From Massalongia carnosa (Eukaryota), in contig OZ287085.1 in the NCBI GenBank assembly GCA_965645245.1, forward strand, positions 186,001 to 250,000: 64,000 nt of DNA, given 5' to 3'. Positions 1 to 64,000 of this stretch are shown one piece after another. The position numbers and the translations under genes were made by a program. Below the pieces are notes generated by a model. The model was given only the letters and a program-made list of their open reading frames with translations. It did no database searches and had not been told where the DNA came from. How positions within the stretch are numbered: position 1 is the stretch's first letter; the number at the start of each line of letters is the position of its first letter.

Positions 1-2170
1 TACCCTTTCCTTAATGAGAAAGGGTCCAGTTCGCTGATTGCTCATCTTCTTATTAGGTTTGCCCGGTAATTGATACCCATTGTGAAGGCGTAAATACGCA
101 TAGTCCCATTCCTTCAATAACAAAGGCTTGTGTCTTGCATCGTAATAGATCTTGGCTTTTGCACTGGCAAAAGATGTGGCGTCTGCGGCCTCTTGTGCAT
201 ACTCGAGTCATTTTTCGGCTATGTTTGGCTCTTTATCGGGAGCCAGTGTTGACAATATTTCTTTCACTTTGAATCCGTACCATTATTTCATTGGGAGATA
301 GTCCTGTAGATGACGTGGGAGATTTTTTTAGACTTGCTTGTAAAGCTGGAAGCGCTTTCACTACATTTATATCGGGATTCTCGGTGATCAGGTATCGAAG
401 CGCTATCTCCACGGTTTGATTTGTTCTTTCGGATTATCGTCCGTCTGTGGATGATATGCTGTACTTGTCAATAGACTGGTACCCAATCTTTTGAATAGGC
501 CTTTCCAGAATTCTGAAAGAAATTTGGGGTCTCTATCCGAGATTATACCCTCTGGTATCCCCCAATCGGCTATCAACAGGCGCTCCAATACTAATTCGGC
601 CCATTCGTCCGCGGAATGTGTTGATTTACCAGCGATAAGCGATTTTCTCCTGGTCGCTTTGTCTGAGATTGTGAGAACTACATCTAAGTCACCGGGGATT
701 GCGAGTATGAAATCCATAGCAATTGTTCGGAATGGTATTGTTGAAGTAGAAATTGGCATCAATTCGCCGTATGGGGGATGTCTTTTGGTCTGATTTAGCT
801 GACATGCAGGGCAGTGTTTAATGTAGAGATGAAGTTTGCGAGATAGTCTTGGCATGTAGATGCTCTCAACCAAACGGCGATAAGCTCTATGATGACCGGC
901 GTGAAAGTTCTGATCGTGGGCCAGTTGAAATATTTCCTTTTCGCACTTTTGAGGAATGCACAGCCTGCTGCTGTTGCTGATGGCGTTACTGCCCTCGTTT
1001 TTGTGATATATGAGACCGTGTGCGAGCACGAAGTCCACGCCCGTTTTCACCGCATTATCAGCATCGGAATTGCTACTTTGTGTAGTTACTTCTTTCATCT
1101 TACGCTTCTCCAGACCCTCTAACATTCCCAATATTTTGCACCACAATTTGTCCTTGATATAACCCGTTGCGAGTTTTTTCTTGAACTCTGTGGATAGTGT
1201 TATCAAGGCTTGACTGTGGGCGTACACTCGATCGGATTCTGGGGATTCAACGGAGGTTTTATAGGATTCCAGATTAATTGTCTTTGGTGTGCTTCGGTTA
1301 GCGACGGGCAATCGGCTCAGTGCGTCTGTGACTATATGAGCTTTGCCGGGTTTATACCGTATGTGTAACCTGAACTGAGATAGATATGTGGATGCTTTGA
1401 CGAGATTGAGGTTGAGCTTGTCGATGCTACTTGTAGACAACTTGGTCTGTTTAGCAATTGCTGTATTTGCCGCATGATAGGTATAAATAGTAGTTGAATG
1501 TCTTGATCCTTGAATCATATGATGAATTCTCTTTACCATCCATACTAGCCCATTCATCTCTAACTCAGTGGGCCGGTATCCTGATTCGGCGGCCGAAAGA
1601 GTTTTGCTGAGAAACAGGATGGGGTCTACGTCTTGTCTTTTCGGAGGTAGTGCGGGTATTGATACTCCGTCATTAAATGATATACCATAACTCCTACTCC
1701 TTGCTTGGAGGTATCTACGTCGGCGTACAGTCTTCGTGTTGTTGAAAAATGTGTGAGCATGCTAGGATTGCTGAATGCTTCTTGTAATTGAGAGTAGGCG
1801 TCCAGCTCTGCATCGGATGGGTCTATGATAATGGTTCGAAGGCTATAGTTCTTCCTAGCTTTACCCTTTTTGGAAGGAGAGTCTCTAAGAAGCATGGTCT
1901 TCCGAATTTGCAACGGTTCCGCCTTTTGTGTGTAGTATGGTATATAATCGCGAAGCCATCCGGTGAATCCAAGATATCGCTCGAGATCTTTGAGCCTTTC
2001 TGGGAAACTCATGCCTGCTATTGCGGATAGCTTTCCGGCTGCGGTTGTGAGGCCAAGACTATCCACCGTCTGTCCTAGAAGTGTGATGGTAGGGTATCCG
2101 AGGTATGTCTTAGAAGGCTTGATTGCCATATTGATTTTGCTGAATAGTTCAAAAATCTGATTGAGATGGC
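1..2170 (-). mobile_element. Decayed Ty3/Gypsy LTR retrotransposon pol remnant (end of RT, RNase H, integrase), 5'-truncated and frameshifted
   Basis: ORF 1626-2129 has RT-end/RNase H-like motifs (YLGFTGWLRDYIPYY, LYADVDTSKQGVG). ORF 403-1557 has YKPGKAHIVTDALSR, an integrase Zn motif (AHDQNFHAGHHR...CPACQ) and core (IAMDFI, IISDRDPKF, AYHPQTD). The reading frame is broken between pieces. Confidence 0.9.
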
Positions 2171-2460
2171 GAGGCTATTTGAAAGGCTATTTTGGAGGTT
2201 ATTTGGTAGCTATTTGGGGGAATATTTGGGAGGCTATTTGGGAGATATTTGAGAGATACTTGGGAGATAATTGAAAGGCTATTTGGAGGCTATTTGAAAG
2301 GCTTTTGGGAGGCTTTTGAGAGTCTATCTGGGAGACTATTTGAAAAGCAGCGGAGACTATTTGAAAGGCTATTTAGGGGCTAGATGTGGGGCCATATAAA
2401 AATCAGCGGAGGCTATCTGGGAGACTATTTGGAAGATGCTTTGACAGATGCTTTGACGGG
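2170..2460. repeat. Degenerate ~12-bp tandem repeat (consensus about GGAGGCTATTTG)
   Basis: Recurrent ggctatttg/gagatattt/gactatttg units between the Gypsy and Copia remnants. Confidence 0.8.
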
Positions 2461-2629
2461 TGTCAAGGAGGAGATGGCGCAGGGCCGTTGCGGAACGAAG
2501 CGGAGCAAGTCCGGAGCAGAAATCAGAGATATTTTTCAGATTCATGAAAAAATAGCAAGCCAAATAGTAAGTAAATGAAAAGTAGTAGTAAATTAGATTT
2601 GTTTATTCGAAACATCTCAGGTCTGAGAT

Positions 2630-5600
2630 GGCACTGTCTCGTTTCGTTAGTACGAATATACTCTATTTTGACCTTTCCCTCTTTGACTACGTCTCTTGTC
2701 CAGTGCCACTTTATTTCGATATGTTTGGTTCTTCGGTGGAACTCAGGATTTTCGGTGAGAGCTATAGCACCTTGGTTATCTCCTCGCAGTAGAATTGGTA
2801 AATTGGCCTCCCGAAATCCCAGTGCGTTGAGAAAACGAGAGCACCATAGAGCTTCGTTGGTAGCCTCCATTAATGCCATGTATTCTGCTTCGCAAGAGGA
2901 TAGCGCCACCGTAGGTTGTAGTTTTGACGAATGAGATATCGGAGCACCTGCTAACATGAAAACATACCCACCGGTAGATCTTCTCCCATCCTTTAGGCTA
3001 GCGAAGTCCGAGTCAGAATAGCTGGTTATATCCTCGTCAGATTCTCTCCGGAATATCAGACCTCTTGTTAGGGTGCCCGAAATATATCGAAGCACTCTCT
3101 GTAGGTGGTTGCAGTGATCAGCACCTGGATTGGAACAATATCTGCTTAGAACTCCCATTGCATAGGCTATATCAGGCCTTGGATGCATGGCGGGCCACAT
3201 GAGAGACCCTACCAGAGACTGATACCATGATATAGTCTCTTTATCAGCCTGGTCTTCGGATGGCATGAGAATGTTTCCGATTCCAGGCTCCATGGGGGTT
3301 GAAATAGGCTTGCAATTAGCCATGTTAAACCGTTCGAGGATTTTCTTTAGATAAGTTGTTTGGCGGAGTGCGATAGTAGACCTCTCTTTGCTAATGTCTA
3401 CCTCGATGCCTAAATAGTGCGATACTTCACCCAGATCCGTCATCTGGAATCGCGACTTCAATTCAGCTTGGAGTTGCTGCAGTTTCAAAGTGTCTTTGCC
3501 CATGATGAGAAGATCATCCACATAGATGGCAATAAACATGTCTTCGGAAACAAACACTCCATGATCTGATTCGGTGTGTTTGAACCCTATCTTCTGGAGA
3601 AAATCCAATAGGGTTTGATACCAAACACGAGGAGATTGCTTTAGCCCATATAGAGCCTTTCGCAACAAGCAGACCTTCTGCTCTCCCCCTGCTACTTCGA
3701 ACAAGGTTGGTTGGATGATATAAATCTCTTCATCGAGATATCCGTATAAGAAGGCAGTCACAACATCCATGTGTCGAATGGAGAGACCCTTTTTAGCACT
3801 GATTTCTATTAGTGTCTTATAGGAGATAGGTTTTACCACGGTGGCAAAGGTGTCTAGGTAATCTAGGCCTTCTTTTTGCTTATATCCATGGACTACCCAT
3901 CTTGCTTTATACTTCAATATATCTCCATTTCTATCCTTATTCAGCTTGAAAACCCACCGTCCTGTGATAGTTTTCCTATCCGTTGGAGTATCGGTTAAAG
4001 TCCAAGTTTCGTTATCCATCAGGGATTTGTACTCAGCTTCCATAGCTTTTCTCCATTCATCCCAGTGGGGGGAGGCCATAGCCTCTCTCAATGTTGCAGG
4101 TTCATCCTGCCCAGCAGTCTCCGATCCTCTGGCTAGTAAAGCTAGGACTCTTACCATATGCTCGTGGGATTTAGGGGTCTGGGTGCTGGTAAATGTGGTA
4201 ACTTTGTTTACCAAATGGCCGTCGTTGGCCACTTTTGGCAGCGATTTCTTCGATATATCGTACCGAATAGTGTCTGCTGCAGGTTTGGAAGAATTTCGTA
4301 ACCTTCCGGATCTCCTTGGTGCGGGAATTGAAGGCTGATCTGGGTCAGATTCTTCAGATTCCTGGTCTCGATGATTGGTATCATCATTGGCTACCTCCGG
4401 AGCTGTTTCTCCCATTGGATAAGACTCATTTCGAGGTGTCGTTAGCAATAATCGTTGTTGGCTGTTCAATGAACTATGGGAATTTGATGCCGGATATAGC
4501 GGAGTGCTATTTTTATGTTTCAGATCTTCAAAGTCATCTGGATCTTGAAAACAAGCATCATCTTCTTCATCCCATGCTACATCAGCTAGGTCCCAGTCCT
4601 TCGCCTCTTTGGAATCATAGGTGTTCAGCTCATCTACTTGTATATCACGAGAGATGTGAAATTTTCCGGTGCGAGGGTCATAGATTCGAAACTGATTCGT
4701 TCCATCGTATCCAACAAAGATCCCTTGCCAAGATCTATCATCCAATTTGGTCCTTTTTTTCTTGGGAATATGCACCCACGTCCTCGAACCTATGATCCTT
4801 AAGTGGCTTAAGGTAGGCTTCTCCTTATTGAGGCACTCATATGGTGTGATTTCATCGACGCCGGGACATCGATTCTTGTTGTAGGCAGAGGTTTTGATTA
4901 CCTCGCCCCAGAGTGATTTAGGGAGCTTTTTGGCTTTGAGCCAGCTCCTCGTTGGTGCCATCAGGGTGGAATTTTGCCGTTCGGCTCTCCCATTTTGTTC
5001 AGGCACATATGGAGCTCTGGCCTCCCATTGAATTCCTTTTTCTTTAAAAAAGGTTAGTAGCTCTGTTTACATACTCTCCCCCTCCATTTCCTCTGACGTG
5101 TTTGATCTCCTGGCCAGATTGCTTCTCTATCCAGGCCTTGAACTGTTTGAACTTGTCTAGTGTTTGGCCTTTGGTCTTCAGCAGAAATACCCATACGACG
5201 CCCGTTGCGTCATCCTTTAGGGTCATGAGATATCTCTCACCGTACCTGGTTGGTGTGTAAGGGCCTCCAAGATCTGTATGAATGATTCCCAGGAATTCTG
5301 GAGCTCTAGATCTTGGACTCCTGTTTACCAGCCTTTGTTGCCTTCCAACCATGCAATCTCCGCAGATTTCTTCCGGAACGGGACCGATGATTGAGGCTCC
5401 TGTGGCCAGTTGGTTGAACTTCAAAAGGTTGTGATAACCAAGATACCCCATACGGGCATGCCAGGTTTGGATGGAGATATTCTTAGTTGTTGTGAGAGCG
5501 CGAGAGTTGGGTGTGGTTTGGATAACATACTGTTTATCGATCAGTTTGGCGTGGCCAATTACCTCCTCTTCGTAATAGATTTTGGAGAGTTCTCCCGCCT

Positions 5601-7327
5601 TTCGAAGGAAGATTTCCACTCCCTTTTGTGCTAGCCTAGCAGTGCTGATGAGATTGAAGTTCAGGTCAGGGGTGTACAGAACGTCTGTTAGAACAAACTC
5701 TCGAATACATCTTGTTTCGTTCTTTAAGAATAAAGACAGAGATCCTTTTCCTTCTGTTTTAAGCACTTCTCCGGAGCCTGTTTCCAGTTTATTTGGCATA
5801 ATGCGATAGGATACGGGTTCGAAAAGGTCTTTGTTGCAAAGAGCATGGTCAGTAGCACCAGAATCTATCAATAAATCTACTGGTTTAGAGATGGGGATGG
5901 AGCGGTTGATGGTGCAGAGAAATTTCCTTGTCTGGAAAGTCTTGTTAATATTGGTTTTGGGGTGCTTGATATTAGAGCCATCCTCTTCAGCGGTGTCAGG
6001 GAAGACAAAGGAGTCTGTTGAAGGAGGAGAATGGGTGGTGAGTACGCAGAAGATTTTCTTCCTTTCGACATCCGAGTCATCGTCTTTCTCCTTTCCCCTT
6101 TTGCTATTGCAAGCTCTTTCAATATGCCCTATTTTTCCACATCCGGTGCATTTCGTTTTGATGAATTTGCACGTATCGGAATGTTTGTTTCCACACCGAT
6201 GACACTTATCTTTAGCATCTAATTTTGTTTCGGTGACCTTACCTTTTCCTTTCTTCTTTACGAAGTTGGCAGTAGCTTCGGTGGTAGTCTTCGTCCGACA
6301 TTCTTCATCAGCCAGGTTTTTAAGAAGGCTGCTTTTGTCAGGGAGCTCCTTGTACCGGCGAGCATGTTCGTTGATGATGGTGAGATAGGTGGAGAAGCTG
6401 GATCCGAGTCCGTTCAAAATTTTGAGAACGATCATCTGTTTGATGGTGAGGGCACTATCTATCATCTCAGCCTCGATCTCCTCTATCAGGGCACCATATT
6501 CTTCGATGGACTTGCACTTCTCATAGTTAATCTCATCTAGCCTGTTAAAAGTAGCCCACTTCGAGCTCCAATTCTGTAGGGTGTAACGTGCCGCCAGATG
6601 TTTCCAGAGCTTTTGGGGGACTATGATGGTTATATTTCCCAAAATAGAGAGGAATTCAGACTGCACATCCTTGGAGCACATTCTCCCTATTTTGCCTACC
6701 ACTCTTTGTTCTTTCTCCTTAAGTCCATCAAATCAAGGCTGTTCTGCCTGATTTCCCGAATGCGAACGTCGTCATCTTTGTCCGTTGGTATCATTATCTC
6801 TGGCTTGATCCTATCTCCCGTTATATATCCCAGCAGCTCGGCTTCGCTGAGGGCGAACGACATATCGCGAGCCCATTGCTTATAGTTGGTGCTGCCGTTT
6901 AGCTTGGGGAAATTGTGGGGGAGGTCTTCCTTTGCCATCTTGGAGCAAGGGGAGAAAAAGCGAATGGAGAGAGAATGGGAATGGTAGTTTTGATATAAAG
7001 GAGGAGAGATAGGGAATCAATCGATACTATTTTAAAAAGGGTGCAGTTAAGTGCAGCCGGGCTCAGAACCTGTTGAGTTAAATAGGTAGGTAATAGTATG
7101 TGTAGGAAGGATTGATTATTATATCTAGGTGGCTATCTACTATGTTTATATAGATAGATGAGAGATGAATAAGATAGAGAGCAGGCACAGCGGCAGGGCA
7201 GGTTTGCCTTGAATCTCCTTGCCGTACCACCTCATTAGCTAGCCGTGTGCGGATCACTTGAGACGTTATTCCCAAGTCATTATGTTGCCGTCTGGCACGG
7301 CACATAGGATGGCTGTCTCATCTAACA
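2630..7327 (-). mobile_element. Ty1/Copia retrotransposon, 3'-truncated, frameshifted gag-pol with 5' LTR
   Basis: ORFs 6696-6938, 5044-6702 and 2523-5006 give gag with a CCHC knuckle (CTGCGKIGHIERAC), protease (LLIDSGAT), GAG-pre-integrase (WHARMGY), integrase (IHTDLGGP, PEQNGRAER), RT (YVDD) and RNase H (YSDSDF, RGDNQGA). Frameshifts near 6700 and 5040. The 3' LTR is absent. Confidence 0.93.
7071..7327 (-). repeat. 5' LTR of Copia element (TGTTAG...TCAACA), followed by PBS GGTTCTGAGCCC
   Basis: TG...CA ends on the minus strand. The adjacent 7059-7070 matches the GGTTATGAGCCC initiator-tRNA-Met half-molecule PBS with one mismatch. The LTR interrupts the NLR C-terminus. Confidence 0.8.
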
Positions 7328-10100
7328 TTGATCATAGTTCTTGATGGTTTCTTCTATCAAAGCAAGCCGGTCAGCGCACTCCGCAAGCTCCATTATATAT
7401 TTCCCTGGATCCTCGTAATAATCGATACAGTTTAAAGTCAACCTCTTAGCTTCGGCAAGCCCGTTTGACTGATAGAGGATCTCTGCGAGCTTGGACTGAA
7501 AAGTCATACTCTGCTGCACTAGCTCAGGTATCTTTTTGGAGTGAAGTAACACTGCCTTCGCATGTGGTAGATAATCAACAAAATTGGCTGGGTTCGGTCG
7601 AGAAAACACTTCGTCTATCAATGAGAGCAAAACCTTTGCATGGTATTCTTCTTTAGCGCTCATTTGATTTCGGGTCCAGGTAGCGATAAGATCGTGAACT
7701 TGATATGTACCCTCTTTGCATATCGAGACAAAGGAATATGAGAGCAGGGTCTCCAGGGCGGCTTCTAAATTCTTACCATTCGCTAATCCTATTTAATTGG
7801 TGGCTTTTGAGTCCAGTAGGTCTTTTGGGACATTTTGATAGTCGAGTATTGACATGAGTTGAAGGAGATCGGCCGCAGACGGACTGACCCTCTTAACGCG
7901 GTGAAAGGAAATGTCCCAGGCCGTCATTATAGCAGGCGTCAGTCGATTATTCGGCTTAAAGCTTAAAGCAAGGTTCTGTAATGGTTTGTCGCGCTTCTTC
8001 AGACTCATTTGACACGCCTCAAGATATTCCGTTATCGAAGTCTCGGTCATGGAAATGAACGATGCCCCTATTGCAATTGCGAGAGGCGAGTGATCAAGCA
8101 ATTTGATGATTTGAATGATCTCGCTCTCATCTAAGGATTTGTCATCGATATCAAGACTAGAATATTTGTGGAATGTTGTTCTTGCCTGCTCAGCAGTCAT
8201 GTTGTCACAGTGCAGCTGATAGGCCCGAAGCGTACGAGATATACCTTCAAGACATGTAGACACAAGTAGAGTCCCCTTTTCGCCAGTCATGATTTTCAAA
8301 GTATAGTCGTCGGTATGGGTAAGATTGTTCACAATGACAAGCCAATTTCCGGATTCGTCAGATGCAAGCCACTTTTTCAATTCCTGGCGGAAAGCGTCTG
8401 GACTCATTCCATCTTTTGAAAGGTTGAGCGCTTTTCCGATTGAGAGAAGGCCGGATAAGAAGCTTTCAACGGTATGACCATCAATCCAAAACACACTACG
8501 AGTATGCAAATTTTGAAAGGCCAAGTTTAAAGCCGCTTGAGTTTTTCTGACAACTAATTTAGCGGTACTTCATCAAATCAAAAGGAATTCCGCATATTTC
8601 AACTAACCCAGTGCCGCCAGGCCCTAGAAGAACAACAGCTTTCTCATCTTTGCAAGTCTTACTTAAAATATTATCGATTCCCCGTCGCGGGGTATATAGT
8701 TCATTTTTCAGATACGGTACAAACATACGAATAGGATGACCGTCTCGGGATCGGAAGTCGATGACTATAGGGGTCATTTCTAGTTAATAACGTTTATAAA
8801 GAAAGAATTATACACAGCATTGAGTACATTGGATACAGTAGACATACAGGGTTCTAAAGATTGCGTTTCCAGCATGACTTGGGCGATATGAATCATAGAG
8901 AGAATTTCTGCGTTCACTTGTCGGAAAGAATTATCGGTCTTTTTAGAGAACTTGATCATGCTTTTATGATCGCCATCGATTGGAATGTGATTATGCCTAA
9001 CTTGATTCGGCACAGCTTCGGTAGCAGAGGATATTTGCACAAGAATGGTTCTTTTGTCATAAACCTCCCACTTACCATTAATTGGTGTTAACCGATTAGA
9101 CCACACTAATTGTAGGCGGCCTGCCAATATCACCACTAATAGAAGTGTCACTCGGTTAGCAAGTGTTGCACTTAGGGAATGGCTGGCTACCGAGTACGCA
9201 CAAAAGGTGATGGGATAAGATACAATAGATATTTAGCTAGAGATGATTTCTATCATAAACAACCATCCTAAATAAACCAGATCAATTTATCAAATCCAAA
9301 ACGAGTCTCTTTTAGAACGTAAACCTACCTAACAAATAAGCTGGAAAGCTTAAGCATATCTAAGCGATAACCAGCTTGATAATTGGGTTTGTCCAATTGA
9401 TCACGATGACGACCCAAATGTCAGCTTGCTCTGCGTAATTGTCAACTCGAATAATGGAGAGCTTTTACCTTTTGACGCGTTTCATAATACGAGAAAAATT
9501 CATACTTTTTTCTATCAAAATGTGTATTAAAATCTTGGCGAAGATTTCTCAACTCTGTTGACTCCGGGTCCAGGGAGCGAATTAAGCTCTGACTCGGCTG
9601 GCCCTTCACGAGTGCGTGTAGAAACTTGGAATTCAAGCCTTTGTCGGGGACTCCAAAAAAAAGAGCACCGATAAAAGAGCCGAGAAGTTTCTGGTGGTCA
9701 AGGCTGCCTGCAGCAGCGTGGCTTGCCGCCTCTACAAGGGCCTATAGAAAAATAATAATTAATGAGATGAAGAATATTAGCATAGTATTAGAGGTCGATG
9801 AATTTTCTAGAGAAATATCAGTGTTGCATCACGATTGGATTTGGTAACAATGTCAATTGCTGAAGGACTGCTTTGTGATTTCTAGAAGTAGTCTGCTAGT
9901 CAAGTGATCTGCTGATAGAGCACTTCAGTCTGCGCCGAAAAAAGAACTCTCCTTACATCTGACTGACTCCTTGCCAACATCAATTGGTAAAGAAGTCCTA
10001 TTCTCAAATCTTTGATTGAGGCGAAAGATTGAGCCAGGTCTGATTTATATCCGTAGATCAGTATTCGCGACCTTTTAACCTGATCTGGGAGAAAGTCGCA
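7328..10100 (-). pseudogene. Disrupted fungal NLR-like gene: SesB-like alpha/beta hydrolase + NB-ARC-type P-loop + helical (TPR-like) C-terminus
   Basis: Fragments DFLPDQVKRSRILIYGYKS, ALFFGVP, IDGDHKSMIKF (SesB-like); VLLGPGGTG (Walker A start, followed by a probable intron); VFWIDG, WLVIVNN, HSPLAIAIGASFI, TAWDISF. Truncated at the 3' end by the Copia LTR; the 5' end is replaced by a duplicated fragment. Confidence 0.75.
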
Positions 10101-10906
10101 CACGTGGGACAGAGATGTTAGAGACGATACTGGAATTTTCTAGTTTCCTTACGAAGAAGTAGCCTTCATCGGTATCATAAAGATTTGGCACTCTCATCAA
10201 AGAGCTTCGGTTACTTCCTCTTCGAATCGCGAGCGAGAGTTGATGAAGTGTATCTATGGAGCCTTCCACCAAACTCAAAGTCGAAATCTGGACTTTGACT
10301 GTGGACAGTGATCGATTGAAGAGCTCGAGCCCAAAATTTGGAATTTCTTTTCGACTAACTTCAGCAAATGCATCAAGGACTTCGTCTGCAAGATCTTTCT
10401 GTCCTGTAAGGGCTGGTAGCTGGTTGTGAGTACAGAGTATGAGAACCCCACCTCCCTCTACTCGCCGTCAGATGGGAAGTCTCACCAGATAGAAGCTGCG
10501 TACACAAAATCTCGAGATTTCCTTCCACGGCAGCTTTCGCAATCGGTGCGGTGCGGAGTCGATAATCAAGGCAGGCTTGGAGGGAGGAGAAGACGCCGAT
10601 ATTTGACGCCCACAAGTCAAATCTACTGAGCTGATCTCCTGCGATGCGTCTAGACTCTTTTGCAAAATTCTCTTGACAACACAGAAGAAGTTTGCGAGTT
10701 CTCTCAGCTGTATCTGATTGAGGATGCAATTTCATTCATGGCTGAGGCGGCGGGCAAGGACGAGGCCATGGTGAAAAAGAGGGCGTAAATTCAAGGCTGC
10801 GAGTTCATGCAACATCAGCAAAGTATGATTTGTGACAACCCGACAAGCAGGGTTGGAGCAAAAGAATACAATATAGTGTGATATGTAGAGAGTATTCAGG
10901 TCCGAT
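10100..10906 (-). pseudogene. Duplicated 5' part (promoter + N-terminal exons) of the C2H2 zinc-finger gene at 11717-24427; frameshifted
   Basis: Near-identical to 12787-13112 + 23173-23355 + 24261-24581. ATG at about 10770 (MASSLPAASAM). It carries a 2-bp deletion relative to the 24427 copy. Confidence 0.85.
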
Positions 10907-13362
10907 GAACGACCCCACCAAAATCCTTCTCCAATCCTGCAGAGAGAATTTAGCAGTCACGATTGAAAGGTCGGAGAAGGATGAATCAGGCAAAGAAAAA
11001 TACGGTGAAAGCATAAATATCATTATATCTTGAAGAATGTTTTGAGCCATTTCTATGCGGGTTGAGAATACTAGATCTGCGAATCATTATTTGTATAAAA
11101 ACCATCACATGGTTTTTATGCACTAGAGTTGGTTGGCATGCAGCGATTCAAAGATGTGCTACAGTCAATAGTGAGCAATACCGGCATAATACTAACAATC
11201 CTAACCCTGCCGAACCGGGCGCAACTTTGTCTCAGCTTTCAAGGTACAATTATCTCACAGGCTTCATCTCGCTTCGGTTTTGACTGACCCAACACCACCT
11301 AGCCCAACGAGCGCAGTCCAAGATCCTGGCACAGCGCATTTTTGGTCGATCTGATCGAGAAGAACTCCACGCTCAACGAAGTCTGGGTCGTGACGGAAAG
11401 GAACGGTAAACGATGTGTTAGGTGGTGTTTCTGTTCGCTCTAGAGTAGGTAGTCGTCAGCACTAGCCATCTTAGATCTTTCCGTAACATACCCGGCGGAA
11501 GATAGAACTCGGTCGTGACCGGCGCGAAGCTCTGCCCTAATTCCAGGCTAAACTTTAGGTTGTGCGATTGTTCTTGTCCATTTCTCCAACATTCTGGTCC
11601 GAATCTGATCCGAGATTGACACGAAATCGATGGCAGTCAGACCAGCCGCAAAATTTTGATTTGACAGACTCTGGGCATTAGTTGCTGTGTGCATAATCGA
11701 GTCGTCGCTGCAAGAGTCACTTTTCTGACAAGTCTAGTTCTTGAAGTTTGGCACGACTGCTTCCGGTATTCTGTCCGGAAGGCCGATTGCTCGCTACGGC
11801 ATCCCAGTCTTTGATATCATTTCTACCTGGCAAGGCCAACAGAAAGGCTTGCTCTAAGTGGTGTGCCATGTGTTTTTGCAAATTAACAGCAGTAGTTTGC
11901 TCCACCAGACAAACAAAGCACCGTTGCGTCAGCATGGCAGGTCGCCTCGCTGCTTTTAGGATGCCGTGCATAGAGCAATCGTCGAGGTCTGGATGATAGA
12001 GGCTCAAGTGTTCCTGGAATTTTATAGCTATATCAAATAGAAGCGCCTGCTTCTCATCCGCATCGACTCCAATATGGGACAAGGGGCACAGCCAGTCTTG
12101 GTCATGAGGCTGACTTAGATGCGCTTGCCAGTCTTTGAAGCTTCGATATGTCTTACCTCGCTGGTTGCAGTTTTGGAACAGACAAATATATGGCTGCAGG
12201 TCCTCCAATAGGTGCTTCTTCCATCTCCGATATTTTTTCTGGTCGGAAAAGGTCTTAGCTGATAACACTAGACAGCAATACGGGCATATTTTCTCCTTGG
12301 TACTTGGCTCCAGCTCCGGCGCAGGCGGCACTTCAAATGGGATTGAACTTCGCAGTCCTCCAAAATTCGACGATGAAGCAGCTGATGATGGAGCATCTGT
12401 AGAAGGGGGTAGTTTGAATGATGTAGACTGAAAATCAGAACCAACTGTCTCACTAGGGGTGTCGTCAGCGATTGTTTGAAACAATGGCTGTTGAATGTCT
12501 GGTCCCTTGAAGTCCGATGGCGACAAGAAATGTGATGCGGTTACTGCCTGCGTGGGCCGAGCACCTAGCTTCATTGATTTAGGCATCGCAACTTTGGTTT
12601 GATGGCTTTGGAAATAAGCTAATTGCCGCCTTCGAACTGAAATTGATGCAACACAGCGTTCGAACATAAATTGTCGGTAGTTTTCTTGATACTGATCAAG
12701 TGCCGCCTTCTCGTTCGACCTTAGCCATCTAGACTTCAGAATCCGGCGAAGAAAGTCCTCAAACCCCGAGGTAGCTTCAAAACGAACACGTGGGACAGAG
12801 ATGCCAGAGACGATACTGGAATTTTCTAGTTCTCTTACGAAGAAGTAGCCTTCATCGGTATCATAAAGATTTGGCACCCTCATCAAAGAGCCTTGGTTAC
12901 TTCCTCTTCGAATCGCGAGCGAGAGTTGATGAAGTGTATCTATGGAGCCTTCCACCAAACTCAAAGTCGAAATTTGGACTTTGACTGTGGACGGTGATCG
13001 ATTGAATAGCTCGAGCCCAAAATTTGAAATTTCTTTTCGACTAACTTCAGCAAATGCATCAAGGACTTCGTCTGCAAGATCTTTCTGTCCTGTAAGGGCT
13101 GGTAGCTGGTTGTGTTAGAATGTACAAATCAGGTTACTTCATTTCAGCCGCACTCACCTTCTACCGCACGAGTATGGCGCACGCTAATGGCTAGACGTAT
13201 CGCTAGTCTAATACTAGCATACCGTACATTGTCTATAAATCTAGCTATTCCCACTATATAGATGAGATGGTTCTATGTCACGTGAGGCCCCTGAGTCAAA
13301 GTAAATTACGAATCACCCTCTGAAAATTCTTTCCTCATCCACTTCTTCTCACTCGGCCTCAT

Positions 13363-13508
13363 CCATCTCACTGACTCGTCGTCGACCCCACGTTGTCTCG
13401 GTGCCCCTACCTCGCTGTCAGTGCTTGCTGCTTTTCCCATCTCACTGACTCGTCGTCGACCTCACGTTGTCCTCGGTGCCCCTACCTCGCTGTCGGTGCT
13501 TTTTCCCA
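13363..13508 (+). repeat. Two tandem ~74-bp repeats in the YR element 5' leader
   Basis: CCATCTCACTGACTCGTCGTCGACC...TCGGTGCCCCTACCTCGCTGTC starts at 13363 and again at 13437. Confidence 0.95.
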
Positions 13509-14522
13509 ATGACGAACACCCGTTCCCAAAGCACCCCGATGGACGACATAGTCCCCGACTCCCAGGAGATTGTCGGATTGACGCAGGCCCAGTCCAATCA
13601 AATCTTCGCCCTACAAAAGAAGAAAGCCGAGGCAGAAGCGAAGGCGGCCGAGGCTGAGGCCAGAATTGCCGAGTCCAAGGCATTGGTCGCCGAGAAGGAG
13701 GTGGAAAAAATGCAGCTAGAAATCGACTGCATGCGCCGAGAATCTGACGCCCGAATAGCGGCCGTCATTCCTGCTGGCAAGCCGAGTCGTGTCGTCGGCG
13801 ATGACGACGAGGACCTAGGTGAGATCCCTCTCGAAGTAAGAAGTATAGCACCCCGTTTCGCGGGCCTACCACAGGACGAGATCATCAAGATCTTTTCAAA
13901 TAAATTCAAAGCCATCAACCTCTCCCGCCTCCGACACATGCACGGCATGCAATACGAGTCCTACAAGGATCAGGACCGCATCGGCATCGAAGACGGCGCC
14001 TTGAGGTTGAGAAAGGCATCCGGGACCTACAAAGATTTCGGAAAGACAGTTCATGACGTCTGGACCGAGAGCTTCATCAACTACACCTCGATCATGGTCA
14101 GTCTTTTCGGGAAATCGAGTCAACAGCTTCACGCCACCATGTCGGCATTCCACGGAAAAATCCTCACGCTGGCCAAGGTGTACGAGTGGCAGGAAGCAGT
14201 CCTCCCCCTCGCCATCGAAACCCACACTCACATCATCGCGTCTCAGCCATCCGACGCATCCCAATGGAAAATGCCCGACGAATTCCAAGCTCGATTCTGC
14301 ACCCCCCTCACAGTCCTACGCCGTCGCCGCTCACGATCCCCGCCGTCCCGGCGACCGACCCCGAGAGGAGACAGGGCCGATAGGGCCGAGAAGGCAGCGG
14401 GGGAAATCTGCGACAAGTACAACAGCGGCACCTGCACCTGGCCGTCGTGCTACCGACAGCACAAATGTAAATCGTGCGGCGCGGCTGGGCATGGCCAGAA
14501 GACATGCCCAACGAAGAAATAG
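13509..14522 (+). CDS. Gag-like protein of YR retroelement (coiled coil, C-terminal Cys/His zinc fingers)
   Basis: First ATG at 13509 in ORF 13467-14522. Ala/Glu/Lys-rich coiled coil. C-terminal CDKYNSGTCTWPSCYRQHKCKSCGAAGHGQKTC. Confidence 0.85.
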   Translation: MTNTRSQSTPMDDIVPDSQEIVGLTQAQSNQIFALQKKKAEAEAKAAEAEARIAESKALVAEKEVEKMQLEIDCMRRESDARIAAVIPAGKPSRVVGDDDEDLGEIPLEVRSIAPRFAGLPQDEIIKIFSNKFKAINLSRLRHMHGMQYESYKDQDRIGIEDGALRLRKASGTYKDFGKTVHDVWTESFINYTSIMVSLFGKSSQQLHATMSAFHGKILTLAKVYEWQEAVLPLAIETHTHIIASQPSDASQWKMPDEFQARFCTPLTVLRRRRSRSPPSRRPTPRGDRADRAEKAAGEICDKYNSGTCTWPSCYRQHKCKSCGAAGHGQKTCPTKK

Positions 14523-14567
14523 GGGGTTGGTGCAGGAGGCAGTAGAATAGCTTCAATAGCTGAATTC

Positions 14568-16271
14568 ATGACGTCCCATCCCTGCTTACCTGCACCAATC
14601 AGACCAAATACAATCCCTTCGTTTCAACTCGTAGACGCATCTCGTCAGCGTTTGAAAGACAGCCCATCTCCCCTCGTACCGTCCGCATGGGCAACTCTAC
14701 TTCAAGAGTATCCGGGCCCCCTCCGAGTCCATCTGCCCATGATCCTTCGTTTCGGAGTACAAATCGGATACGAAGGCCCCACAGACATCCTTCGGATTGA
14801 AAAAAATCTGACATCAGCGAATGAGGACCCGGAAACGATCGAGAATAAGCTCCAAGAGGACCTCAGGAAGGGCCGAGTCAGACGAATAGCCGCCCCGAGT
14901 CAGCCATTTGTGGCCTCCCCCCTCGGCTTGGTCCCGAAACATGACGGAGGATGGCGACGCATTCATCATCTGTCTCATCCCAATCAAACATCAGTCAACG
15001 ACAACATTCCAGAAGAGGCATCCAAATTACAATACGCCAGACTCGACGACATTATTCAATTGATTCTGTCAGCGGGCAAAGGTGCTGTCATAGTGAAAAG
15101 AGACGTCAAAGACGCCTTTCGAAACGTTCCCGTCGCACCTCATCATCAATGGCTTCTGGGTTTCGGATGGAATGACGAATTCTACACCGAGACATGCCTT
15201 TCGTTCGGACTGTCGACGGCCCCGTTCATCTTCAATCTTTTTGCGGAAGGCTTTCATTGGATTTTGGAATCCTTTCTACAATGGAGATTACATCACTATC
15301 TAGACGACTTCGTTGCAATTTTCCCATCCGAGACATCGTCAGAACGATTGCACCAAGAAACAAAAGCCTACAACATTCTCACCGACATTCTTGGCATCCA
15401 GAGAAACGACTCAAAAGACGCCGAGGGAACGACAGCGACAGTCTTCGGACTCGAGGTCGACACCATCAACAGTCTTATTCGTCTGCCAGCGGACAAGCTG
15501 GAAAAAGCGAGAATCATCACTACAAAGGCACTAAACGAGACGACAATCAGCCTCGGCGACATGCAGTCAATAGCGGGCTTCCTAAGCTTCTGCGCACAGG
15601 CAGTCAAATTGGGCCGAGTCTTCTTACGATTATTCTGGAATTTTATAGCCTCATTTCCCTCGGGCAGTCATCGTCGGGTCAAAAGAAGAATTCCCACATG
15701 GGTCAGACAGGATCTCATCTGGTGGAACAAACTTCTAGTGGACTTCAACGGTATTGTCTTCTTCGAGACGTCAACACGAGACACGATCAAGGTGCATACG
15801 GATGCATGCCTCACGGGTCTCGGAGGCTATTTTCAACAAGACAACGAGCTCGTGAATCAAAAAAACGCATGTAGGGCCCGAGTCCTAGTCCTCAATCAGG
15901 AAGGATCACCGAGCATAAACGTCCGAGAAGTCGAAGCTATCCTTCTAATCCTTCAGAAATGGGCGCCGACATGGCGACATCGACAGATCCTTGTCTTTAC
16001 CGACAGCAACACAGCATACACAGGATTCACGAATCTAACCCTCAAGGGACCGGCCAACGCGCCTCTACGAGAAATACTGTCCATAGCTGCAAAGTGGGAC
16101 ATCGTACTACGTTGTCAATGGATCAGTGGCACTTCCAATGGACTAGCAGATGCCCTGTCACGTTTTGATGATGAAAGATTGGCTAACTTTTGCCCTCATT
16201 GGCAGAACCCATACAATTCGATGAACCTCCCTCCACCTACCTATCCTCCACACCAGGGTCAGCCCTGGTAA
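14568..16271 (+). CDS. Reverse transcriptase + RNase H (DIRS/Ngaro type)
   Basis: SPLGLVPK, WRRIHHLS, KRDVKDAFR, LSFGLSTAPFIF, HYLDDF; RNase H TDACLTGLGG, INVRE, FTDSN, NGLADALSR. Confidence 0.95.
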   Translation: MTSHPCLPAPIRPNTIPSFQLVDASRQRLKDSPSPLVPSAWATLLQEYPGPLRVHLPMILRFGVQIGYEGPTDILRIEKNLTSANEDPETIENKLQEDLRKGRVRRIAAPSQPFVASPLGLVPKHDGGWRRIHHLSHPNQTSVNDNIPEEASKLQYARLDDIIQLILSAGKGAVIVKRDVKDAFRNVPVAPHHQWLLGFGWNDEFYTETCLSFGLSTAPFIFNLFAEGFHWILESFLQWRLHHYLDDFVAIFPSETSSERLHQETKAYNILTDILGIQRNDSKDAEGTTATVFGLEVDTINSLIRLPADKLEKARIITTKALNETTISLGDMQSIAGFLSFCAQAVKLGRVFLRLFWNFIASFPSGSHRRVKRRIPTWVRQDLIWWNKLLVDFNGIVFFETSTRDTIKVHTDACLTGLGGYFQQDNELVNQKNACRARVLVLNQEGSPSINVREVEAILLILQKWAPTWRHRQILVFTDSNTAYTGFTNLTLKGPANAPLREILSIAAKWDIVLRCQWISGTSNGLADALSRFDDERLANFCPHWQNPYNSMNLPPPTYPPHQGQPW

Positions 16272-17353
16272 AACGTCTCGTCTGGCACGGACACTCGGCG
16301 GACACGAGAAAAGGGTACGGGACGGCGATCGACTCATACGAGGCATTCTGCGCGACGACGGGACGCACGTCGTGGCCTGCAACAACCGAGTCCCTCGAGG
16401 AATGGCTAGCCGGTCGACTATACGGGGGCGGCACACCCAAGCAGGGAAAGATAAAACCAGAGACGGCAGCGAGCTACCTCGCCGGCCTCAGATCATACCA
16501 TGTAGACCGAGGATACGGCCTCACCCCATTCGAGGGGCCGAGACTTCAATTGATGCTGAAAGGGGGAAAAAGGATCTTTTCTCAGACAAAAAGAAGACGC
16601 CTACCCATTTCAAAAGAATTACTGACAAAAATCACCAGTATTCCCGCTCATTCGGCCGAAGACCTCAACATCGACGCGACATTCAAAGTTGCATGGGCAG
16701 GGTTCCTCAGACTCGGGGAAATCACCTACACTGTCGCTGATCGTAAGAAGACATCTTTTCAGAGATTGAAACCTACACGAGGTGACATCTCATTCGCCGA
16801 GAACGATCAATACGCGACATTACGTCTCAAAAGAAGCAAAACAGACACAAATCACTCAGGAGTTCAGATAGTGCTGGCAGCGACCAATGAGAGCACTTGC
16901 CCCGTGACAGCACTACGGCGTCTTTTCAGAAATGATCCTCAGCCATCTACATCCCCGCTTTTTCGTCTCGGCACCGCATTCACCAGAGCCTCCGTCATAG
17001 CATCCCTGAAAAAGAGACTGATAGCCGTCGGCATCAACGACTCGGCATACTCGGGACACAGCTTCAGAAAAGGAGCAGCACAACACGCCGCCGACCACGG
17101 GATGCTGGATGAGAGTATTCAGAGACTCGGAAGATGGTCATCAAACGCGTTTCAGCTATACTTTCAGACGTCCCAGGCCTCACTATTCAATTTGAACCTC
17201 AGTTTTCAAAAAGGCATCCCTCTAGCAGTCCCACGTGCTGTCGTCGCCGAGACGAATCCTACAAACTCCTACCCCTACTCAATTGGGCATTCCATTGGGC
17301 GTACAGGTCAACCAGGGCATCGATCCGGAGCGCCGCCGGGCACCTCCATCTAG
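16190..17353 (+). CDS. Tyrosine recombinase (phage-integrase family) of YR retroelement
   Basis: Catalytic motifs FLRLGE, LKRSKTD, GHSFRKGAA, LGRWSSNAFQLY. Overlaps the RT ORF in another frame, as in DIRS/Ngaro elements. Confidence 0.93.
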   Translation: MPSLAEPIQFDEPPSTYLSSTPGSALVKRLVWHGHSADTRKGYGTAIDSYEAFCATTGRTSWPATTESLEEWLAGRLYGGGTPKQGKIKPETAASYLAGLRSYHVDRGYGLTPFEGPRLQLMLKGGKRIFSQTKRRRLPISKELLTKITSIPAHSAEDLNIDATFKVAWAGFLRLGEITYTVADRKKTSFQRLKPTRGDISFAENDQYATLRLKRSKTDTNHSGVQIVLAATNESTCPVTALRRLFRNDPQPSTSPLFRLGTAFTRASVIASLKKRLIAVGINDSAYSGHSFRKGAAQHAADHGMLDESIQRLGRWSSNAFQLYFQTSQASLFNLNLSFQKGIPLAVPRAVVAETNPTNSYPYSIGHSIGRTGQPGHRSGAPPGTSI

Positions 17354-17870
17354 ATCATCGCCGTCGGGCACTGCCGTCGGGCATCATCTATCGGATCGTT
17401 GAGCGTCAGCAGACGCCTCGGGCCTAGAAGATGAGGTTCTCACCTCAGCACCGACCCCGAGTCACGTGCCTAGGCCTGCCCGGGCTGACCTGTGTCGTTC
17501 CCATGCCCAATCAAATTCAAGCATTCAAATCAATTCATCCAATTAAAAGCCCCCCCAGCGCAAGCGAAGGTAACGGCACCGATAAGGGTCATAGAACAAC
17601 AGCAAGCGTTCTATCCTCTATCTACTATACTACCTTTTGATAGGTTATGAGCCCGGCCGCAGGGCGCCTCTTTACATGTGTTTGCTTGTCTTACTTTACC
17701 TACCCTAACACAAGCCTCCTTACCGTCGCAAACAATTACCGTCGCGAATAATCTCCTACAAAAAAATCCGACACAAATCGACACATATGAAACAGTCGGC
17801 AGTGTTTGAGATGGCTAAGCACTACTATCGGGCGCCCGGCTTCTCTTTGCCCCTTACTAAACGAACGCTA

Positions 17871-18009
17871 ACATTCCCAACAAAAACTCGGGAATGTGAC
17901 ATCCAGGTGTCTCAGATGATCTACATTTCCAATAAAAAACCGGGAATGTGACATCCAGATGTCTCGGATGATCTACGTTCCCAACAAAAAACCGGGAATG
18001 TGACATCCA
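17871..18009 (+). repeat. ~2.6 copies of a 52-bp tandem repeat in Copia 5' leader
   Basis: ACATTCCCAACAAAAA..CGGGAATGTGACATCCA units start at about 17871, 17923 and 17975. Confidence 0.9.
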
Positions 18010-18612
18010 TTGGGATGAAACCAAATCTCCCTGTAATCGATTTTGCCCTCTATTCATAGTCAGCATCTGCGTATCAGTTATAAGACTGCAGGATTATGGC
18101 TTCGAGCAACAAAAAACGCTCTCGATTTATCAACCACAAAGGCACAACTAAACGCCTCAAATCTATCTTTGCACCTGCATCTGCTTCTGCGTTTAGATCT
18201 ATTATATCAATCACTGCCCCATTCCTACGTGGCACTCTTGCCGAGATCCAATGACTCTCAGAGCCTCAACCAAATAATAGGCCGGCAACAAGGCTTGAAC
18301 GGGATTCACAACATACATTACAGGCGGCTAGTGCGGAAATCGTTGCTTTCTCTTAGAGGATAACTCAGATCAATCAAAATTGGATTGCTTTGTACCATCA
18401 TCCCTGAGCCTCCAGTCACTCCCGGTCAGTCCACATCAAAATCGGACCTAGAACCGCCCAGCGACTGTGATCCTTTCGATCTAAGAGCCAGAACCAAGTC
18501 ACCAAGCACTTATAATAGCACTCCGTCGGAATCCGGTAAAACCAAACACCAGTTCAAGCCAGTCCGTTAACAAGGACAATCCATTAAGCTCTTCCAATAA
18601 ACCCTTTCCATC

Positions 18613-21600
18613 ATGAGTGAAAAAATCTCTGGATCGGGGTCCTATAGCGCTATTGATAGGATCCCTAAGCTAGTGGACCACGAGGGTTATCCAGCATGGA
18701 AGCGAGCCATGCGAGATTGCCTCAAAATGATAGATCTTTGGATCTATTGTGATAACACCGAAGCTGCACCACGCCCAAACGCTCCCAATGATGGCTTCAA
18801 CAAATGGAAAAAGGGCCAAGATAAGGCCTGCACTGCTCTACGATTAGCTTGTGAAGGAAATGCCTACACCGATATAGAAGACCATACTACTGCTTCCGTC
18901 GCCTGGGACCTGCTTGAGTCAAACTATAAGCCTCGCGGTTCGGGATTCCTCAATGACACCTTTAGAAAATTAGACAACCTTATCCTATCGGATTGCAGCA
19001 GCCCTGCAGACTACGTTACCCAATTTCGCGCCACGGTGAATAAGCTTCGCACCTTCTCAAGCAAGCTAAGCCTGGACGAAAACTGGCTTATCTATCGCTT
19101 CCATACCAATTTAGGCTTCGAATACAACAGCTATTTCGAACGATACGCTCAGGATCATGATCCTTTCAATGAAATGGGTGAACCCAAGCACACGTTAAGT
19201 CAGGCTATGCAGCATTTCCAAAACACGGTGACCAACCCAAGCAAGTCCAGCGATAAGGCCGTAATCGCAATGGCAGCTGTTTCAAACGCTCAAACCCAAG
19301 CAGGAGCTCAACCCGGAACAGCCCATTCTCGAATCATCACCAAGACCATCAAGTTCTGCAACCACTGCCGAAAAGACTATCACGTAGAGAGCGAGTGTCG
19401 TGAAAAATATCCACACCTCGTTAACCAAGACTCACAGCGTAAGTCCAATAAGCGTCGTAGGAATTCCAAAAGTCAAGGTCAAAGCCAAAAGCCAACCGGA
19501 AACAATGACTCAACCAAAGGAGCCTTCTGCGCCTACATGGCCACCGCAGATATAACCAAAATATCTAAGCTCTGGATCTGTGACTCTGGAACTAGCCAAC
19601 ATATTACCCACGATCGCTCCATCTTCACCTCATTCAAGACATCCGATTGCCCTCCAATTCAAGGTATTGGAGGAGTATTAATTCCCAAAGGAATAGGTAA
19701 CGTCATGTTGCGGTGTGCCGGTAACGAGGGTCTTCGGGAGTTCCCTCTTTTCGATGTGTTATACGTTCCGGACGGAGGCCTAAATCTCATCTCCCAAGGA
19801 CAATTACAACGAGATGGATGTCCCCTGAAGATTGTACCAGAGGGAATTGAAATCGGGAACTATGGTATTATCGCTCGCCGCCAGGACAACAATCTGTATA
19901 TCCTGAATATGTGGAACGTCTCTGAAGCCGCTCTCGCTCTTGCTGCAATTAATAGCGAGGCGATAAAAATGTGGCACGCTCGTTTAGGCCATCTTGGAAA
20001 TCAAAACATTCTCAAGCTCGCTGGCATGTCAAAAGGAATGGACCTCACCAAGCCCCCGCCCCAAGACGCCTGTCCTCCGTGCGCCATCGCTCAGTCCCAA
20101 GTAGAACCACACCGGGCCCCCATCCAACCAGGCAAGCACCCGCTGGACTTAATTCACAGTGATGTCCAAGGACCTTTCCCAGAAGCCTTGAACGGCGCCA
20201 AATATATGGTGACCTTTCTTTGCGATTTCGATAAACGGTCCCACGTCACCTTACTGCGCGTCAAAAGCGGAGTCCTTCAAGCTTTTAAAAACTACAAGAA
20301 GCAAAATGAATATGGGGACAAACGAATTAAGCGCTTGCGATCGGACTGTGGGGGTGAGTATGACTCCAAGGACTTCGAGAATTTCAGAAACGAGCATGGC
20401 ATTCAGTGGGAACCTACCGTACCGGGAAATCCACCCATGAACGGGACAGCCGAGCGCCTAGGTCAAACGCTTCACAAGTTAGCCAGCACCATGCGAGAAG
20501 GCGCTAAACTAGACATCAAATATTGGGCTGAGATGGTTCTCACTGCCAACTACCTAAGAAATCGACAACCAACTGCGGGACGCTCCATCACCCCCTACGA
20601 GTCTCACACCGGCAGCCCACCAGAACTAGGACATCTAAGGATAATAGGACAGACTGGCTATGCGCAAAATCGCAAGCCCTCCACCGGATGGAAGAAATTT
20701 CAGGAACGAGCCACCAAATGTACTTTAGTAGGATACGAAGGCGATCACATCTATCGAATGATAAATCCACGGGGCGCGGTCATGCGTTATTCCAATGTTC
20801 AGTGGATAGATAACAACCCCCCAACTCCTCCTTCCTTATCATTCTCTCAAACTAAAAGAGCCCTACATGTTGGACAGTCAGGACCGCCCACAAGAAAGCA
20901 AAAAATTACCCATCATACGGACTCCCCTCATACGGACTTAGTCGACGCTCATGAATCCATAGAATCAATTCCCACTGGACCTCTCCCATCAAACGCTGGA
21001 AAAGAGGCATTGGCAAACCAACTGCCCATTGAGCCTTGGTCCCAGGCAGATATTCTCTCTAAGCATCCAAAACTTCGCGCCCCCTCGCCTGACCCGCTTG
21101 CTCTTTTGGCTCTTCTTGCTCGAGCCAATGACCCGGAGCCATACGAGCCTAAAACCTATAAACAGGCCGTAGATAGTCGGGAGGAAAAGGATTGGCGAAG
21201 GGCAATGCAGGAAGAAATTGACTCTATCAACGAAAATGATACCTGGATCCTCACCTCCCTGCCCCCGGACCGCAAAGCCCTGCGAGGCAAATGGGTTTAT
21301 AAAATCAAACGAGGCCCGGCTGGCGAGATTCTTCGTTACAAGGCTCGATGGGTAGTCAGAGGCTTTGAGCAACGTGAAGGCATTGACTACAATGAGACTT
21401 TTGCTTCAGTAGTGAAGCCAATGAGCTATAAAGCCATCTTCGCTATCGCTGCAGCCAATGATTGGGAAATCCACCAAATGGACGTAAAAACAGCCTTCTT
21501 GTACGGAAGGGTGGACGAGGAAATCTACGTGGAGCAACCAACCGGTCTGGATGACGGGTCAACGAGAGTTTGCAAGTTGAAGAAAGCTCTTTATGGCCTG

Positions 21601-22737
21601 AAACAGTCGTCTAGAATCTGGTATGAAACGATCACTACTTTTTTCAAGTCTCATGAATTCGTTCCAGTCAACGCCGACCTTAGCGTTTTCGTTAAAGAAG
21701 GGGTTATCGTAGCCATTTACGTCGATGATTTAATCATCACTGGCTCTTCTTCTTCCGAGATACAACGTGTCAAGAAACTGCTGAGTGACGAGTTCTCGAT
21801 GGTTGATTTAGGCCCTATCAATTACTACCTGGGCATGACGATAACTCGGGATCGGGCTAATAGGATTCTTCGCCTTGGTCAGCAGGCCTATCTGGAAAAA
21901 GTACTACGCGACCATGGCATGTGGGACACTAACCCCGTGGCTACCCCGATGGATGGGCGACTGGAGGCTGCACCAGAGGGCCATCAGGCCACAGATGACT
22001 CTCGCCTCCGCTACCAATCAGCGGTGGGCTCTCTCATGTATGCTATGCTAGGCACTAGGCCTGACTTAGCCTACGCCGTATCGGTGGTCAGCCGCTATGC
22101 CTCGAACCCGACCGATACGCACTGGAAGGCAGTCAAACGCATCTTTCGATACATCAAGGGCACTCTACCGTTGCAGTTAACATACAAAGGTCACTTACAA
22201 CCCTTGAACGGTTACACTGACGCGGATTGGGCCGGAGATCATCATACCCGAAGGTCTACCTCAGGCTTCGTGTTTAATGTGGGTAGTGGCGCTATTAGCT
22301 GGTCTTCCAAACGACAACCGACCGTAGCCCTATCTTCATGCGAAGCCGAGTACATGGGTCAGACTCAAGCCACCAAGGAAGCCGTCTGGCTGTCTAGTCT
22401 TCTCGACCAACTTTCAGCACCTCAAGTCCCTGGGATACACTCTCTCCAAACCCAGAGCACCTCTGTAGCCCTTGCCTGCTTGCCTACATCTTTCGCCCTA
22501 AATGCTATCATCATTCACTGCGACAATCAAGGAGCAATAGCTTTGGCCCAAAATCCCCAGGCACACGCGCGGAGCAAGCATATTGACATCCAATGGCACT
22601 ACCAAAGAGAGAAGATCGAAGACAAATCAGTGGAATTTCGCTATGTTCCTACCGAAGAACAGGTAGCTGACGGCCTAACCAAGGCCCTACCAAAGGACAA
22701 ATTTGTTGTCTTTCGAAAAGCTTTAGGCTTAGAATAA
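18613..22737 (+). CDS. Intact Copia gag-pol polyprotein (1374 aa)
   Basis: Single ORF with CNHCRKDYHVESEC knuckle, WICDSGT protease, WHARLGH, IHSDV/LRSDCGGEY/NGTAER integrase, YVDD RT, YTDADW/HCDNQGA/ADGLTK RNase H. Confidence 0.97.
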   Translation: MSEKISGSGSYSAIDRIPKLVDHEGYPAWKRAMRDCLKMIDLWIYCDNTEAAPRPNAPNDGFNKWKKGQDKACTALRLACEGNAYTDIEDHTTASVAWDLLESNYKPRGSGFLNDTFRKLDNLILSDCSSPADYVTQFRATVNKLRTFSSKLSLDENWLIYRFHTNLGFEYNSYFERYAQDHDPFNEMGEPKHTLSQAMQHFQNTVTNPSKSSDKAVIAMAAVSNAQTQAGAQPGTAHSRIITKTIKFCNHCRKDYHVESECREKYPHLVNQDSQRKSNKRRRNSKSQGQSQKPTGNNDSTKGAFCAYMATADITKISKLWICDSGTSQHITHDRSIFTSFKTSDCPPIQGIGGVLIPKGIGNVMLRCAGNEGLREFPLFDVLYVPDGGLNLISQGQLQRDGCPLKIVPEGIEIGNYGIIARRQDNNLYILNMWNVSEAALALAAINSEAIKMWHARLGHLGNQNILKLAGMSKGMDLTKPPPQDACPPCAIAQSQVEPHRAPIQPGKHPLDLIHSDVQGPFPEALNGAKYMVTFLCDFDKRSHVTLLRVKSGVLQAFKNYKKQNEYGDKRIKRLRSDCGGEYDSKDFENFRNEHGIQWEPTVPGNPPMNGTAERLGQTLHKLASTMREGAKLDIKYWAEMVLTANYLRNRQPTAGRSITPYESHTGSPPELGHLRIIGQTGYAQNRKPSTGWKKFQERATKCTLVGYEGDHIYRMINPRGAVMRYSNVQWIDNNPPTPPSLSFSQTKRALHVGQSGPPTRKQKITHHTDSPHTDLVDAHESIESIPTGPLPSNAGKEALANQLPIEPWSQADILSKHPKLRAPSPDPLALLALLARANDPEPYEPKTYKQAVDSREEKDWRRAMQEEIDSINENDTWILTSLPPDRKALRGKWVYKIKRGPAGEILRYKARWVVRGFEQREGIDYNETFASVVKPMSYKAIFAIAAANDWEIHQMDVKTAFLYGRVDEEIYVEQPTGLDDGSTRVCKLKKALYGLKQSSRIWYETITTFFKSHEFVPVNADLSVFVKEGVIVAIYVDDLIITGSSSSEIQRVKKLLSDEFSMVDLGPINYYLGMTITRDRANRILRLGQQAYLEKVLRDHGMWDTNPVATPMDGRLEAAPEGHQATDDSRLRYQSAVGSLMYAMLGTRPDLAYAVSVVSRYASNPTDTHWKAVKRIFRYIKGTLPLQLTYKGHLQPLNGYTDADWAGDHHTRRSTSGFVFNVGSGAISWSSKRQPTVALSSCEAEYMGQTQATKEAVWLSSLLDQLSAPQVPGIHSLQTQSTSVALACLPTSFALNAIIIHCDNQGAIALAQNPQAHARSKHIDIQWHYQREKIEDKSVEFRYVPTEEQVADGLTKALPKDKFVVFRKALGLE

Positions 22738-23355
22738 ACCAGAAGCCCTTTGTCGTAAAAAATTCGACCTTAACCCAAAAAAAAAAAAAAAAAGTATCAC
22801 CCACAGCTGAGCCTGTGGGGGTGTTTTCGTACATCGCCAGCAGCATTAGCCTGCGGAGTACACTGACTCACCTGCAGGTGATCCACTGGGAAGCATGATA
22901 TTATACTGGAGTATGTGGGAGTTATTGAATTTCTCTTTATCATGTGGGAGTGCTATTTCAGTGCCTGAGTGGGAGTGTTAGAATGTACAAATCAGGTTAC
23001 TTCATTTCAGCCGCACTCACCTTCTACCGCACGAGTATGGCGCACGCTAATGGCTAGACGTATCGCTAGTCTAATACTAGCATACCGTACATTGTCTATA
23101 AATCTAGCTATTCCCACTATATAGAACAACAGCAAGCGTTCTATCCTCTATCTACTATACTACCTTTTGATAGGTTGTGAGTACAGAGTATGAGAACCCC
23201 ACCTCCCTCTACTCGCCGTCAGATGGGAAGTCTCACCAGATAGAAGCTGCGTACACAAAATCTCGAGATTTCCCTCCACGGCAGCTTTCGCAATCGGTGC
23301 GGTGCGGAGTCGATAATCAAGGCAGGCTTGGAGGGAGGAGAAGACGCCGATATTT

Positions 23356-24255
23356 TGTTAAATAAACAGTTGACGGCATAATGTTGAAATTACATTACTA
23401 CGGAGGTGACTGCTTATAGCAGTCATGGCAGCCTGCAGGGCTGAGCTAGAACTAATGGGGCTAAGCGAGTATTCCAACACTCCCCTTCGAGCGTGGCTCC
23501 CCTTTCGCCTCCAAAATTGAACTATCCAGCTTTTATCACTCCCCTTGCGAAGTGATTCATCCAGCTGTGTCCGATTCGCTCCCCTTGCGGAACGAATCTA
23601 GCTCCCTCTGACTCCATTTTCCCTAAGCACGTAGTTCTTTCTTATGTCTTTTGTTGTCCTGCTTTGTAGCCTCATTAAACCCATAACCATCTCTCGAGAC
23701 GTAGCTTTTGTGAGTGTATGGGTGGATGGGAAGAGTACTATGGACGTGTTTTATTGATGGCCTGAGCAGGGCTTTTCTCGATGTCTCTGTTAGACATTTT
23801 CCCGCAGACCATTGACGTTGGTGGCCTGATCGCAGGGCTTTTATCTCCCCTTGCTGATCTGACCAGTAATGCAAGATGTGAAGTCTTCGAGGCACCGCCC
23901 ATTGTAGATGTCCTCCTCAGCACGTTTCGTACGTACACCACTTTCGATGACGTTTCCGCTTCGTTTCCGCTTCGTTTCTCATCCCTTTCGATGTCGTTTC
24001 CGCTTCGTTTTCGCGCTTTCCACGTCTGAACTTTCACCTCATCATCTTCTTGATACGACATGATAGTACGTAGTCTATGCATGAAGGATGCCGTCGGAGG
24101 GGCGCAAAGCACAAACCCGGGACTCATAACCTGTTAAATAAACAGTTGACGGCATAATGTTGAAATTACATTACTACGGAGGTGACTGCTTATAGCAGTC
24201 ATGGCAGCCTGCAGGGCTGAGCTAGAACTAATGGGGCTAAGCGAGTATTCCAACA
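23356..24255 (-). mobile_element. TRIM-like non-autonomous Copia-type element (900 bp; 124-bp LTRs)
   Basis: LTRs at 23356-23479 and 24132-24255 (TGTTGG...TAACA on minus), identical by eye. TSD TATTT at 23351-23355 and 24256-24260. PBS-like GGTTATGAGTCCC at 24119-24131. PPT GAAGGGGAG at 23480-23488. No recognisable RT/IN inside. Confidence 0.92.
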
Positions 24256-24611
24256 TATTTGACGCCCACAAGTCAAGTCTACTAAGCTGATCCTCTGCGA
24301 TGCGTCTAGACTCTTCTGCAAAATTCTCTTGACAACATAGAAGAAGTTTGCGAGTTCTCTTGGCTGTATCTGAGATTGAGGATGCAATGTCATTCATGGC
24401 TGAGGCGGCGGGCAAGGACGAGGCCATGGTGAAAAGGAGGGCGTAAATTCAAGGCTGCGACAGCCTCACAGCTGCGAGTTCATGCAATATCAGCAAAATA
24501 TGATCTGTGACAACCCGACAAGCAGGGTTGGAGTGAAAGAATACAATATAGTGTGATATGTAGAGAGTATTCAGGTCCGATCAGATGAACAAGTCACTTC
24601 ACATGAAATTA

Positions 24612-27600
24612 ATTTCGCGCCACGGTCAATAAGCTTTGTACCTTCTCAAGCAAGCTAAGCCTGGACGAAAACTGGCTTAGCTATCGCTTCCATACCAATT
24701 TAGGCTTCGAATACAACAACTATTTCGAACGATACGCTCAGGATCATGATCCTTTCAATGAAATGGGTGAACCCAAGCACACATTAAGTCAGGCTATGCA
24801 GCATTTCGAAAATATGGTGACCAACCCAAGCAAGTCCAGCGATAAGGCCGTAATCGCAATGGCAGCTGTTTCAAACGCTCAAACCCAAGCAGGAGCTCAA
24901 CCCGGAACAGCCCATTCTCGAATCATCACCAAGACCATCAAGTACTGCAACCACTGCCGAAAGGACTATCACGTAGAGAGCGAGTGTCGTGAAAAATATC
25001 CACACCTCGTTAACCAAGACTCACAGCGTAAGTCCAATAAGCGTCGCAGGAATTCCAAAAGTCAAGGTCAAAGTCAAAAGCCAACCGGAAACAATGACTC
25101 AACCAAAGGAGCCTTCTGCGCCTACATGGCCACCGCGGATATAGCCAAAATATCTAAGCTCTGGATCTGTGACTCTGGAACTAGCCAACATCTTACCCAC
25201 GATCGCTCCATCTTCACCTCATTCAAGATATCCGGTTGCCCTCCAATCCAAGGTATTGGAGGAGTATTAATTCCCAAAGGAATAGGTAACGTTATGTTGC
25301 GGTGTGCCGGTAACGAGGGTCTTCGGGAATTCCCTCTTTTCGATGTGTTATACGTTCCGGACGGAGGCCTAAATCTCATCTTCCAAGGACAATTACAACG
25401 AGATGGATGTCCCCTGAAGATCGTACCAGAGGGAATTGAAATCGGGAACTATGGTATCACCGCTCGCCGCCAGGACAACAATCTCTGTATATCCTGAACA
25501 TGTGGAACGTCTCTGAAGCCGCTCTTGTTGGAATACTCGCTTAGCCCCATTAGTTCTAGCTCAGCCCTGCAGTCACCTCCGTAGTAATTTCAACATTATG
25601 CCGTCAACTGTTTATTTAACAGCTCTCGCTCTCGCTGCAATTAATAGCGAGGCGATAAAAATGTGGCACGCTCGTTTAGGCCATCTTGGAATTCAAAACA
25701 ATCTCAATCTCGCTGGCATGTTAAAAGGAATGGACCTCACCAAGCCCCCGCCCCAAGACGCATGTCCTCCGTGCGCCATCGCTCAGTCCCAAGTAGAACC
25801 ACACCGGGCCCCCATCCAACCAGGCAAGCACCCGCTGGACTTAATTCACAGCGATGTTCAAGACTTTTCTCAGAAGCCTTGAATGGCGCCAAATATATGG
25901 TGACCTTTCTTTGCGATTTCGATAAACGGTCCCACGCCACCTTACTGCGCGTCAAAAGCGGAGTCCTTCAAGCTTTTAAAAACTACAAGAAGCAAAATGA
26001 ATATGGGGACAAACGAATTAAGCGCTTGCGATCGGACTGTGGGGGTGAGTATGACTCCGAAGACTTCGAGAATTTCAGAAACGAGCATGGCTACCGTACC
26101 GGGAAATCCACCTATGAACGGGACAGTCGAGCGCCTAGGTCAAACGCTTCACAAGTTAGCCAGCACCATGCGAGAAGGCGCTAAACTCGACATCAAATAT
26201 TGGGCTGAAATGGTTCTCACTGCCAACTGCCTAAGAAATCGACAACCAACTGCGGGACGCTCCATCACCCTCTACGACTCTCACACCGGCAGCCCACCAG
26301 ATCTAGGACATCTAAGGATAATAGGACAGACTGGCTATGCGTAAAATCGCAAGCCCTTCACCGGATGGAAGAAATTTCAAGAACGAGCCACCAAATGTAC
26401 TTTAGTAGGATACGAAGGCGATCACATCTATCGAATGATAAATCCACGGGGCGCGGTCATGCGTTATTCCAATGTTCAGTGGATAGATAACAATCACCCA
26501 ACTCCTCCTTCCTTATCATTCTCTCAAACTAAAAGAGCCCTACATGTTGGACAGGCAGGACCGCCCACAAGAAAGCAAAAAACTACCCATCATACGGACG
26601 CCTATCATGCGGACTTAGTCGACGCTCATGAATCCATAGAATCAATCCCTACTGGAACTCTCCCATCATACGCTGGACAAGAGGCATTGGCAAACCAACG
26701 GCCCATTGAGCCTCGGTCCCAGGCAGATATTCTCTCTAAGCACCCAAAACTTCGTGCCCCCTCGCCTGACCCACTAGCTCTTTCGGCTCTTCTTGCTCGA
26801 GCCAATGACCCGGAGCCATACGAGCCTAAAATCTATAAACAGGCCGTAGACAGTCGGGAGGAAAAGGATTGGCGAAGGGCAATGCAGGAAGAAATTGACT
26901 CTATCAACGAAAATGATACCTGGATCCTCACCTCCCTGCCCCCGGACCGCAAAGCCCTGCGAGGCAAATGGGTTTATAAAATCAAACAAGGCCCGGCTGG
27001 CGAGATTCTTCGTTACAAGGCTCGATGGGTAGTCAGAGGCTTTGAGCAACGTGAAGGCATTGACTACAATGAGACTTTTGCTTCAGTAAGTGAAGCCAAT
27101 GAGCTATAAAGCCATCTTCGCTATTGCTGCAGCCAATGCCTGGGAAATTCACCAAATGGACGTAAAAACAGCCTTCTTGTACGGAAGGGTGGACGAGGAA
27201 ATCTACGTGGAGCAACCAACCGGTCTGGATGACGGTCAACGAGAGTTTGCAAGTTGAAGAAAGCTCTTTATGGCCTGAAACAGTCGTCTAGAATCTGGTA
27301 TGAAACGATCACTACTTTTTCAAGTCTCATGACTTCGTTCCAGTTAAAGCCGACCTTAGCGTTTGCGTTAAAGAAGGGGTATTTCGTAGCCATTTACGTC
27401 GATGATTTAATCATCACTGGCTCTTCTTCTCCCGAGATACAACGTGTCAAGAAACTGCTGGGCGACGAGTTCTCGATGGTTGATTTAGGCCCTATCAATT
27501 ACTACCTGGGCATGACGATAACTCAGGATCTGGCTAATAGAATTCTTCGCCTTGGTCAGCAGGCCTATCTGGAAAAAGTACTTCGCGACCATGGCATGTG

Positions 27601-28860
27601 GGACACTAACTCCGTGGCTTCCCCGATGGATAGGCGACTGGAGGCTGCACCAGAGGGCCATCAGGCCACAGATAACTCTCGCCTCCGCTACCAATCAGCG
27701 GTGGGCTCTCTCATCATGTATGCTATGCTAGGCACCAGGCCTGACTTAGCCTACGCCGTATCGGTGGTCAGCCGCTATGCCTCGAACCCGACCGACACGC
27801 ACTAGAAGGCAGCCAAACGCATCTTTCGATACATCAAGGGCACTCTTCCGTTGCAGTTAACATACAAAGGTCACTTACAACCCTTGAACGGTTACACTGA
27901 GGCGGAATGGGCCGGAGATCATCATACCCGAAGGTCTACCTCTGGCTTCGTGTTTAATGTGGGTAGTGGCACTATTAGCTTGTCTTCCAAACGACAATTG
28001 ACCGTAGCTCTATCTTCATGTGAAACCGAGTACATGGGTCAGACCCAAGCCACCAAGGAAGCTGTCTGGTTGTCTAGTCTTCTCGACCAACTTTCAGCAC
28101 CTCAAGTCCCTGGGAATCACTCTCTCCAAACCCAGAGCACCTTTGTAGCCCTTGCCTGCTTGCCTACATCTTTCGCCCTAAATGCTATCATCATTCACTG
28201 CGACAATCAAGGAGCAATGGCTTTGGCCAAAAATCCCCAGGCACACGCGCGGAGCAAGCATATTGACATCCAATGGCACTACCAAAGAGAGAAGATCGAA
28301 GACAAATCAGTGGAATTTCGCTATGTTCCTACCAAAGAGCAGGTAGCTGACGGCCTAACCAAGGCCCTACCAAAGGACAAATTTGTTGTCTTTCGAAAGG
28401 CTTTAGGCTTAGAGTAAACCAGAAGCCCTTTGTCGTAAAAAATCCGACCTTAACCCAAAAAAAAAAAAAAAAAGAAAGTATCACCCACAGCTGAGCCTGT
28501 GGGGGTGTTTTCGTACATCGCCAGCAGCATTAGCCTGCGGAGTACACTGACTCACCTGCAGGTGATCCACTGGGAAGCATGATATTATACTGGAGTATGT
28601 GGGAGTTATTGAATTTCTCTTTATCATGTGGGAGTACTATTTCAGTGCCTGAGTGGGAGTGTTAGAATGTTCAAATCAGGCTACTTCATTTCAGCCGCAC
28701 TCACCTTCTACCGCACGAGTATGACGCACGTTAGTTAATGGCTAGACGTATCGCTAGTCTAATACTATGATACCGTACATTGTCTATAAATCTAGCTATT
28801 CCCACTATATAGAACAAAAGCAAGCGTTCTATCTTCTATCCACTATACTACCTTTTGATA
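24612..28860 (+). mobile_element. Degenerate, 5'-truncated second copy of the Copia at 13113-23172, with 3' LTR 28660-28860
   Basis: Colinear with about 19022-23172. ORF pieces 24763-28417 are broken by frameshifts and stops. The LTR again ends ...TTTTGATA. Confidence 0.95.
25526..25621 (+). repeat. Solo LTR of the TRIM family (internally deleted, 96 bp)
   Basis: TGTTGGAATACTCG...TTTAACA with TSD GCTCT (25521-25525, 25622-25626), inside the degenerate Copia. Confidence 0.93.
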
Positions 28861-31230
28861 AATATATCAGCCCATCCTTGGTCTCGTCATCCTGCGGTGC
28901 AGCAAACAGCGTCTGGATCATCGTATCTCGCATGGTAGCCCAGGAGTATACAGTACGCTTCGGGTTCCCTTTAGCCTTGCTTCCATCCGGGTTGAGGACC
29001 ATCCTCGTCCTGCAATACTCATCTAGGCAGCACTTCTTCCACAGGAACACCTCGGCTTCGTGGTTCTCTGGTATCTGATCATAAGAAAGCGCGCTGTCCT
29101 GTGAGGTGATCTGCTTTGCAATGTCCACAAAGGTGCGATCTGGGTTGTAGAATTCCGGATCTGCTGCATCCAGCCACTGCCTCTTTCCAGCCATTGTATG
29201 CTTCGAACAAACCAGTAGAGTCATTAGTTGCCAGCTTGGTGTTCTTGGAATGCGTGAACAGTGTTGCGCCTTGGAACCGATGAAACCCAGGATTCTCATC
29301 TATGCTCCTACCAACCAAGGTCCAGAGCTCATCGAGGTACCGCGGCTGGATCGTATGGGCAACTAACTGCTGGTTGGCAGACTCCTTCCGTTTGAGGCTC
29401 TCTGCAGATATCGCCGTGGATGCAAGGTCGGCTATGCGAGAAGAGGCCGGATAGTTCAGCAGTATGTTAGAAGACTTAACAACCTTGGTGATACAGGGAA
29501 GGAGGATGCCATCCAACCAGAGCTGCTCGTCGCGCTTACTGAGATACGAGGTATGCTCATGATCGCTTTCTTTGTGCAGGGCGGGAAAGAAGATAAACAT
29601 GAGAAGATCGCTCATGCCAACCACGCGCCCAAAGCAGTAGTGGGATATCTTATGCAGCGGGACATATCTTAGGGATGGATTGTCCTTGATCGTGGAACCA
29701 GGGACCTTCAACCCAAAGTGTATGTCGCCCGTGAGATTGAGGACGGGATGGGCCTTGGGGACCCACTCTATCCCGCGACGGGCAAACCCGAGACTCTGGG
29801 GGAAACAACAGGTGCTGTCGATGTCAAAACTGACCCTTGGTTGACGATTCTTCCGACTTGTAGCGTGATTCTTGGACAGGCAAAGACTCGGAGGTAGTCC
29901 ATCGTTATGGAGAGTGGCTTCGTCCAGGCGAGCACTAGCAGTGCCTTCGAATGCCGCCTTGTAGCCGACGCCCTGGATATCGGTGGCTCTCATCAGTCGG
30001 GGGCTTTTGAGGACATCGGGAAGCGGAGTGCCCCCATTGTGTAACCCTTTAACAATGGAAGTAATATCAGGTGTGGATGAGCACTCTGAGTGCACACCTC
30101 GGCGTCGGTGGTGTTCTTCATGCTGGCGATCGGCTTCGGTATGCTGCTCATGAGTGCAGCACCGGAATTTACGTAGCTGCTTGGCCAGCTTAGAGGATGT
30201 GCTCTCTAGTTGACCAGGGCTCGGATTTGCGATGTAGGTTCTCTGCGCGCTACGCGGTGCCTGCTGTACTGCTAGTTGTGGACTTTGGCCTAGGGGGGGT
30301 TCTCTTGAAGGCACGGGTGGTGGTGCTTCGACGGATCCAGCAGATTGATGAAGATCCGAGGGCGTAGGTGTAGATATAGCAATGCTTGGAGATGGGCGTG
30401 AAGTGGGCGAAGTAGGGTTAGAATCGACACCTGTCAAAGGCTTCATCCATGATAATAGCGTGTTTCTCTGCGTTGGGAACGAAGTCCCACGTCTACTACT
30501 GGTGCTACTTGACTGAGCCTTGGAAGTCCTGCTGTGACTACGTTGTGCTGCTGTGACTGCGTTGTGTATCTGCAGTATGCGGTGAACTGCCCTGTTGTAT
30601 ATCTGTATTCGGTGGACTATGAATTGGTGTGCTGTTGTGTCTAGGTGCTGATGATTCGACATTACTAAACTGCTGGGCTGCGTAGTCATAATACAGTGAC
30701 CCAGCCTTGCTGCTCTCCTGCCTCTCTTGTTGCCCAATTCGTAGTGCCTGGAGCACTTCTGCTGCCTCGAGATGAGCTGTCGACTCCTCCAAGCGTGCCG
30801 TGACCTCCGCATCATAGTCTGCGTCTTCAATATTTGTCACCTCCTCTGTGCGTATTTTCTCAACTTGTCGAATGATTTCGGGCTCCTCGTGTAGGGTATT
30901 TGGAGTTGCAGTTCGAGGGGGGTTGTCCTGGGTTAGGTATGCTTCGGCTTCAAGCTCTTCCTCACAGTCTTCCACTATATCGCGATCCGGGGGGATTGGT
31001 ATGTCTGGGCTGGTTCGCAGACCAATGGCAGGCAGGGTGTAGCTAGGAATATCGGATGTAGGTAGAGGCTCGTAGGCAACAAAGTCGACGGGACCTGCAA
31101 GACCAACCGGGCGCGATGGATTGTGGTAATAGCCTCGATTTTGCCGTCTCTTGGCCGCTGCAGCTTCATCTGCAGTAGAGTACTTTCGAGGCCTACCACC
31201 TGGTTTTTTCAATGGCTCCGTAGAAGGCAT
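28861..31230 (-). pseudogene. Frameshifted gene for an uncharacterised fungal protein family (N-terminal GRPRKY motif; conserved FDIDS...FFP core), cut by Copia LTR
   Basis: Overlapping ORFs 30538-31344, 29079-30830 and 28829-29299 read as one protein with frameshifts. The coding sequence stops at the Copia LTR end (28860). Confidence 0.6.
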
Positions 31231-31639
31231 GATCGGGGAAGAGTGACGCTGAGCAGTCGAAGTCTTAGAGATGACTAGCGACTCTGAAAAAACCCTAATT
31301 TGGTTAACGCGCACGACGCGGTACGTGACACCAGAAAACATCAATACAATCCACCAGAACGCCAGCTAAGAATGTAAAATCAATGACAGGTTTAAGTTAC
31401 TCATCGCATGATCTCATCGCATGATAACATCATTCACATCATCGCATGATCGATCACTTCTCGTAGTTAGGATTAGGATTCACATGAGAAAGAAATACAG
31501 GAAAAAACCCGAATTCGGTTAGCGCGGTACGGTGCTCCGGCAGAATCGAGTGACATGACTACTCCTCTTTGAATCATCACAACGCAACCAATAACGCTTA
31601 CAATGCTTAACGACTGAATGAGAATGACGATTGAAGTCC

Positions 31640-33130
31640 TTGCCGATCGAATGCGCCAAAAAAATCCACCACTTGTGTTCTAACCTTCACCCCGGATTCC
31701 AACATCATGTAGTCACGGTGCGTGTGATGCGTTGATCCAACAACGCAACACAAAAATTCAATCACAATTCATCAACCCGACTCAATCCGGCCTCTTCATG
31801 AATCGGACGGTCTGTCTCTTCAAAATCTGGGATTTCCACCGCTGACGATGTTGATTCGACTTCCTCGATTGACTCATTTTCTTCCTCGGCCCTTTCAATG
31901 GCGGTGCAAAATCGTCTCCATGCTCGTTTCTGGGCTGGGGTGAATCGATATGGCGGGCTACTCTCGCTGCCTTGGGGCCGCGCACCGGCAAAAAACATCA
32001 ACACCTGCTTCCATGGCCGACCGTGATCTTGAATGGATTGGGTGTCCATGTACGCTTGCAACGGCCTGTACTCCTGACTGCTGTTGTCTATGCGCACTGC
32101 TTCCATGCGCACAAAAATCCCCGCCCGGGAAATGATGGTTTGCTGACAATGTCGGATCATGCGATCAAATGACGTCCACATTTCGCTGATGCTCGGTTCC
32201 TCTACTGGGTCGGGCTGGGCCACTAATCTCATCAACGCCGGCCATTCGAATCCTGTCAAATACTTCAACCATGGGTTCACCTCCGTCTGTTCTCCCTCCT
32301 GGATCATCCTGCGTTCTTTCTCTTTTATGAAATATAAATTCACTTTGTGTATAGTAGCATGATTGTCATTGAAGGTATGGATTTTATGTGATCTACTCAT
32401 TATATAGTAGTCACATTGGAGACCTTCCGAGGACCCCTTTCATAGGGAGTCAGCTGGTTCATTGAGTTTCGGTCCCCGAAGGTCACTACGGTCCCCGTGG
32501 TAGGGTGGGTCACCGAAGATAGGAACTCTAGATGGATGCTTATGGTGGTAGTCCTTACCATCTAACATCTTTGACTGCCATCATGGCCTGACTCATGGTC
32601 TGTCTCGCTTGACTTTGCACATTGACTCCAACTCTGACTTCCGTACTTGACGCCGATCCTGCATTAACTATCTCTATTAAATGTGATCCTTGACGATGAA
32701 CGAAACACCGCCGACATGTGACTCTTCATCATGGCTTGGAGTCGGGGTTAATGTGAAAATCTTACTGGGTCTTCCCTTCCGTGCTTGCGCTGACCATCCA
32801 TGCTTTGGCTTGCTATGCATTCTCATGCAGTCTTCATTGCGACAAATGTATTGACATCGTTGCGGTTCCCTTGGACATAACAAACCGTGGGAATACACGG
32901 GCAACATACGGACAGGGGTATCGATTCGAATGGGGATCTGTAATTCAACGGGATATTGAATCAAATTAGGCCGCCGTCTCCGCGATGGGTGCGGCTTCCT
33001 TGATTCTTTTGTATTACTGCGGGCCTTGAAAATAGGACTGCACCTGAGCGGGCCAAATGGCGTGTTGGCATTTGCGGCACACGATCATTCGCCACTCGCT
33101 CAAATGTTCAATGGGTAATACGCTCATGAC
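31640..33130 (-). pseudogene. DUF3505 (OrsD-like) protein relic, interrupted by a solo LTR
   Basis: MIVCRKCQHAIWP, LPVYSHGLLC..CQYIC...MRMH...HGW, EVNPWL, RPLQAYMD, WKQVLMFF motifs in ORFs 33014-33196, 32677-32964 and 31762-32400. Confidence 0.65.
32325..32731. repeat. Probable solo LTR (~400 bp; T(G/T)ATGAA...TTCATCA)
   Basis: Short inverted ends. It interrupts the DUF3505 relic. Its first ~85 bp resemble 40626-40712. No TSD seen. Confidence 0.55.
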
Positions 33131-34047
33131 GATAATGATGATAGTTGCTAACTCGGAGGTTGAATTTTTCATTAACTCCGTATGGGATAGCTTCATATTA
33201 ATGCCAAAACGTTAGTTCCTGCATATTCAGAATCGCCGCATGAAACTGTACATTTTATATATACATTATGTCTCACGGTACTCATCATCTGCTGATATTC
33301 TTCGGCCCCGAGTTTTGATGTTCCCGTGCTTTGAATGGGCAAAACCTCTTCAAACACCCTTTGCGCCGCGATTTTTGTAAAATCACAACATGATCGAATT
33401 TTTTTCCTTCCGACACATGTTAATATTTCGAGTCCGGGCTATCACTGGCCGCTCGAATCAAGTAAATTCGCCCAGGGCGCGAAATGGCACCCTACCCTCG
33501 CCACCCTACCCCCCCGATGACATGTACAATATTGTACGCCGCTTAAGTAAATCTGGTCCCTAACAGTTATATTCCACCGTACGGTGCATTTAAGCATATG
33601 GGATAGGCTCCTTATCCTTGGCTTTGCCTCGAGGGCTCTCCACCACCATCTTCCCGAACTCCCTATATTATGTCTCAAAAATACGCTGGAAAACATCTAC
33701 CGGCTACCACGAAGGATACATTGTTCATAAGAGCAATACCTAAACAGGGAACTCGGACACTAATAAGATTTCTAGCTTGAGTTCTGGCAAGGCTGCGAGT
33801 GAAGGAAGCAATGAAAAGCTATATTTTTCTCCTTACATACTCTTGCTCCGTTACTTCAAGCGAAGAGTTCACCTGAGCTAAAGCTCCCTGAGAACTTTCA
33901 GCCATGGGCTACTTGGCTTGAGAGAAAAGTCGATATCTCATTTTCCGCTAACGTGGCACCGCTCGACTGTCGGTTGACTCGACTATCACCATACTACCAA
34001 AGGATCCGGGTTGCTCTCATTTTCCATCAAAACTTCTTCTATTTGTC

Positions 34048-35960
34048 TCAAAATAAGGTCTTCAAATGTACCCTGTACGCTATTAGCAAATCTTTCTTAC
34101 TTCCCCAAGAACATGCTGGAGTATCACGTACGTTCTCGAGCTCGCGACGAAGATTTTCTGAGACGACCTCCTTAATCTTCGTCATCTCTCTGTCATATGC
34201 ATGGCGATGCAGCTTTTTCTTGGCTTTGCCCTTTTTCCGTCTAAGATAGGAGGTATCACTTTCTTTACTTTTAAGTACATCCTGGATCGCGTCCGCAATG
34301 GAAACGTATTGAACCGCTAGCTTTAGCGGTTCGTCGGCCAGTGGCTCCACCTCTGGCAGAATTTCTGTAGCGGATTCAATAGATTTAAATTCTCCCATGG
34401 GTTGTTCATTCACCGGGGCAAAGCTCAATTCGGCCACATCCACAGTAGGCTCAGCGATTGGAACCTCTTCCGGTGAAGGCTTCTCAGCAAGGTCGTCTTC
34501 AAACTTTCTAAATTTGCTAAATGCAAGAGGACTGTTGGTAAACTCAATTGACTTGTAATCAAATAAGAGTTTTACATCCTGGGACCTAGAGCTGTTCTCT
34601 TTTTCTGTTAAGCCTTCTTTAGCAGCGTTCATAGAAATTTTTTCACCCTCAGTTGCCTCGCTAGATCTGATTGTATTCGAAACTAGTTTTGGCGATTCTG
34701 GCTCCTTTGGTGACTCCTCTTTGCAATTATCCTCGTCTGTGACCTCAGCCTTGGCATTATCGAGTTGGTCGTTAGGATCGGATCCGTTGAGTTCATCTTT
34801 GTTGTCTCTATCTAGTATTTTTCGAAGGTTGTCCTCTAAGAGAGACCCAATGAAGTGCATGTTGTCCATGTCCTCAATTACCATTGTGGAAACGGCCTCT
34901 CGTTCCCGCTTGGCTAGCTCTTCGCGTTGGCACTCGATTTCATCGAGCTCGTCCTTAAGCTTCGTCTCCAGATAATTCTTGTTTAGTTCCTGAGATTTGA
35001 TTTTGCTCTGGAGCTCCTTGTAAAGCTCTTCCAGCTGCGATGCTCGAACTGAATCTAACAAGGTTTCCGCGAATTTCACGGCTGCGTCAACCATTTGGAC
35101 GATTCCTTTGGCGCTGATGCGCAAACGATGGACCGCCGAATGACGAAGTTTATTGACAGCAAGCAATACTCCATGAACGTTAGAATCAGACTTCTTAAAC
35201 GCCCCAGCAGGAAGTTTCCCGTATCGTTTGATAACTGTTAACGTCCACTTGTTCAACTCAATAGCTTCGGCACAGTCCCATTTCTTATCAGCTAGCAGAT
35301 TAGGCGCGTACTTGTGGGTGAAGTCGTAGCAGCATTCTTCAAGTAATTTCTGGGTCTCGGCGAGTATCGAGTACTGTATTCGGAATGGAAACTGCACCGG
35401 ATACAATGATGGCACGACAATGTTTGGCTCCTGCTGCATGTCTGGATATTCTATGTAGATTTTAGTCTCAAGTCCGCTCATACCAAAGGCGCCTCACCTT
35501 GACTGTTTGACTTGGGACCTTCAAGGCTATCGACAGCAGCAGGCAGCTGTCGATCCTCGTTCAAGCTAGCATCTTCAAACTCGAAGACTTCAGCACCAGC
35601 TTCTTCAACGGCAGCAATGTCCAATGCCTCGACTGTCTGCAACGCCTCCGCTTCCTCTTTTGCAGCACCTGCATCTGAGGCTTCATGACGCGCATCCTGT
35701 TCAGGTGAAGTCTCGTAGAGTACAGGAAATGCGAGTTTGGCTTTGAGCTCCGAAGAAAATATGCCTCTCTCAAGAAGTCCTTTGAGCATGGACACTACCT
35801 TATCAAACCCGTGACTTTGCACCAGAGGTGAAGACGAGTTCTTGCTGGATATCAGAATCTTTTTAATCGTCTTAGGCTGCCTGACTTGAGCGTTTTGTCC
35901 TTCGAAGAGCGCTCTGTAGGCAAGGAAGACTCTTTGCTGGTCTTGGATGGAAATGGCCAT
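34048..35960 (-). CDS. Hypothetical fungal protein (coiled-coil/acidic C-terminus), probably two exons
   Basis: ORFs 35478-36032 and 34048-35481 with a probable short GT-AG intron near 35433-35497. Conserved-looking block PSLYP...LLEECCYDF...WDCAEAIELNKW...LRHSAVHR. Confidence 0.6.
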
Positions 35961-36763
35961 CTCAACGTTGGGTTCTAGAGTAGATTGGTAGTACTTGAGG
36001 TCGTAGCTGATCCTTCGTTCGTAAATCGTCATTTACACAACGGATCACTTTAGGTTCAAGTCGTATAGAATTTGTGAGCAAAACTGGATGCTACAAAGGT
36101 GACGAGAAAGTGGGCGCTTCTTCAAACGCAGAGACCAAACCTAGCGTTGCCATTTCACCTTGCAGCACAAATCACCAATCAGTATCCATTATTCAAGGCG
36201 AGTTCAGGATCTGATCTGTCGATCATGCATGGCTCGGTTATGAACTACTTTGCGAAGCGCTCTCTTCGATTTTTACGCGAATATAGCCGACGAGTATTCA
36301 ACTTCGGATTAGTCGTAACGAGGTTGGTGTCATGATAAGCTGTTTTATCGTAACTCGTTCAAATTTTGATACGAAACCTTGAATTTTGATGAAGAATCTT
36401 GAGGATTTGGAGGGGACATAAAGGGTAGACTGCTATGAAAAGGTCAAATCATTGAGCGACTTAAAGCCGAAGTCATGCGAGCATTAAGCTTGTTTAGGGA
36501 CACGAATTGTGGCGAGTGGTTGTCCTGTTATTAAAATATATACAGTCGACTGCAAAAGGTTGGTCGCGACCCTGAATTTGGGACCACATATCAAATATTT
36601 ACGCGAAAATGGCAAAATGCCGGCAAAAATCCGAAAAACTACCCTCACCGCCTACATGTCAATGAAGTCGTACTACTGGTCAGTATTGAAGCGACTTGTA
36701 GATTAGTATATGTAGATGCCATTCCCCGTCTTTTTTCCCTCTCTCCTCTACCATTTTCCCAAA

Positions 36764-37808
36764 ATGCCCCCCCCTCTCAGTGAGACCCTTCGTGAGACAA
36801 TCACGCTTCGTTTTGTACGAGGTGACAGCAATAAGACAATTGCATCTGTCACTGGTGTTGGCATCAGACAGATTCAACGAATGAGACGTAATTGGACTCA
36901 TTTTGGAGATGTGGTTCTACCTCAATTGTCAATTGGACATCGCCCTCGTAAACTCAGTCAATCTCATGAGATTGAACTTCTGAAATATCTGGAGCAACGT
37001 CCGTATGCCTATCTGGACTAAATGTGCTGGTTCATTTGGGATGAATTTCAGATCTCTGCAGATGAGACCACCGTTGGTCGTGCCCTAAAAAGGCTTGGTT
37101 GGAATCGAAAGAAGGTGATCAAACAAGCAGCTCAAAGAAATCAAGGCCTTCGAGATGGATGGATGCAGAGACTCGGAGAATGGACTGCAGAGCAATTGAT
37201 CTTTTTGGACGAAAGTGCAGCTTGCGAAAGAACCGGTTATTTCCTATCTCATCTTTCATCCCATCTTCGTCATTTTTCTGACTTTCTGACTAGGTGATCG
37301 ACGATACGGATGGGCTCAGGCAGGCGTCCCTCCAATCATGATTCAGGATTTGAAAAGGTCAAAGAGATGGAGCATTCTTCCTGCATTTACCGTCGATGGA
37401 TATATAGCTTGGGAGGTGCATCAGGGCTCCATAACTGCCGAAATTTTCAACGACTTCGTTCGAAATCAGGTTCTTCCTCAGACGACTGCCAATGGAGGTC
37501 CTAGATCTGTTTTAGTACTAGATAATGCCAGCATTCATTGGAATCAGGAGCTTATTCAGATGTGCGAGACAGCCAACGTCACCTTGGCACGACTACCTCC
37601 TTATTCTCCAGATTTCAATCCAATTGAAACGTCGTTTGCATTGCTAAAGGCATGGATTCGACGGAATGGAGAAATGAGTCTTTCGTACACGGAGGAGTAT
37701 GGGGGATTCGGACAATTTCTTCGGGATGCAGTCAAAGATCTGAGAATGGGAGACCCGGGAAATTTATTTAGATTGGCTGGCATTCAGTATCCCACCATTT
37801 CAATCTGA
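36764..37808 (+). pseudogene. DD34E transposase (Tc1/IS630 type), one intron (37236-37293), one premature TAA at 37019
   Basis: N-terminal HTH regions; FLDESA, VLDNASIH, PPYSPDFNPIE (34 residues between D and E). Splicing restores RTGDRRYGW. Confidence 0.9.
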
Positions 37809-39989
37809 TTAGATACATAGTATATAATCCTCATCTTCATCTTCGGCATAATCGTATTCTAGACTATGCGTCTCATCTTCCTCAATTGTATCTCTCACTC
37901 CAGATCCTACCTCCCCGCCCCTGTCCACCTCCCCATCCTCCATCCCCTTATCCACCCGAGTGACCGCCTGAGTGACCGCCTGAGTGGCCATTTGCGATGT
38001 CGGTAAATGGCGTTGACGCCGAGGGGGAGGCGGGGGCATTTGCTGAGATATCTGTCGAGACATTTGTCGAGACATTTGCAAAGGCATTTGCCGAGACATT
38101 TCTCTTCCAAATTTACTGACGTCTCGCGCCAGTTGAATCCCGATTCCCGGAGGAATTCCTAGCTCCTGCCAGAACGTCTGATGCTCGATGCCTTTCAAGG
38201 ATTGAACGGTCATCAGATCGTACCCACCTTCCATCAATCGATCGCAGGCGTTGGTGAGCACTCCTTTCAAATGAGGCTTCATTTGAACGAGCCAACTGAC
38301 ATAGTCTTCCAGATCTTCTTCCACTGGACTGCTGCGGGCGACGGAGGGGAGAGGGAGAAATCGACTCACGCTTCGACTGCTTCTGGATGATCTCGAAGCT
38401 CTCCAATCCAACGGCGTTTCCTCACGGGCTCGTCTCGAGTCAGGTAATGTAGAAGCAGCATACTGAGAAGGATAAAATGCCGAGGGGGGAAATGCCGAGT
38501 GAGGAAATGCCGAGGGGAATGCCGAGGGAAATTTCGAGGGGAATGCCAATGACGAGGGGGGAAATGTCGAGTGGGGGATTTGGTACGAGTGGTGTTGATA
38601 CATGGGATGTTGATAAATAAAATGCCCACCTCCAAAGGGCATTTCCTGAGACGAGGTTTCCTGTTTTGGAGATGATGATTCAGTCTTTTTCTTACCTTTA
38701 TTCAGGGAGAATAAATTCTCTCTGATCTTCGATGGAGGTGTTCGAGAATCAACGCCTGAAATTCCATCATCTAGTGCTTTATTCCAGGTCACGAAATGAG
38801 CACTGTTGAGAGGATAATGCTGATTCTTCGTCTCATCATTCCAACAGTACTGTCCGAAATTCCTACATGCGCGTTTTTCACAGAGATGCAGACTTTGCAA
38901 TTCGGACATTCTTTCGGCCGTCATGCCTTGCAACATGGCTCGTTCCTCCATCTCTTTTTGCAGCTTCATGGTCGCGGTTCCCAATTTCTTGGTGGCGACA
39001 GCTGTGGCAGCAGCAATAGGATCATCGGGAGGAATGACGCCGTCTTTGGTACGACTGAAGTTGAAAATAAGATCAACCGCGAAGCTTTTCTTTCGAATGC
39101 TGCTGTCTTCTAAATGAATTAGAACCTCCTCAATGGACTGCCAGGATTCGATCAACATGAGAGCTGATTTTTCATGCGGTTTGATTCCATTCCATAACAC
39201 GGTCGCTTTGATATCGACCAAATGACAAGCATACATTTTGAAATTCGCATACGTCTCGGCTTACAAACTCATGTCCCCGGTGTAGCTTCTCAAAAAGAAT
39301 CTTTTCGACGTAGTTGAATTGACTTCGTATGGAATCACCGTCTCGAAAACGACGTGCTTCTCATACGACATCTTCACATTTAGTAGATATTTGATTACCG
39401 TCGGAGGCAGTGGCGAAGGGGATAAACGGGAGGGTTCCTTTCTTCTTGGCTTTCTAGACTTCTTACTGACAATCGAGTTACTAGGCACATTGAGATCTTC
39501 GACATCATCTTCGGCATCATCTTCGGAATCATCTTCGGCATCATCTTCGGCATCTACAGCTTTCATCGCGTTCTCCTTTCTCCACTGACCCTGCCACCTC
39601 TGCTTCTCGTCTTCATCCGTCCAGTCGTCGGAGGAATCCTCCGTAATGACAAGGGGACTATAGTAATTCGATTCGAAAGTCTTTGACTGCTGAGGCTGGA
39701 CCTTTGACTTGGGAGGGGCCTTTGGCTTGGGAGGGACCTTTGGCTTGGGAGGGGCCTTTGGCTTGAGGGGGGCCTTTGGCTTGAAGGGGGGCTTTGACTT
39801 GAGGGGAGGCTTTGGCTTGGGAGGGGCCGACGTCGATTCCGGCGAGGCTTCATCGACGCCGGCGGCGACAATGGCTCTGGCTCTCGGCCCTCCCAAAGTC
39901 AGTTTGATTCTCTTACCTTTGAAAGGCTCTTTTCCAGCCGGGGGGGGGCCGGAATTTGATCTTTTTGCTCTCGGTTCACGAAGTTTCAT
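37809..39989 (-). pseudogene. Transposon-borne second gene (~725 codons) with one in-frame TAA at 39261-39263
   Basis: ORFs 39261-40049 and 37809-39236 share a frame. The product has KPKAPP repeats, an acidic tract, a Cys/His cluster (HLCEKRACRNFGQYCW...HYPL...W) and a SAM-like C-terminal segment (FWQELGIPPGIGIQLAR). Confidence 0.7.
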
Positions 39990-40223
39990 ATCTGAGATAA
40001 AAAATGGGGAATGGCAGAGGGGAGAGGGAAAAAAGACGGGGAATGGCATCTACATATACTAATCTACAAATCGCTTCAATACTGACCAGTAGTAAAACTT
40101 CATTGGCATGTAGGCGGTGAGGGTAGTTTTCAGATTTTTGCCGGCATTTTGCCATTTTCGCGTAAATATTTGATGTGTGGTCCCAAATTCAGGGTCGCGA
40201 CCAACCTTTTGCAGTCGACTGTA

Positions 40224-40625
40224 GCAGTTGGACATCCCGGAATGGCAAAAACACAACGAACAATCGCCAGGGACTACTACTGGCTAGGCATGTTGAACTC
40301 CATTCGGCGTTATGTCAGAAATTGCCATGTGTGCAAACGAGCCAAAGCACCCAGGGACAAATACAATGGAGTACTGAAACCCCTGACAGTTCCTGAAAGA
40401 CCATGGACAGACATTTCGTTGGATTATGTAACTGGACTTCCAGAATCCCAAAATGGTCACAATGCAATTTTGATGGTAGTCGACCGATTGTCAAAGGAAC
40501 GGCACTACATTCCATGCACGGCCAAGGACGAGGGAACAACCGCTGAAGCCACCGCTAAACTGCTGATTGGGAGTGTTTGGAGGTATCACGGCCTCCCAAC
40601 CAGTATGATTTCTGATCGAGGACCG
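40224..40625 (+). mobile_element. Ty3/Gypsy integrase fragment
   Basis: GHPGMAKT...RDYYW...CHVC, PWTDISLDYVTGLP, VVDRLSK, ISDRGP. Confidence 0.9.
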
Positions 40626-40713
40626 TGATGAATAGTAAAATTCACGTGTAGGTATAATAGCATGATTGTCATTGAAGGTGTGGATTATATGTGAGCTATC
40701 TACTTCATTATAT

Positions 40714-41715
40714 CCCTCTCGTTGTTACCCAAGCACCCCCCCCCCAAGCTAACCATTATTAGCTAGCTTCCGCATTTAGCAAATCTGAATTAGTCATGCG
40801 AACATCAATTTTTTCTTGACTGTTTACCTTTCAAATGAACTTCATTGAACCTCATTCAATAAATTTAGACCTCGTCAATTGCTGTCTTTCTATATACGGG
40901 ATTTTTACTGTGATTATGGGGCTCAACGAAGAAGAAATCCCGAGTGTTTCAGACAAATCGCCAATCTCAGCGAAGCAGCATTAATTAAATCGCAAAAGAG
41001 GTGTCCAAAACATCTTGATCGATATTCTATTCCTTCTACTTCCTCTAAATATACCCCTATTCGTGTTATCAACAGGCCTTTTGTTCCATTAATTGAAGAC
41101 ATTGCTCGAAGTCCTCTGGAATTATTTCAGTTGTTTATAACAAGGCAGCATTGTCGCATCATCGCATATCATACCAATATCAAAGCACACGACTACATGG
41201 AGAAGGAGAAGGAGAATAATCATCGAAATTGGACTGATACTACTGGCTCGGAAATAGAGGTGTTTTTGGGCATAATACTTCTTATGGGTCTCGATCGTCT
41301 ACCTGCTACAGAAGATTATTGGAATCAGCGCCCGGACAAGCCAGTCATCATGCCTATTCAGTCCGCTATGTCGCTTTATCGATTTCAACAAATCAAGCGA
41401 TTTTTGAAAATCAACAATGGACGAACAGAGCCTCCGGGACTGGGCAAAGGACCTGATTGGTGGAAGAAACTAGAACCGTTGGCCACTGATTTTCGAAAGG
41501 CCTCGTTGAAACATTGCATACCAGGAAGCAATATTTCTATAGATGAACAACTGGTGCTATTTAAAGGCCGATCTCGACACACCATGCAAATCGCTAATAA
41601 AAGTGCTCACAAAGGATTTAAAATCTACAGCCTCTGTCAGGATAATTATTTGTTGTCGTTTTTGTTTGCCTCCAAGACTAGCAAAATAAGTCAATTGAAA
41701 ACTGTCAAATTATAG
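40714..41715 (+). mobile_element. piggyBac-like transposase fragment (3'-truncated)
   Basis: ORF 40879-41715 has FLGIILLMG...YW, MSLYRFQQIKRFL, ISIDEQLVLFKGRS, KGFKIYSLC. It begins near a CCCT-like end; paired TIRs were not confirmed. Confidence 0.8.
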
Positions 41716-41873
41716 GATAACTAATCCTAAACATCAGTGGTAACTCAGGATGATATATCCGAAGGGTTATTCCGGCCCGACTAGACACGTGGCCTCCCCC
41801 CTTAGATAGATTCCCACTTTTCCACATCCTCCACAATACAATCAACATCTACCCAATTCCCTGATTATGCCTT

Positions 41874-43098
41874 TTGACCCTTATATATTTGACAACAAGC
41901 CGCGACAACAGCTGGTACATACCACCAGATATATGGGCTCAGCGAGACCAGATGTCAGAAGCACACGTCCAGTCCCTGTCAAATGCGTCGCCAGGCTTAC
42001 CCTGGCTCGGAGATTTGTTAGCCGATCATAAGATATGGAGTCTCCACCAACGACAAACACCGTGTCAAATTTCGACATTCCGGATACCCGGATTTCGAGA
42101 TCAAAATGTCTTCATGATTCTGAAAGCATTCGATCAGCAAGACGGTGGCGCATTGCATTACGGGACTGCGCACATCGCATGCGCCATTGTTGCTGGTAAC
42201 GCATGGGACGGGTACTTCACCTCCACGCGTGATGGAGAACGGGTCAATGTTGGACAGGATGGCTTGTTGAGAGGGCACAGTTATTATTTCCACGTTCCAT
42301 CATTCTCGGCATCGTCGTCCATACCTGCTCAGCCGCCCACAGACTTCCCCCGATATCCTCTATGCTTATCCTTCGAGCATTGGTCCTTTCCCCACGGCAA
42401 CCTTCCTCCAGCCTGATTGGAGGCTACTGCTTTCAGTGGCATTGCGGCATCCACCAACGACAATCACCCGTCCCTTGCGCCTCCCTCCGCGTCCGGTGTG
42501 ACATCTGCTGTTCTCGCTCGCGACGGGGGTTGTATCATGACCGGCTCTCAAGACTGCGTGGAACGAGCACATCTTTGCCCAAGAAGCCAGCAAGGCTGGT
42601 TCGAGACCAATAACATGGGGCAGTATAACCGGAACTTACTGCTGTCGGGGAATTCGGTTATCGACGACGTCTCCAATGGGATTGCGTTTCGCTCGGACAT
42701 TCACACGCTGTTTGATTGTTGCAAGTTTGTCATCGTGCCGAAGGAATCGCGCTGGGTGGCCCATTTTTGTGACTTGACCAACACCGCCGGGGCGCTTTAC
42801 CACAACACCCCTCTCGAAGTGGCGTTCAATGTGTTCCCCGGCCTACTCCTAGTGCGCTTTGCGTGGACCGTCTTCACCTTTGCCAAGCGGTTCATGGAAT
42901 GCGGCGCCGACCAATATGTGCGCTTACCGATATGTGCGCTTGCGGGTGAAGGAAAAGGTACTGGAAGGGGAGAAGCTCAAGGAGCGCAGACGGAGCGAGA
43001 GTCCCAAGAAGCGAAAGATGGCCGCGGCGGAAAATGTACAGGAGCAAGTCCCGAACGTAAGCAAGCGGCAGCGTCGTTGCAGCCCTTCTCCGCTGTGA
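41874..43098 (+). pseudogene. Fungal HNH endonuclease (HNH_2-like) gene with in-frame stop and frameshift
   Basis: RDGGCIMTG...AHLCP...DDVSNGIAFRSDIHTLFD. TGA at 42414-42416 is in frame between ORFs 41874-42416 and 42417-43193. Confidence 0.75.
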
Positions 43099-43650
43099 GC
43101 CCTGGGTGTCTTCGCTGTCGCTCCACTTTCAGATGCCTAGCCCAGTATGCCAGAGCTCACCACATCCACCCAATCAGAAATGAAGCTACATAGCCTCGGC
43201 GTCTAGACTTTATGTTTAGAGGCGGGCTAGCAATGTAGTGAGGGATCTAGCCGGAGGTAGAAGTGTTCTACCTTGCAAGGGAAGGTCTAGAAGGCTGCTC
43301 GAGGCTGACTAGATGATCCAGCGAACGCCGAGTTCGTAGATGGATCCTGAGGGATGGTTAGATGTAAGACGATAAGGTCAGAAGTGGGTTGCAAGGCTCC
43401 TAAGGTTCCAAGGCTCCCAAGGCTATAGGCTTGGGGTGAGTAGGATAAATACCAGAACGAATCCTGTAGTATTCGTTAGCAATTAGTCTTTATTCTATGA
43501 ACAACCTACGTTTGGGTCTCGGACGAGATCTCTTGGTCTGAGCACTTCCACATCCATTAGTTGTTTGGATCACATATACTCTCGGAGACCAGCACGTAGT
43601 AGCTATCTTCCACCTCTCACGCTGAGCATTTCCCCTTTCGAGATCATTAA

Positions 43651-43827
43651 GACTGGCGAATAGAACTAGTCCCAATCCAGCTGTTGATCCAAGATCCACT
43701 CGAGCCCCTGTCATGACACTATTGCCATGACACTAAGTATTGACAGACGGAACACTTACCGTTGCCCTGACTGAACCGGATTAAGCTTAGTTCCTTTCGG
43801 ATCGGCTAGCCGGCTAGTGCTTCGTTC
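43651..43827 (+). repeat. ~180-bp dispersed repeat (probably part of an LTR) shared with 53541-53712
   Basis: GAACTAGTCCCAATCCAGCTGTTGATCCAA...CTGAACCGGATTAAGCTTAGTTCCTTTCGGATC..CTAGCCGGCTAGTGC occurs at both places in the same orientation. Confidence 0.8.
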
Positions 43828-44449
43828 AAGCAGTTAAGGTTGCCCTAGATGGTTCAATGAACTAAATGGATGGTTCGATGAACTAACTGGCAGGTGCCCA
43901 GTCACCCCATGACATGCTCGACTCGTGGCCGAAGTCTTCATCCTCTTTCAACACGGAACTTTGCTTCTGATCAAGCCATGATTTGACTATAGAAGTCAGG
44001 GCTCAAGTTTCAATGTTTGAAGTATGAGGGCGTGAGACATTCATGATTGAGATGTTGAAGCTGGGGGGAAAAAGGGGTAGATTTTGATGGAGTGAAATTT
44101 TTGGTGTCCCGGTTTTTTTGTCAGTCGCGTGGCATGATATGCTGCGCAGTCAGCTTGTTAGCCCAAAGGGGCTTAACGTTCTGTAAGGCTAACCGGAAGG
44201 GGCTTAGCCGGGCACGTCTGAGGTACTGAGGCAACGAAGAGCAGACACCATCAAGTCACATTACTAATTAGTTCCTTCCTCACGGTGAGGCTGCAATAGT
44301 TTTTAGTTATCTCAAGTGCGCTTAGCCACTTTAGGGGATGCGGCTGTTGATTCGTGCGCCTGGTATAGAGCGATACGAGGAACACAGATATACAAACAGA
44401 AGTGGGTATCTAAAACATATTTGATCTTTTGATACTTTAGATTGCTACA

Positions 44450-47400
44450 ATGATGTGCAGCAGAGACACAGTCAAGGCCTCAGGTCTTAATATTTGGGTA
44501 AGTGGCGAGGAAGACGATAATGGACCCGAAGTAGAGTAAGACAAACGATTCTTCATGAAGCCGCAGCATCACTGACAGACGTTTAAGCGTGATTGCAGTT
44601 CAAGGTCTCGGTGCTGATCCATATTACACATGGGTCTCGAGGCAAAATTCTGCAAAGCAACCAAAATCTAGAAAAGTCCATCGATTCAAGTTCTTAAAAA
44701 GCCGTGCTCAGACTGACAAACTTCCCGCCGCTCAAACGATATCCGACACTACTGAAGTCATGTGGCTTCGAGACTTGCTGCCGAACTTCGCTTCAAATGC
44801 TCGAGTTGCGACATACAGTTACGAGTCAGATTGGCGAAAAGCAGACATCAAAACAAGTCTCCGCAAATGTGGGGAGCAGTTTCTTAATGTTCTTTATCAG
44901 AATCGGTCATGTGAAAAAGTTAGTAAAGCTATCACGGGAATTCTTCGTTTGTCTTTACTAATAGTCTATATAGCAACGTCGTCGACCATTAATTTTTATT
45001 GGACATAGTCTTGGAGGTTTAGTTATTAAACAGGTCAGTCTGGCTTGACTCTAAATTTTTTTATTTACTGAGGGCCTCGTCATAGGCTCTAGTATTAGCC
45101 AATCATGGTGAATATTTTAGAGATATTAGATTGTCCACGACTGGGATCATCTTTCTTGGAACGCCACATCAAGGAAGTGACGTTGCAGTATATGGTGCAT
45201 GGCTTGCTCAAGCAGTAGGACATGATAAGACGTTATTAGAGTCTTTGAAAACAAACAGCCCTACTCTTCATGATATAGCGCGGGACTTCGAAACAAGTTA
45301 CGTCAATGTTGATATCGTTTGTTTTTATGAAGATAAGAAAGGGTCATATGGACCTTGGCAGACTCAGGTCTGATACTCTCTGTTTTCGCGCTCAACTGGG
45401 ATGAAAGCTTATGACTCATAGCTCGTTGATTATCAATCAGCTTCTCTGCTTAGCAAAAGGATCATATACCTCACTACGGATCACTCAGGATTGAACAAAT
45501 TCGATGGCCCTGAAGATGAAAATTTTCTCTTGATAAAGCCAGAGGTTCAGAGAATGATTCAGAATGCGTCTCAAAGAGTGGAGGAACAGTATCACTGTAT
45601 GATTCAATTTTCTTACTCTAGACTTCACGTTTTTTAAGGCTTCTCTAACTCTTTGTCAGCACGTGTTGAAATCAGCGAAAAAAAACCGTTCCATATTGAA
45701 TTCAGTCTTCAGGGCATTCCTGTGATGAATCATTTTGTAGCCCGAGACGTAGAGATGACTCGATTGACTCGGATTTTACTTCCCACCACCATAGATTCAA
45801 TGCGTCGTAAAGTATTCATCCTTCATGGACTTGGCGGGATTGGAAAGACTCAGCTCTCCGTTGAATTCGCTCGACAACATCACAAGAACTATACCGCAGT
45901 CTTCTGGGTCGACGGCTCGACTAAGGAGAGACTAAAGCGAAGCATTGCTGACCTTGCCGGTCGACTACCTCAGCATCAGATATCTGAAAATAGCAGAAAT
46001 TATTCACAGGAGAAAAGCACGAAGAAGAAAACGGATGTGGATGAAATCGTTAAAGATGTGCTTAATTGGTTATCACAATCATCAAATGATCAATGGCTGC
46101 TAATTTTTGACAACGTGGATCAAGAGTTTTCTGTATCAATTGAAGATCCGGAAGCCTTCAATGTTCAAGATTTTTTCCCAACGGCAGATCAAGGATCTAT
46201 CCTTATCACTTCTCGACTGGCCAGTTTATGGCATTTGGGTACGGATATGAAAGTAAACCCGGTCAATCAATTACAAGGAGAAAGAATTCTCGAGAATTGT
46301 CTCGGGCAATCCATGCAAGGTCAGTGCAATGATAAGCATACTTGCCAGGCGTTATCTGACACCTAAGACTTATTAGGTTTATTCGAGATTGTCAATCTAC
46401 TTCAAGGCCTTCCTCTAGCGATTAATCAAGCCGGTTCATACATGCGGAAAACAGGCACAAACGTGTCTGAGTATATTAAATCATATAATCACACATGGGC
46501 AAAATTAATGAAAAAGCAGCATCGCTCCACAATTCAAGCAGGTACAGATCGTAGTGTTTTGACAACATGGATGTTATCTTTCAATCATCTTCAGGTGCAA
46601 AGTAAGGACGCAGCGAACATTTTAATGCTGTGGGCGTTTCTCGACAATCAAGATCTCTGGTATGAGCTCTTTGCGTCTGCACTAGATCATCATATTGTCG
46701 GCATGATGCCTGATTGGTATATCAGATGTGCAGGTGATGAACTTGAATTCAAAGACTGCATAGGACTACTTTTGGAATATTCCTTCATTGATGCAAAAAT
46801 TGAATCATCTTCCTTCGCTATGCATCCTGTGCTTCATCAGTGGTCATTTCACGTATTTGAGAAAGAGAAGACTAATATGAGCTGGCTTGCCATGATTATT
46901 GTCGCATTCGCTGTGCCTTTAGAGACTGTGCCTAATTATTCTTTCATATCGAGACGTCTTCTGCCACATTGCGATCGTGTTTTCCCATTACTGAAGCATC
47001 GCATACAAGAAAGCTTTGACAACAAGACAGATTCTTTATCTCTTTGCTACGCATGTCATGAATTAGGACATTTGTATGCAGATCAAGGCAAGATGAACAA
47101 GGCCGAAGAGATGTGTCTGCGAGCATTGACAGGATACGAAAAGGCCTGGGGTCCTGATCACACATCAACGCTCAACACAGTCAACAATCTAGGAAGTCTG
47201 TATAAAGATCAAGGCAAGATGAACGAGGCCGAAGAGATGTATCTGCGAGCATTGACAGGAAAGGAAAAGGCCTGGGGTCCTGATCACATATCAACGCTCA
47301 TCACAGTCAATAATCTAGGAAATCTGTATGCAGTTCAAGGCAAGATGAACGAGGCCGAAGAGATGTATCTGCGGGCATTGACAGGAAAAGAAAAGGCCTG

Positions 47401-49150
47401 GGGTCCTGATCACACATCAACGCTCGACACAGTCAACAATCTAGGAAGTCTGTATAAAGTTCAAGGCAAGATGATCGAGGCCGAAGAGATGCATCTGCGA
47501 GCATTGATAGGATACGAAAAGGCCTGGGGTCCTGAGCACACATCAACGCTCATCACAGTCAACAATCTAGGGCTTCTGTATAAAGATCAAGGCAAGATGA
47601 ACGAGGCCGAAGAGATGTATCTGCGGGCATTGACAGGAAATGAAAAGGCCTGGGGTCCTGATCACACATCAACGCTCAACATAGTCAATAATCTAGGGCT
47701 TTTGTATGCAGATCAAGGCAAGATGAACGAGGCCGAAGAGATGTATCTGCGAGCATTGACAGGATACGAAGAGGCCTGGGGTCCTGAGCACACATCAACG
47801 CTCAACACAGTCAATAATCTAGGAAATCTGTATGCAGTTCAAGGCAAGATGAACAAGGCCGAAGAGATGTATCTGCGAGCATTGACAGGATACAAAAAGG
47901 CCTGGGGTCCTGAGCACACATCAACACTCAACACAGTCAATAATCTAGGATATCTGTATAAAGTTCGAGGCAAGATGATCGAGGCGGAAGAGATGTATCT
48001 GCGGGCATTGACAGGAAAGGAAAAGGCCTGGGGTCCTGATCACACATTAACGCTCGACACAGTCAACAATCTAGGAAGTCTGTATGCAGATCAAGGCAAG
48101 ATGAACAAGGCCGAAGAGATGTATCTGCGGGCATTGACAGGAAAGGAAAAGACCTGGGGTCCTGAGCACACATCAACGCTCAACACAGTCAACAATCTAG
48201 GAAGTCTGTATGCAGATCAAGGCAAGATGAACAAGGCCGAAGAGATGTATCTGCGGGCATTGACAGGATACGAAAAGGCCTGGGGTCCTGATCACACATC
48301 AACGTTCGACACAGTCAACAATCTAGGAAGTCTGTATAAAGATCAAGGCAAGATGAACGAGGCCGAAGAGATGTTTCTGCGAGCATTGACAGGATACGAA
48401 AAGGCCTGGGGTCCTGAGCACACATCAACGCTCATCACAGTCAACAATCTAGGGCTTTTGTATGCAGATCAAGGCAAGATGAACGAGGCCGAAGAGATGT
48501 ATCTGCGAGCATTGACAGGAAATGAAAAGGCCTGGGGTCCTGATCACACATCAACGCTCGACACAGTCAATAATCTAGGAAGTCTGTATGCAGTTCAAGG
48601 CAAGATGAACAAGGCCGAAGAGATGTATCTGCGAGCATTGACAGGATACGAAAAGGCCTGGGGTCCTGATCACACATCAACGCTCAACACAGTTAACAAT
48701 CTAGGAAATCTGTATAATGTTCAAGGAAAGATGAACAAGGCCGAAGAAATGTATCTGCGGGCATTGACAGGAAAGGAAAAGGCCTGGGGTCCTGATCACA
48801 CATCAACACTCGACACAGTCAACAATCTAGGAAGTCTGTTTAAAGTTCAAGGCAAGATGATCGAGGCCGAAGAGATGTATCTGCGGGCATTGACAGGATA
48901 CGAAAAGGCCTGGGGTCCTGAGCACACATCAACGCTCAAGACAGTCAACAATCTAGGAAGTCTGTTTAAAGTTCAAGGCAAGATGATCGAGGCCGAAGAG
49001 ATGTATCTGCGGGCATTGACAGGATACGAAAAGGCCTGGGGTCCTGAGCACACATCAACGCTCAACACAGTCAACAATCTAGGGCTTCTGTATAAAGATC
49101 AAGGCAAGATGAACGAGGCCGAAGAGATGTATCTGCGAGCAGTTATCTAA
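44450..49150 (+). CDS. Fungal NLR: SesB-like alpha/beta hydrolase + NB-ARC + TPR array (7 exons, ~1455 aa)
   Basis: Predicted exons 44450-44535, 44588-44918, 44974-45033, 45086-45367, 45422-45596, 45660-46319 and 46377-49150 (all GT-AG, frame preserved). Motifs: VIAVQGLG, GHSLGG, FLGTPHQGS, DHSGLNKF; Walker A HGLGGIGKT; Walker B LLIFDNVD; GLPLAI; MHPVLH. Confidence 0.9.
47050..49141 (+). repeat. Array of 126-bp (42-aa) TPR repeats: 16 complete + 1 partial, highly homogenised
   Basis: CAAGGCAAGATG (QGKM) or a close variant recurs every 126 bp from 47084 to 49100. Confidence 0.97.
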
Positions 49151-49546
49151 GACATATGATAAAACAGTTTCTATGTAAATGTTGAAGATAATGCTGATTA
49201 AAACACAATAAAGCCTGTAACTTCAAGATTTGACTAAGAATTTATACAGTTGTGATTGATTGAAGTTCTTTTCTCTGTAAAACATCGGTCGCATGCAGTC
49301 TCTCACTGAAATCTTCACTCGTTATTCACTTGAAACTGAACTTGCAAATCTTCTCTATTTATCTACGTATAAGGTTTTGATTTGTCAAGATCACGGTTAT
49401 GCTCTCAGTCAAGGTCGACTTATAATATATCTGCGAGAAGAACATGCAATTAAAGGACCTGAACTGCGTGCAGCGTTGGAAGAACTGCAATCGAAAGAAC
49501 TGGAATTGTTACCGTCTGCTGCAGTTTCCGTTCCATCTTCAGATTA

Positions 49547-51885
49547 ACGTAACTCACTGGGCAACGGGACAAACTGGGCAACGGGACTAAGTAATTCCGA
49601 AATCATCACTTTTTGACCACTCTAGATGATGAAGCCTTCATTACATATATTTTACATACAAATTCAGCTTCAGACATCACAGTAGATTATATTCATCATT
49701 TTGAAACTTTATAATCATGGGTGTAGGTAAAAAACCACCTCCCACAAGACCTCCATTCCTTCATGTTTTCACCCCACCTCCACCTATCAACAACGATTAC
49801 AGTCAGCCATTTTGGCCTGGAAACAGGCCGATAGAGCTCTTTCCATTACGAAGGCAGCTTTTCTATATGATGTTTCAAAGTCTACCCTTCATGCCCGCAT
49901 TCAGGGTCGTCAATCACGATTTACGTCTGATCAAACTAAACAACTGCTGACCCCCGAGGAGGAAGACGCTTTGAAGAACTGGGTTTTACAACTGTACGCC
50001 TGGGGCTGGCCTGCTAAAATAGCTCAGCTACGTCAGATGGCCATAGAATTACTACGAGCAAGGGGGAATCATACTGTGCTAGGAGTCAGTTGGCAACAGT
50101 ATTTTTTACATCGTCATCCCGACCTGCAGGCTAAATACAGTCGCACACTAGATCAAGAACGATTATTCGCTGAGAATGAAGAGATATTTCAGCACTGGTT
50201 TGACCTTTTCCTCTCCATGAAAGAAAAGCACGGAATTCTTGATGAAGACATCTACAACATGGACGAAAAGGGATTCATGATGGGGGTAGCTGCTAATGCT
50301 AAAGTAGTAATTTCTAAGCACGAAAAGCAAGTCTTTTCAGCACAGTCAGGTAATCGAGAATGGGTGTCATTGATCGAGTCCATTTGTACTACCGGTCGAA
50401 GTTTACCTCTTTTCGTCATCTTCAAAGGAGTCAACAAGCAAAAGGCCTGGTACGATGCACTGGAGGACATTGACACTGAAATAGCTACCAGCGAAAACGG
50501 ATGGACAGACAATGAACTAGGTCTTGATTGGTTGAAAAAGTGTTTTGAACCTGCTACTGCAAAATATCTACACGGTGAATATCGACTTCTTATAGTAGAT
50601 GGTCATGCTTCCCATATTTCTACCGAATTCATCAAGTTTTGCAACGAAAAGAAAATCATTCTTTTGTGTCTACCTCCACATACTACCCATATGTTGCAAC
50701 CTCTGGACGTGAGTGTTTTTGGGCCCTTATCACGGGAGTACAAAAAACAATTGGAGGTCGTCACCCGATTCAACGTCTGTTCAGTGGACAAGGTGGATTT
50801 TCTGAAGATCATTCAAAAAGCAAGAAAAGAAGCAATCAACACAAAAAACGTGCTGACTGCATGGAGAGCAACCGGATTAGTACCATACAATCCGTCATCA
50901 GTTCTTCAAAAACTCACTAATAAACAATCGGTGTTGCGAAAGACTGATAGCATCATCACCACCACTACCACCACCACCACCACTACTACTACCACCACCA
51001 CGAATATCATCTCCTCTCATCCTAACACTCCGACAACCCTTCAAAACTCTCACGAAATTGAAAAGACACCTGCAAATATCGATCAAATAAATCAACTGAT
51101 TCGTCGAATTCGAAATGATGAAGAATCAGACTCGACTCCCGTTCGAGCGCTAAATAAATTGATAAAAGGCGCTAAATATGCCTTCGCAGACTCTACCTTG
51201 CTACGTATCACCAACAACGAGCTTCTTCAGGCCAATGTACGGCGCCATCATCGAGCCAATCGTAGCGGGGCTCACTATGGAGGAAAGGCTCGAGTTCTAA
51301 GCCTTGAAGACGTGCAACAAAGACAGCAATGGGCCAAAGATAAACAAAAGGTGAAAGACGAAAAAAAGAAGGCCGCTCAACTAAAACGAGCTGAGCAGGA
51401 CCTTATCAAAACTTTCAGGGAAATGTGTCGATTTGGACCTGATTTACTAGGACAAACGTCTACTGCATCTTTGACGAAAAGTCCTCAGAAAAGACCTCAG
51501 AAAGCACCTGATAGTTCACAAAGTAAGCCTATTTGTTCTTTTCAAAGACGATTACTACCTCCTCCCGTGCTTCAACCAATGACAGAAGAGGTAGAGGGGG
51601 TGGAGGAGGTGAAGGTGAGTGGGGGGGTAGAGGTGGAGGTAGAGGTGGTGGAGGAGGTGAAGAAGGTTCAAACTACCAGACGGGGTCGTATTGTACGTCA
51701 ACCACGTAAAATGTGATTAAGTTGCATGCAGACAAAATATCAATTTCACGTCTAATAGACATTGAAGCCGAGTTTGTATGTAAAACGGGTGATAGGGAGG
51801 CTGTAGAAATTAAGCGAAATTTAGTTAGTCCCGTTGCCCAGTTTGTCCCGTTGCCCAGTTTGTCCCGTTGCCCAGTGAGTTACGT
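49547..51885 (+). mobile_element. pogo/Fot1-like DNA transposon
   Basis: TIRs ACGTAACTCACTGGGCAACGGGAC... at both ends, with TA at 49545-49546 and 51886-51887. Confidence 0.95.
49812..51716 (+). CDS. pogo/Fot1 transposase (HTH-psq, CENP-B HTH, DDE_1); true start probably upstream across a frameshift (ATG 49717)
   Basis: YDVSKSTL, LTPEEEDALKNW, YNMDEKG, LIVDGHASH, PPHTTHMLQPLDV; poly-Thr tract near 50958-51002. Confidence 0.9.
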   Translation: MAWKQADRALSITKAAFLYDVSKSTLHARIQGRQSRFTSDQTKQLLTPEEEDALKNWVLQLYAWGWPAKIAQLRQMAIELLRARGNHTVLGVSWQQYFLHRHPDLQAKYSRTLDQERLFAENEEIFQHWFDLFLSMKEKHGILDEDIYNMDEKGFMMGVAANAKVVISKHEKQVFSAQSGNREWVSLIESICTTGRSLPLFVIFKGVNKQKAWYDALEDIDTEIATSENGWTDNELGLDWLKKCFEPATAKYLHGEYRLLIVDGHASHISTEFIKFCNEKKIILLCLPPHTTHMLQPLDVSVFGPLSREYKKQLEVVTRFNVCSVDKVDFLKIIQKARKEAINTKNVLTAWRATGLVPYNPSSVLQKLTNKQSVLRKTDSIITTTTTTTTTTTTTTTNIISSHPNTPTTLQNSHEIEKTPANIDQINQLIRRIRNDEESDSTPVRALNKLIKGAKYAFADSTLLRITNNELLQANVRRHHRANRSGAHYGGKARVLSLEDVQQRQQWAKDKQKVKDEKKKAAQLKRAEQDLIKTFREMCRFGPDLLGQTSTASLTKSPQKRPQKAPDSSQSKPICSFQRRLLPPPVLQPMTEEVEGVEEVKVSGGVEVEVEVVEEVKKVQTTRRGRIVRQPRKM

Positions 51886-54259
51886 TATGTTTCTATTCCA
51901 GGTCTTACTGTCATCAAGGGTTATCAATGCGCTTTGCCTGCATGCAACAATGAACCTGCATCGCTAAGTCAAAATCGGAGACAAATAGAAAAACATCAGA
52001 TTCGAGTTCATGGAGTTGGCAAGCGTCGCAAGCAGAGATCAAAATCTCAAGATATTCAGGCTGTCTGCATGCAATCTTTCTTTGCTAAGAATCACTATCG
52101 TCCCTTTATTGTACAAGAATCGATTTCTTTTCCCGAGTCACAGACTGCGTTCAGTCAAGTTTCCGATTCACAGAATCAAGCTCGAGAGTTGTTAACAGCA
52201 GCCTACAATCAGAGCCAAGAATTGAACAAGATACATCTTGACAAAAGTCCTGAACACCGCATGCAACATAAATCTGACACTCCGCCTTGATTGATACACA
52301 CAGGAATTGCGAAATATCTGCAGGGACTTCCTACAAAGTACGTTTCTAAAACAATCATGCCAGAATCAAAAAGCAAGTTTGAAAACTTAGAGACTGCATG
52401 TTGTTACTATCTCAAGTTTGAAAGTCGAAACTGATGAATTATCAGTTCTGTTGAAATGGTCTGCTTTGAATTATGTTGAGCAAGCTGTGCATAGATTACT
52501 GCATGCAACGAGACGTCGAGTTCAGTCAGGCAATAACGAAGAAACTGCATTGAGTCGAGTGGCTGCACGCAGGTTAAATTCTTTTGAGCCTGATCGAATG
52601 CAAACAAACCCTTTTTGAGCAGTTCAAGAGGATAGAACTCTTACTAAATACGCGGCTTATTGGAGTCGATTTCTCTTTTTCTTGTGTCGACATCTGTCAT
52701 CAGAACAACAGGGTTTCTTGCGTGCAAGAGAACGACTATTAGATTTAACGGGAATAGATTTCATTAAACTTGAATCACTGCATGCAGCGGCTCAGCAGTT
52801 CTTCAGACTGAGTCAACATCATCTCTCGTTGAACAGGCACCGACTTTGCATGCAGACAAGTTAATCGAAGAAGTCAAAGAAGTTTCTATAATGACAGTGC
52901 GTTATTTACACTCTGGAAATGCTTTTCAATGTGCAGTTGTCAGAGACTGCGCTTTTCAAGCTTTGCGTTCTGACGGCAGCTGGACTCCTGCTCAATTATA
53001 TTCTCCGTTTCTGAGTGGCATGATTCATTGCATGCAGTTATGGTTGATTCTATATTGTTTTGAATCAACTGAGAAACTCGACAGTGATTCAGGACATTTA
53101 GAAGATCTCGTTCATGTTGAATGTAATCAACATCTTGTAAACACTACTCGTAGTTCTATTGCGGAACTGAGTTATTGGCGTCTGATGAGCAGGACTGCTA
53201 GCAATGACACAGTTACACATTCAGTCACTTATCTCAACGAAGAACAAACGATTGTCAATCATTTACATCTTGAAATGAATATTCATGAGTGACGAGTTAT
53301 GTTGCAAGAACTGTTAACTCAAGAACTGCTTCTGAGACTGTCTGCAGTGCCTATGTTCTTATTAAGTCAATTGCATGACAACGTCAGCGATTCTCGTCTC
53401 GAGCATTGCTTTTTGTGTCACGGTGCGAGGTCGGATAGGAATTCAGGTGGTGCAAACGTGTTACTTGATTGTCTAGCTAGGTGGACAAGACGTTCGACAA
53501 GGAGAAAAGAAACAGAAAATCAAACGTGGGCGAGTATAAGACTCTGGCGAACGGAACTAGTCCCAATCCAGCTGTTGATCCAATTTCCCTCAAGTCCCTG
53601 GAATGACACAATCGCCATGACACTATTGACAGCCGGAACACTTACCTTTGCCCTAGCTGAACCGGATTAAGCTTAGTTCCTTTCGGATCTGCTAGCCGGC
53701 TAGTGCCTCGTTCCTTGTTCAAGCATACTGTTAAAACGGGCTAGATGCCGAAACCAGCTGACTAAGCAGTCTACGTCTATCTTGATATGAAAGGCCCGCA
53801 CCGGTAGCGAGAGGCCTGACCGGTGGCAAATATGGAATCAGAAATCGCGCCGGGAACAATGATCGGGGAAGGGGAATGGAAGCTTCTGGAATGGCTGGTG
53901 GACGGGCATAAATATGAGCAGTTTTTTCCCACATAGTAGTAGATAGTCAATCGTTTCCCCCAGTCTATTTTGCACGTGCAAAGCTCGTTTGACGGACCAA
54001 GCTATATCAATTACCCCTGCTGCGCCTGTAGTTTCAACACTTCCAAACATGTAAAATCCATGAACCAGTCACATCTCCGTCCCTTGAGACATCAATAACT
54101 TGATGGATCTAATCCCGCGCAATCCGACGCCGGATAAATATTTATTACTTAGCGAAACCTAAGTTACAAGATTTTGGTTATTTATCGACATGCCTCTTTT
54201 CAGTCATGCTTACTACACGCTATTCGGCATATGCAAAGAGCCCTCTGTCACTGTCTTCC

Positions 54260-56242
54260 ATGCATAGGAGTGTCTCTATATACTCTAATATCGCAAAGTC
54301 GATGTGGAGGTGGACACAGAGAGCATCTCATCAGTCGGGATTTGATGAGAATCATAGTCAGAATCTTGACGTCTCACCTCACTTTTCCGGAAGCTCACAT
54401 GTTTTAGGCTGGCAAGGAAATGATGCTTTTTTCCGTTTCACGCGAGGTCGCTTTGTTAGCAATGAAGAGTTCGAGATGTCACAAAGATGCGTACATTTCA
54501 ATATGGACAAGCTGGCTCAGATTGCCGCATCGACTATCGGCTCAAGATGTTGCGTTGCCATCGAAAAGTATCCTGACGGGCAATACGCTAAAGCTTTTCT
54601 CATGACAATGGAGGACGGCAAGCAGGTGGTTGTCAAAGTGCCCAATCCAAACGCTGGCCCAGGTCAACTTGTAACGCAAGCGAAGTAGCAACTATGGAAT
54701 TTGTGATTCTGATGACCCTATTTGGATTAAAGGTGCTGATATTCTACAGGCCCGTGACGTCCTCGAGACTCCAGTCCCCAAGGTTTACGCCTAGAGTTCG
54801 AAAGCCCAGGGCAACGCTGTGGGGGCCGAGTACATCATAATGCAAAAGGCACCCGGCGTTCAACTTGAACACGTTTGGATCGAGATGAAATTGGACGACC
54901 GCTTGGAGGTCGTCAAACAAGTTCTCCGCTTCCAAAAAAAATGGACGTCAACCTTGTTCAAGCAATTTGGGAGTCTCTACTTTGCCCACGATGTAAGAAA
55001 GCAGGACTCGGACGATCCACTCTACTTGAATGGAAATGGCACGGCCGTATTTAACCAAAGATTTGCGGTGGGCCCCTCCATAGGACGAGAGTACTATGAT
55101 GCCGGCAGAGCGTCGATTCAGTTTGATAGAGGCCCATGTATGTGAACCTAGGACCAAATGTGGCCTATTCGGCGGCTAACACTCGGCTTCTAGGGGACTC
55201 GGTGGAGGACTACGTAGCAGCTATTGGCCATCGGGAGATTTCATGTGTGAACGAAATGTTTCGACTACCGAAGTCACCCATCACGCTCCGTGGACCGGGC
55301 ACGTACACGACGAGCAAAGAGAAGAAGCTGAAAGCCTTGCAATCGTATCTCACCATTGCTAAGTACTTGTTGCCGACTGATCGGTCAATGACATCGTCAT
55401 GCCTTTGGTACCCGGATCTTCATCAAGAAAACATATTTGTCAACCCGGAAAATCCCCGCGAAATCGTTGCAATCATAGATTGGCAGTCAACTGAGCTAGC
55501 GCCTTTGTTCAACCAGGTTCGCCAGCCGTATTTCCTAGACTACGAGGGACCGCCTACGCAGGGGTTGAAGAGACCAGAGCTCCCGGAGAATTACGATCAA
55601 CTCGATGACGCCTCGCAAAAGAAAGCCATGTCCTTGTACCTGAGCCAAATGCTCTCGACCATGTATAGAACGCTTCAGCACATTGAGGCACCCCTTCTCT
55701 ACCGCACTTGGGAATATCAACAAACCGCCAGCTTCGAGCTTCTTCTTGTTGCGCAAAGGCTGCTGATCGATGGCGAGGCACAATACCTCGCCTCCATCCT
55801 CGAGCTCGAGAACGCTTGGTTGGATCTTCCGGGGGTTGTGGCCCAGGGTTCTCCGCCCTATCCGTTCCGTTTCTCTTCGGCGGAGAGAACCGAGATAGAG
55901 GCTGATGCCAGGGGGGCGGCTGAAGGCATGAACCTTATGCGAAGCGTCAGAGACAGTATTGGCAGGGATCTGTTTCCAGAAAGAGGTGTCGTGCGGGCGG
56001 ATCAGTACGATGAGGCCAAAAATGCCTTGCAATAAATGAAGGATCAGATCCTTGAGCTGTGCGCTCACAATGAGCACGAGTGTTGGAATACTCGCTTAGC
56101 CCCATTAGTTCTAGCTCAGCCCTGCAGGCTGCCATGACTGCTATAAGCAGTCACCTCCGTAGTAATTTCAACATTATGCCGTCAACTGTTTATTTAACAA
56201 CGAGCGGAAGTTGTGGGAGGAGAAGTGGCCGTTTGACGATTG
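54260..56242 (+). pseudogene. Phosphotransferase (APH-family, AIM9-like) pseudogene
   Basis: FFRFTRGRF, VVKVPNPNAG, GAEYIIMQKAPGVQL, LWYPDLHQENIFV, IIDWQS, WPFDD end. In-frame stops near 54685, 54792 and 56033, plus a solo-LTR insertion. Confidence 0.8.
56081..56199 (+). repeat. Solo LTR of the TRIM family (119 bp)
   Basis: TGTTGGAATACTCG...TTTAACA with TSD ACGAG (56076-56080, 56200-56204). Confidence 0.95.
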
Positions 56243-56429
56243 AAACCAGCTGAAAAAGCAGTTTACACCTGCACCGGTGGCAAAAATTGTACTTATAGAA
56301 TCAGAAAATTGCAATCGGGATCAATGACCGAAGAAATGAAAATGAAGACTTCCGGAATAGCTGGTAGATCGGGGGGCATAGATAAATACGACCAGTATTT
56401 ACCCTACATTACATTACATAGTTATTAGA

Positions 56430-57260
56430 TAACTAGAATCGACCGTTTTACTCCCCAGCCAGCCAGCCAGCCAATCAGTCAATCTACTTATTTTAACATG
56501 CATTGTGCAAAAAAAAACTCGTTTTAAGACGAACTAACTAACTAACTAACTAACATAGTTAGTTTAATATCAAATTAGTACCTTACCCACAGTCTAGTTA
56601 GTTAGTTTATCATTCCCGCTTGCTTGCTTGCTTGCTTGACTTGCTTGCTTGCTTGCTTGCTTGCTTGGCTGGCTTGGCTGTCCTCCAACCAACCAACAAT
56701 TTTCAATTATTTAATACAAGGCATCTCATCTATCTATCTGTCAGTTTCCCACAAAAGTTGCTTATTAGATAGGTAGGCAGGCAGGCAGGCTAGTTAGTTT
56801 AACCCTATAGGATTTTTGGTTGATAAGACAACGGACAGGTATTGGGGGGGGGAAGGGGGATTACTATAGTAAGTATATCTATATAATCTTTGTTTAAGAC
56901 TACTACTTTCTCTTCTTCTTATAACGTGTATATGTATACTGTCTAACTAACTAATTATCTATATGTGTACTATACTGTACTGACTGACTGACTAATTATT
57001 ATATAAAAAAAGCATGTAAAGTAAATAAAATAACTAGTGAGTCTCGCATAGATAGATAGATTTAAATTAAAATCATTTATTTATGGATTAATTGTGATTG
57101 ATATTGAAGATAAGAGCATGACTAGAATTAGCAAATAGACGCGGGGAGAAAGTAAGTTATGACAGAGAAGAAGAGGCAAAGCTACATGCAGATAGACATT
57201 TTGCTTTGCTTTGCTTTTTTGCTTTTCGTTTTCGTTTTTTTTTTTTGGAAATGTCGATTC
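56430..57260. repeat. AT-rich patchwork of tetranucleotide microsatellites
   Basis: (CAGC)n, (TAAC)n, (GCTT)n, (GGCA)n, (GACT)n and (GATA)n runs. Confidence 0.85.
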
Positions 57261-59055
57261 TTCTTTAAAGCAAGCATTCAGCAAGATCGTGATAAAGCAT
57301 TTGATTTGTATTTTTCGAGACTTTTGTCGACTTAGATATAGAATAGAAGAGGATATGATGATAATGATTCATTCTCCAATGCGGCACGGTCCGAAGGACG
57401 GCCCATGCGGGCACATCTATGGGGCTATATACAGGGATGAAAAAACTTTACGAGGTGACAAAAACCCTGTGTTTCAACACTCCACCACCGACCCCTAGGG
57501 GTCGGGGCGGATTCGTACGTCTATGCGGACTGCGTGACTAGAAAGAAAAGGAAATGGCACGATGAATCGCGCACTGTGGTCAGGGTAGGGACTTTTTTGA
57601 GCTTTGGTGGTTTTGATCTCATCGTTATCCAGCGGGGACTCAGCGGAGGACCCCCGTATCCCCTCCGAGTCGGGTCATCCAGTAGATTAGAAATCAAATC
57701 CAGATGTATTCCTGCTCCCACTTTTGATTGTTTTGTCTTTCTATCGCCCTCGACACGTCTATCGCTGCTCGTACGTGTCGATGTCGTCACCTCTATTCCT
57801 CCAAGTCGACCGAATGTGCATACGCCATCATTGTAAGCCATGGGTCAGATGACCTCGTTGCGTCCCCCTCGAAAATCATGGGTTAGAGGACTTTCCGGGC
57901 ATAAATAGGTAGAGAAGTGCACCTTCCACCAAGCCTCAACACCGTGTCGTGGTCTGACCGTTCAAAAGAACTAGGGCACCAAGATTGTAGAGTAGCAAGG
58001 ACTATTCCTAAAGTCATATACGTACACCGGCCGCGATGGGGACGTCGGAGACATAGTCGTCACAAACGTGCCCCAACGGGAGTCTTTTATACCTTCATTA
58101 TTCCTTTCCAGACTGTACCGACTCGCCCGCCTTCCCATGTACTCCCTCCGAGGATCCCCCGAGGCTGTGCCGACTCGTCCGCCTTCCCAAGCTCTTACTC
58201 CGATGAGAGCGATATTTTCGTGCTCTTTGGTGTGACCGAAAACTCTGTTTTCCACCCGGTAAACCGCTTCGTAGTCGAATCGTAAACATGTCGGCCCCCG
58301 TACGGGTACGAGGAACGTCGGGCGTCACCCCTTTCGCGTTTGTGGCAGTTCGACTCTTCCTTGGCCCCCAGATTAGGAGCTATTCCTGTGACTGTTCCTT
58401 CAGGAAGCACCTCGAGAACTATGGCGTTTGTGGTTCGTTCTTTCGATGCTCGACTTTCATCGCGGTGTGTGTGCCTTGTGAAGTCGGCCCACCCTCCGAA
58501 TCACCCCCGGCACCTACCCCCGTCACCGAAGGGGGGAGAGACACTTGGCTCTTCTGACAAGCAGAAGGTTCGTAGCCGGCACCGCGTACAGGTGGTCCCC
58601 GTTGCCAGCCATAGAAGAGGATATGACTTATCGCTGAGACGTGAATATTTCTCTACATGATGACTACAGGCATTGATAGGGCGAGGGGTGGAGAGGTCTA
58701 AGACGAGAGACAGTTGGCATTAACAGGTTTTGAGCAAGGGGATCGGATTAGGCAGGCTAGGCAGGCTAGGCGTCGGTCACCCTTCAGCAAACAATAGAAT
58801 AACGATAACAAGATGATAATTAGATGAAACGTCGTACATCAGTAGTGATAGGCAGATAAGAGATCTTTTGATGCTGAATCCTGAATCAATGTAGAGACGA
58901 TAGAGGGAAAATAATACCAAAATGCCCTCTTATATAGTACTTCTCTTCTTATATCCCGATTTCATCTTTCACCCAGGCTGAATTGCATTGATGAATGCGT
59001 ACCCATGACAAGAAATGAGTCTAAACAAAACGCCTAAGCACCGCTGCTGTCTCGA

Positions 59056-62000
59056 TCAGTCTCTCTTGTGTCGCCAATGTAATTTCCGTCTTATAGTGCT
59101 AGTCAGTCGATCAGGTTCTGCGATAGAATTCGAGGCGTGAATCGTGTCGAATGTGTCAACTCGTCTGTTTGATTGTTCAAAGTCGCAGATTTTCAGTTGA
59201 TCCAGGGCATTAACTGTCTTCGGGTGTTCTGGTTCTAGTGTACTTGTACGGCCTTGTACGACAAGCCTGAAGTGGTATGTCGCATCCTCAAACATTGATC
59301 TTTTCTTGTACAAGAGTCCTAAATTAAATCTTGTGCTCAAGGTTGACTTATGGTCAGGACCTTGGGTCTTTTCGTAGCCTGTCAGTGCCGGCAGATACAT
59401 TTTTTCGGCTTCTTTCATCTTGTCTTGATCGCAGTATAGATTTCCTAAACTGTGAACGATGTTGAGCGTTGACGGGTGCTCAACGTCGTAGATCTTTTCC
59501 TTGTCTGTCAATGCCCGCAGATACATTTCTTCGGCTTCTTTCAGTTTGTCTTGCTTGAGGTACAGATCTCCTAAAGTGTAGACGATTTCGAGCATCGCCG
59601 TATGCTTAACGCCCACGTTTTAAGTCTTTTCGTAGCCTGTCAATACTCGCAGATACATTTCTTCGGCCTCTTTTAATTTGCCTTGCTTCCTGTACAGTTC
59701 ACCTAAGTTGGTGACGATGGGGAGCGTCGACGTGTGCTCAACCCCGCGGATCTTTTCGTAGCCTGTCAATGCCCGCAGATACATTTCTTCGGCTTCTTTC
59801 ATTTTGCATTGATCAAAATACAGAACTCCTAATTATTGACGGTCTCGAGCGTCGACGTGTGCTCAACATCCCAGGCCTTTTCCTTGCCTATCAACGCCCG
59901 CAGAAACATTTCTTCGGCTTTTTTCATTTTGCCTTGCTTTGCATACAGAGCTTCTATATTGCTGACGATGTTGAGCGTCGACGTGTGCTCAACGCCGCAC
60001 GTCTTTTCGTAACCTGACAATGCTCGCAGATACATTTCTTCGGCTTCTTTCATCTTGTCTTGATTAATATACAGATTTCCTAAATTTTTGATGAGGTCGA
60101 GCGTGAACATGTGCTCAACGTCGAAAATCCTTTCGTAACCCGTCAATGTTCGCAAATACATTACTTCGGCTTCTTTCGTTTTGCCTTGATTTGAATACAG
60201 CTCAGCCAATTCATGACATGCGTAGCTAAGAGATGCAAGATCTATCTCCGTATCAAACCTTTCTTGTATGCGATGCTTCAGTAATGGGAAAATACGATCG
60301 CAACGTGGCAGAAGACGTCTCGATATGGAAAAATAATTAGACGTGATCTCTGAGGGCGCGGCAGATGCGACAACGATCATGGCAAGCCAGCTCATATTAG
60401 CCTTTTCTTTCTCAAGTGCGTAAAATGACAACTGATGAAGCACAGGATGCATAGCGAACGAAGATGATTCGATTTTTGCATCGATGAAGGAATATTCCAA
60501 AAGTAGTCCTATGCAGTTTTTGAATTCAAGTTCATCGCCTGCACACCTGATATATCAATCAGGCATCTCAAACTCATGACGTCGCGCAGACGCAAAAAGC
60601 TCATACCAGAGATCTTGATTGTCGAGAAACGCCCACAGTATTAAAATCTTCGCTGCGTCCTCACTGTGCGCCTGAAGATGATTGAAAGATAACATTCATG
60701 TTGTCAAAACACTGCGCTCTGTACCCGCTTGAATTGTGGAACGATGCTGCATTTTCATTACTTTTTCCCTTGTGAGATTGTATGATTCAATGTACTTGGA
60801 CACGTTTGTGCCTGTTTTCCGCATGTATGAGCCGGCTTGATTAATCGTCAGCGGAAGGCCTTGAAGTAGATTTACAATCTCGAATAAACCTAACAACATG
60901 TCTCAGATGTCAGATAACGCCTGAGCAAGTATTCTTCTCGTCGCACTGACCTTGCATGGATTGCCCGAGACAATTCTCGAGAATTCTTTCTCCTTGCAAT
61001 TGATTAACCGGGTTTACTTTCATATCCGTACCTAAATGGCATAAACTGGCTAGTCGAGAAGTGATGAGAATAGATCCTTGATCTGCTATTGGAAAAAATT
61101 CTTGAACGTTGAAGGCTTCCGGATCTTCAATTGATCCGGAACACTTTCGATCCACGTTGTCAAAAATTAGCAGCCATTGATCATTTGATGGCTGTGATAA
61201 CCAATCAAGCACATCCGTATTCCTCGTGCTTTTCTCCTGTCCGCTATTTTCAGATATCTGATGCTGTGATATTCGACCGGCAAGGTCAGCAATGCCTCGC
61301 TTCAGTCTCTCCTTAGTCGAACCGTCGACCCAGAAGACCGCGGTGTAGTTCATGTGATATTGTCGAGCGAATTCAACGGAGAGCTGAGTCTTTTCAATCC
61401 CGTCAGGTCCGTGAAGGACGAATACTTTGCGACGCATTGAACCCATATTGGTGGGAATTGTTTCGAGATCCCGCGCTATGTCAAGAAGAGTGGAGCTGTT
61501 TCTTTTCAAAGACTCTAATAACGTCGTGTCGTGTCCGAATGCTTCAGCAAGCCATAAATCATATACTGCAGCGTCACTTCCTTGATGTGGTGTTCCAAGA
61601 AAGATAATCCCAGTCGTGGACAGTTTAATATCGCTAAAAATTTTATCATGATTGGCCAATACTAGAGCCTTTGAAGAAGCCCTTAGTAATTGAAAATTTT
61701 AGTTTCAAGCGAGATCAACCTGTTTAATGATTAAACCTCCAAGGCCATGTCCAATAAGTATAAGTGGCCGACGACGCTGCTATATAGATTAATAGTGAGA
61801 ACAAACGAAGGATTCCCGCGATAGCTTTACGGACCTTTTCACTTGACCGATTCTGATCAAGAATATTTAGAAACTGCTCCCCACATTTGCGGAGACTTGT
61901 TTTGATGTCTGGTTTTGGCCAATCTGACCCGTAACTGTATATCGCAATTCTAGCGTTTGAAGCAAAGGTTTGGCAGCAAGTCTCGAAGCCACATGACATC

Positions 62001-62316
62001 AGCAGTGTCTGATGTGTTGTGAGCGACGTCGGGAAGCTTGTCAGTCTGAGCACGCTTTTGACGGCTTGTTAAGAAATTGAATGGATTGGCTTTTCTAGAC
62101 TTTGGCTGCTTGGCAGTATTTGGCCTCGAGACCCATGTGTAATGTGGATGAGCACCGAGACCTTGCACTGCAATAATGCTTAAACATCTGTCAGCGATGC
62201 TGCTTGGGCTTCATGAAGAATCGCTTGTCTTACTCTACTTCGGGTTCGTTACTGTCTGGCTCGCCACTGACCCAAACATTAAGGCCGGAGGCCTTGACTG
62301 TGTCTCTGTTGCACAT
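59056..62316 (-). pseudogene. Pseudogenised paralog of the 44450-49150 NLR (SesB-like/NB-ARC/TPR)
   Basis: Same first exon (MCNRDTVKASGLNVWVSG) and matching intron positions. GHSLGG has become GHGLGG and Walker A has become HGPDGIEKT. There is an internal deletion after RDLET and stops near 60696, 59829 and 59620. It has about 8 diverged TPRs and a C-terminal cap. Confidence 0.88.
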
Positions 62317-62586
62317 AGTGTAGCGACCTAAAACATGGAAAGAATAAATGTGTGTTAGGTGGCCATCGGTATATGTATATCCGTGCCCCTCGTATCGGTC
62401 TGTATCAAGCGAGGCATACCGAGCACGAATCACAGCCGCATCCCCTCAAAGTGGCTAAGCACATTTGAGATAACTATTAGAAGCACGAAAGTAGCCTTGT
62501 GGATGAGCCTTGTGGAGTGGCGTCAACAGCTGGTGGTACTTGTAGGTGTAATCAGCGAACGCGATCCTGCCCCGTACCTGACGATT

Positions 62587-62652
62587 AACAGTTGACGGCA
62601 TAATGTCTGCAGGGCTGAGCTAATACGCCTGAGGGCCAAGCGAGTATTCCAA
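62587..62652 (-). repeat. Diverged fragment related to the TRIM LTR
   Basis: AACAGTTGACGGCATAATGT, CTGCAGGGCTGAGCTA and AAGCGAGTATTCCAA blocks occur in the same order as in 23356-23479. Confidence 0.7.
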
Positions 62653-63396
62653 AACCAACAGATCGGAAGAATATTCTTCCACTTAGTTAGTTGGACTACA
62701 GTATGAGGGAACGGTGGGGTTGGGGGGTTGAAGGGATTGAGCTAATCGAGACGAGGTGGAAAGAGGGCAAGGGCTAGGTGTCGTTCCACGGGGTTAACCC
62801 CGGGAGGGTACTCTCTCGAGGAATATGTTGGTTAGATTGGGTTCTGGAATGATCAACCAGCTTTCTCTAAGACTCTCCACGCAGTAAATAAGGTGAGAGA
62901 CAGACTGGAAATAGGCTTGAAGTGATAAACTATGTAATGACTGACTAGCTAATATACAGAGAGTAGATACAGCTATTATATAGAAGTTGAGACTACCTCA
63001 ATTCCTCCTATTTGCAATGACTCCTCCGAGCTCATCGTATTACCCGTGATTGGTAATGTCCAGCTTACTCTCTGACTCATATTGCCACATAGAAGTATCT
63101 CGATGATACTTAAGCTTTCATAGCTAAGCGCTTGATATTGAATGTGGCGTTGATACTAATCAACTGTGAGGCAACGGCACAGTTCAGGATAATATTACCC
63201 AATTAGGCATAGACTTAATGCTGTGGCGGATGAGGCGGATGAGGCGAAATCAAAAGTTTCCGACAGCCCCACCATCAACTTTTTACCCCCCCACTGCTTT
63301 GAATTATCAACTATCAAGTTGTTATTTTGATGTCTTGAAACTTCGTACGATGATTACATACATTATAGCAAGTACATTGGGCTGAGAAATATATTT

Positions 63397-64000
63397 TTAA
63401 TATTTCGTATACCATCCTTTTGACTGGATGTAAGCTTCAATCCTCCTTTCCATGCTGTCTACTAAACTCTTCAGCATTTCCTCATCTATCAAGGCCCATG
63501 CTTCTTCCAAAGCTTTCCAAAGTACCTCGCGGACCCTATCATCACCACCAGTCACCGAGTCGATGTCCGGATTGACCTGGTAGACGAGCTTTTTGAGCAC
63601 GTACCAAACGTGCTCGATGGGATTCAAATCAGGAGAATAAGGGGGCCAATCGATGACTATTATACCGTTTTCATCGAACAATTTCTTCACCTTTTTGGCA
63701 GTGTGAATGGGGGCATTATCCTGCATGAAAATGAGACCTGGTTCCCAAATTCCATGCAGATTATCGCTCAATAATTCCAAATATGAATTCGCGGAGTACC
63801 CCATCTTCTTTGCCTCGAAATCGCGGGCCAATTTGTAAAGATCCGACCTCCCCCCCCCCCAAAAAGCCCCCCATACCATGACCTTAACCTCTTTTCCTTT
63901 GCCGTACGGTTGTATCATAGGTTTTTTCCATTTTTCGTCCGGAAACCTGAACACCCATTGACGCTGTTTTCCCGACCCCTTTTCCACCGAGCACTCGTCT
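63397..64000 (-). mobile_element. Tc1-like DD34E transposase, C-terminal part (continues beyond window)
   Basis: VMVWGAF, FMQDNAPIH, WPPYSPDLNPIEHVW, KGWYTKY. Confidence 0.92.

Follow-up and report, generated by a model that had tools for sequence, protein, structure and literature searches.

The window, as we call the whole 64-kb stretch of Massalongia carnosa DNA analysed here, carries a complete Ngaro-like tyrosine-recombinase retrotransposon without terminal repeats. Its genes lie in the order gag, reverse transcriptase (RT)-RNase H and Cre-like tyrosine recombinase, and its extent was set by empty-site comparison and contig joints. The features of the locus are as follows, all on the plus strand except where stated.

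13263-17595, plus strand: the complete element, 4333 bp
13509-14522, plus strand: gag-like open reading frame (ORF) with a CX2CX4HX4C zinc knuckle
14568-16271, plus strand: RT/RNase H ORF with a YLDD motif
16190-17353, plus strand: Cre-like tyrosine recombinase ORF, overlapping pol in a different frame
13258-13262, no strand assigned: ATAGA from the target, which together with the element's first 14 nt gives the full motif at the left junction (13258-13276, pattern match)
13263-13277, plus strand: 5' half of the recombination motif, spacer TGAGATGGT and then arm TCTATG; relatives have the same motif
13263-13370, plus strand: predicted 5' hairpin, 13263-13270 with 13363-13370 and 13282-13289 with 13355-13362
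13363-13436, plus strand: leader unit 1, ICR-like; CCATCTCA is complementary to the 5' end, then comes a 13-nt insert, and 13384-13436 complements the last 47 nt before ATAGA
13437-13510, plus strand: leader unit 2, an extra copy that overlaps the gag ATG and is variable among insertions
17419-17464, plus strand: direct but degenerate junction copy, roughly 200 nt behind the recombinase domain (alignment score 13, weak)
17545-17590, plus strand: 3'-terminal arm, pairing with the leader unit or units
17590-17595, plus strand: CATAGA, the left motif arm, formed by the element's last bases and the sole inverted match between its first and last 100 nt
23121-23144, plus strand: target without insertion, itself an ATAGA-N14-TCTAT pseudo-site; a second lies at 28809-28832

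The ORFs of the element are intact. The gag-like ORF matches gag regions of relatives in tblastn and had no match in a Pfam search, and the second ORF matches RVT_1 (2e-12) and RT_RNaseH (1.5e-4). In the recombinase, the catalytic R, H-x-x-R, W and Y are present as conserved R174, H290, R293, W316 and Y324; the Pfam match to Phage_integrase is weak (0.0054), and 11 of the 24 aligned members match that profile. A structure model of the protein (pLDDT 80.9) resembles Cre in Foldseek (E 1e-8, about 330 columns), whereas searching PDB sequences with a profile of the recombinase alignment yielded no match. Pfam found no methyltransferase, protease or DDE integrase (rve) in the element. RT/RNase H combined with a tyrosine recombinase, and with neither DDE integrase nor protease, is the arrangement of the DIRS order. 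The succession gag, RT/RNase H and recombinase, without the methyltransferase that DIRS1-like elements carry in pol, is shared with Ngaro elements (PAT-like, VIPER); this likeness is one of gene content and order, and the relatives compared below are metagenomic loci.

The element family appears to be active. Recombinase sequences at least 90% identical form a cluster of 54 on Mb-sized contigs, and more distant recombinase homologues match at 91% and at 55-67%. Eight public sequencing runs contain at least half of the element's sampled words, and no RNA run is among the runs listed. Across contigs, the insertions vary at 21 sites in the 4333 nt.

The ends assumed in the first-pass annotation proved correct, since empty copies of the target in the window and contig joints from two sequencing runs fix them. 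The flanks 13112-13262 and 17591-17651 run uninterrupted at 22975-23181 and 28659-28873 (empty-site comparison within the window), and in contigs from runs X1 and X2 base 13257 is followed directly by 17591, a skip of 4333 nt with 5 ambiguous letters. In other insertions, as seen in loose contig ends, the sequence departs before 13263 and behind 17595; the insertion in run X8 has a different 5' flank. One correction applies at the 3' end, where ATAGA (17591-17595) is either part of the element or the crossover core. In the empty sites, TATATAGA before the breakpoint is followed by ACAACAG. The empty site has one ATAGA and the occupied site one on each side, so that in the one insertion seen in full there is no classical target-site duplication and junction and target share a short sequence, as is typical of the DIRS order. 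A search of the window for the pseudo-site pattern gave 5 matches against 0.46 expected, and no further copy of the element was found there.

Joining the two ends produces CATAGA-N9-TCTATG, and in the window the element's motif arises only in this way. Across 390 kb of relatives, ATAGA-N7-10-TCTAT has 29 matches where about 1.5 are expected, and 21 of 70 testable metagenomic relatives have an intact motif roughly 200-680 nt behind the recombinase gene. The window junction resembles loxP in having two inverted arms around a short spacer, here of 9 nt, with crossover at the arm/spacer border, and the recombinase model matches Cre. The arms of loxP are 13 bp, whereas those of the window motif are only 5-6 nt, and the targets are pseudo-sites with a 14-nt spacer. 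The nearest relatives have an intact internal site at +194 to +201 behind the recombinase, matching the position of the degenerate junction copy at 17419-17464. That stretch is probably the vestige of a B1/A2 junction; its alignment score is attained in 37 of 1000 shuffles when the junction includes ATAGA and in 190 of 1000 when it does not.

The leader contains a tandem repeat, and its description in the first-pass annotation was accurate: 13363-13397 recurs as 13437-13471 and 13397-13426 as 13472-13501, 97% alike at a spacing of 74/75 nt. Unit 1 begins 100 nt behind ATAGA. Its reverse complement had been read as matching the element's 3' end, and it does so at 17 of 20 positions of 17563-17582, with one gap. 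The pairing is longer than had been noted, with 37-38 pairs between 13384-13435 and 17545-17590, beginning at 17590. In the cofold, the tail of unit 2 (13488-13503) pairs with 17545-17560. Additional short complements to GAGTCA and, in copy 2, to ACGTGAGG are present as described, but the minimum-energy fold puts 13282-13289 with 13355-13362. The 5' hairpin that contains this pairing folds at -28.2 kcal/mol (z -3.37), which none of 200 shuffles attains.

The central proposal, that the joined 3' and 5' ends have a gapped complement in the unit, holds beyond chance in duplex, cofold and alignment shuffles. Unit 1 forms a duplex of -42.7 kcal/mol with the last 60 or 100 nt of the element, compared with -25.6±4.1 (1 of 500 as low) and -28.1±4.1 (0 of 500) in the respective shuffles. 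RNAcofold of 13263-13510 with 17350-17595 yields a gain of -25.9 kcal/mol against -12.75±3.92 in shuffles, none of 200 being as low, and for the minus strand with DNA parameters the gain is -22.1 against -9.57±2.6 (0 of 150 shuffles). The joined junction folds with z -5.4, 36 pairs linking the 3'-end side and the leader. Aligned with the reverse complement of 13323-13436, the joined junction scores 16; 2 of 1000 shuffles attain this value, as does 1 of 1212 other segments of the 64 kb. The complement of the first 8 nt is found in 262 of 20000 shuffled leaders (p ~0.013). A broad alignment test blind to the ends was reached by 21 of 300 shuffles, or 52 of 300 with flanks added. Duplex prediction on whole UTRs (319 of 500 and 293 of 500 shuffles as low) is uninformative because long spurious duplexes are built.

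Contigs of all four sequencing runs compared (X1, X2, X8 and X9) contain the duplication. Unit 2 differs among insertions, with C>A at 13438 and, in X9, 1- and 17-nt deletions at 13471 and 13487. Given this variation, the suggestion that two repeat copies are needed finds no support, and we regard unit 2 as an extra copy fixed in the window element's family, without demonstrated need. No substitutions are listed in unit 1 or the 3' arm, which is uninformative because only about 0.6 would be expected in these 126 nt. Among the 15 of 38 joints listed for contigs of the same four runs, none is a 3'-to-5', circle-junction or tandem joint.

Tests for both known kinds of terminal repeat remain at shuffle level. 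The first 100 nt compared with the reverse complement of the last 100 score 6, from TCTATG/CATAGA only, and 988 of 1000 shuffles equal this; the inverted terminal repeats (ITRs) of DIRS1-like elements are absent. The split direct repeats of Ngaro elements, A1-[ORFs]-B1A2B2, are also missing: in direct comparison of leader and 3' UTR 330 of 500 shuffles score as high, a repeat search found none, and for a B1 copy (B versus upstream sequence) 334 of 500 shuffles score as high. Where Ngaro, PAT-like and VIPER elements have A2 and B1 copies, the window element has only the degenerate stretch 17419-17464. Local fold-back of the 3' end inside the 3' UTR is not significant. With neither ITRs nor split direct repeats, nothing in the element other than the leader complement repeats the junction.

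To compare relatives, we used metagenomic loci (numbered with the prefix L). A tree was built from 35 of 80 such loci plus the window, picked for the motif or near-full length and limited to metagenomic relatives; L073, L074 and L078 were left out, as their recombinase matches are shorter than 250 residues. Relatives with recombinases 35-50% identical have clear A and B repeats, with the same recombination motif at B1/A2, and split direct repeats are present in L020, L030, L048, L067, L069, L032 and L060. We aligned the junction with the reverse complement of the following 250 nt; 8 of 22 loci have a score that at most 10 of 300 shuffles attain, namely the window, L024/L026/L027/L029, L061 and L032/L069. 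In controls (direct orientation or upstream region) the same threshold was reached in 5 of 64 cells. A further family scores similarly, with 3 of 300 shuffles for L015 and 1 of 300 for L074. By this alignment test, at least three other families have an inverted junction copy behind the motif, and in the relatives it starts 74-109 nt behind ATAGA. Once the conserved motif is excluded, own-family arm scores (window 14, L026 17, L069 11) exceed the cross-family value of 8.05±1.33, which indicates that arms match within families even though the families no longer resemble one another. Scores of L013, L061 and L060, with the motif excluded, are not above the cross-family background, and L046 and all 8 of 8 loci of the L030 family are without an inverted junction copy. 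L060 and L058 have a second inverted junction copy on the opposite side of the site.

Support from covariation in relatives is thin. For the L024 family, pairing holds in 91 of 92 cells, compared with 48-59% when partners are slid; two pairs changed in a compensatory way, four single changes are compatible with wobble and one change breaks a pair. The covariation rests on two sublineages, and 14 of 500 shuffles reach the score. The L069 family has no compensatory change. Thermodynamic support in relatives is mostly weak. Of 11 relatives outside the L030 family, only L069, L032 and L064 have a cofold gain with z <= -3; contiguous folds of relatives range from z -2.0 to +0.1, and the cofold gains of the L030 family arise from pairing inside the B repeat. 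Across nine loci, 36 of 52 arm mismatches are transversions, and mismatches of the wobble type amount to 7 for the plus strand and 9 for the minus strand. As these are few and alike on the two strands, there is no sign of RNA-type wobble tolerance or strand preference. The inverted copy is contiguous across the junction in L013, L061, L060 and L067, and is still imperfect.

Two comparisons of wider scope were made. Strict Smith-Waterman alignment of leader and 3' UTR in 16 relatives found short matches only, apart from a 15-nt perfect inverted match in L049. A lenient, broad test of 12 relatives, including L018 and L022, which lie near the window element on the tree, gave none at or below 5 of 300 (best, L049, 32 of 300); its negatives say little, because the test is underpowered, the window itself reaching only 21 of 300 and 52 of 300. 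The tandem leader repeat of L015 was considered as a junction complement and rejected (282 of 300 shuffles).

Long-range pairing of 5' and 3' RNA regions is known from CYC5/CYC3 of Ty1 and from flavivirus cyclisation sequences, which are short, near-perfect segments in LTR elements or RNA viruses. By likeness to these, the leader and 3'-end complements of the window element could cyclise genomic RNA. A closer parallel is the ICR of DIRS-1, an internal segment whose reverse complement reads as the 3' end and then the 5' end (PMC7192593, PMC3266345). The leader unit likewise complements both termini, colinearly and in circle-junction order (37-38 pairs plus 8 nt). Lengths are of the same order (55 nt right and 33 nt left in DIRS-1, about 47 and 8 nt here), and both elements integrate by tyrosine recombinase without classical target-site duplication (PMC7192593, PMC3266345). 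The DIRS-1 ICR is 88 nt long (33 + 55), exactly complementary, located near the right repeat and essential (PMC7192593); it is single-copy, contiguous across the 3-bp junction and thought to template the missing ends (PMC7192593, PMC3266345). The window unit, in contrast, is located in the 5' leader at a distance of 100 nt from the end, is duplicated and imperfect (17 of 20 in the best block, with bulges), contains a 13-nt insert and leaves ATAGA uncomplemented, in an element without ITRs or methyltransferase. The comparison with the DIRS-1 ICR made in the first-pass annotation is therefore apt as to both termini in junction order, but an imperfect complement that skips ATAGA and carries an insert is not a strict ICR. 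The same literature describes DIRS-1 intermediates as linear single-stranded cDNA and reports that deletion of the ICR left cDNA synthesis running (PMC7192593). The accessible parts of PMC3783388, PMC8547959, PMC6681497 and PMC3266345 do not mention an A repeat that contains an inverted junction copy.

We propose that unit 1 is a functional analogue of the DIRS-1 ICR in a Ngaro-like element that lost the split direct repeats of its relatives, and that it scaffolds the ends for joining, a reading to which we give an even chance. In a single-stranded intermediate, either genomic RNA or first-strand cDNA, 13384-13436 would pair with the last 47 nt before ATAGA, pairing being possible on both strands, and the neighbouring CCATCTCA would pair with the element's first 8 nt. 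Both ends would then be folded onto one scaffold, near the joining point for CATAGA-N9-TCTATG, and the Cre-like recombinase would insert the element via the joined site into ATAGA...TCTAT-like pseudo-sites. The complement would hold the ends for template switching or closure and would do no templating. Being imperfect and gapped, it could act as a scaffold and not as a template; because ATAGA is skipped and a 13-nt insert intervenes, the ends could neither be regenerated by copying nor be held as a ligatable nick.

A bolder version, which we put forward tentatively as possible but doubtful, is that the element represents a third terminal architecture, with neither ITRs plus ICR nor split direct repeats. 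The sole redundancy of the junction would be the imperfect inverted copy in the leader, on which a linear single-stranded intermediate folds, and template switching or recombinase action on the folded substrate would make CATAGA-N9-TCTATG. Recombinases act on folded substrates in CTX phage and at integron attC sites.

The scaffold reading has to be weighed against other explanations. The arms could be inverted sequences bound by the recombinase or an accessory protein on joined or circular dsDNA, similar to phage attP arm-type sites or transposon terminal inverted repeats, in which case pairing between arms would be irrelevant. This would fit the position of the arms, one lying directly beside the core motif and the other 74-109 nt from it, a fairly constant distance, the lack of a wobble excess among mismatches, and the Cre-like nature of the recombinase, as such enzymes bind inverted repeats. 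Moreover, in L013, L061, L060 and L067 the inverted copy includes a half-site (ATAGAT and a few spacer bases), resembling a third arm. We nevertheless consider protein binding unlikely: at 25-50 nt with several indels the arms are longer and looser than usual sites, the inverted copy in the window omits ATAGA, the motif's one conserved arm, and the arms are 4.1 kb apart in the integrated element, becoming adjacent only after a joining that itself needs explanation. Alternatively, pairing may serve priming or RNA management. Reverse transcription could start from a 3' end of the genomic RNA folded back on the leader unit or, in relatives, on the A2 copy that lies just upstream; or the 5' and 3' ends could cyclise to aid translation or packaging. 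Extension of a 3' end paired to the window leader would yield a copy of no more than about 120 nt of leader, and of a sense unsuited to full cDNA, and a poly(A) tail would unpair the 3' OH; in DIRS-1, ICR deletion did not abolish cDNA synthesis, according to PMC7192593, which also mentions a 3' hairpin proposed for priming. Speaking for such a role, the A repeat of split-repeat relatives begins at the crossover and stops where the inverted copy stops, or at most 18 nt behind it (L067, A2 5416-5537 and copy 5494-5537; L069, A2 7628-7744 and copy 7709-7746), a boundary expected if synthesis starts or switches at that point, and unit 2 ends at the gag ATG. On balance this seems improbable.

The inverted copy could also be a roleless by-product of replication, made by snap-back or strand-switch synthesis near the junction and renewed occasionally. 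Imperfect arms with many transversions would be expected from such a process, as would the renewed duplication of the unit in the window element's family, the free decay of unit 2 and the second inverted junction copy beyond the site in L060/L058. Sporadic accidents would not be expected to leave the copy at a constant position across families that can no longer be aligned, and we hold this account to be quite improbable. Least probable of all, in our estimate very much so, is chance complementarity between a C/T-rich leader and a G/A-containing 3' end. The broad end-blind alignments (21 of 300, 52 of 300) and the 8-mer alone (p ~0.013) would allow it; the energy-based tests (0 of 200, 0 of 150, 0 to 1 of 500) argue against it, as do the anchoring of the pairing on independently determined ends and its recurrence in other families.

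Going by the accessible parts of the literature, priming and end closure in elements of the DIRS order are still largely a model, with only the DIRS-1 ICR tested experimentally. Because both known kinds of terminal repeat are absent from the window element, accepted models leave the regeneration of a complete copy unexplained. A leader-borne complement of the junction is a concrete and testable candidate for end joining without terminal repeats, and it connects two features, the ICR of DIRS1-like elements and the A/B repeats of their Ngaro-like counterparts. In practical terms, the conserved ATAGA-N-TCTAT motif can be used to find true ends and target sites in fungal-type assemblies. If the element does represent a third terminal architecture, then the leader element hidden in the A repeat would be an unrecognised working part of ordinary Ngaro elements.

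The tandem leader repeat described in the first-pass annotation (unit 1, 13363–13436; unit 2, 13437–13510) is real, and it forms part of the 5' leader of a retroelement that encodes three plus-strand open reading frames (ORFs):

13509–14522, +, gag-like ORF with a CX2CX4HX4C knuckle
14568–16271, +, RT/RNase H ORF (Pfam RVT_1, 2e-12; RT_RNaseH, 1.5e-4; YLDD)
16190–17353, +, tyrosine recombinase ORF, overlapping the RT/RNase H ORF (sole Pfam match Phage_integrase, weak, 0.0054)

The third ORF is, as judged from alignment and a predicted structure, a tyrosine recombinase. It has 243 homologues; R174, H290, R293, W316 and Y324 are conserved in the alignment, and 11 of 24 aligned members match Phage_integrase. 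Its AlphaFold model (pLDDT 80.9) aligns with Cre recombinase across some 330 columns (Foldseek E 1e-8); searching PDB sequences with a profile returned zero matches. Given the recombinase, and since no methyltransferase, protease or DDE integrase was found in the element, it belongs to the DIRS order, with gene content of Ngaro type. The host is eukaryotic and may be a fungus, as suggested by the Mb-sized contigs bearing the protein and by where Ngaro elements are known to occur (excerpts of PMC3783388).

The ends assumed in the first pass can be proved inside the window from uninterrupted copies of the flanks: 13112–13262 and 17591–17651 run together at two places, 22975–23181 (100% and 98% identity) and 28659–28873. 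Contigs from public sequencing runs join 13257 to 17591 (one in X1, seven in X2; 4333 bases skipped, 5 ambiguous letters), and loose ends of other insertions occur before 13263 (X2 and a further run, X8) and behind 17595 (X2). Together these delimit the element as 13263–17595. ATAGA forms its last five bases and also the end of the target, so that the insertion has a copy at either side. The uninterrupted targets are ATAGA-N14-TCTAT pseudo-sites, and the site pattern matches five times in the window against 0.46 expected: one attL-like site, one attR-like site, two empty sites and one in the neighbouring ORF.

That neighbouring 1374-aa ORF (18613–22737, +) is an intact Ty1/copia polyprotein (RVT_2, 1e-70; rve; gag domains), flanked on both sides by the target repeat, which may be a copia LTR; the element would then lie inside a young copia 5' LTR. 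The match within it (ATAGA-N8-TCTAT, 18730–18747) may be chance or a further pseudo-target. Just outside the element, upstream of the copia ORF, are three tandem 52-nt units (17871–18026; 88% and 73% identical to the first), and a 215-bp stretch left of the insertion (12900–13114) has a second copy, 98% identical, some 2.7 kb upstream (10214–10428).

For comparison we took 80 metagenomic loci of relatives, whose recombinases are 35–50% identical to that of the window. The motif ATAGA-N7–10-TCTAT occurs 29 times in 390 kb of these sequences against about 1.5 expected; of the 70 loci that could be tested, 21 have it no more than 700 nt past the recombinase domain. Where relatives carry split direct repeats (A1-[ORFs]-B1A2B2), it falls exactly at the B1/A2 junction; integrated copies start and stop within it (for example loci L030 and L048), and the L002 contig terminates at ...ATAGAT. 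In the window the motif, CATAGA-TGAGATGGT-TCTATG, is formed only by joining 17595 to 13263. The first and last 100 nt of the element hold no ITRs, their sole inverted match being the two 6-nt motif arms. The motif and the pseudo-site targets fit site-specific insertion by a Cre-like enzyme, and bear out independently the circle-junction order that had been proposed.

Unit 1 is complementary to both sides of this junction. Every complementary block named in the first pass is present, and pairing with the 3' end extends beyond what was claimed, to 37 pairs between 13384–13435 and 17545–17590, beginning at the last base ahead of ATAGA. At the unit start, CCATCTCA pairs with the element's first 8 nt and so closes a 5' hairpin (−28.2 kcal/mol, z −3.37). 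The duplex of unit 1 with the last 60 or 100 nt reaches −42.7 kcal/mol, a value as low in 1/500 and 0/500 shuffles. RNAcofold of 13263–13510 with 17350–17595, the comparison suggested at the outset, gave a gain of −25.9 against −12.75 ± 3.92 in shuffles (0/200), with intermolecular pairs that are precisely the unit 1 and 3' arm segments; the minus strand under DNA parameters gave −22.1 against −9.57 ± 2.6 (0/150). The joined junction (240 nt) folds with z −5.4, and its alignment to the reverse complement of 13323–13436 scores 16, matched by 2 of 1000 shuffles and 1 of 1212 other segments of the 64-kb stretch.

The complement is imperfect: its best block is 17/20, it contains bulges, ATAGA is left uncomplemented, and an insert of 13 nt occupies the point at which the ends would meet. 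This gapped structure rules out the unit as a template for copying the ends, since young copies would otherwise match it exactly. Run contigs list no substitution at unit 1 or the 3' arm, so that the imperfection is the family's common state rather than decay of this copy. The seven-C run at 17550–17556 varies in length, one extra C being inserted behind 17549 in about one-fifth of X2 depth. Contigs of X1 and X8 span the duplicated leader without gaps, and in another run, X9, both units are present, unit 2 being short of 1 + 17 nt. A 13438 C>A change, which spoils CCATCTCA in unit 2, accounts for about 57% of X2 depth and also occurs in X9; leader variants 13309 and 13339 fall at unpaired hairpin positions. 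In unit 1 and the 3' arm only about 0.6 substitutions were expected, and their absence from the comparison of copies carries no weight. From its sequences the family looks active, given the intact ORFs, the unsubstituted pairing segments, a cluster of 54 recombinase sequences at least 90% identical, and eight runs containing half or more of the element's sampled words.

Inverted junction copies are also found in relatives. We compared the 55 nt before the motif, ATAGA and 15 nt more with the reverse complement of the following 250 nt (300 shuffles per locus). In 8 of 22 loci at most 10 shuffles reached the score (window 6, L024 1, L026 0, L027 1, L029 10, L061 2, L032 3, L069 3); L013 gave 19, and a further family gave 3 (L015) and 1 (L074). 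This alignment detected no copy in L046 or in any of eight L030-family loci. Three controls (direct orientation, and upstream in either orientation) comprised 64 cells, five of which reached the same level; two of the five were in direct orientation (L064, L048), where split direct repeats could explain the match. The distance from ATAGA to the start of the copy is 74–109 nt in relatives and 100 nt in the window, making unit 1 the positional counterpart and unit 2 an extra copy. In L013, L061, L060 and L067 it extends through ATAGAT into the first 2–5 spacer bases, and is thus contiguous across the crossover. In those relatives that have split direct repeats, the A repeat begins at the crossover and stops where the inverted copy stops or up to 18 nt behind it.

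With the motif excluded, own-family scores were 14 (window), 17 (L026) and 11 (L069) against 8.05 ± 1.33 when families were mismatched; no score above that background was obtained for L013, L061 or L060. Inverted copies occur on either side of the midpoint root of the recombinase tree. Outside the ORFs the families can no longer be aligned. Three of them have nonetheless kept their own two arms alike, and complementarity is therefore maintained, by selection or by the replication mechanism.

Other repeats occur in these loci. L060 (7073–7110) and L058 (3741–3778) carry a second inverted junction copy some 190–220 nt ahead of the site and immediately after the recombinase gene, where DIRS1-like elements have their internal complementary region (ICR). 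Between recombinase and gag, L027 (2825–3368) has the order X, a 61-nt stretch containing the site, Y, a 56-nt stretch, X, Y; the last two segments abut and lack the site, an arrangement that may come from chimeric assembly of two variants. In L015 (57–216), L018 (4337–4642) and L063 (2746–3118) the leader, 3' UTR or an ORF contains tandem repeats, and the L015 leader repeat shows no complementarity to its own junction.

Classical split direct repeats are present in L020, L030, L048, L067, L069, L032, L060 and other relatives. The window element has none: its leader and 3' UTR compared in direct orientation gave a score reached by 330 of 500 shuffles, and its 3' end against upstream sequence one reached by 334 of 500. 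A degenerate junction-like stretch at 17419–17464, about 200 nt behind the recombinase domain (weak score, 37/1000 shuffles), can be read as a putative vestige of B1/A2; the nearest site-bearing family has an intact site at +194 to +201.

Because the element has neither an ICR nor B1A2 and does have the leader unit, we read unit 1 as a scaffold holding the ends together, and give this reading an even chance. Unit 1 would keep the two termini of a single-stranded intermediate together, next to the place where the recombination site is to form. This could let reverse transcriptase pass from the 5' end over to the 3' end, or allow closure of the ends, after which the Cre-like recombinase would integrate the joined form at ATAGA...TCTAT pseudo-sites. 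The original observation thus stands and is extended; its interpretation stands in part, with the mechanism a matter of inference.

The comparative evidence has its limits. In the L024 family pairing holds in 91 of 92 cells, versus 48–59% with partners slid; two pairs show compensation, four single changes are wobble-compatible and one change breaks a pair, and the covariation score, underlain by two sublineages, is reached by 14/500 shuffles. The L069 family has 97 of 99 cells paired and zero compensatory changes. Among 11 relatives outside the L030 family, only L069, L032 and L064 attain a cofold gain of z −3 or lower, and L030-family gains represent pairing within the B repeat; contiguous folds of relatives include the helix (15–39 pairs in near families) at z of only −2.0 to +0.1. 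Arm mismatches over nine loci (36 transversions, 7 plus-strand and 9 minus-strand wobble types) do not discriminate among RNA, DNA and protein-site readings. That the arms are double-stranded accessory sites for the recombinase we think rather unlikely, and a role of the pairing in RNA priming or cyclisation more doubtful still. An inverted copy arising as a replication by-product is improbable. Chance complementarity we rate lowest, as very improbable. The anchored 8-mer is found in 262/20000 shuffled leaders, and two tests of the pairing were weak, duplexfold on whole UTRs (319/500 shuffles as low) and a broad alignment ignoring the ends (21/300; 52/300 with flanks added).

Returning to the scaffold, DIRS-1 cannot do without its ICR, which complements both ends exactly over 88 nt, and produces linear single-stranded cDNA (excerpts of PMC7192593). 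In Ngaro-type elements the internal junction copy is believed to be B1A2 (excerpts of PMC6681497 and PMC8547959). The portions of the tyrosine-recombinase retroelement literature covered, which exclude the original Ngaro papers, describe repeats solely as ITR plus ICR or as split direct repeats. We found there no description of an inverted junction copy in Ngaro-type elements, although an earlier one may exist in those papers. The leader unit would work like an ICR but departs from it in exactness, in contiguity (in the window) and in position near the right repeat, and the element lacks the repeats by which DIRS1-like and Ngaro elements are each defined. The finding is relevant to students of tyrosine-recombinase retroelements.

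Follow-up and report, generated by a model that had tools for sequence, protein, structure and literature searches.

An element with two convergent genes

The window, a stretch of 64,000 nucleotides from Massalongia carnosa (assembly GCA_965645245.1, contig OZ287085.1, positions 186,001 to 250,000), holds at 36543-40221 an element made up of ~213-bp terminal inverted repeats (TIRs), TA flanks, a transposase gene with one intron, and a convergent gene of 721 codons, hereafter gene 2. It is a decayed fungal cut-and-paste transposon of the IS630-Tc1-mariner (ITm) superfamily, with a DD34E transposase that targets TA. The original prediction of ~220-bp TIRs flanked by TA, with a transposase running inward from the left repeat and an unrelated gene running inward from the right one, is borne out by the repeats at 36543-36755 and 40010-40221, which are ~213 bp long, 96% alike, and bordered by TA on both sides. 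The features of the element are as follows.

36541..36542, no strand: left TA flank (target-site dinucleotide)
36543..36755, plus: left TIR, ~213 bp, starting with CAGT and ending in a pyrimidine-rich tract; putative promoter and leader of the transposase gene
36716..36718, plus: upstream in-frame ATG inside the left TIR, with T at -3, present in family A only and unlikely to be the conserved start
36764..37235, plus: first exon of the transposase, opening with the conserved ATG (MPPPLSE) and carrying the HTH_23/HTH_33 region
37019-37021, plus: premature TAA in transposase exon 1, window copy only
37208-37210, plus: first catalytic Asp of the transposase, in exon 1
37236..37293, plus: 58-bp GT-AG intron, its splicing predicted from frame and homology
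37294..37808, plus: transposase exon 2, DDE_3 domain, DD34E
37521-37523, plus: second Asp, in exon 2
37626-37628, plus: catalytic Glu, in exon 2
37809..37823, no strand: true 15-bp spacer between the stops, into which gene 2 reads through in the window copy
37824..37826, minus: family stop codon of gene 2, TAG, here changed to TAT
37827..39989, minus: gene 2, 721 codons long when begun at the conserved ATG (MKLREP)
38103..38339, minus: gene 2 domain 3, SSPV motif and putative SAM-like helical domain, where conservation is strongest (dN/dS 0.08)
38730..38882, minus: gene 2 domain 2, C-x4-C-x-N-x4-C-W...H...W...PP motif with a long helix before it
39048..39398, minus: gene 2 domain 1, for which a beta-grasp fold of PB1/ubiquitin-like type is predicted from a model of the family B orthologue, placed here by alignment
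39261-39263, minus: premature TAA in gene 2, window copy only
39399..39989, minus: low-complexity N-terminus of gene 2, with Lys/Pro repeats, an acidic tract, and a basic patch
39662-39846, minus: Lys/Pro repeats of gene 2, 18-bp units
40010..40221, minus: right TIR, ~212 bp, holding the mirror ATG at 40049-40047; putative promoter and leader of gene 2
40222..40223, no strand: right TA flank, inside a Ty3-type integrase fragment

Assignment to the ITm superfamily follows from three traits. The transposase, 328 amino acids (aa) after splicing, has a DDE_3 domain (E=1.6e-22) and an N-terminal helix-turn-helix (HTH_33, E=2.9e-6; HTH_23 weak); its second Asp and Glu lie 34 residues apart in all nine copies readable in frame; and the element has TIRs with a TA duplication, judged from the flanks of filled sites. 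A transposase tree obtained by a quick method from 144 columns, without named reference elements, splits a fungal-type clade from the remainder with support of 93. A further trait, typical but not strictly defining, does not hold: ITm elements typically carry one gene, according to the accessible part of PMC13469147, and a second conserved gene is found here in three families and in five loci from outside this genome.

Three families share the layout

Family A, to which the window element belongs, has at least 16 full-length copies of 97-98% identity with differing TA flanks; TA is present on both sides in 14 of the 16, at different sites. Families B and C are diverged but have the same layout and their own TIRs, and their gene 2 products are 55% (B) and 28-30% (C) identical to that of family A. 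TA flanks are also present in families B and C and in L086, a complete element from a metagenome. All 16 family A copies keep the transposase intron, and families B and C have one in the matching position. What moves is the complete unit, TIR-transposase-gene 2-TIR.

The window copy is dead, as each gene carries a premature TAA that is private among the 16 copies. The transposase is intact in 10/16 family A copies, and gene 2 is open in only one of them (L002, 725 aa) and in one of eight family B copies (L031, 690 aa). Each of the 40 genomic matches to the gene 2 core overlaps an element of family A, B, or C, and none is a free-standing host gene; one (C17) is a fragment with no transposase within 9.5 kb. 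In this genome, gene 2 is not the unlinked single-copy host gene that would have spoken against the original prediction. By composition, several gene 2 homologs elsewhere look hypermutated. Family A has CpA and CpG at 0.0087 and 0.0090 per site, respectively, with no strong CpA-specific signature of repeat-induced point mutation (RIP).

Two striking details of the window copy, taken at first as design, did not hold up as lineage features. In this copy, the transposase TGA (37806-37808) does adjoin a TAA of gene 2 (37809-37811). Yet the contact results from a private stop loss, C>A at 37824, where all four public assemblies aligned to the stretch have C at full depth. In 13 of the 16 full-length family A copies, the gene 2 TAG (CTA on the plus strand) lies 15 bp from the transposase stop; L015 and L016, which have flanks in common, lost it through another change. 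None of the three zero-gap copies can translate gene 2 as far as the TAA, which is unreachable because the gene is broken upstream in each. The gap is 51 bp in all eight family B copies, 15 bp in both family C copies examined, and 22, 33, 94, and 84 bp in L086, L088, L099, and L100, respectively; the 15-bp gaps of families A and C and the 51-bp gap of family B rule out a designed zero gap. Overlapping 3' untranslated regions (UTRs) can be fairly inferred from gaps of 15-94 bp, with no need for a gap of zero.

The second detail is the start. The ATGs at 36716 and 40049 are each in frame with their own gene and both yield MPFPVFFPS, as predicted. However, this TIR ATG is restricted to family A, which rules out the shared start as a feature of the lineage: in family B it is replaced by CTG behind an in-frame stop, and family C and L086 have no upstream in-frame Met. 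It may be used in family A alone. Measured inward from the TIR ends, the conserved starts are at 1-22 nt in families A and B and in L086 and at ~65-70 nt in family C, and it is plausible from this arrangement that each TIR provides the same promoter and 5' leader to its gene. The zero gap and the shared N-terminus of the window copy carry no meaning in themselves.

Gene 2 is an old and constrained component

Gene 2 has a long history under constraint, and in several organisms it accompanies this transposase clade. Comparison of family A with family B gives it a dN/dS of 0.28 for the whole gene (bootstrap 0.21-0.36), 0.15 for the core, and 0.08 for the SAM-like C-terminal domain. Private mutations within family A have an omega of ~1.0, reflecting decay after insertion. 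Purifying selection, presence in three families, and linkage in other organisms uphold the proposal that gene 2 is a stable component rather than accidental cargo.

Among 1.84 billion representative sequences, 74 homologs of gene 2 (E<=1e-3) have a domain order in common; word-based searches yielded no more than 2 and 4 proteins, scanning metagenomes for the SAM-like motif gave 92 pattern matches, none from a relative, and a broad alignment of gene 2 yielded no usable pattern. In metagenomes, gene 2 domains are convergent to a related transposase in L086, within TIRs and TA flanks, as well as in L087, L088, L099, and, weakly, L100. Conversely, in the 67 loci whose transposase falls outside the fungal-type clade, gene 2 profiles reached iE 0.27 at best. 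Linkage within the clade is incomplete: of the ten metagenome loci that extend 500 bp or more past the transposase, five (L085, L089, L091, L092, and L122) show no gene 2. Since the two-gene L088 has L122 as its sister, the gene was lost, or such loci are truncated copies.

We also matched contigs of equal size between 27 gene 2 homologs and 86 transposases, which gave four exact pairs with 0.27 expected. Two alone are credible, 4066 (both from ENA) and 50441. Pairing 2471 was rejected for mismatched sources, and 4291 for joining a Glomeromycota transposase to an ascomycete-type gene 2.

A search of the openly accessible literature found no published description of this protein family. It is not described in the accessible parts of PMC5751038, PMC3441728, PMC4054914, PMC4112212, PMC3111232, PMC6431247, PMC2836289, PMC11544213, PMC9587614, and bioRxiv 10.1101/2025.06.16.659975.

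Predicted domains of the gene 2 protein

Domain 1 was modeled with AlphaFold on the family B orthologue (pLDDT 89; order beta-beta-alpha-beta-beta-alpha-beta). Its structural matches are mostly PB1, ubiquitin-like, and streptokinase/superantigen beta-grasp folds (rmsd 3.2-5.3), the best being a streptokinase domain (Z 6.5), and five of the top nine are PB1 by title (Z 5.5-6.0); these Z-scores are middling, and the matches would speak to fold, not function. Pfam PB1 is absent from 49 gene 2 members in a profile search, and Foldseek found no match for the gene 2 model in PDB or BFVD at E<=0.001.

Domain 2 is likely a Cys3-His metal site, judging from its motif; a fold search gave a single match (51 residues, Z 4.6). 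A likeness of the Cys motif to the His-Cys box of I-PpoI was rejected, being one of spacing only (E=1.2); the nuclease residues of that enzyme are missing from gene 2, in support of the rejection.

Several weak signals, all at the sequence level, suggest that domain 3 is SAM-like. Pfam SAM_1 scores above the cutoff in L099 (25 versus 23 bits), below it in L100, and is absent in ascomycete-type members. The best SAM match in PDB sequences, the SAM domain of MAP3K15 (chain 6v0m), is weak (E=0.036). A match to an Atlas SAM cluster (0.82) serves as a lead only, and a profile-profile comparison of ascomycete-type domain 3 with L099/L100 gave a probability of only 2.4%. Pfam has otherwise nothing meaningful for gene 2: a 2L_N_poxvirus match (E 0.002-0.01, below cutoff) was dismissed, and no toxin or enzyme domain occurs in 49 homologs.

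What gene 2 may do for the element

It is quite likely that gene 2 is a selfish accessory gene acting in trans, and roughly half of that confidence extends to a specific co-factor mechanism. Our best explanation, tentative and with a little under an even chance of being correct, is a two-gene lineage in which gene 2 encodes a trans-acting, noncatalytic nuclear adaptor that helps the element spread. The outer end of each long TIR would serve as transposase site, and the inner end would supply an identical promoter and leader; both genes would thus be coexpressed inward with overlapping 3' ends. The protein, with a beta-grasp/PB1-like domain, a Cys3-His module, a SAM-like domain, and a basic disordered N-terminus, would act as an adaptor, in trans and for the spread of its own element, most likely assembling on the transposase or on chromatin and aiding insertion or target choice. 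Such helper roles are known or proposed for the second genes of MuDR, Harbinger, and RAG-like elements. Against a helper, the Tc1/mariner transposases of single-gene elements work without one.

In this regard, gene 2 does not appear to be needed in cis, because copies that share a gene 2-breaking lesion (L008/L010, L004/L014, and L006/L007) sit at different sites, as does a family C derivative from which 1.2 kb of gene 2 is missing (at 9 of the 10 loci examined). Alternatively, the shared lesions could have spread by gene conversion. That gene 2 is open more rarely than the transposase agrees with dispensability no less than with trans action. Because intact material is present in L002 and, for gene 2, in L031, the helper question is directly testable.

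A broader picture, quite possible but still speculative as a whole, is an old, fungus-wide ITm branch, from lichen-forming ascomycetes to Glomeromycota-like hosts, with a mirrored TIR promoter and an undescribed PB1-like/Cys3-His/SAM helper that forms a head-to-tail polymer and acts either as a tether of the transpososome to chromatin or as a shield against fungal silencing. Common genetic tools are built on Tc1/mariner elements, the standard case of a transposon with one gene, and a constrained second gene in a widespread fungal branch points to an unrecognized helper function, in transposition or against genome defense. If the broader picture is true, no Tc1-type transposase outside ciliates would have had a dedicated accessory factor before, and the layout of MuDR and ProtoRAG would have arisen independently. 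The widespread second gene also implies that a family of "hypothetical proteins" of 500-770 aa in fungal annotations are transposon genes.

A serious, although unlikely, alternative is that the gene 2 protein counters silencing, with its PB1-like and SAM-like domains driving oligomerization on element DNA or host silencing proteins, so that the family stays transcribed or free of methylation. A precedent is given by the VANC proteins, which VANDAL elements of Arabidopsis encode. The selection and linkage data apply equally here; two probably polymerizing modules and a Cys3-His motif without an enzyme domain would suit this role, as would trans action and patchy loss for a helper against host defense. 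The weak RIP signal of family A, set beside the hypermutated look of several homologs elsewhere, points the same way but may be a property of the host. In contrast, the folded domains show no rapid arms-race evolution (dN/dS 0.08-0.15), and no likeness to a known silencing suppressor was found in Pfam or PDB sequences.

Improbable in our estimation is that gene 2 damps the transposase, through its protein or an antisense 3' end, and so spares the host. The gaps of 15-94 bp in all intact pairs leave room only for 3' UTRs that overlap or are very short, and MuDR antisense RNA arises by termination failure between convergent genes, although extra antisense RNA did not suppress MuDR (both from the accessible text of PMC3440606). 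Synonymous divergence of the transposase between families A and B is low in exon 2 (dS 0.46, versus 2.4 in exon 1), yet the low values are arranged in blocks, as recombination between families would explain as easily. Moreover, purifying selection would hardly be expected to maintain a trans repressor in many lineages.

We give equally little credence to a cargo that benefits or manipulates the host, such as a signaling adaptor or half of an addiction system hitchhiking in the element. PB1 and SAM domains are typical of signaling adaptors, and Manning et al. took a two-ORF element as a case of transduplication, in the part of PMC3538342 at hand. This reading is already weakened: neutral private mutations and intact copies at 1/16 mean that the host does not preserve gene 2, and the 40 genome matches include no free-standing host paralogue, the 49 homologs no toxin or enzyme domain. 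Lastly, the accidental capture of a functionless host gene, to which the five fungal-clade loci without gene 2 might point, is very improbable and in the main refuted by purifying selection between families, the persistence of gene 2 within different TIRs down to 28% identity, linkage in other organisms, and the lack of conservation of the zero gap and the TIR ATG, whether meaningful or chance.

Comparison with known elements

The element resembles Tc1/IS630-like elements in its DD34E signature, DDE_3 and HTH_33 domains, TA flanks, CAGT tip (family A), and 328-aa transposase but differs in its long TIRs (136-213 bp), its length (3.0-3.7 kb), and the constrained convergent gene. Mutator elements have a MULE-type transposase and a long target duplication of about 9 bp; with a DDE_3 transposase and TA flanks, the present element lies outside that superfamily. 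MuDR of maize is an architectural analogue only, with two convergent genes, ~215-bp TIRs containing transposase sites and both promoters, and antisense RNA produced by read-through (PMC3440606, as excerpted). The likeness is one of layout, not of sequence between gene 2 and MURB. The ProtoRAG partner protein has kelch and PHD domains, unrelated to those of gene 2, and the ProtoRAG transposase is Transib-derived. What these RAG-like elements share with ours is a convergent pair of transposase and noncatalytic partner genes in one element (PMC7204232, in part).

Elements with extra genes exist within the ITm superfamily, too. The ciliate TBE/Tec elements are DD34E elements with additional ORFs, which in TBE are under purifying selection and include one for a zinc-finger protein; as described in the available portion of PMC7325037, they differ in having three ORFs, a ciliate-restricted range, and other accessory proteins. 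Dici1 and Dici2 of Diutina catenulata are likewise fungal DD34E elements with extra CDSs, a CAGT tip, and a TA duplication. By the descriptions in excerpts of PMC13469147, the Dici family has 432-478 aa transposases (473-477 aa and central in Dici1/2), Dici1/2 have short TIRs (8-33 bp) and three CDSs, the extra two being a 143-146 aa protein and a transposase relic, and their relatives are single-gene; these descriptions set them apart from an element with a 328-aa transposase, 213-bp TIRs, and two genes.

Another counterpart comes from Pyrenophora tritici-repentis, where Manning et al. (2013, PMC3538342, accessible text) described an "Osmo-CC transduplication" element. It is a fungal Tc1/Mariner element of 3.4 kb, close in size to the present one, whose TIRs enclose a second ORF; it has 46 copies, is transcribed, and has similar ORFs in tandem in Alternaria. 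From this description, rather than its sequence, it probably belongs to the same lineage, although its second ORF was taken there as captured cargo. PF08946 (Osmo_CC) has no match in 49 gene 2 homologs at E<=0.05, and the published match of the Pyrenophora ORF may be a spurious coiled coil. This one published case of gene capture may instead be an ancestral part of the element.

Organization of the element in the window

At the locus in question, the original prediction described a two-gene element with terminal inverted repeats (TIRs), TA flanks, start codons inside the TIRs, and abutting stop codons, a description that is correct for this copy.

36543-40221: whole element, 3,679 bp; TIRs of ~213 bp, 96% alike; TA outside each
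36764, plus strand: conserved start of the DD34E transposase
37806-37808, plus strand: transposase stop, TGA
37809-37811, minus strand: TAA ending the frame of the second gene (gene 2)
39989, minus strand: conserved start of gene 2

The transposase frame runs inward from the left TIR and the long, unrelated gene 2 frame runs inward from the right TIR. Both begin at a TIR ATG with MPFPVFFPS, and both carry premature stops that other copies of the family (family A) lack. The flanks of the window copy (36300-36542 and 40222-40628) do not rejoin as a single site. On the right, the flank begins within a Ty3-type integrase whose other copies have different upstream sequence; on the left, it is single-copy. 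This suggests that adjacent sequence was deleted or that two copies recombined.

Three families share the two-gene layout

The genome (52 Mb, 25 contigs) is fungal, judging by its relatives. A DNA search of it, whose counts are lower bounds, recovered at least 16 family A copies of full length that are 97-98% identical, together with truncated and interrupted ones. TA lies on both sides in 14 of the 16, and flanks differ between copies except in one duplicated pair (L015/L016); the whole unit moves into TA. Family B comprises eight loci with the same two genes at ~70% DNA identity; seven have long inverted repeats of ~150-226 bp, and the eighth has no left end. Family C, detected with the conserved gene-2 core, has TIRs of 156 bp and again convergent genes. 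Its transposase is 50-75% identical by segment, its gene-2 core just 28-30%. All 40 gene-2 core matches in the genome overlap family A, B, or C sequence. Each family C TIR (L071:2670-2823 and L070:2654-2807) ends internally in an inverted motif like the family A tip, followed by TA, and thus resembles a small element itself.

Two features had been read as traits of the element, and neither survives comparison. The zero gap between stops is one: in 13 of 16 family A copies, the TAG that ends gene 2 and the stop of the transposase are 15 bp apart. In family B the gap is 51 bp in all eight copies, and in family C both full-length copies have 15 bp. A private C>A at 37824, where four public assemblies have the family base at full depth, turned the gene-2 stop of the window copy into Tyr, so that the frame runs on for five more codons to the TAA; L015/L016 lost this stop through a different change. 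The other is the in-frame TIR ATG with its shared N-terminus. Family B has CTG at this position, behind an in-frame stop, and family C has no upstream Met. The starts conserved between families A and B (36764 and 39989) lie a few bases inward of the TIRs, and position -3 is A at 36764 but T at the TIR ATG. The zero gap and the shared TIR start are therefore accidents of the window copy or its family.

Gene 2 is under selection but dispensable in cis

An open 328-codon transposase, after removal of a 58-bp intron, is present in 10 of 16 family A copies, and an open gene 2 in only one family A copy (L002) and one of the eight in family B (L031). We ran the dN/dS comparison proposed earlier by the Nei-Gojobori method, whose values are approximate because dS is near saturation. 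Between families A and B, gene 2 gave 0.28 (667 codons), its core 0.15, and its C-terminal domain 0.08; the transposase exons gave 0.06 and 0.18. Within family A, private mutations gave about 1.0. Taken together, these values fit a gene that is selected while the element transposes and decays once inserted. In transposase exon 2 (window 37294-37750; L002 versus L032), dS is 0.46, in near-identical codon blocks, below the values for exon 1 (2.4) and the gene-2 core (2.1); inter-family recombination or nucleotide-level constraint are candidate causes of this low value.

Lesions that break gene 2 are common to copies at different sites. In addition, a non-autonomous family C derivative (L075-L084; G000, about 20 places), with a ~300-bp insert in the transposase and 1.2 kb of gene 2 deleted, sits at distinct TA positions in 9 of the 10 loci that we checked. 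Gene 2 is therefore dispensable in cis. This derivative is far commoner than full-length family C copies, of which two were found. Two family B copies (L037:2870-3632 and L038:2841-3100) have an expanded acidic tail in gene 2, where a 15-bp repeat reaches as many as ~50 units.

Gene 2 is linked to transposases in other genomes

Searched with an HMM, 1.84 billion representatives yielded 74 gene-2 homologues, with Brigantiaea leucoxantha, Gallowayella concinna, and, weakly, Desarmillaria tabescens (E 5.8e-4) as named sources. We also scanned metagenomes with related transposases; of 564 confirmed loci, the top 80 were used. Thirteen belong to a fungal-type transposase clade, 12 of them in a tree built by a quick method (support 93), for which L099 was too short. 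Ten of the 13 have at least 500 bp downstream of the transposase; in five of these, the strand opposite the transposase encodes gene-2 domains (L086, L087, L088, L099, and weakly L100), and five have no gene 2 (L085, L089, L091, L092, and L122). L086 is a complete 3.05-kb element with TIRs 98.6% alike, TA flanks, and both ATGs just within the TIRs; L088 has gene 2 as an open 516-codon frame; L099 has the Cys motif (iE 5.6e-5) plus Pfam SAM_1. Among the 67 loci outside the clade, many with little downstream DNA, the best gene-2 score was iE 0.27. Indirect support for linkage comes from two cases (4,066 and 50,441 bp) of a gene-2 homologue and a transposase on contigs of exactly equal size.

Because L099 and L100 have 27-28% GC and the L100 transposase groups with that of Ambispora leptoticha (support 88), the layout may reach Glomeromycota; homology between their gene 2 and the ascomycete type is suggestive. 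Together, selection between families A and B, occurrence in three families, and the five outside loci bear out the central inference of the original prediction, that gene 2 is a stable component.

The L086 target site is near-palindromic around TA, six bases each side (3759-3766 and 6816-6823). Several homologues of gene 2 and of the transposase (P0013, P0016, P0017, P0041, P0101, and L087) are rich in Ile, Lys, Phe, Asn, and Tyr, as in hypermutated repeats; L087 lacks the usual TpA excess, so the mutations may have arisen in a context other than that of standard RIP.

Anatomy and possible role of the gene-2 protein

Full-length homologues (590-770 aa) begin with a low-complexity region, followed by a domain of 120 residues, the motif C-x4-C-x-N-x4-C-W...H, a linker rich in Pro, SSPV, and, at the C-terminus, a helical domain that appears SAM-like from its sequence. 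For the 227-aa core of family B, AlphaFold (alignment of 49 rows; mean pLDDT 89, pTM 0.57) predicts a beta-grasp fold at residues 8-121, joined by a long helix to a small putative Cys3-His domain. The fold is closest to a domain of streptokinase (Z 6.5) and to the PB1 domains of MEK5, MEKK3, NBR1, and Cdc24 (Z 5.5-6.0, rmsd 3.5-4.6); these scores are middling but consistent from match to match. No enzyme domain was found among 49 members.

DD34E transposases act by cut and paste, and the unit would move into TA in this ordinary way. Every TIR has a pyrimidine tract at its inner end, adjoining the start codon, which suggests that a single promoter, duplicated in both TIRs, would drive transposase and gene 2 inward; the short inter-stop gaps would give overlapping 3' ends. 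Interaction modules, with selection only during spread of the element, are best read as those of a trans-acting helper. We tentatively favor a transpososome or chromatin-tethering co-factor, at somewhat under even odds, over four rivals. An anti-silencing factor is a possible but less likely role. Self-restraint of the element and host-directed cargo both seem improbable, one no more so than the other, and neutral capture is very improbable.

Relation to known elements

The two-gene element is real and is a variant within IS630-Tc1-mariner (ITm)-type elements: it has every feature of DD34E members that we tested except the usual single gene. MuDR has promoters inside ~215-bp TIRs (PMC3440606) and, as an analogue, shares its convergent layout with the window element, as do RAG-like elements (PMC7204232). 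Multi-ORF ITm elements are known from ciliates (PMC7325037) and from yeast, where the Dici family is unlike the present element in its size, its TIRs, and the additional genes it carries (PMC13469147). Published in 2013 as a case of transduplication, a 3.4-kb Tc1/mariner element with two ORFs in Pyrenophora tritici-repentis may belong to the lineage of the window element (PMC3538342). We found no account of the gene-2 protein family in the open-access literature searched. The present analysis contributes a selection test across three families, the direct linkage seen in five loci elsewhere, and the gene-2 domain anatomy.

Neighborhood of the window copy

Near the element lie a PF13843 (piggyBac-like) fragment (41197-41715) and an open 661-codon frame (49731-51716), presumably a Fot1/pogo transposase. 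An NTPase-plus-repeat gene at 45638-49253 contains a GKT motif and a 126-bp (42-aa) unit present 17 times. We take it to resemble NLR-type genes of fungi, its repeats being TPR-like; its decayed inverted paralogue lies ~11-16 kb away (59300-61970). Near-identical direct duplications (95-99%) at 10097-13262 and 19022-28813, spaced by 2.7 and 5.7 kb, are probably retroelement copies.
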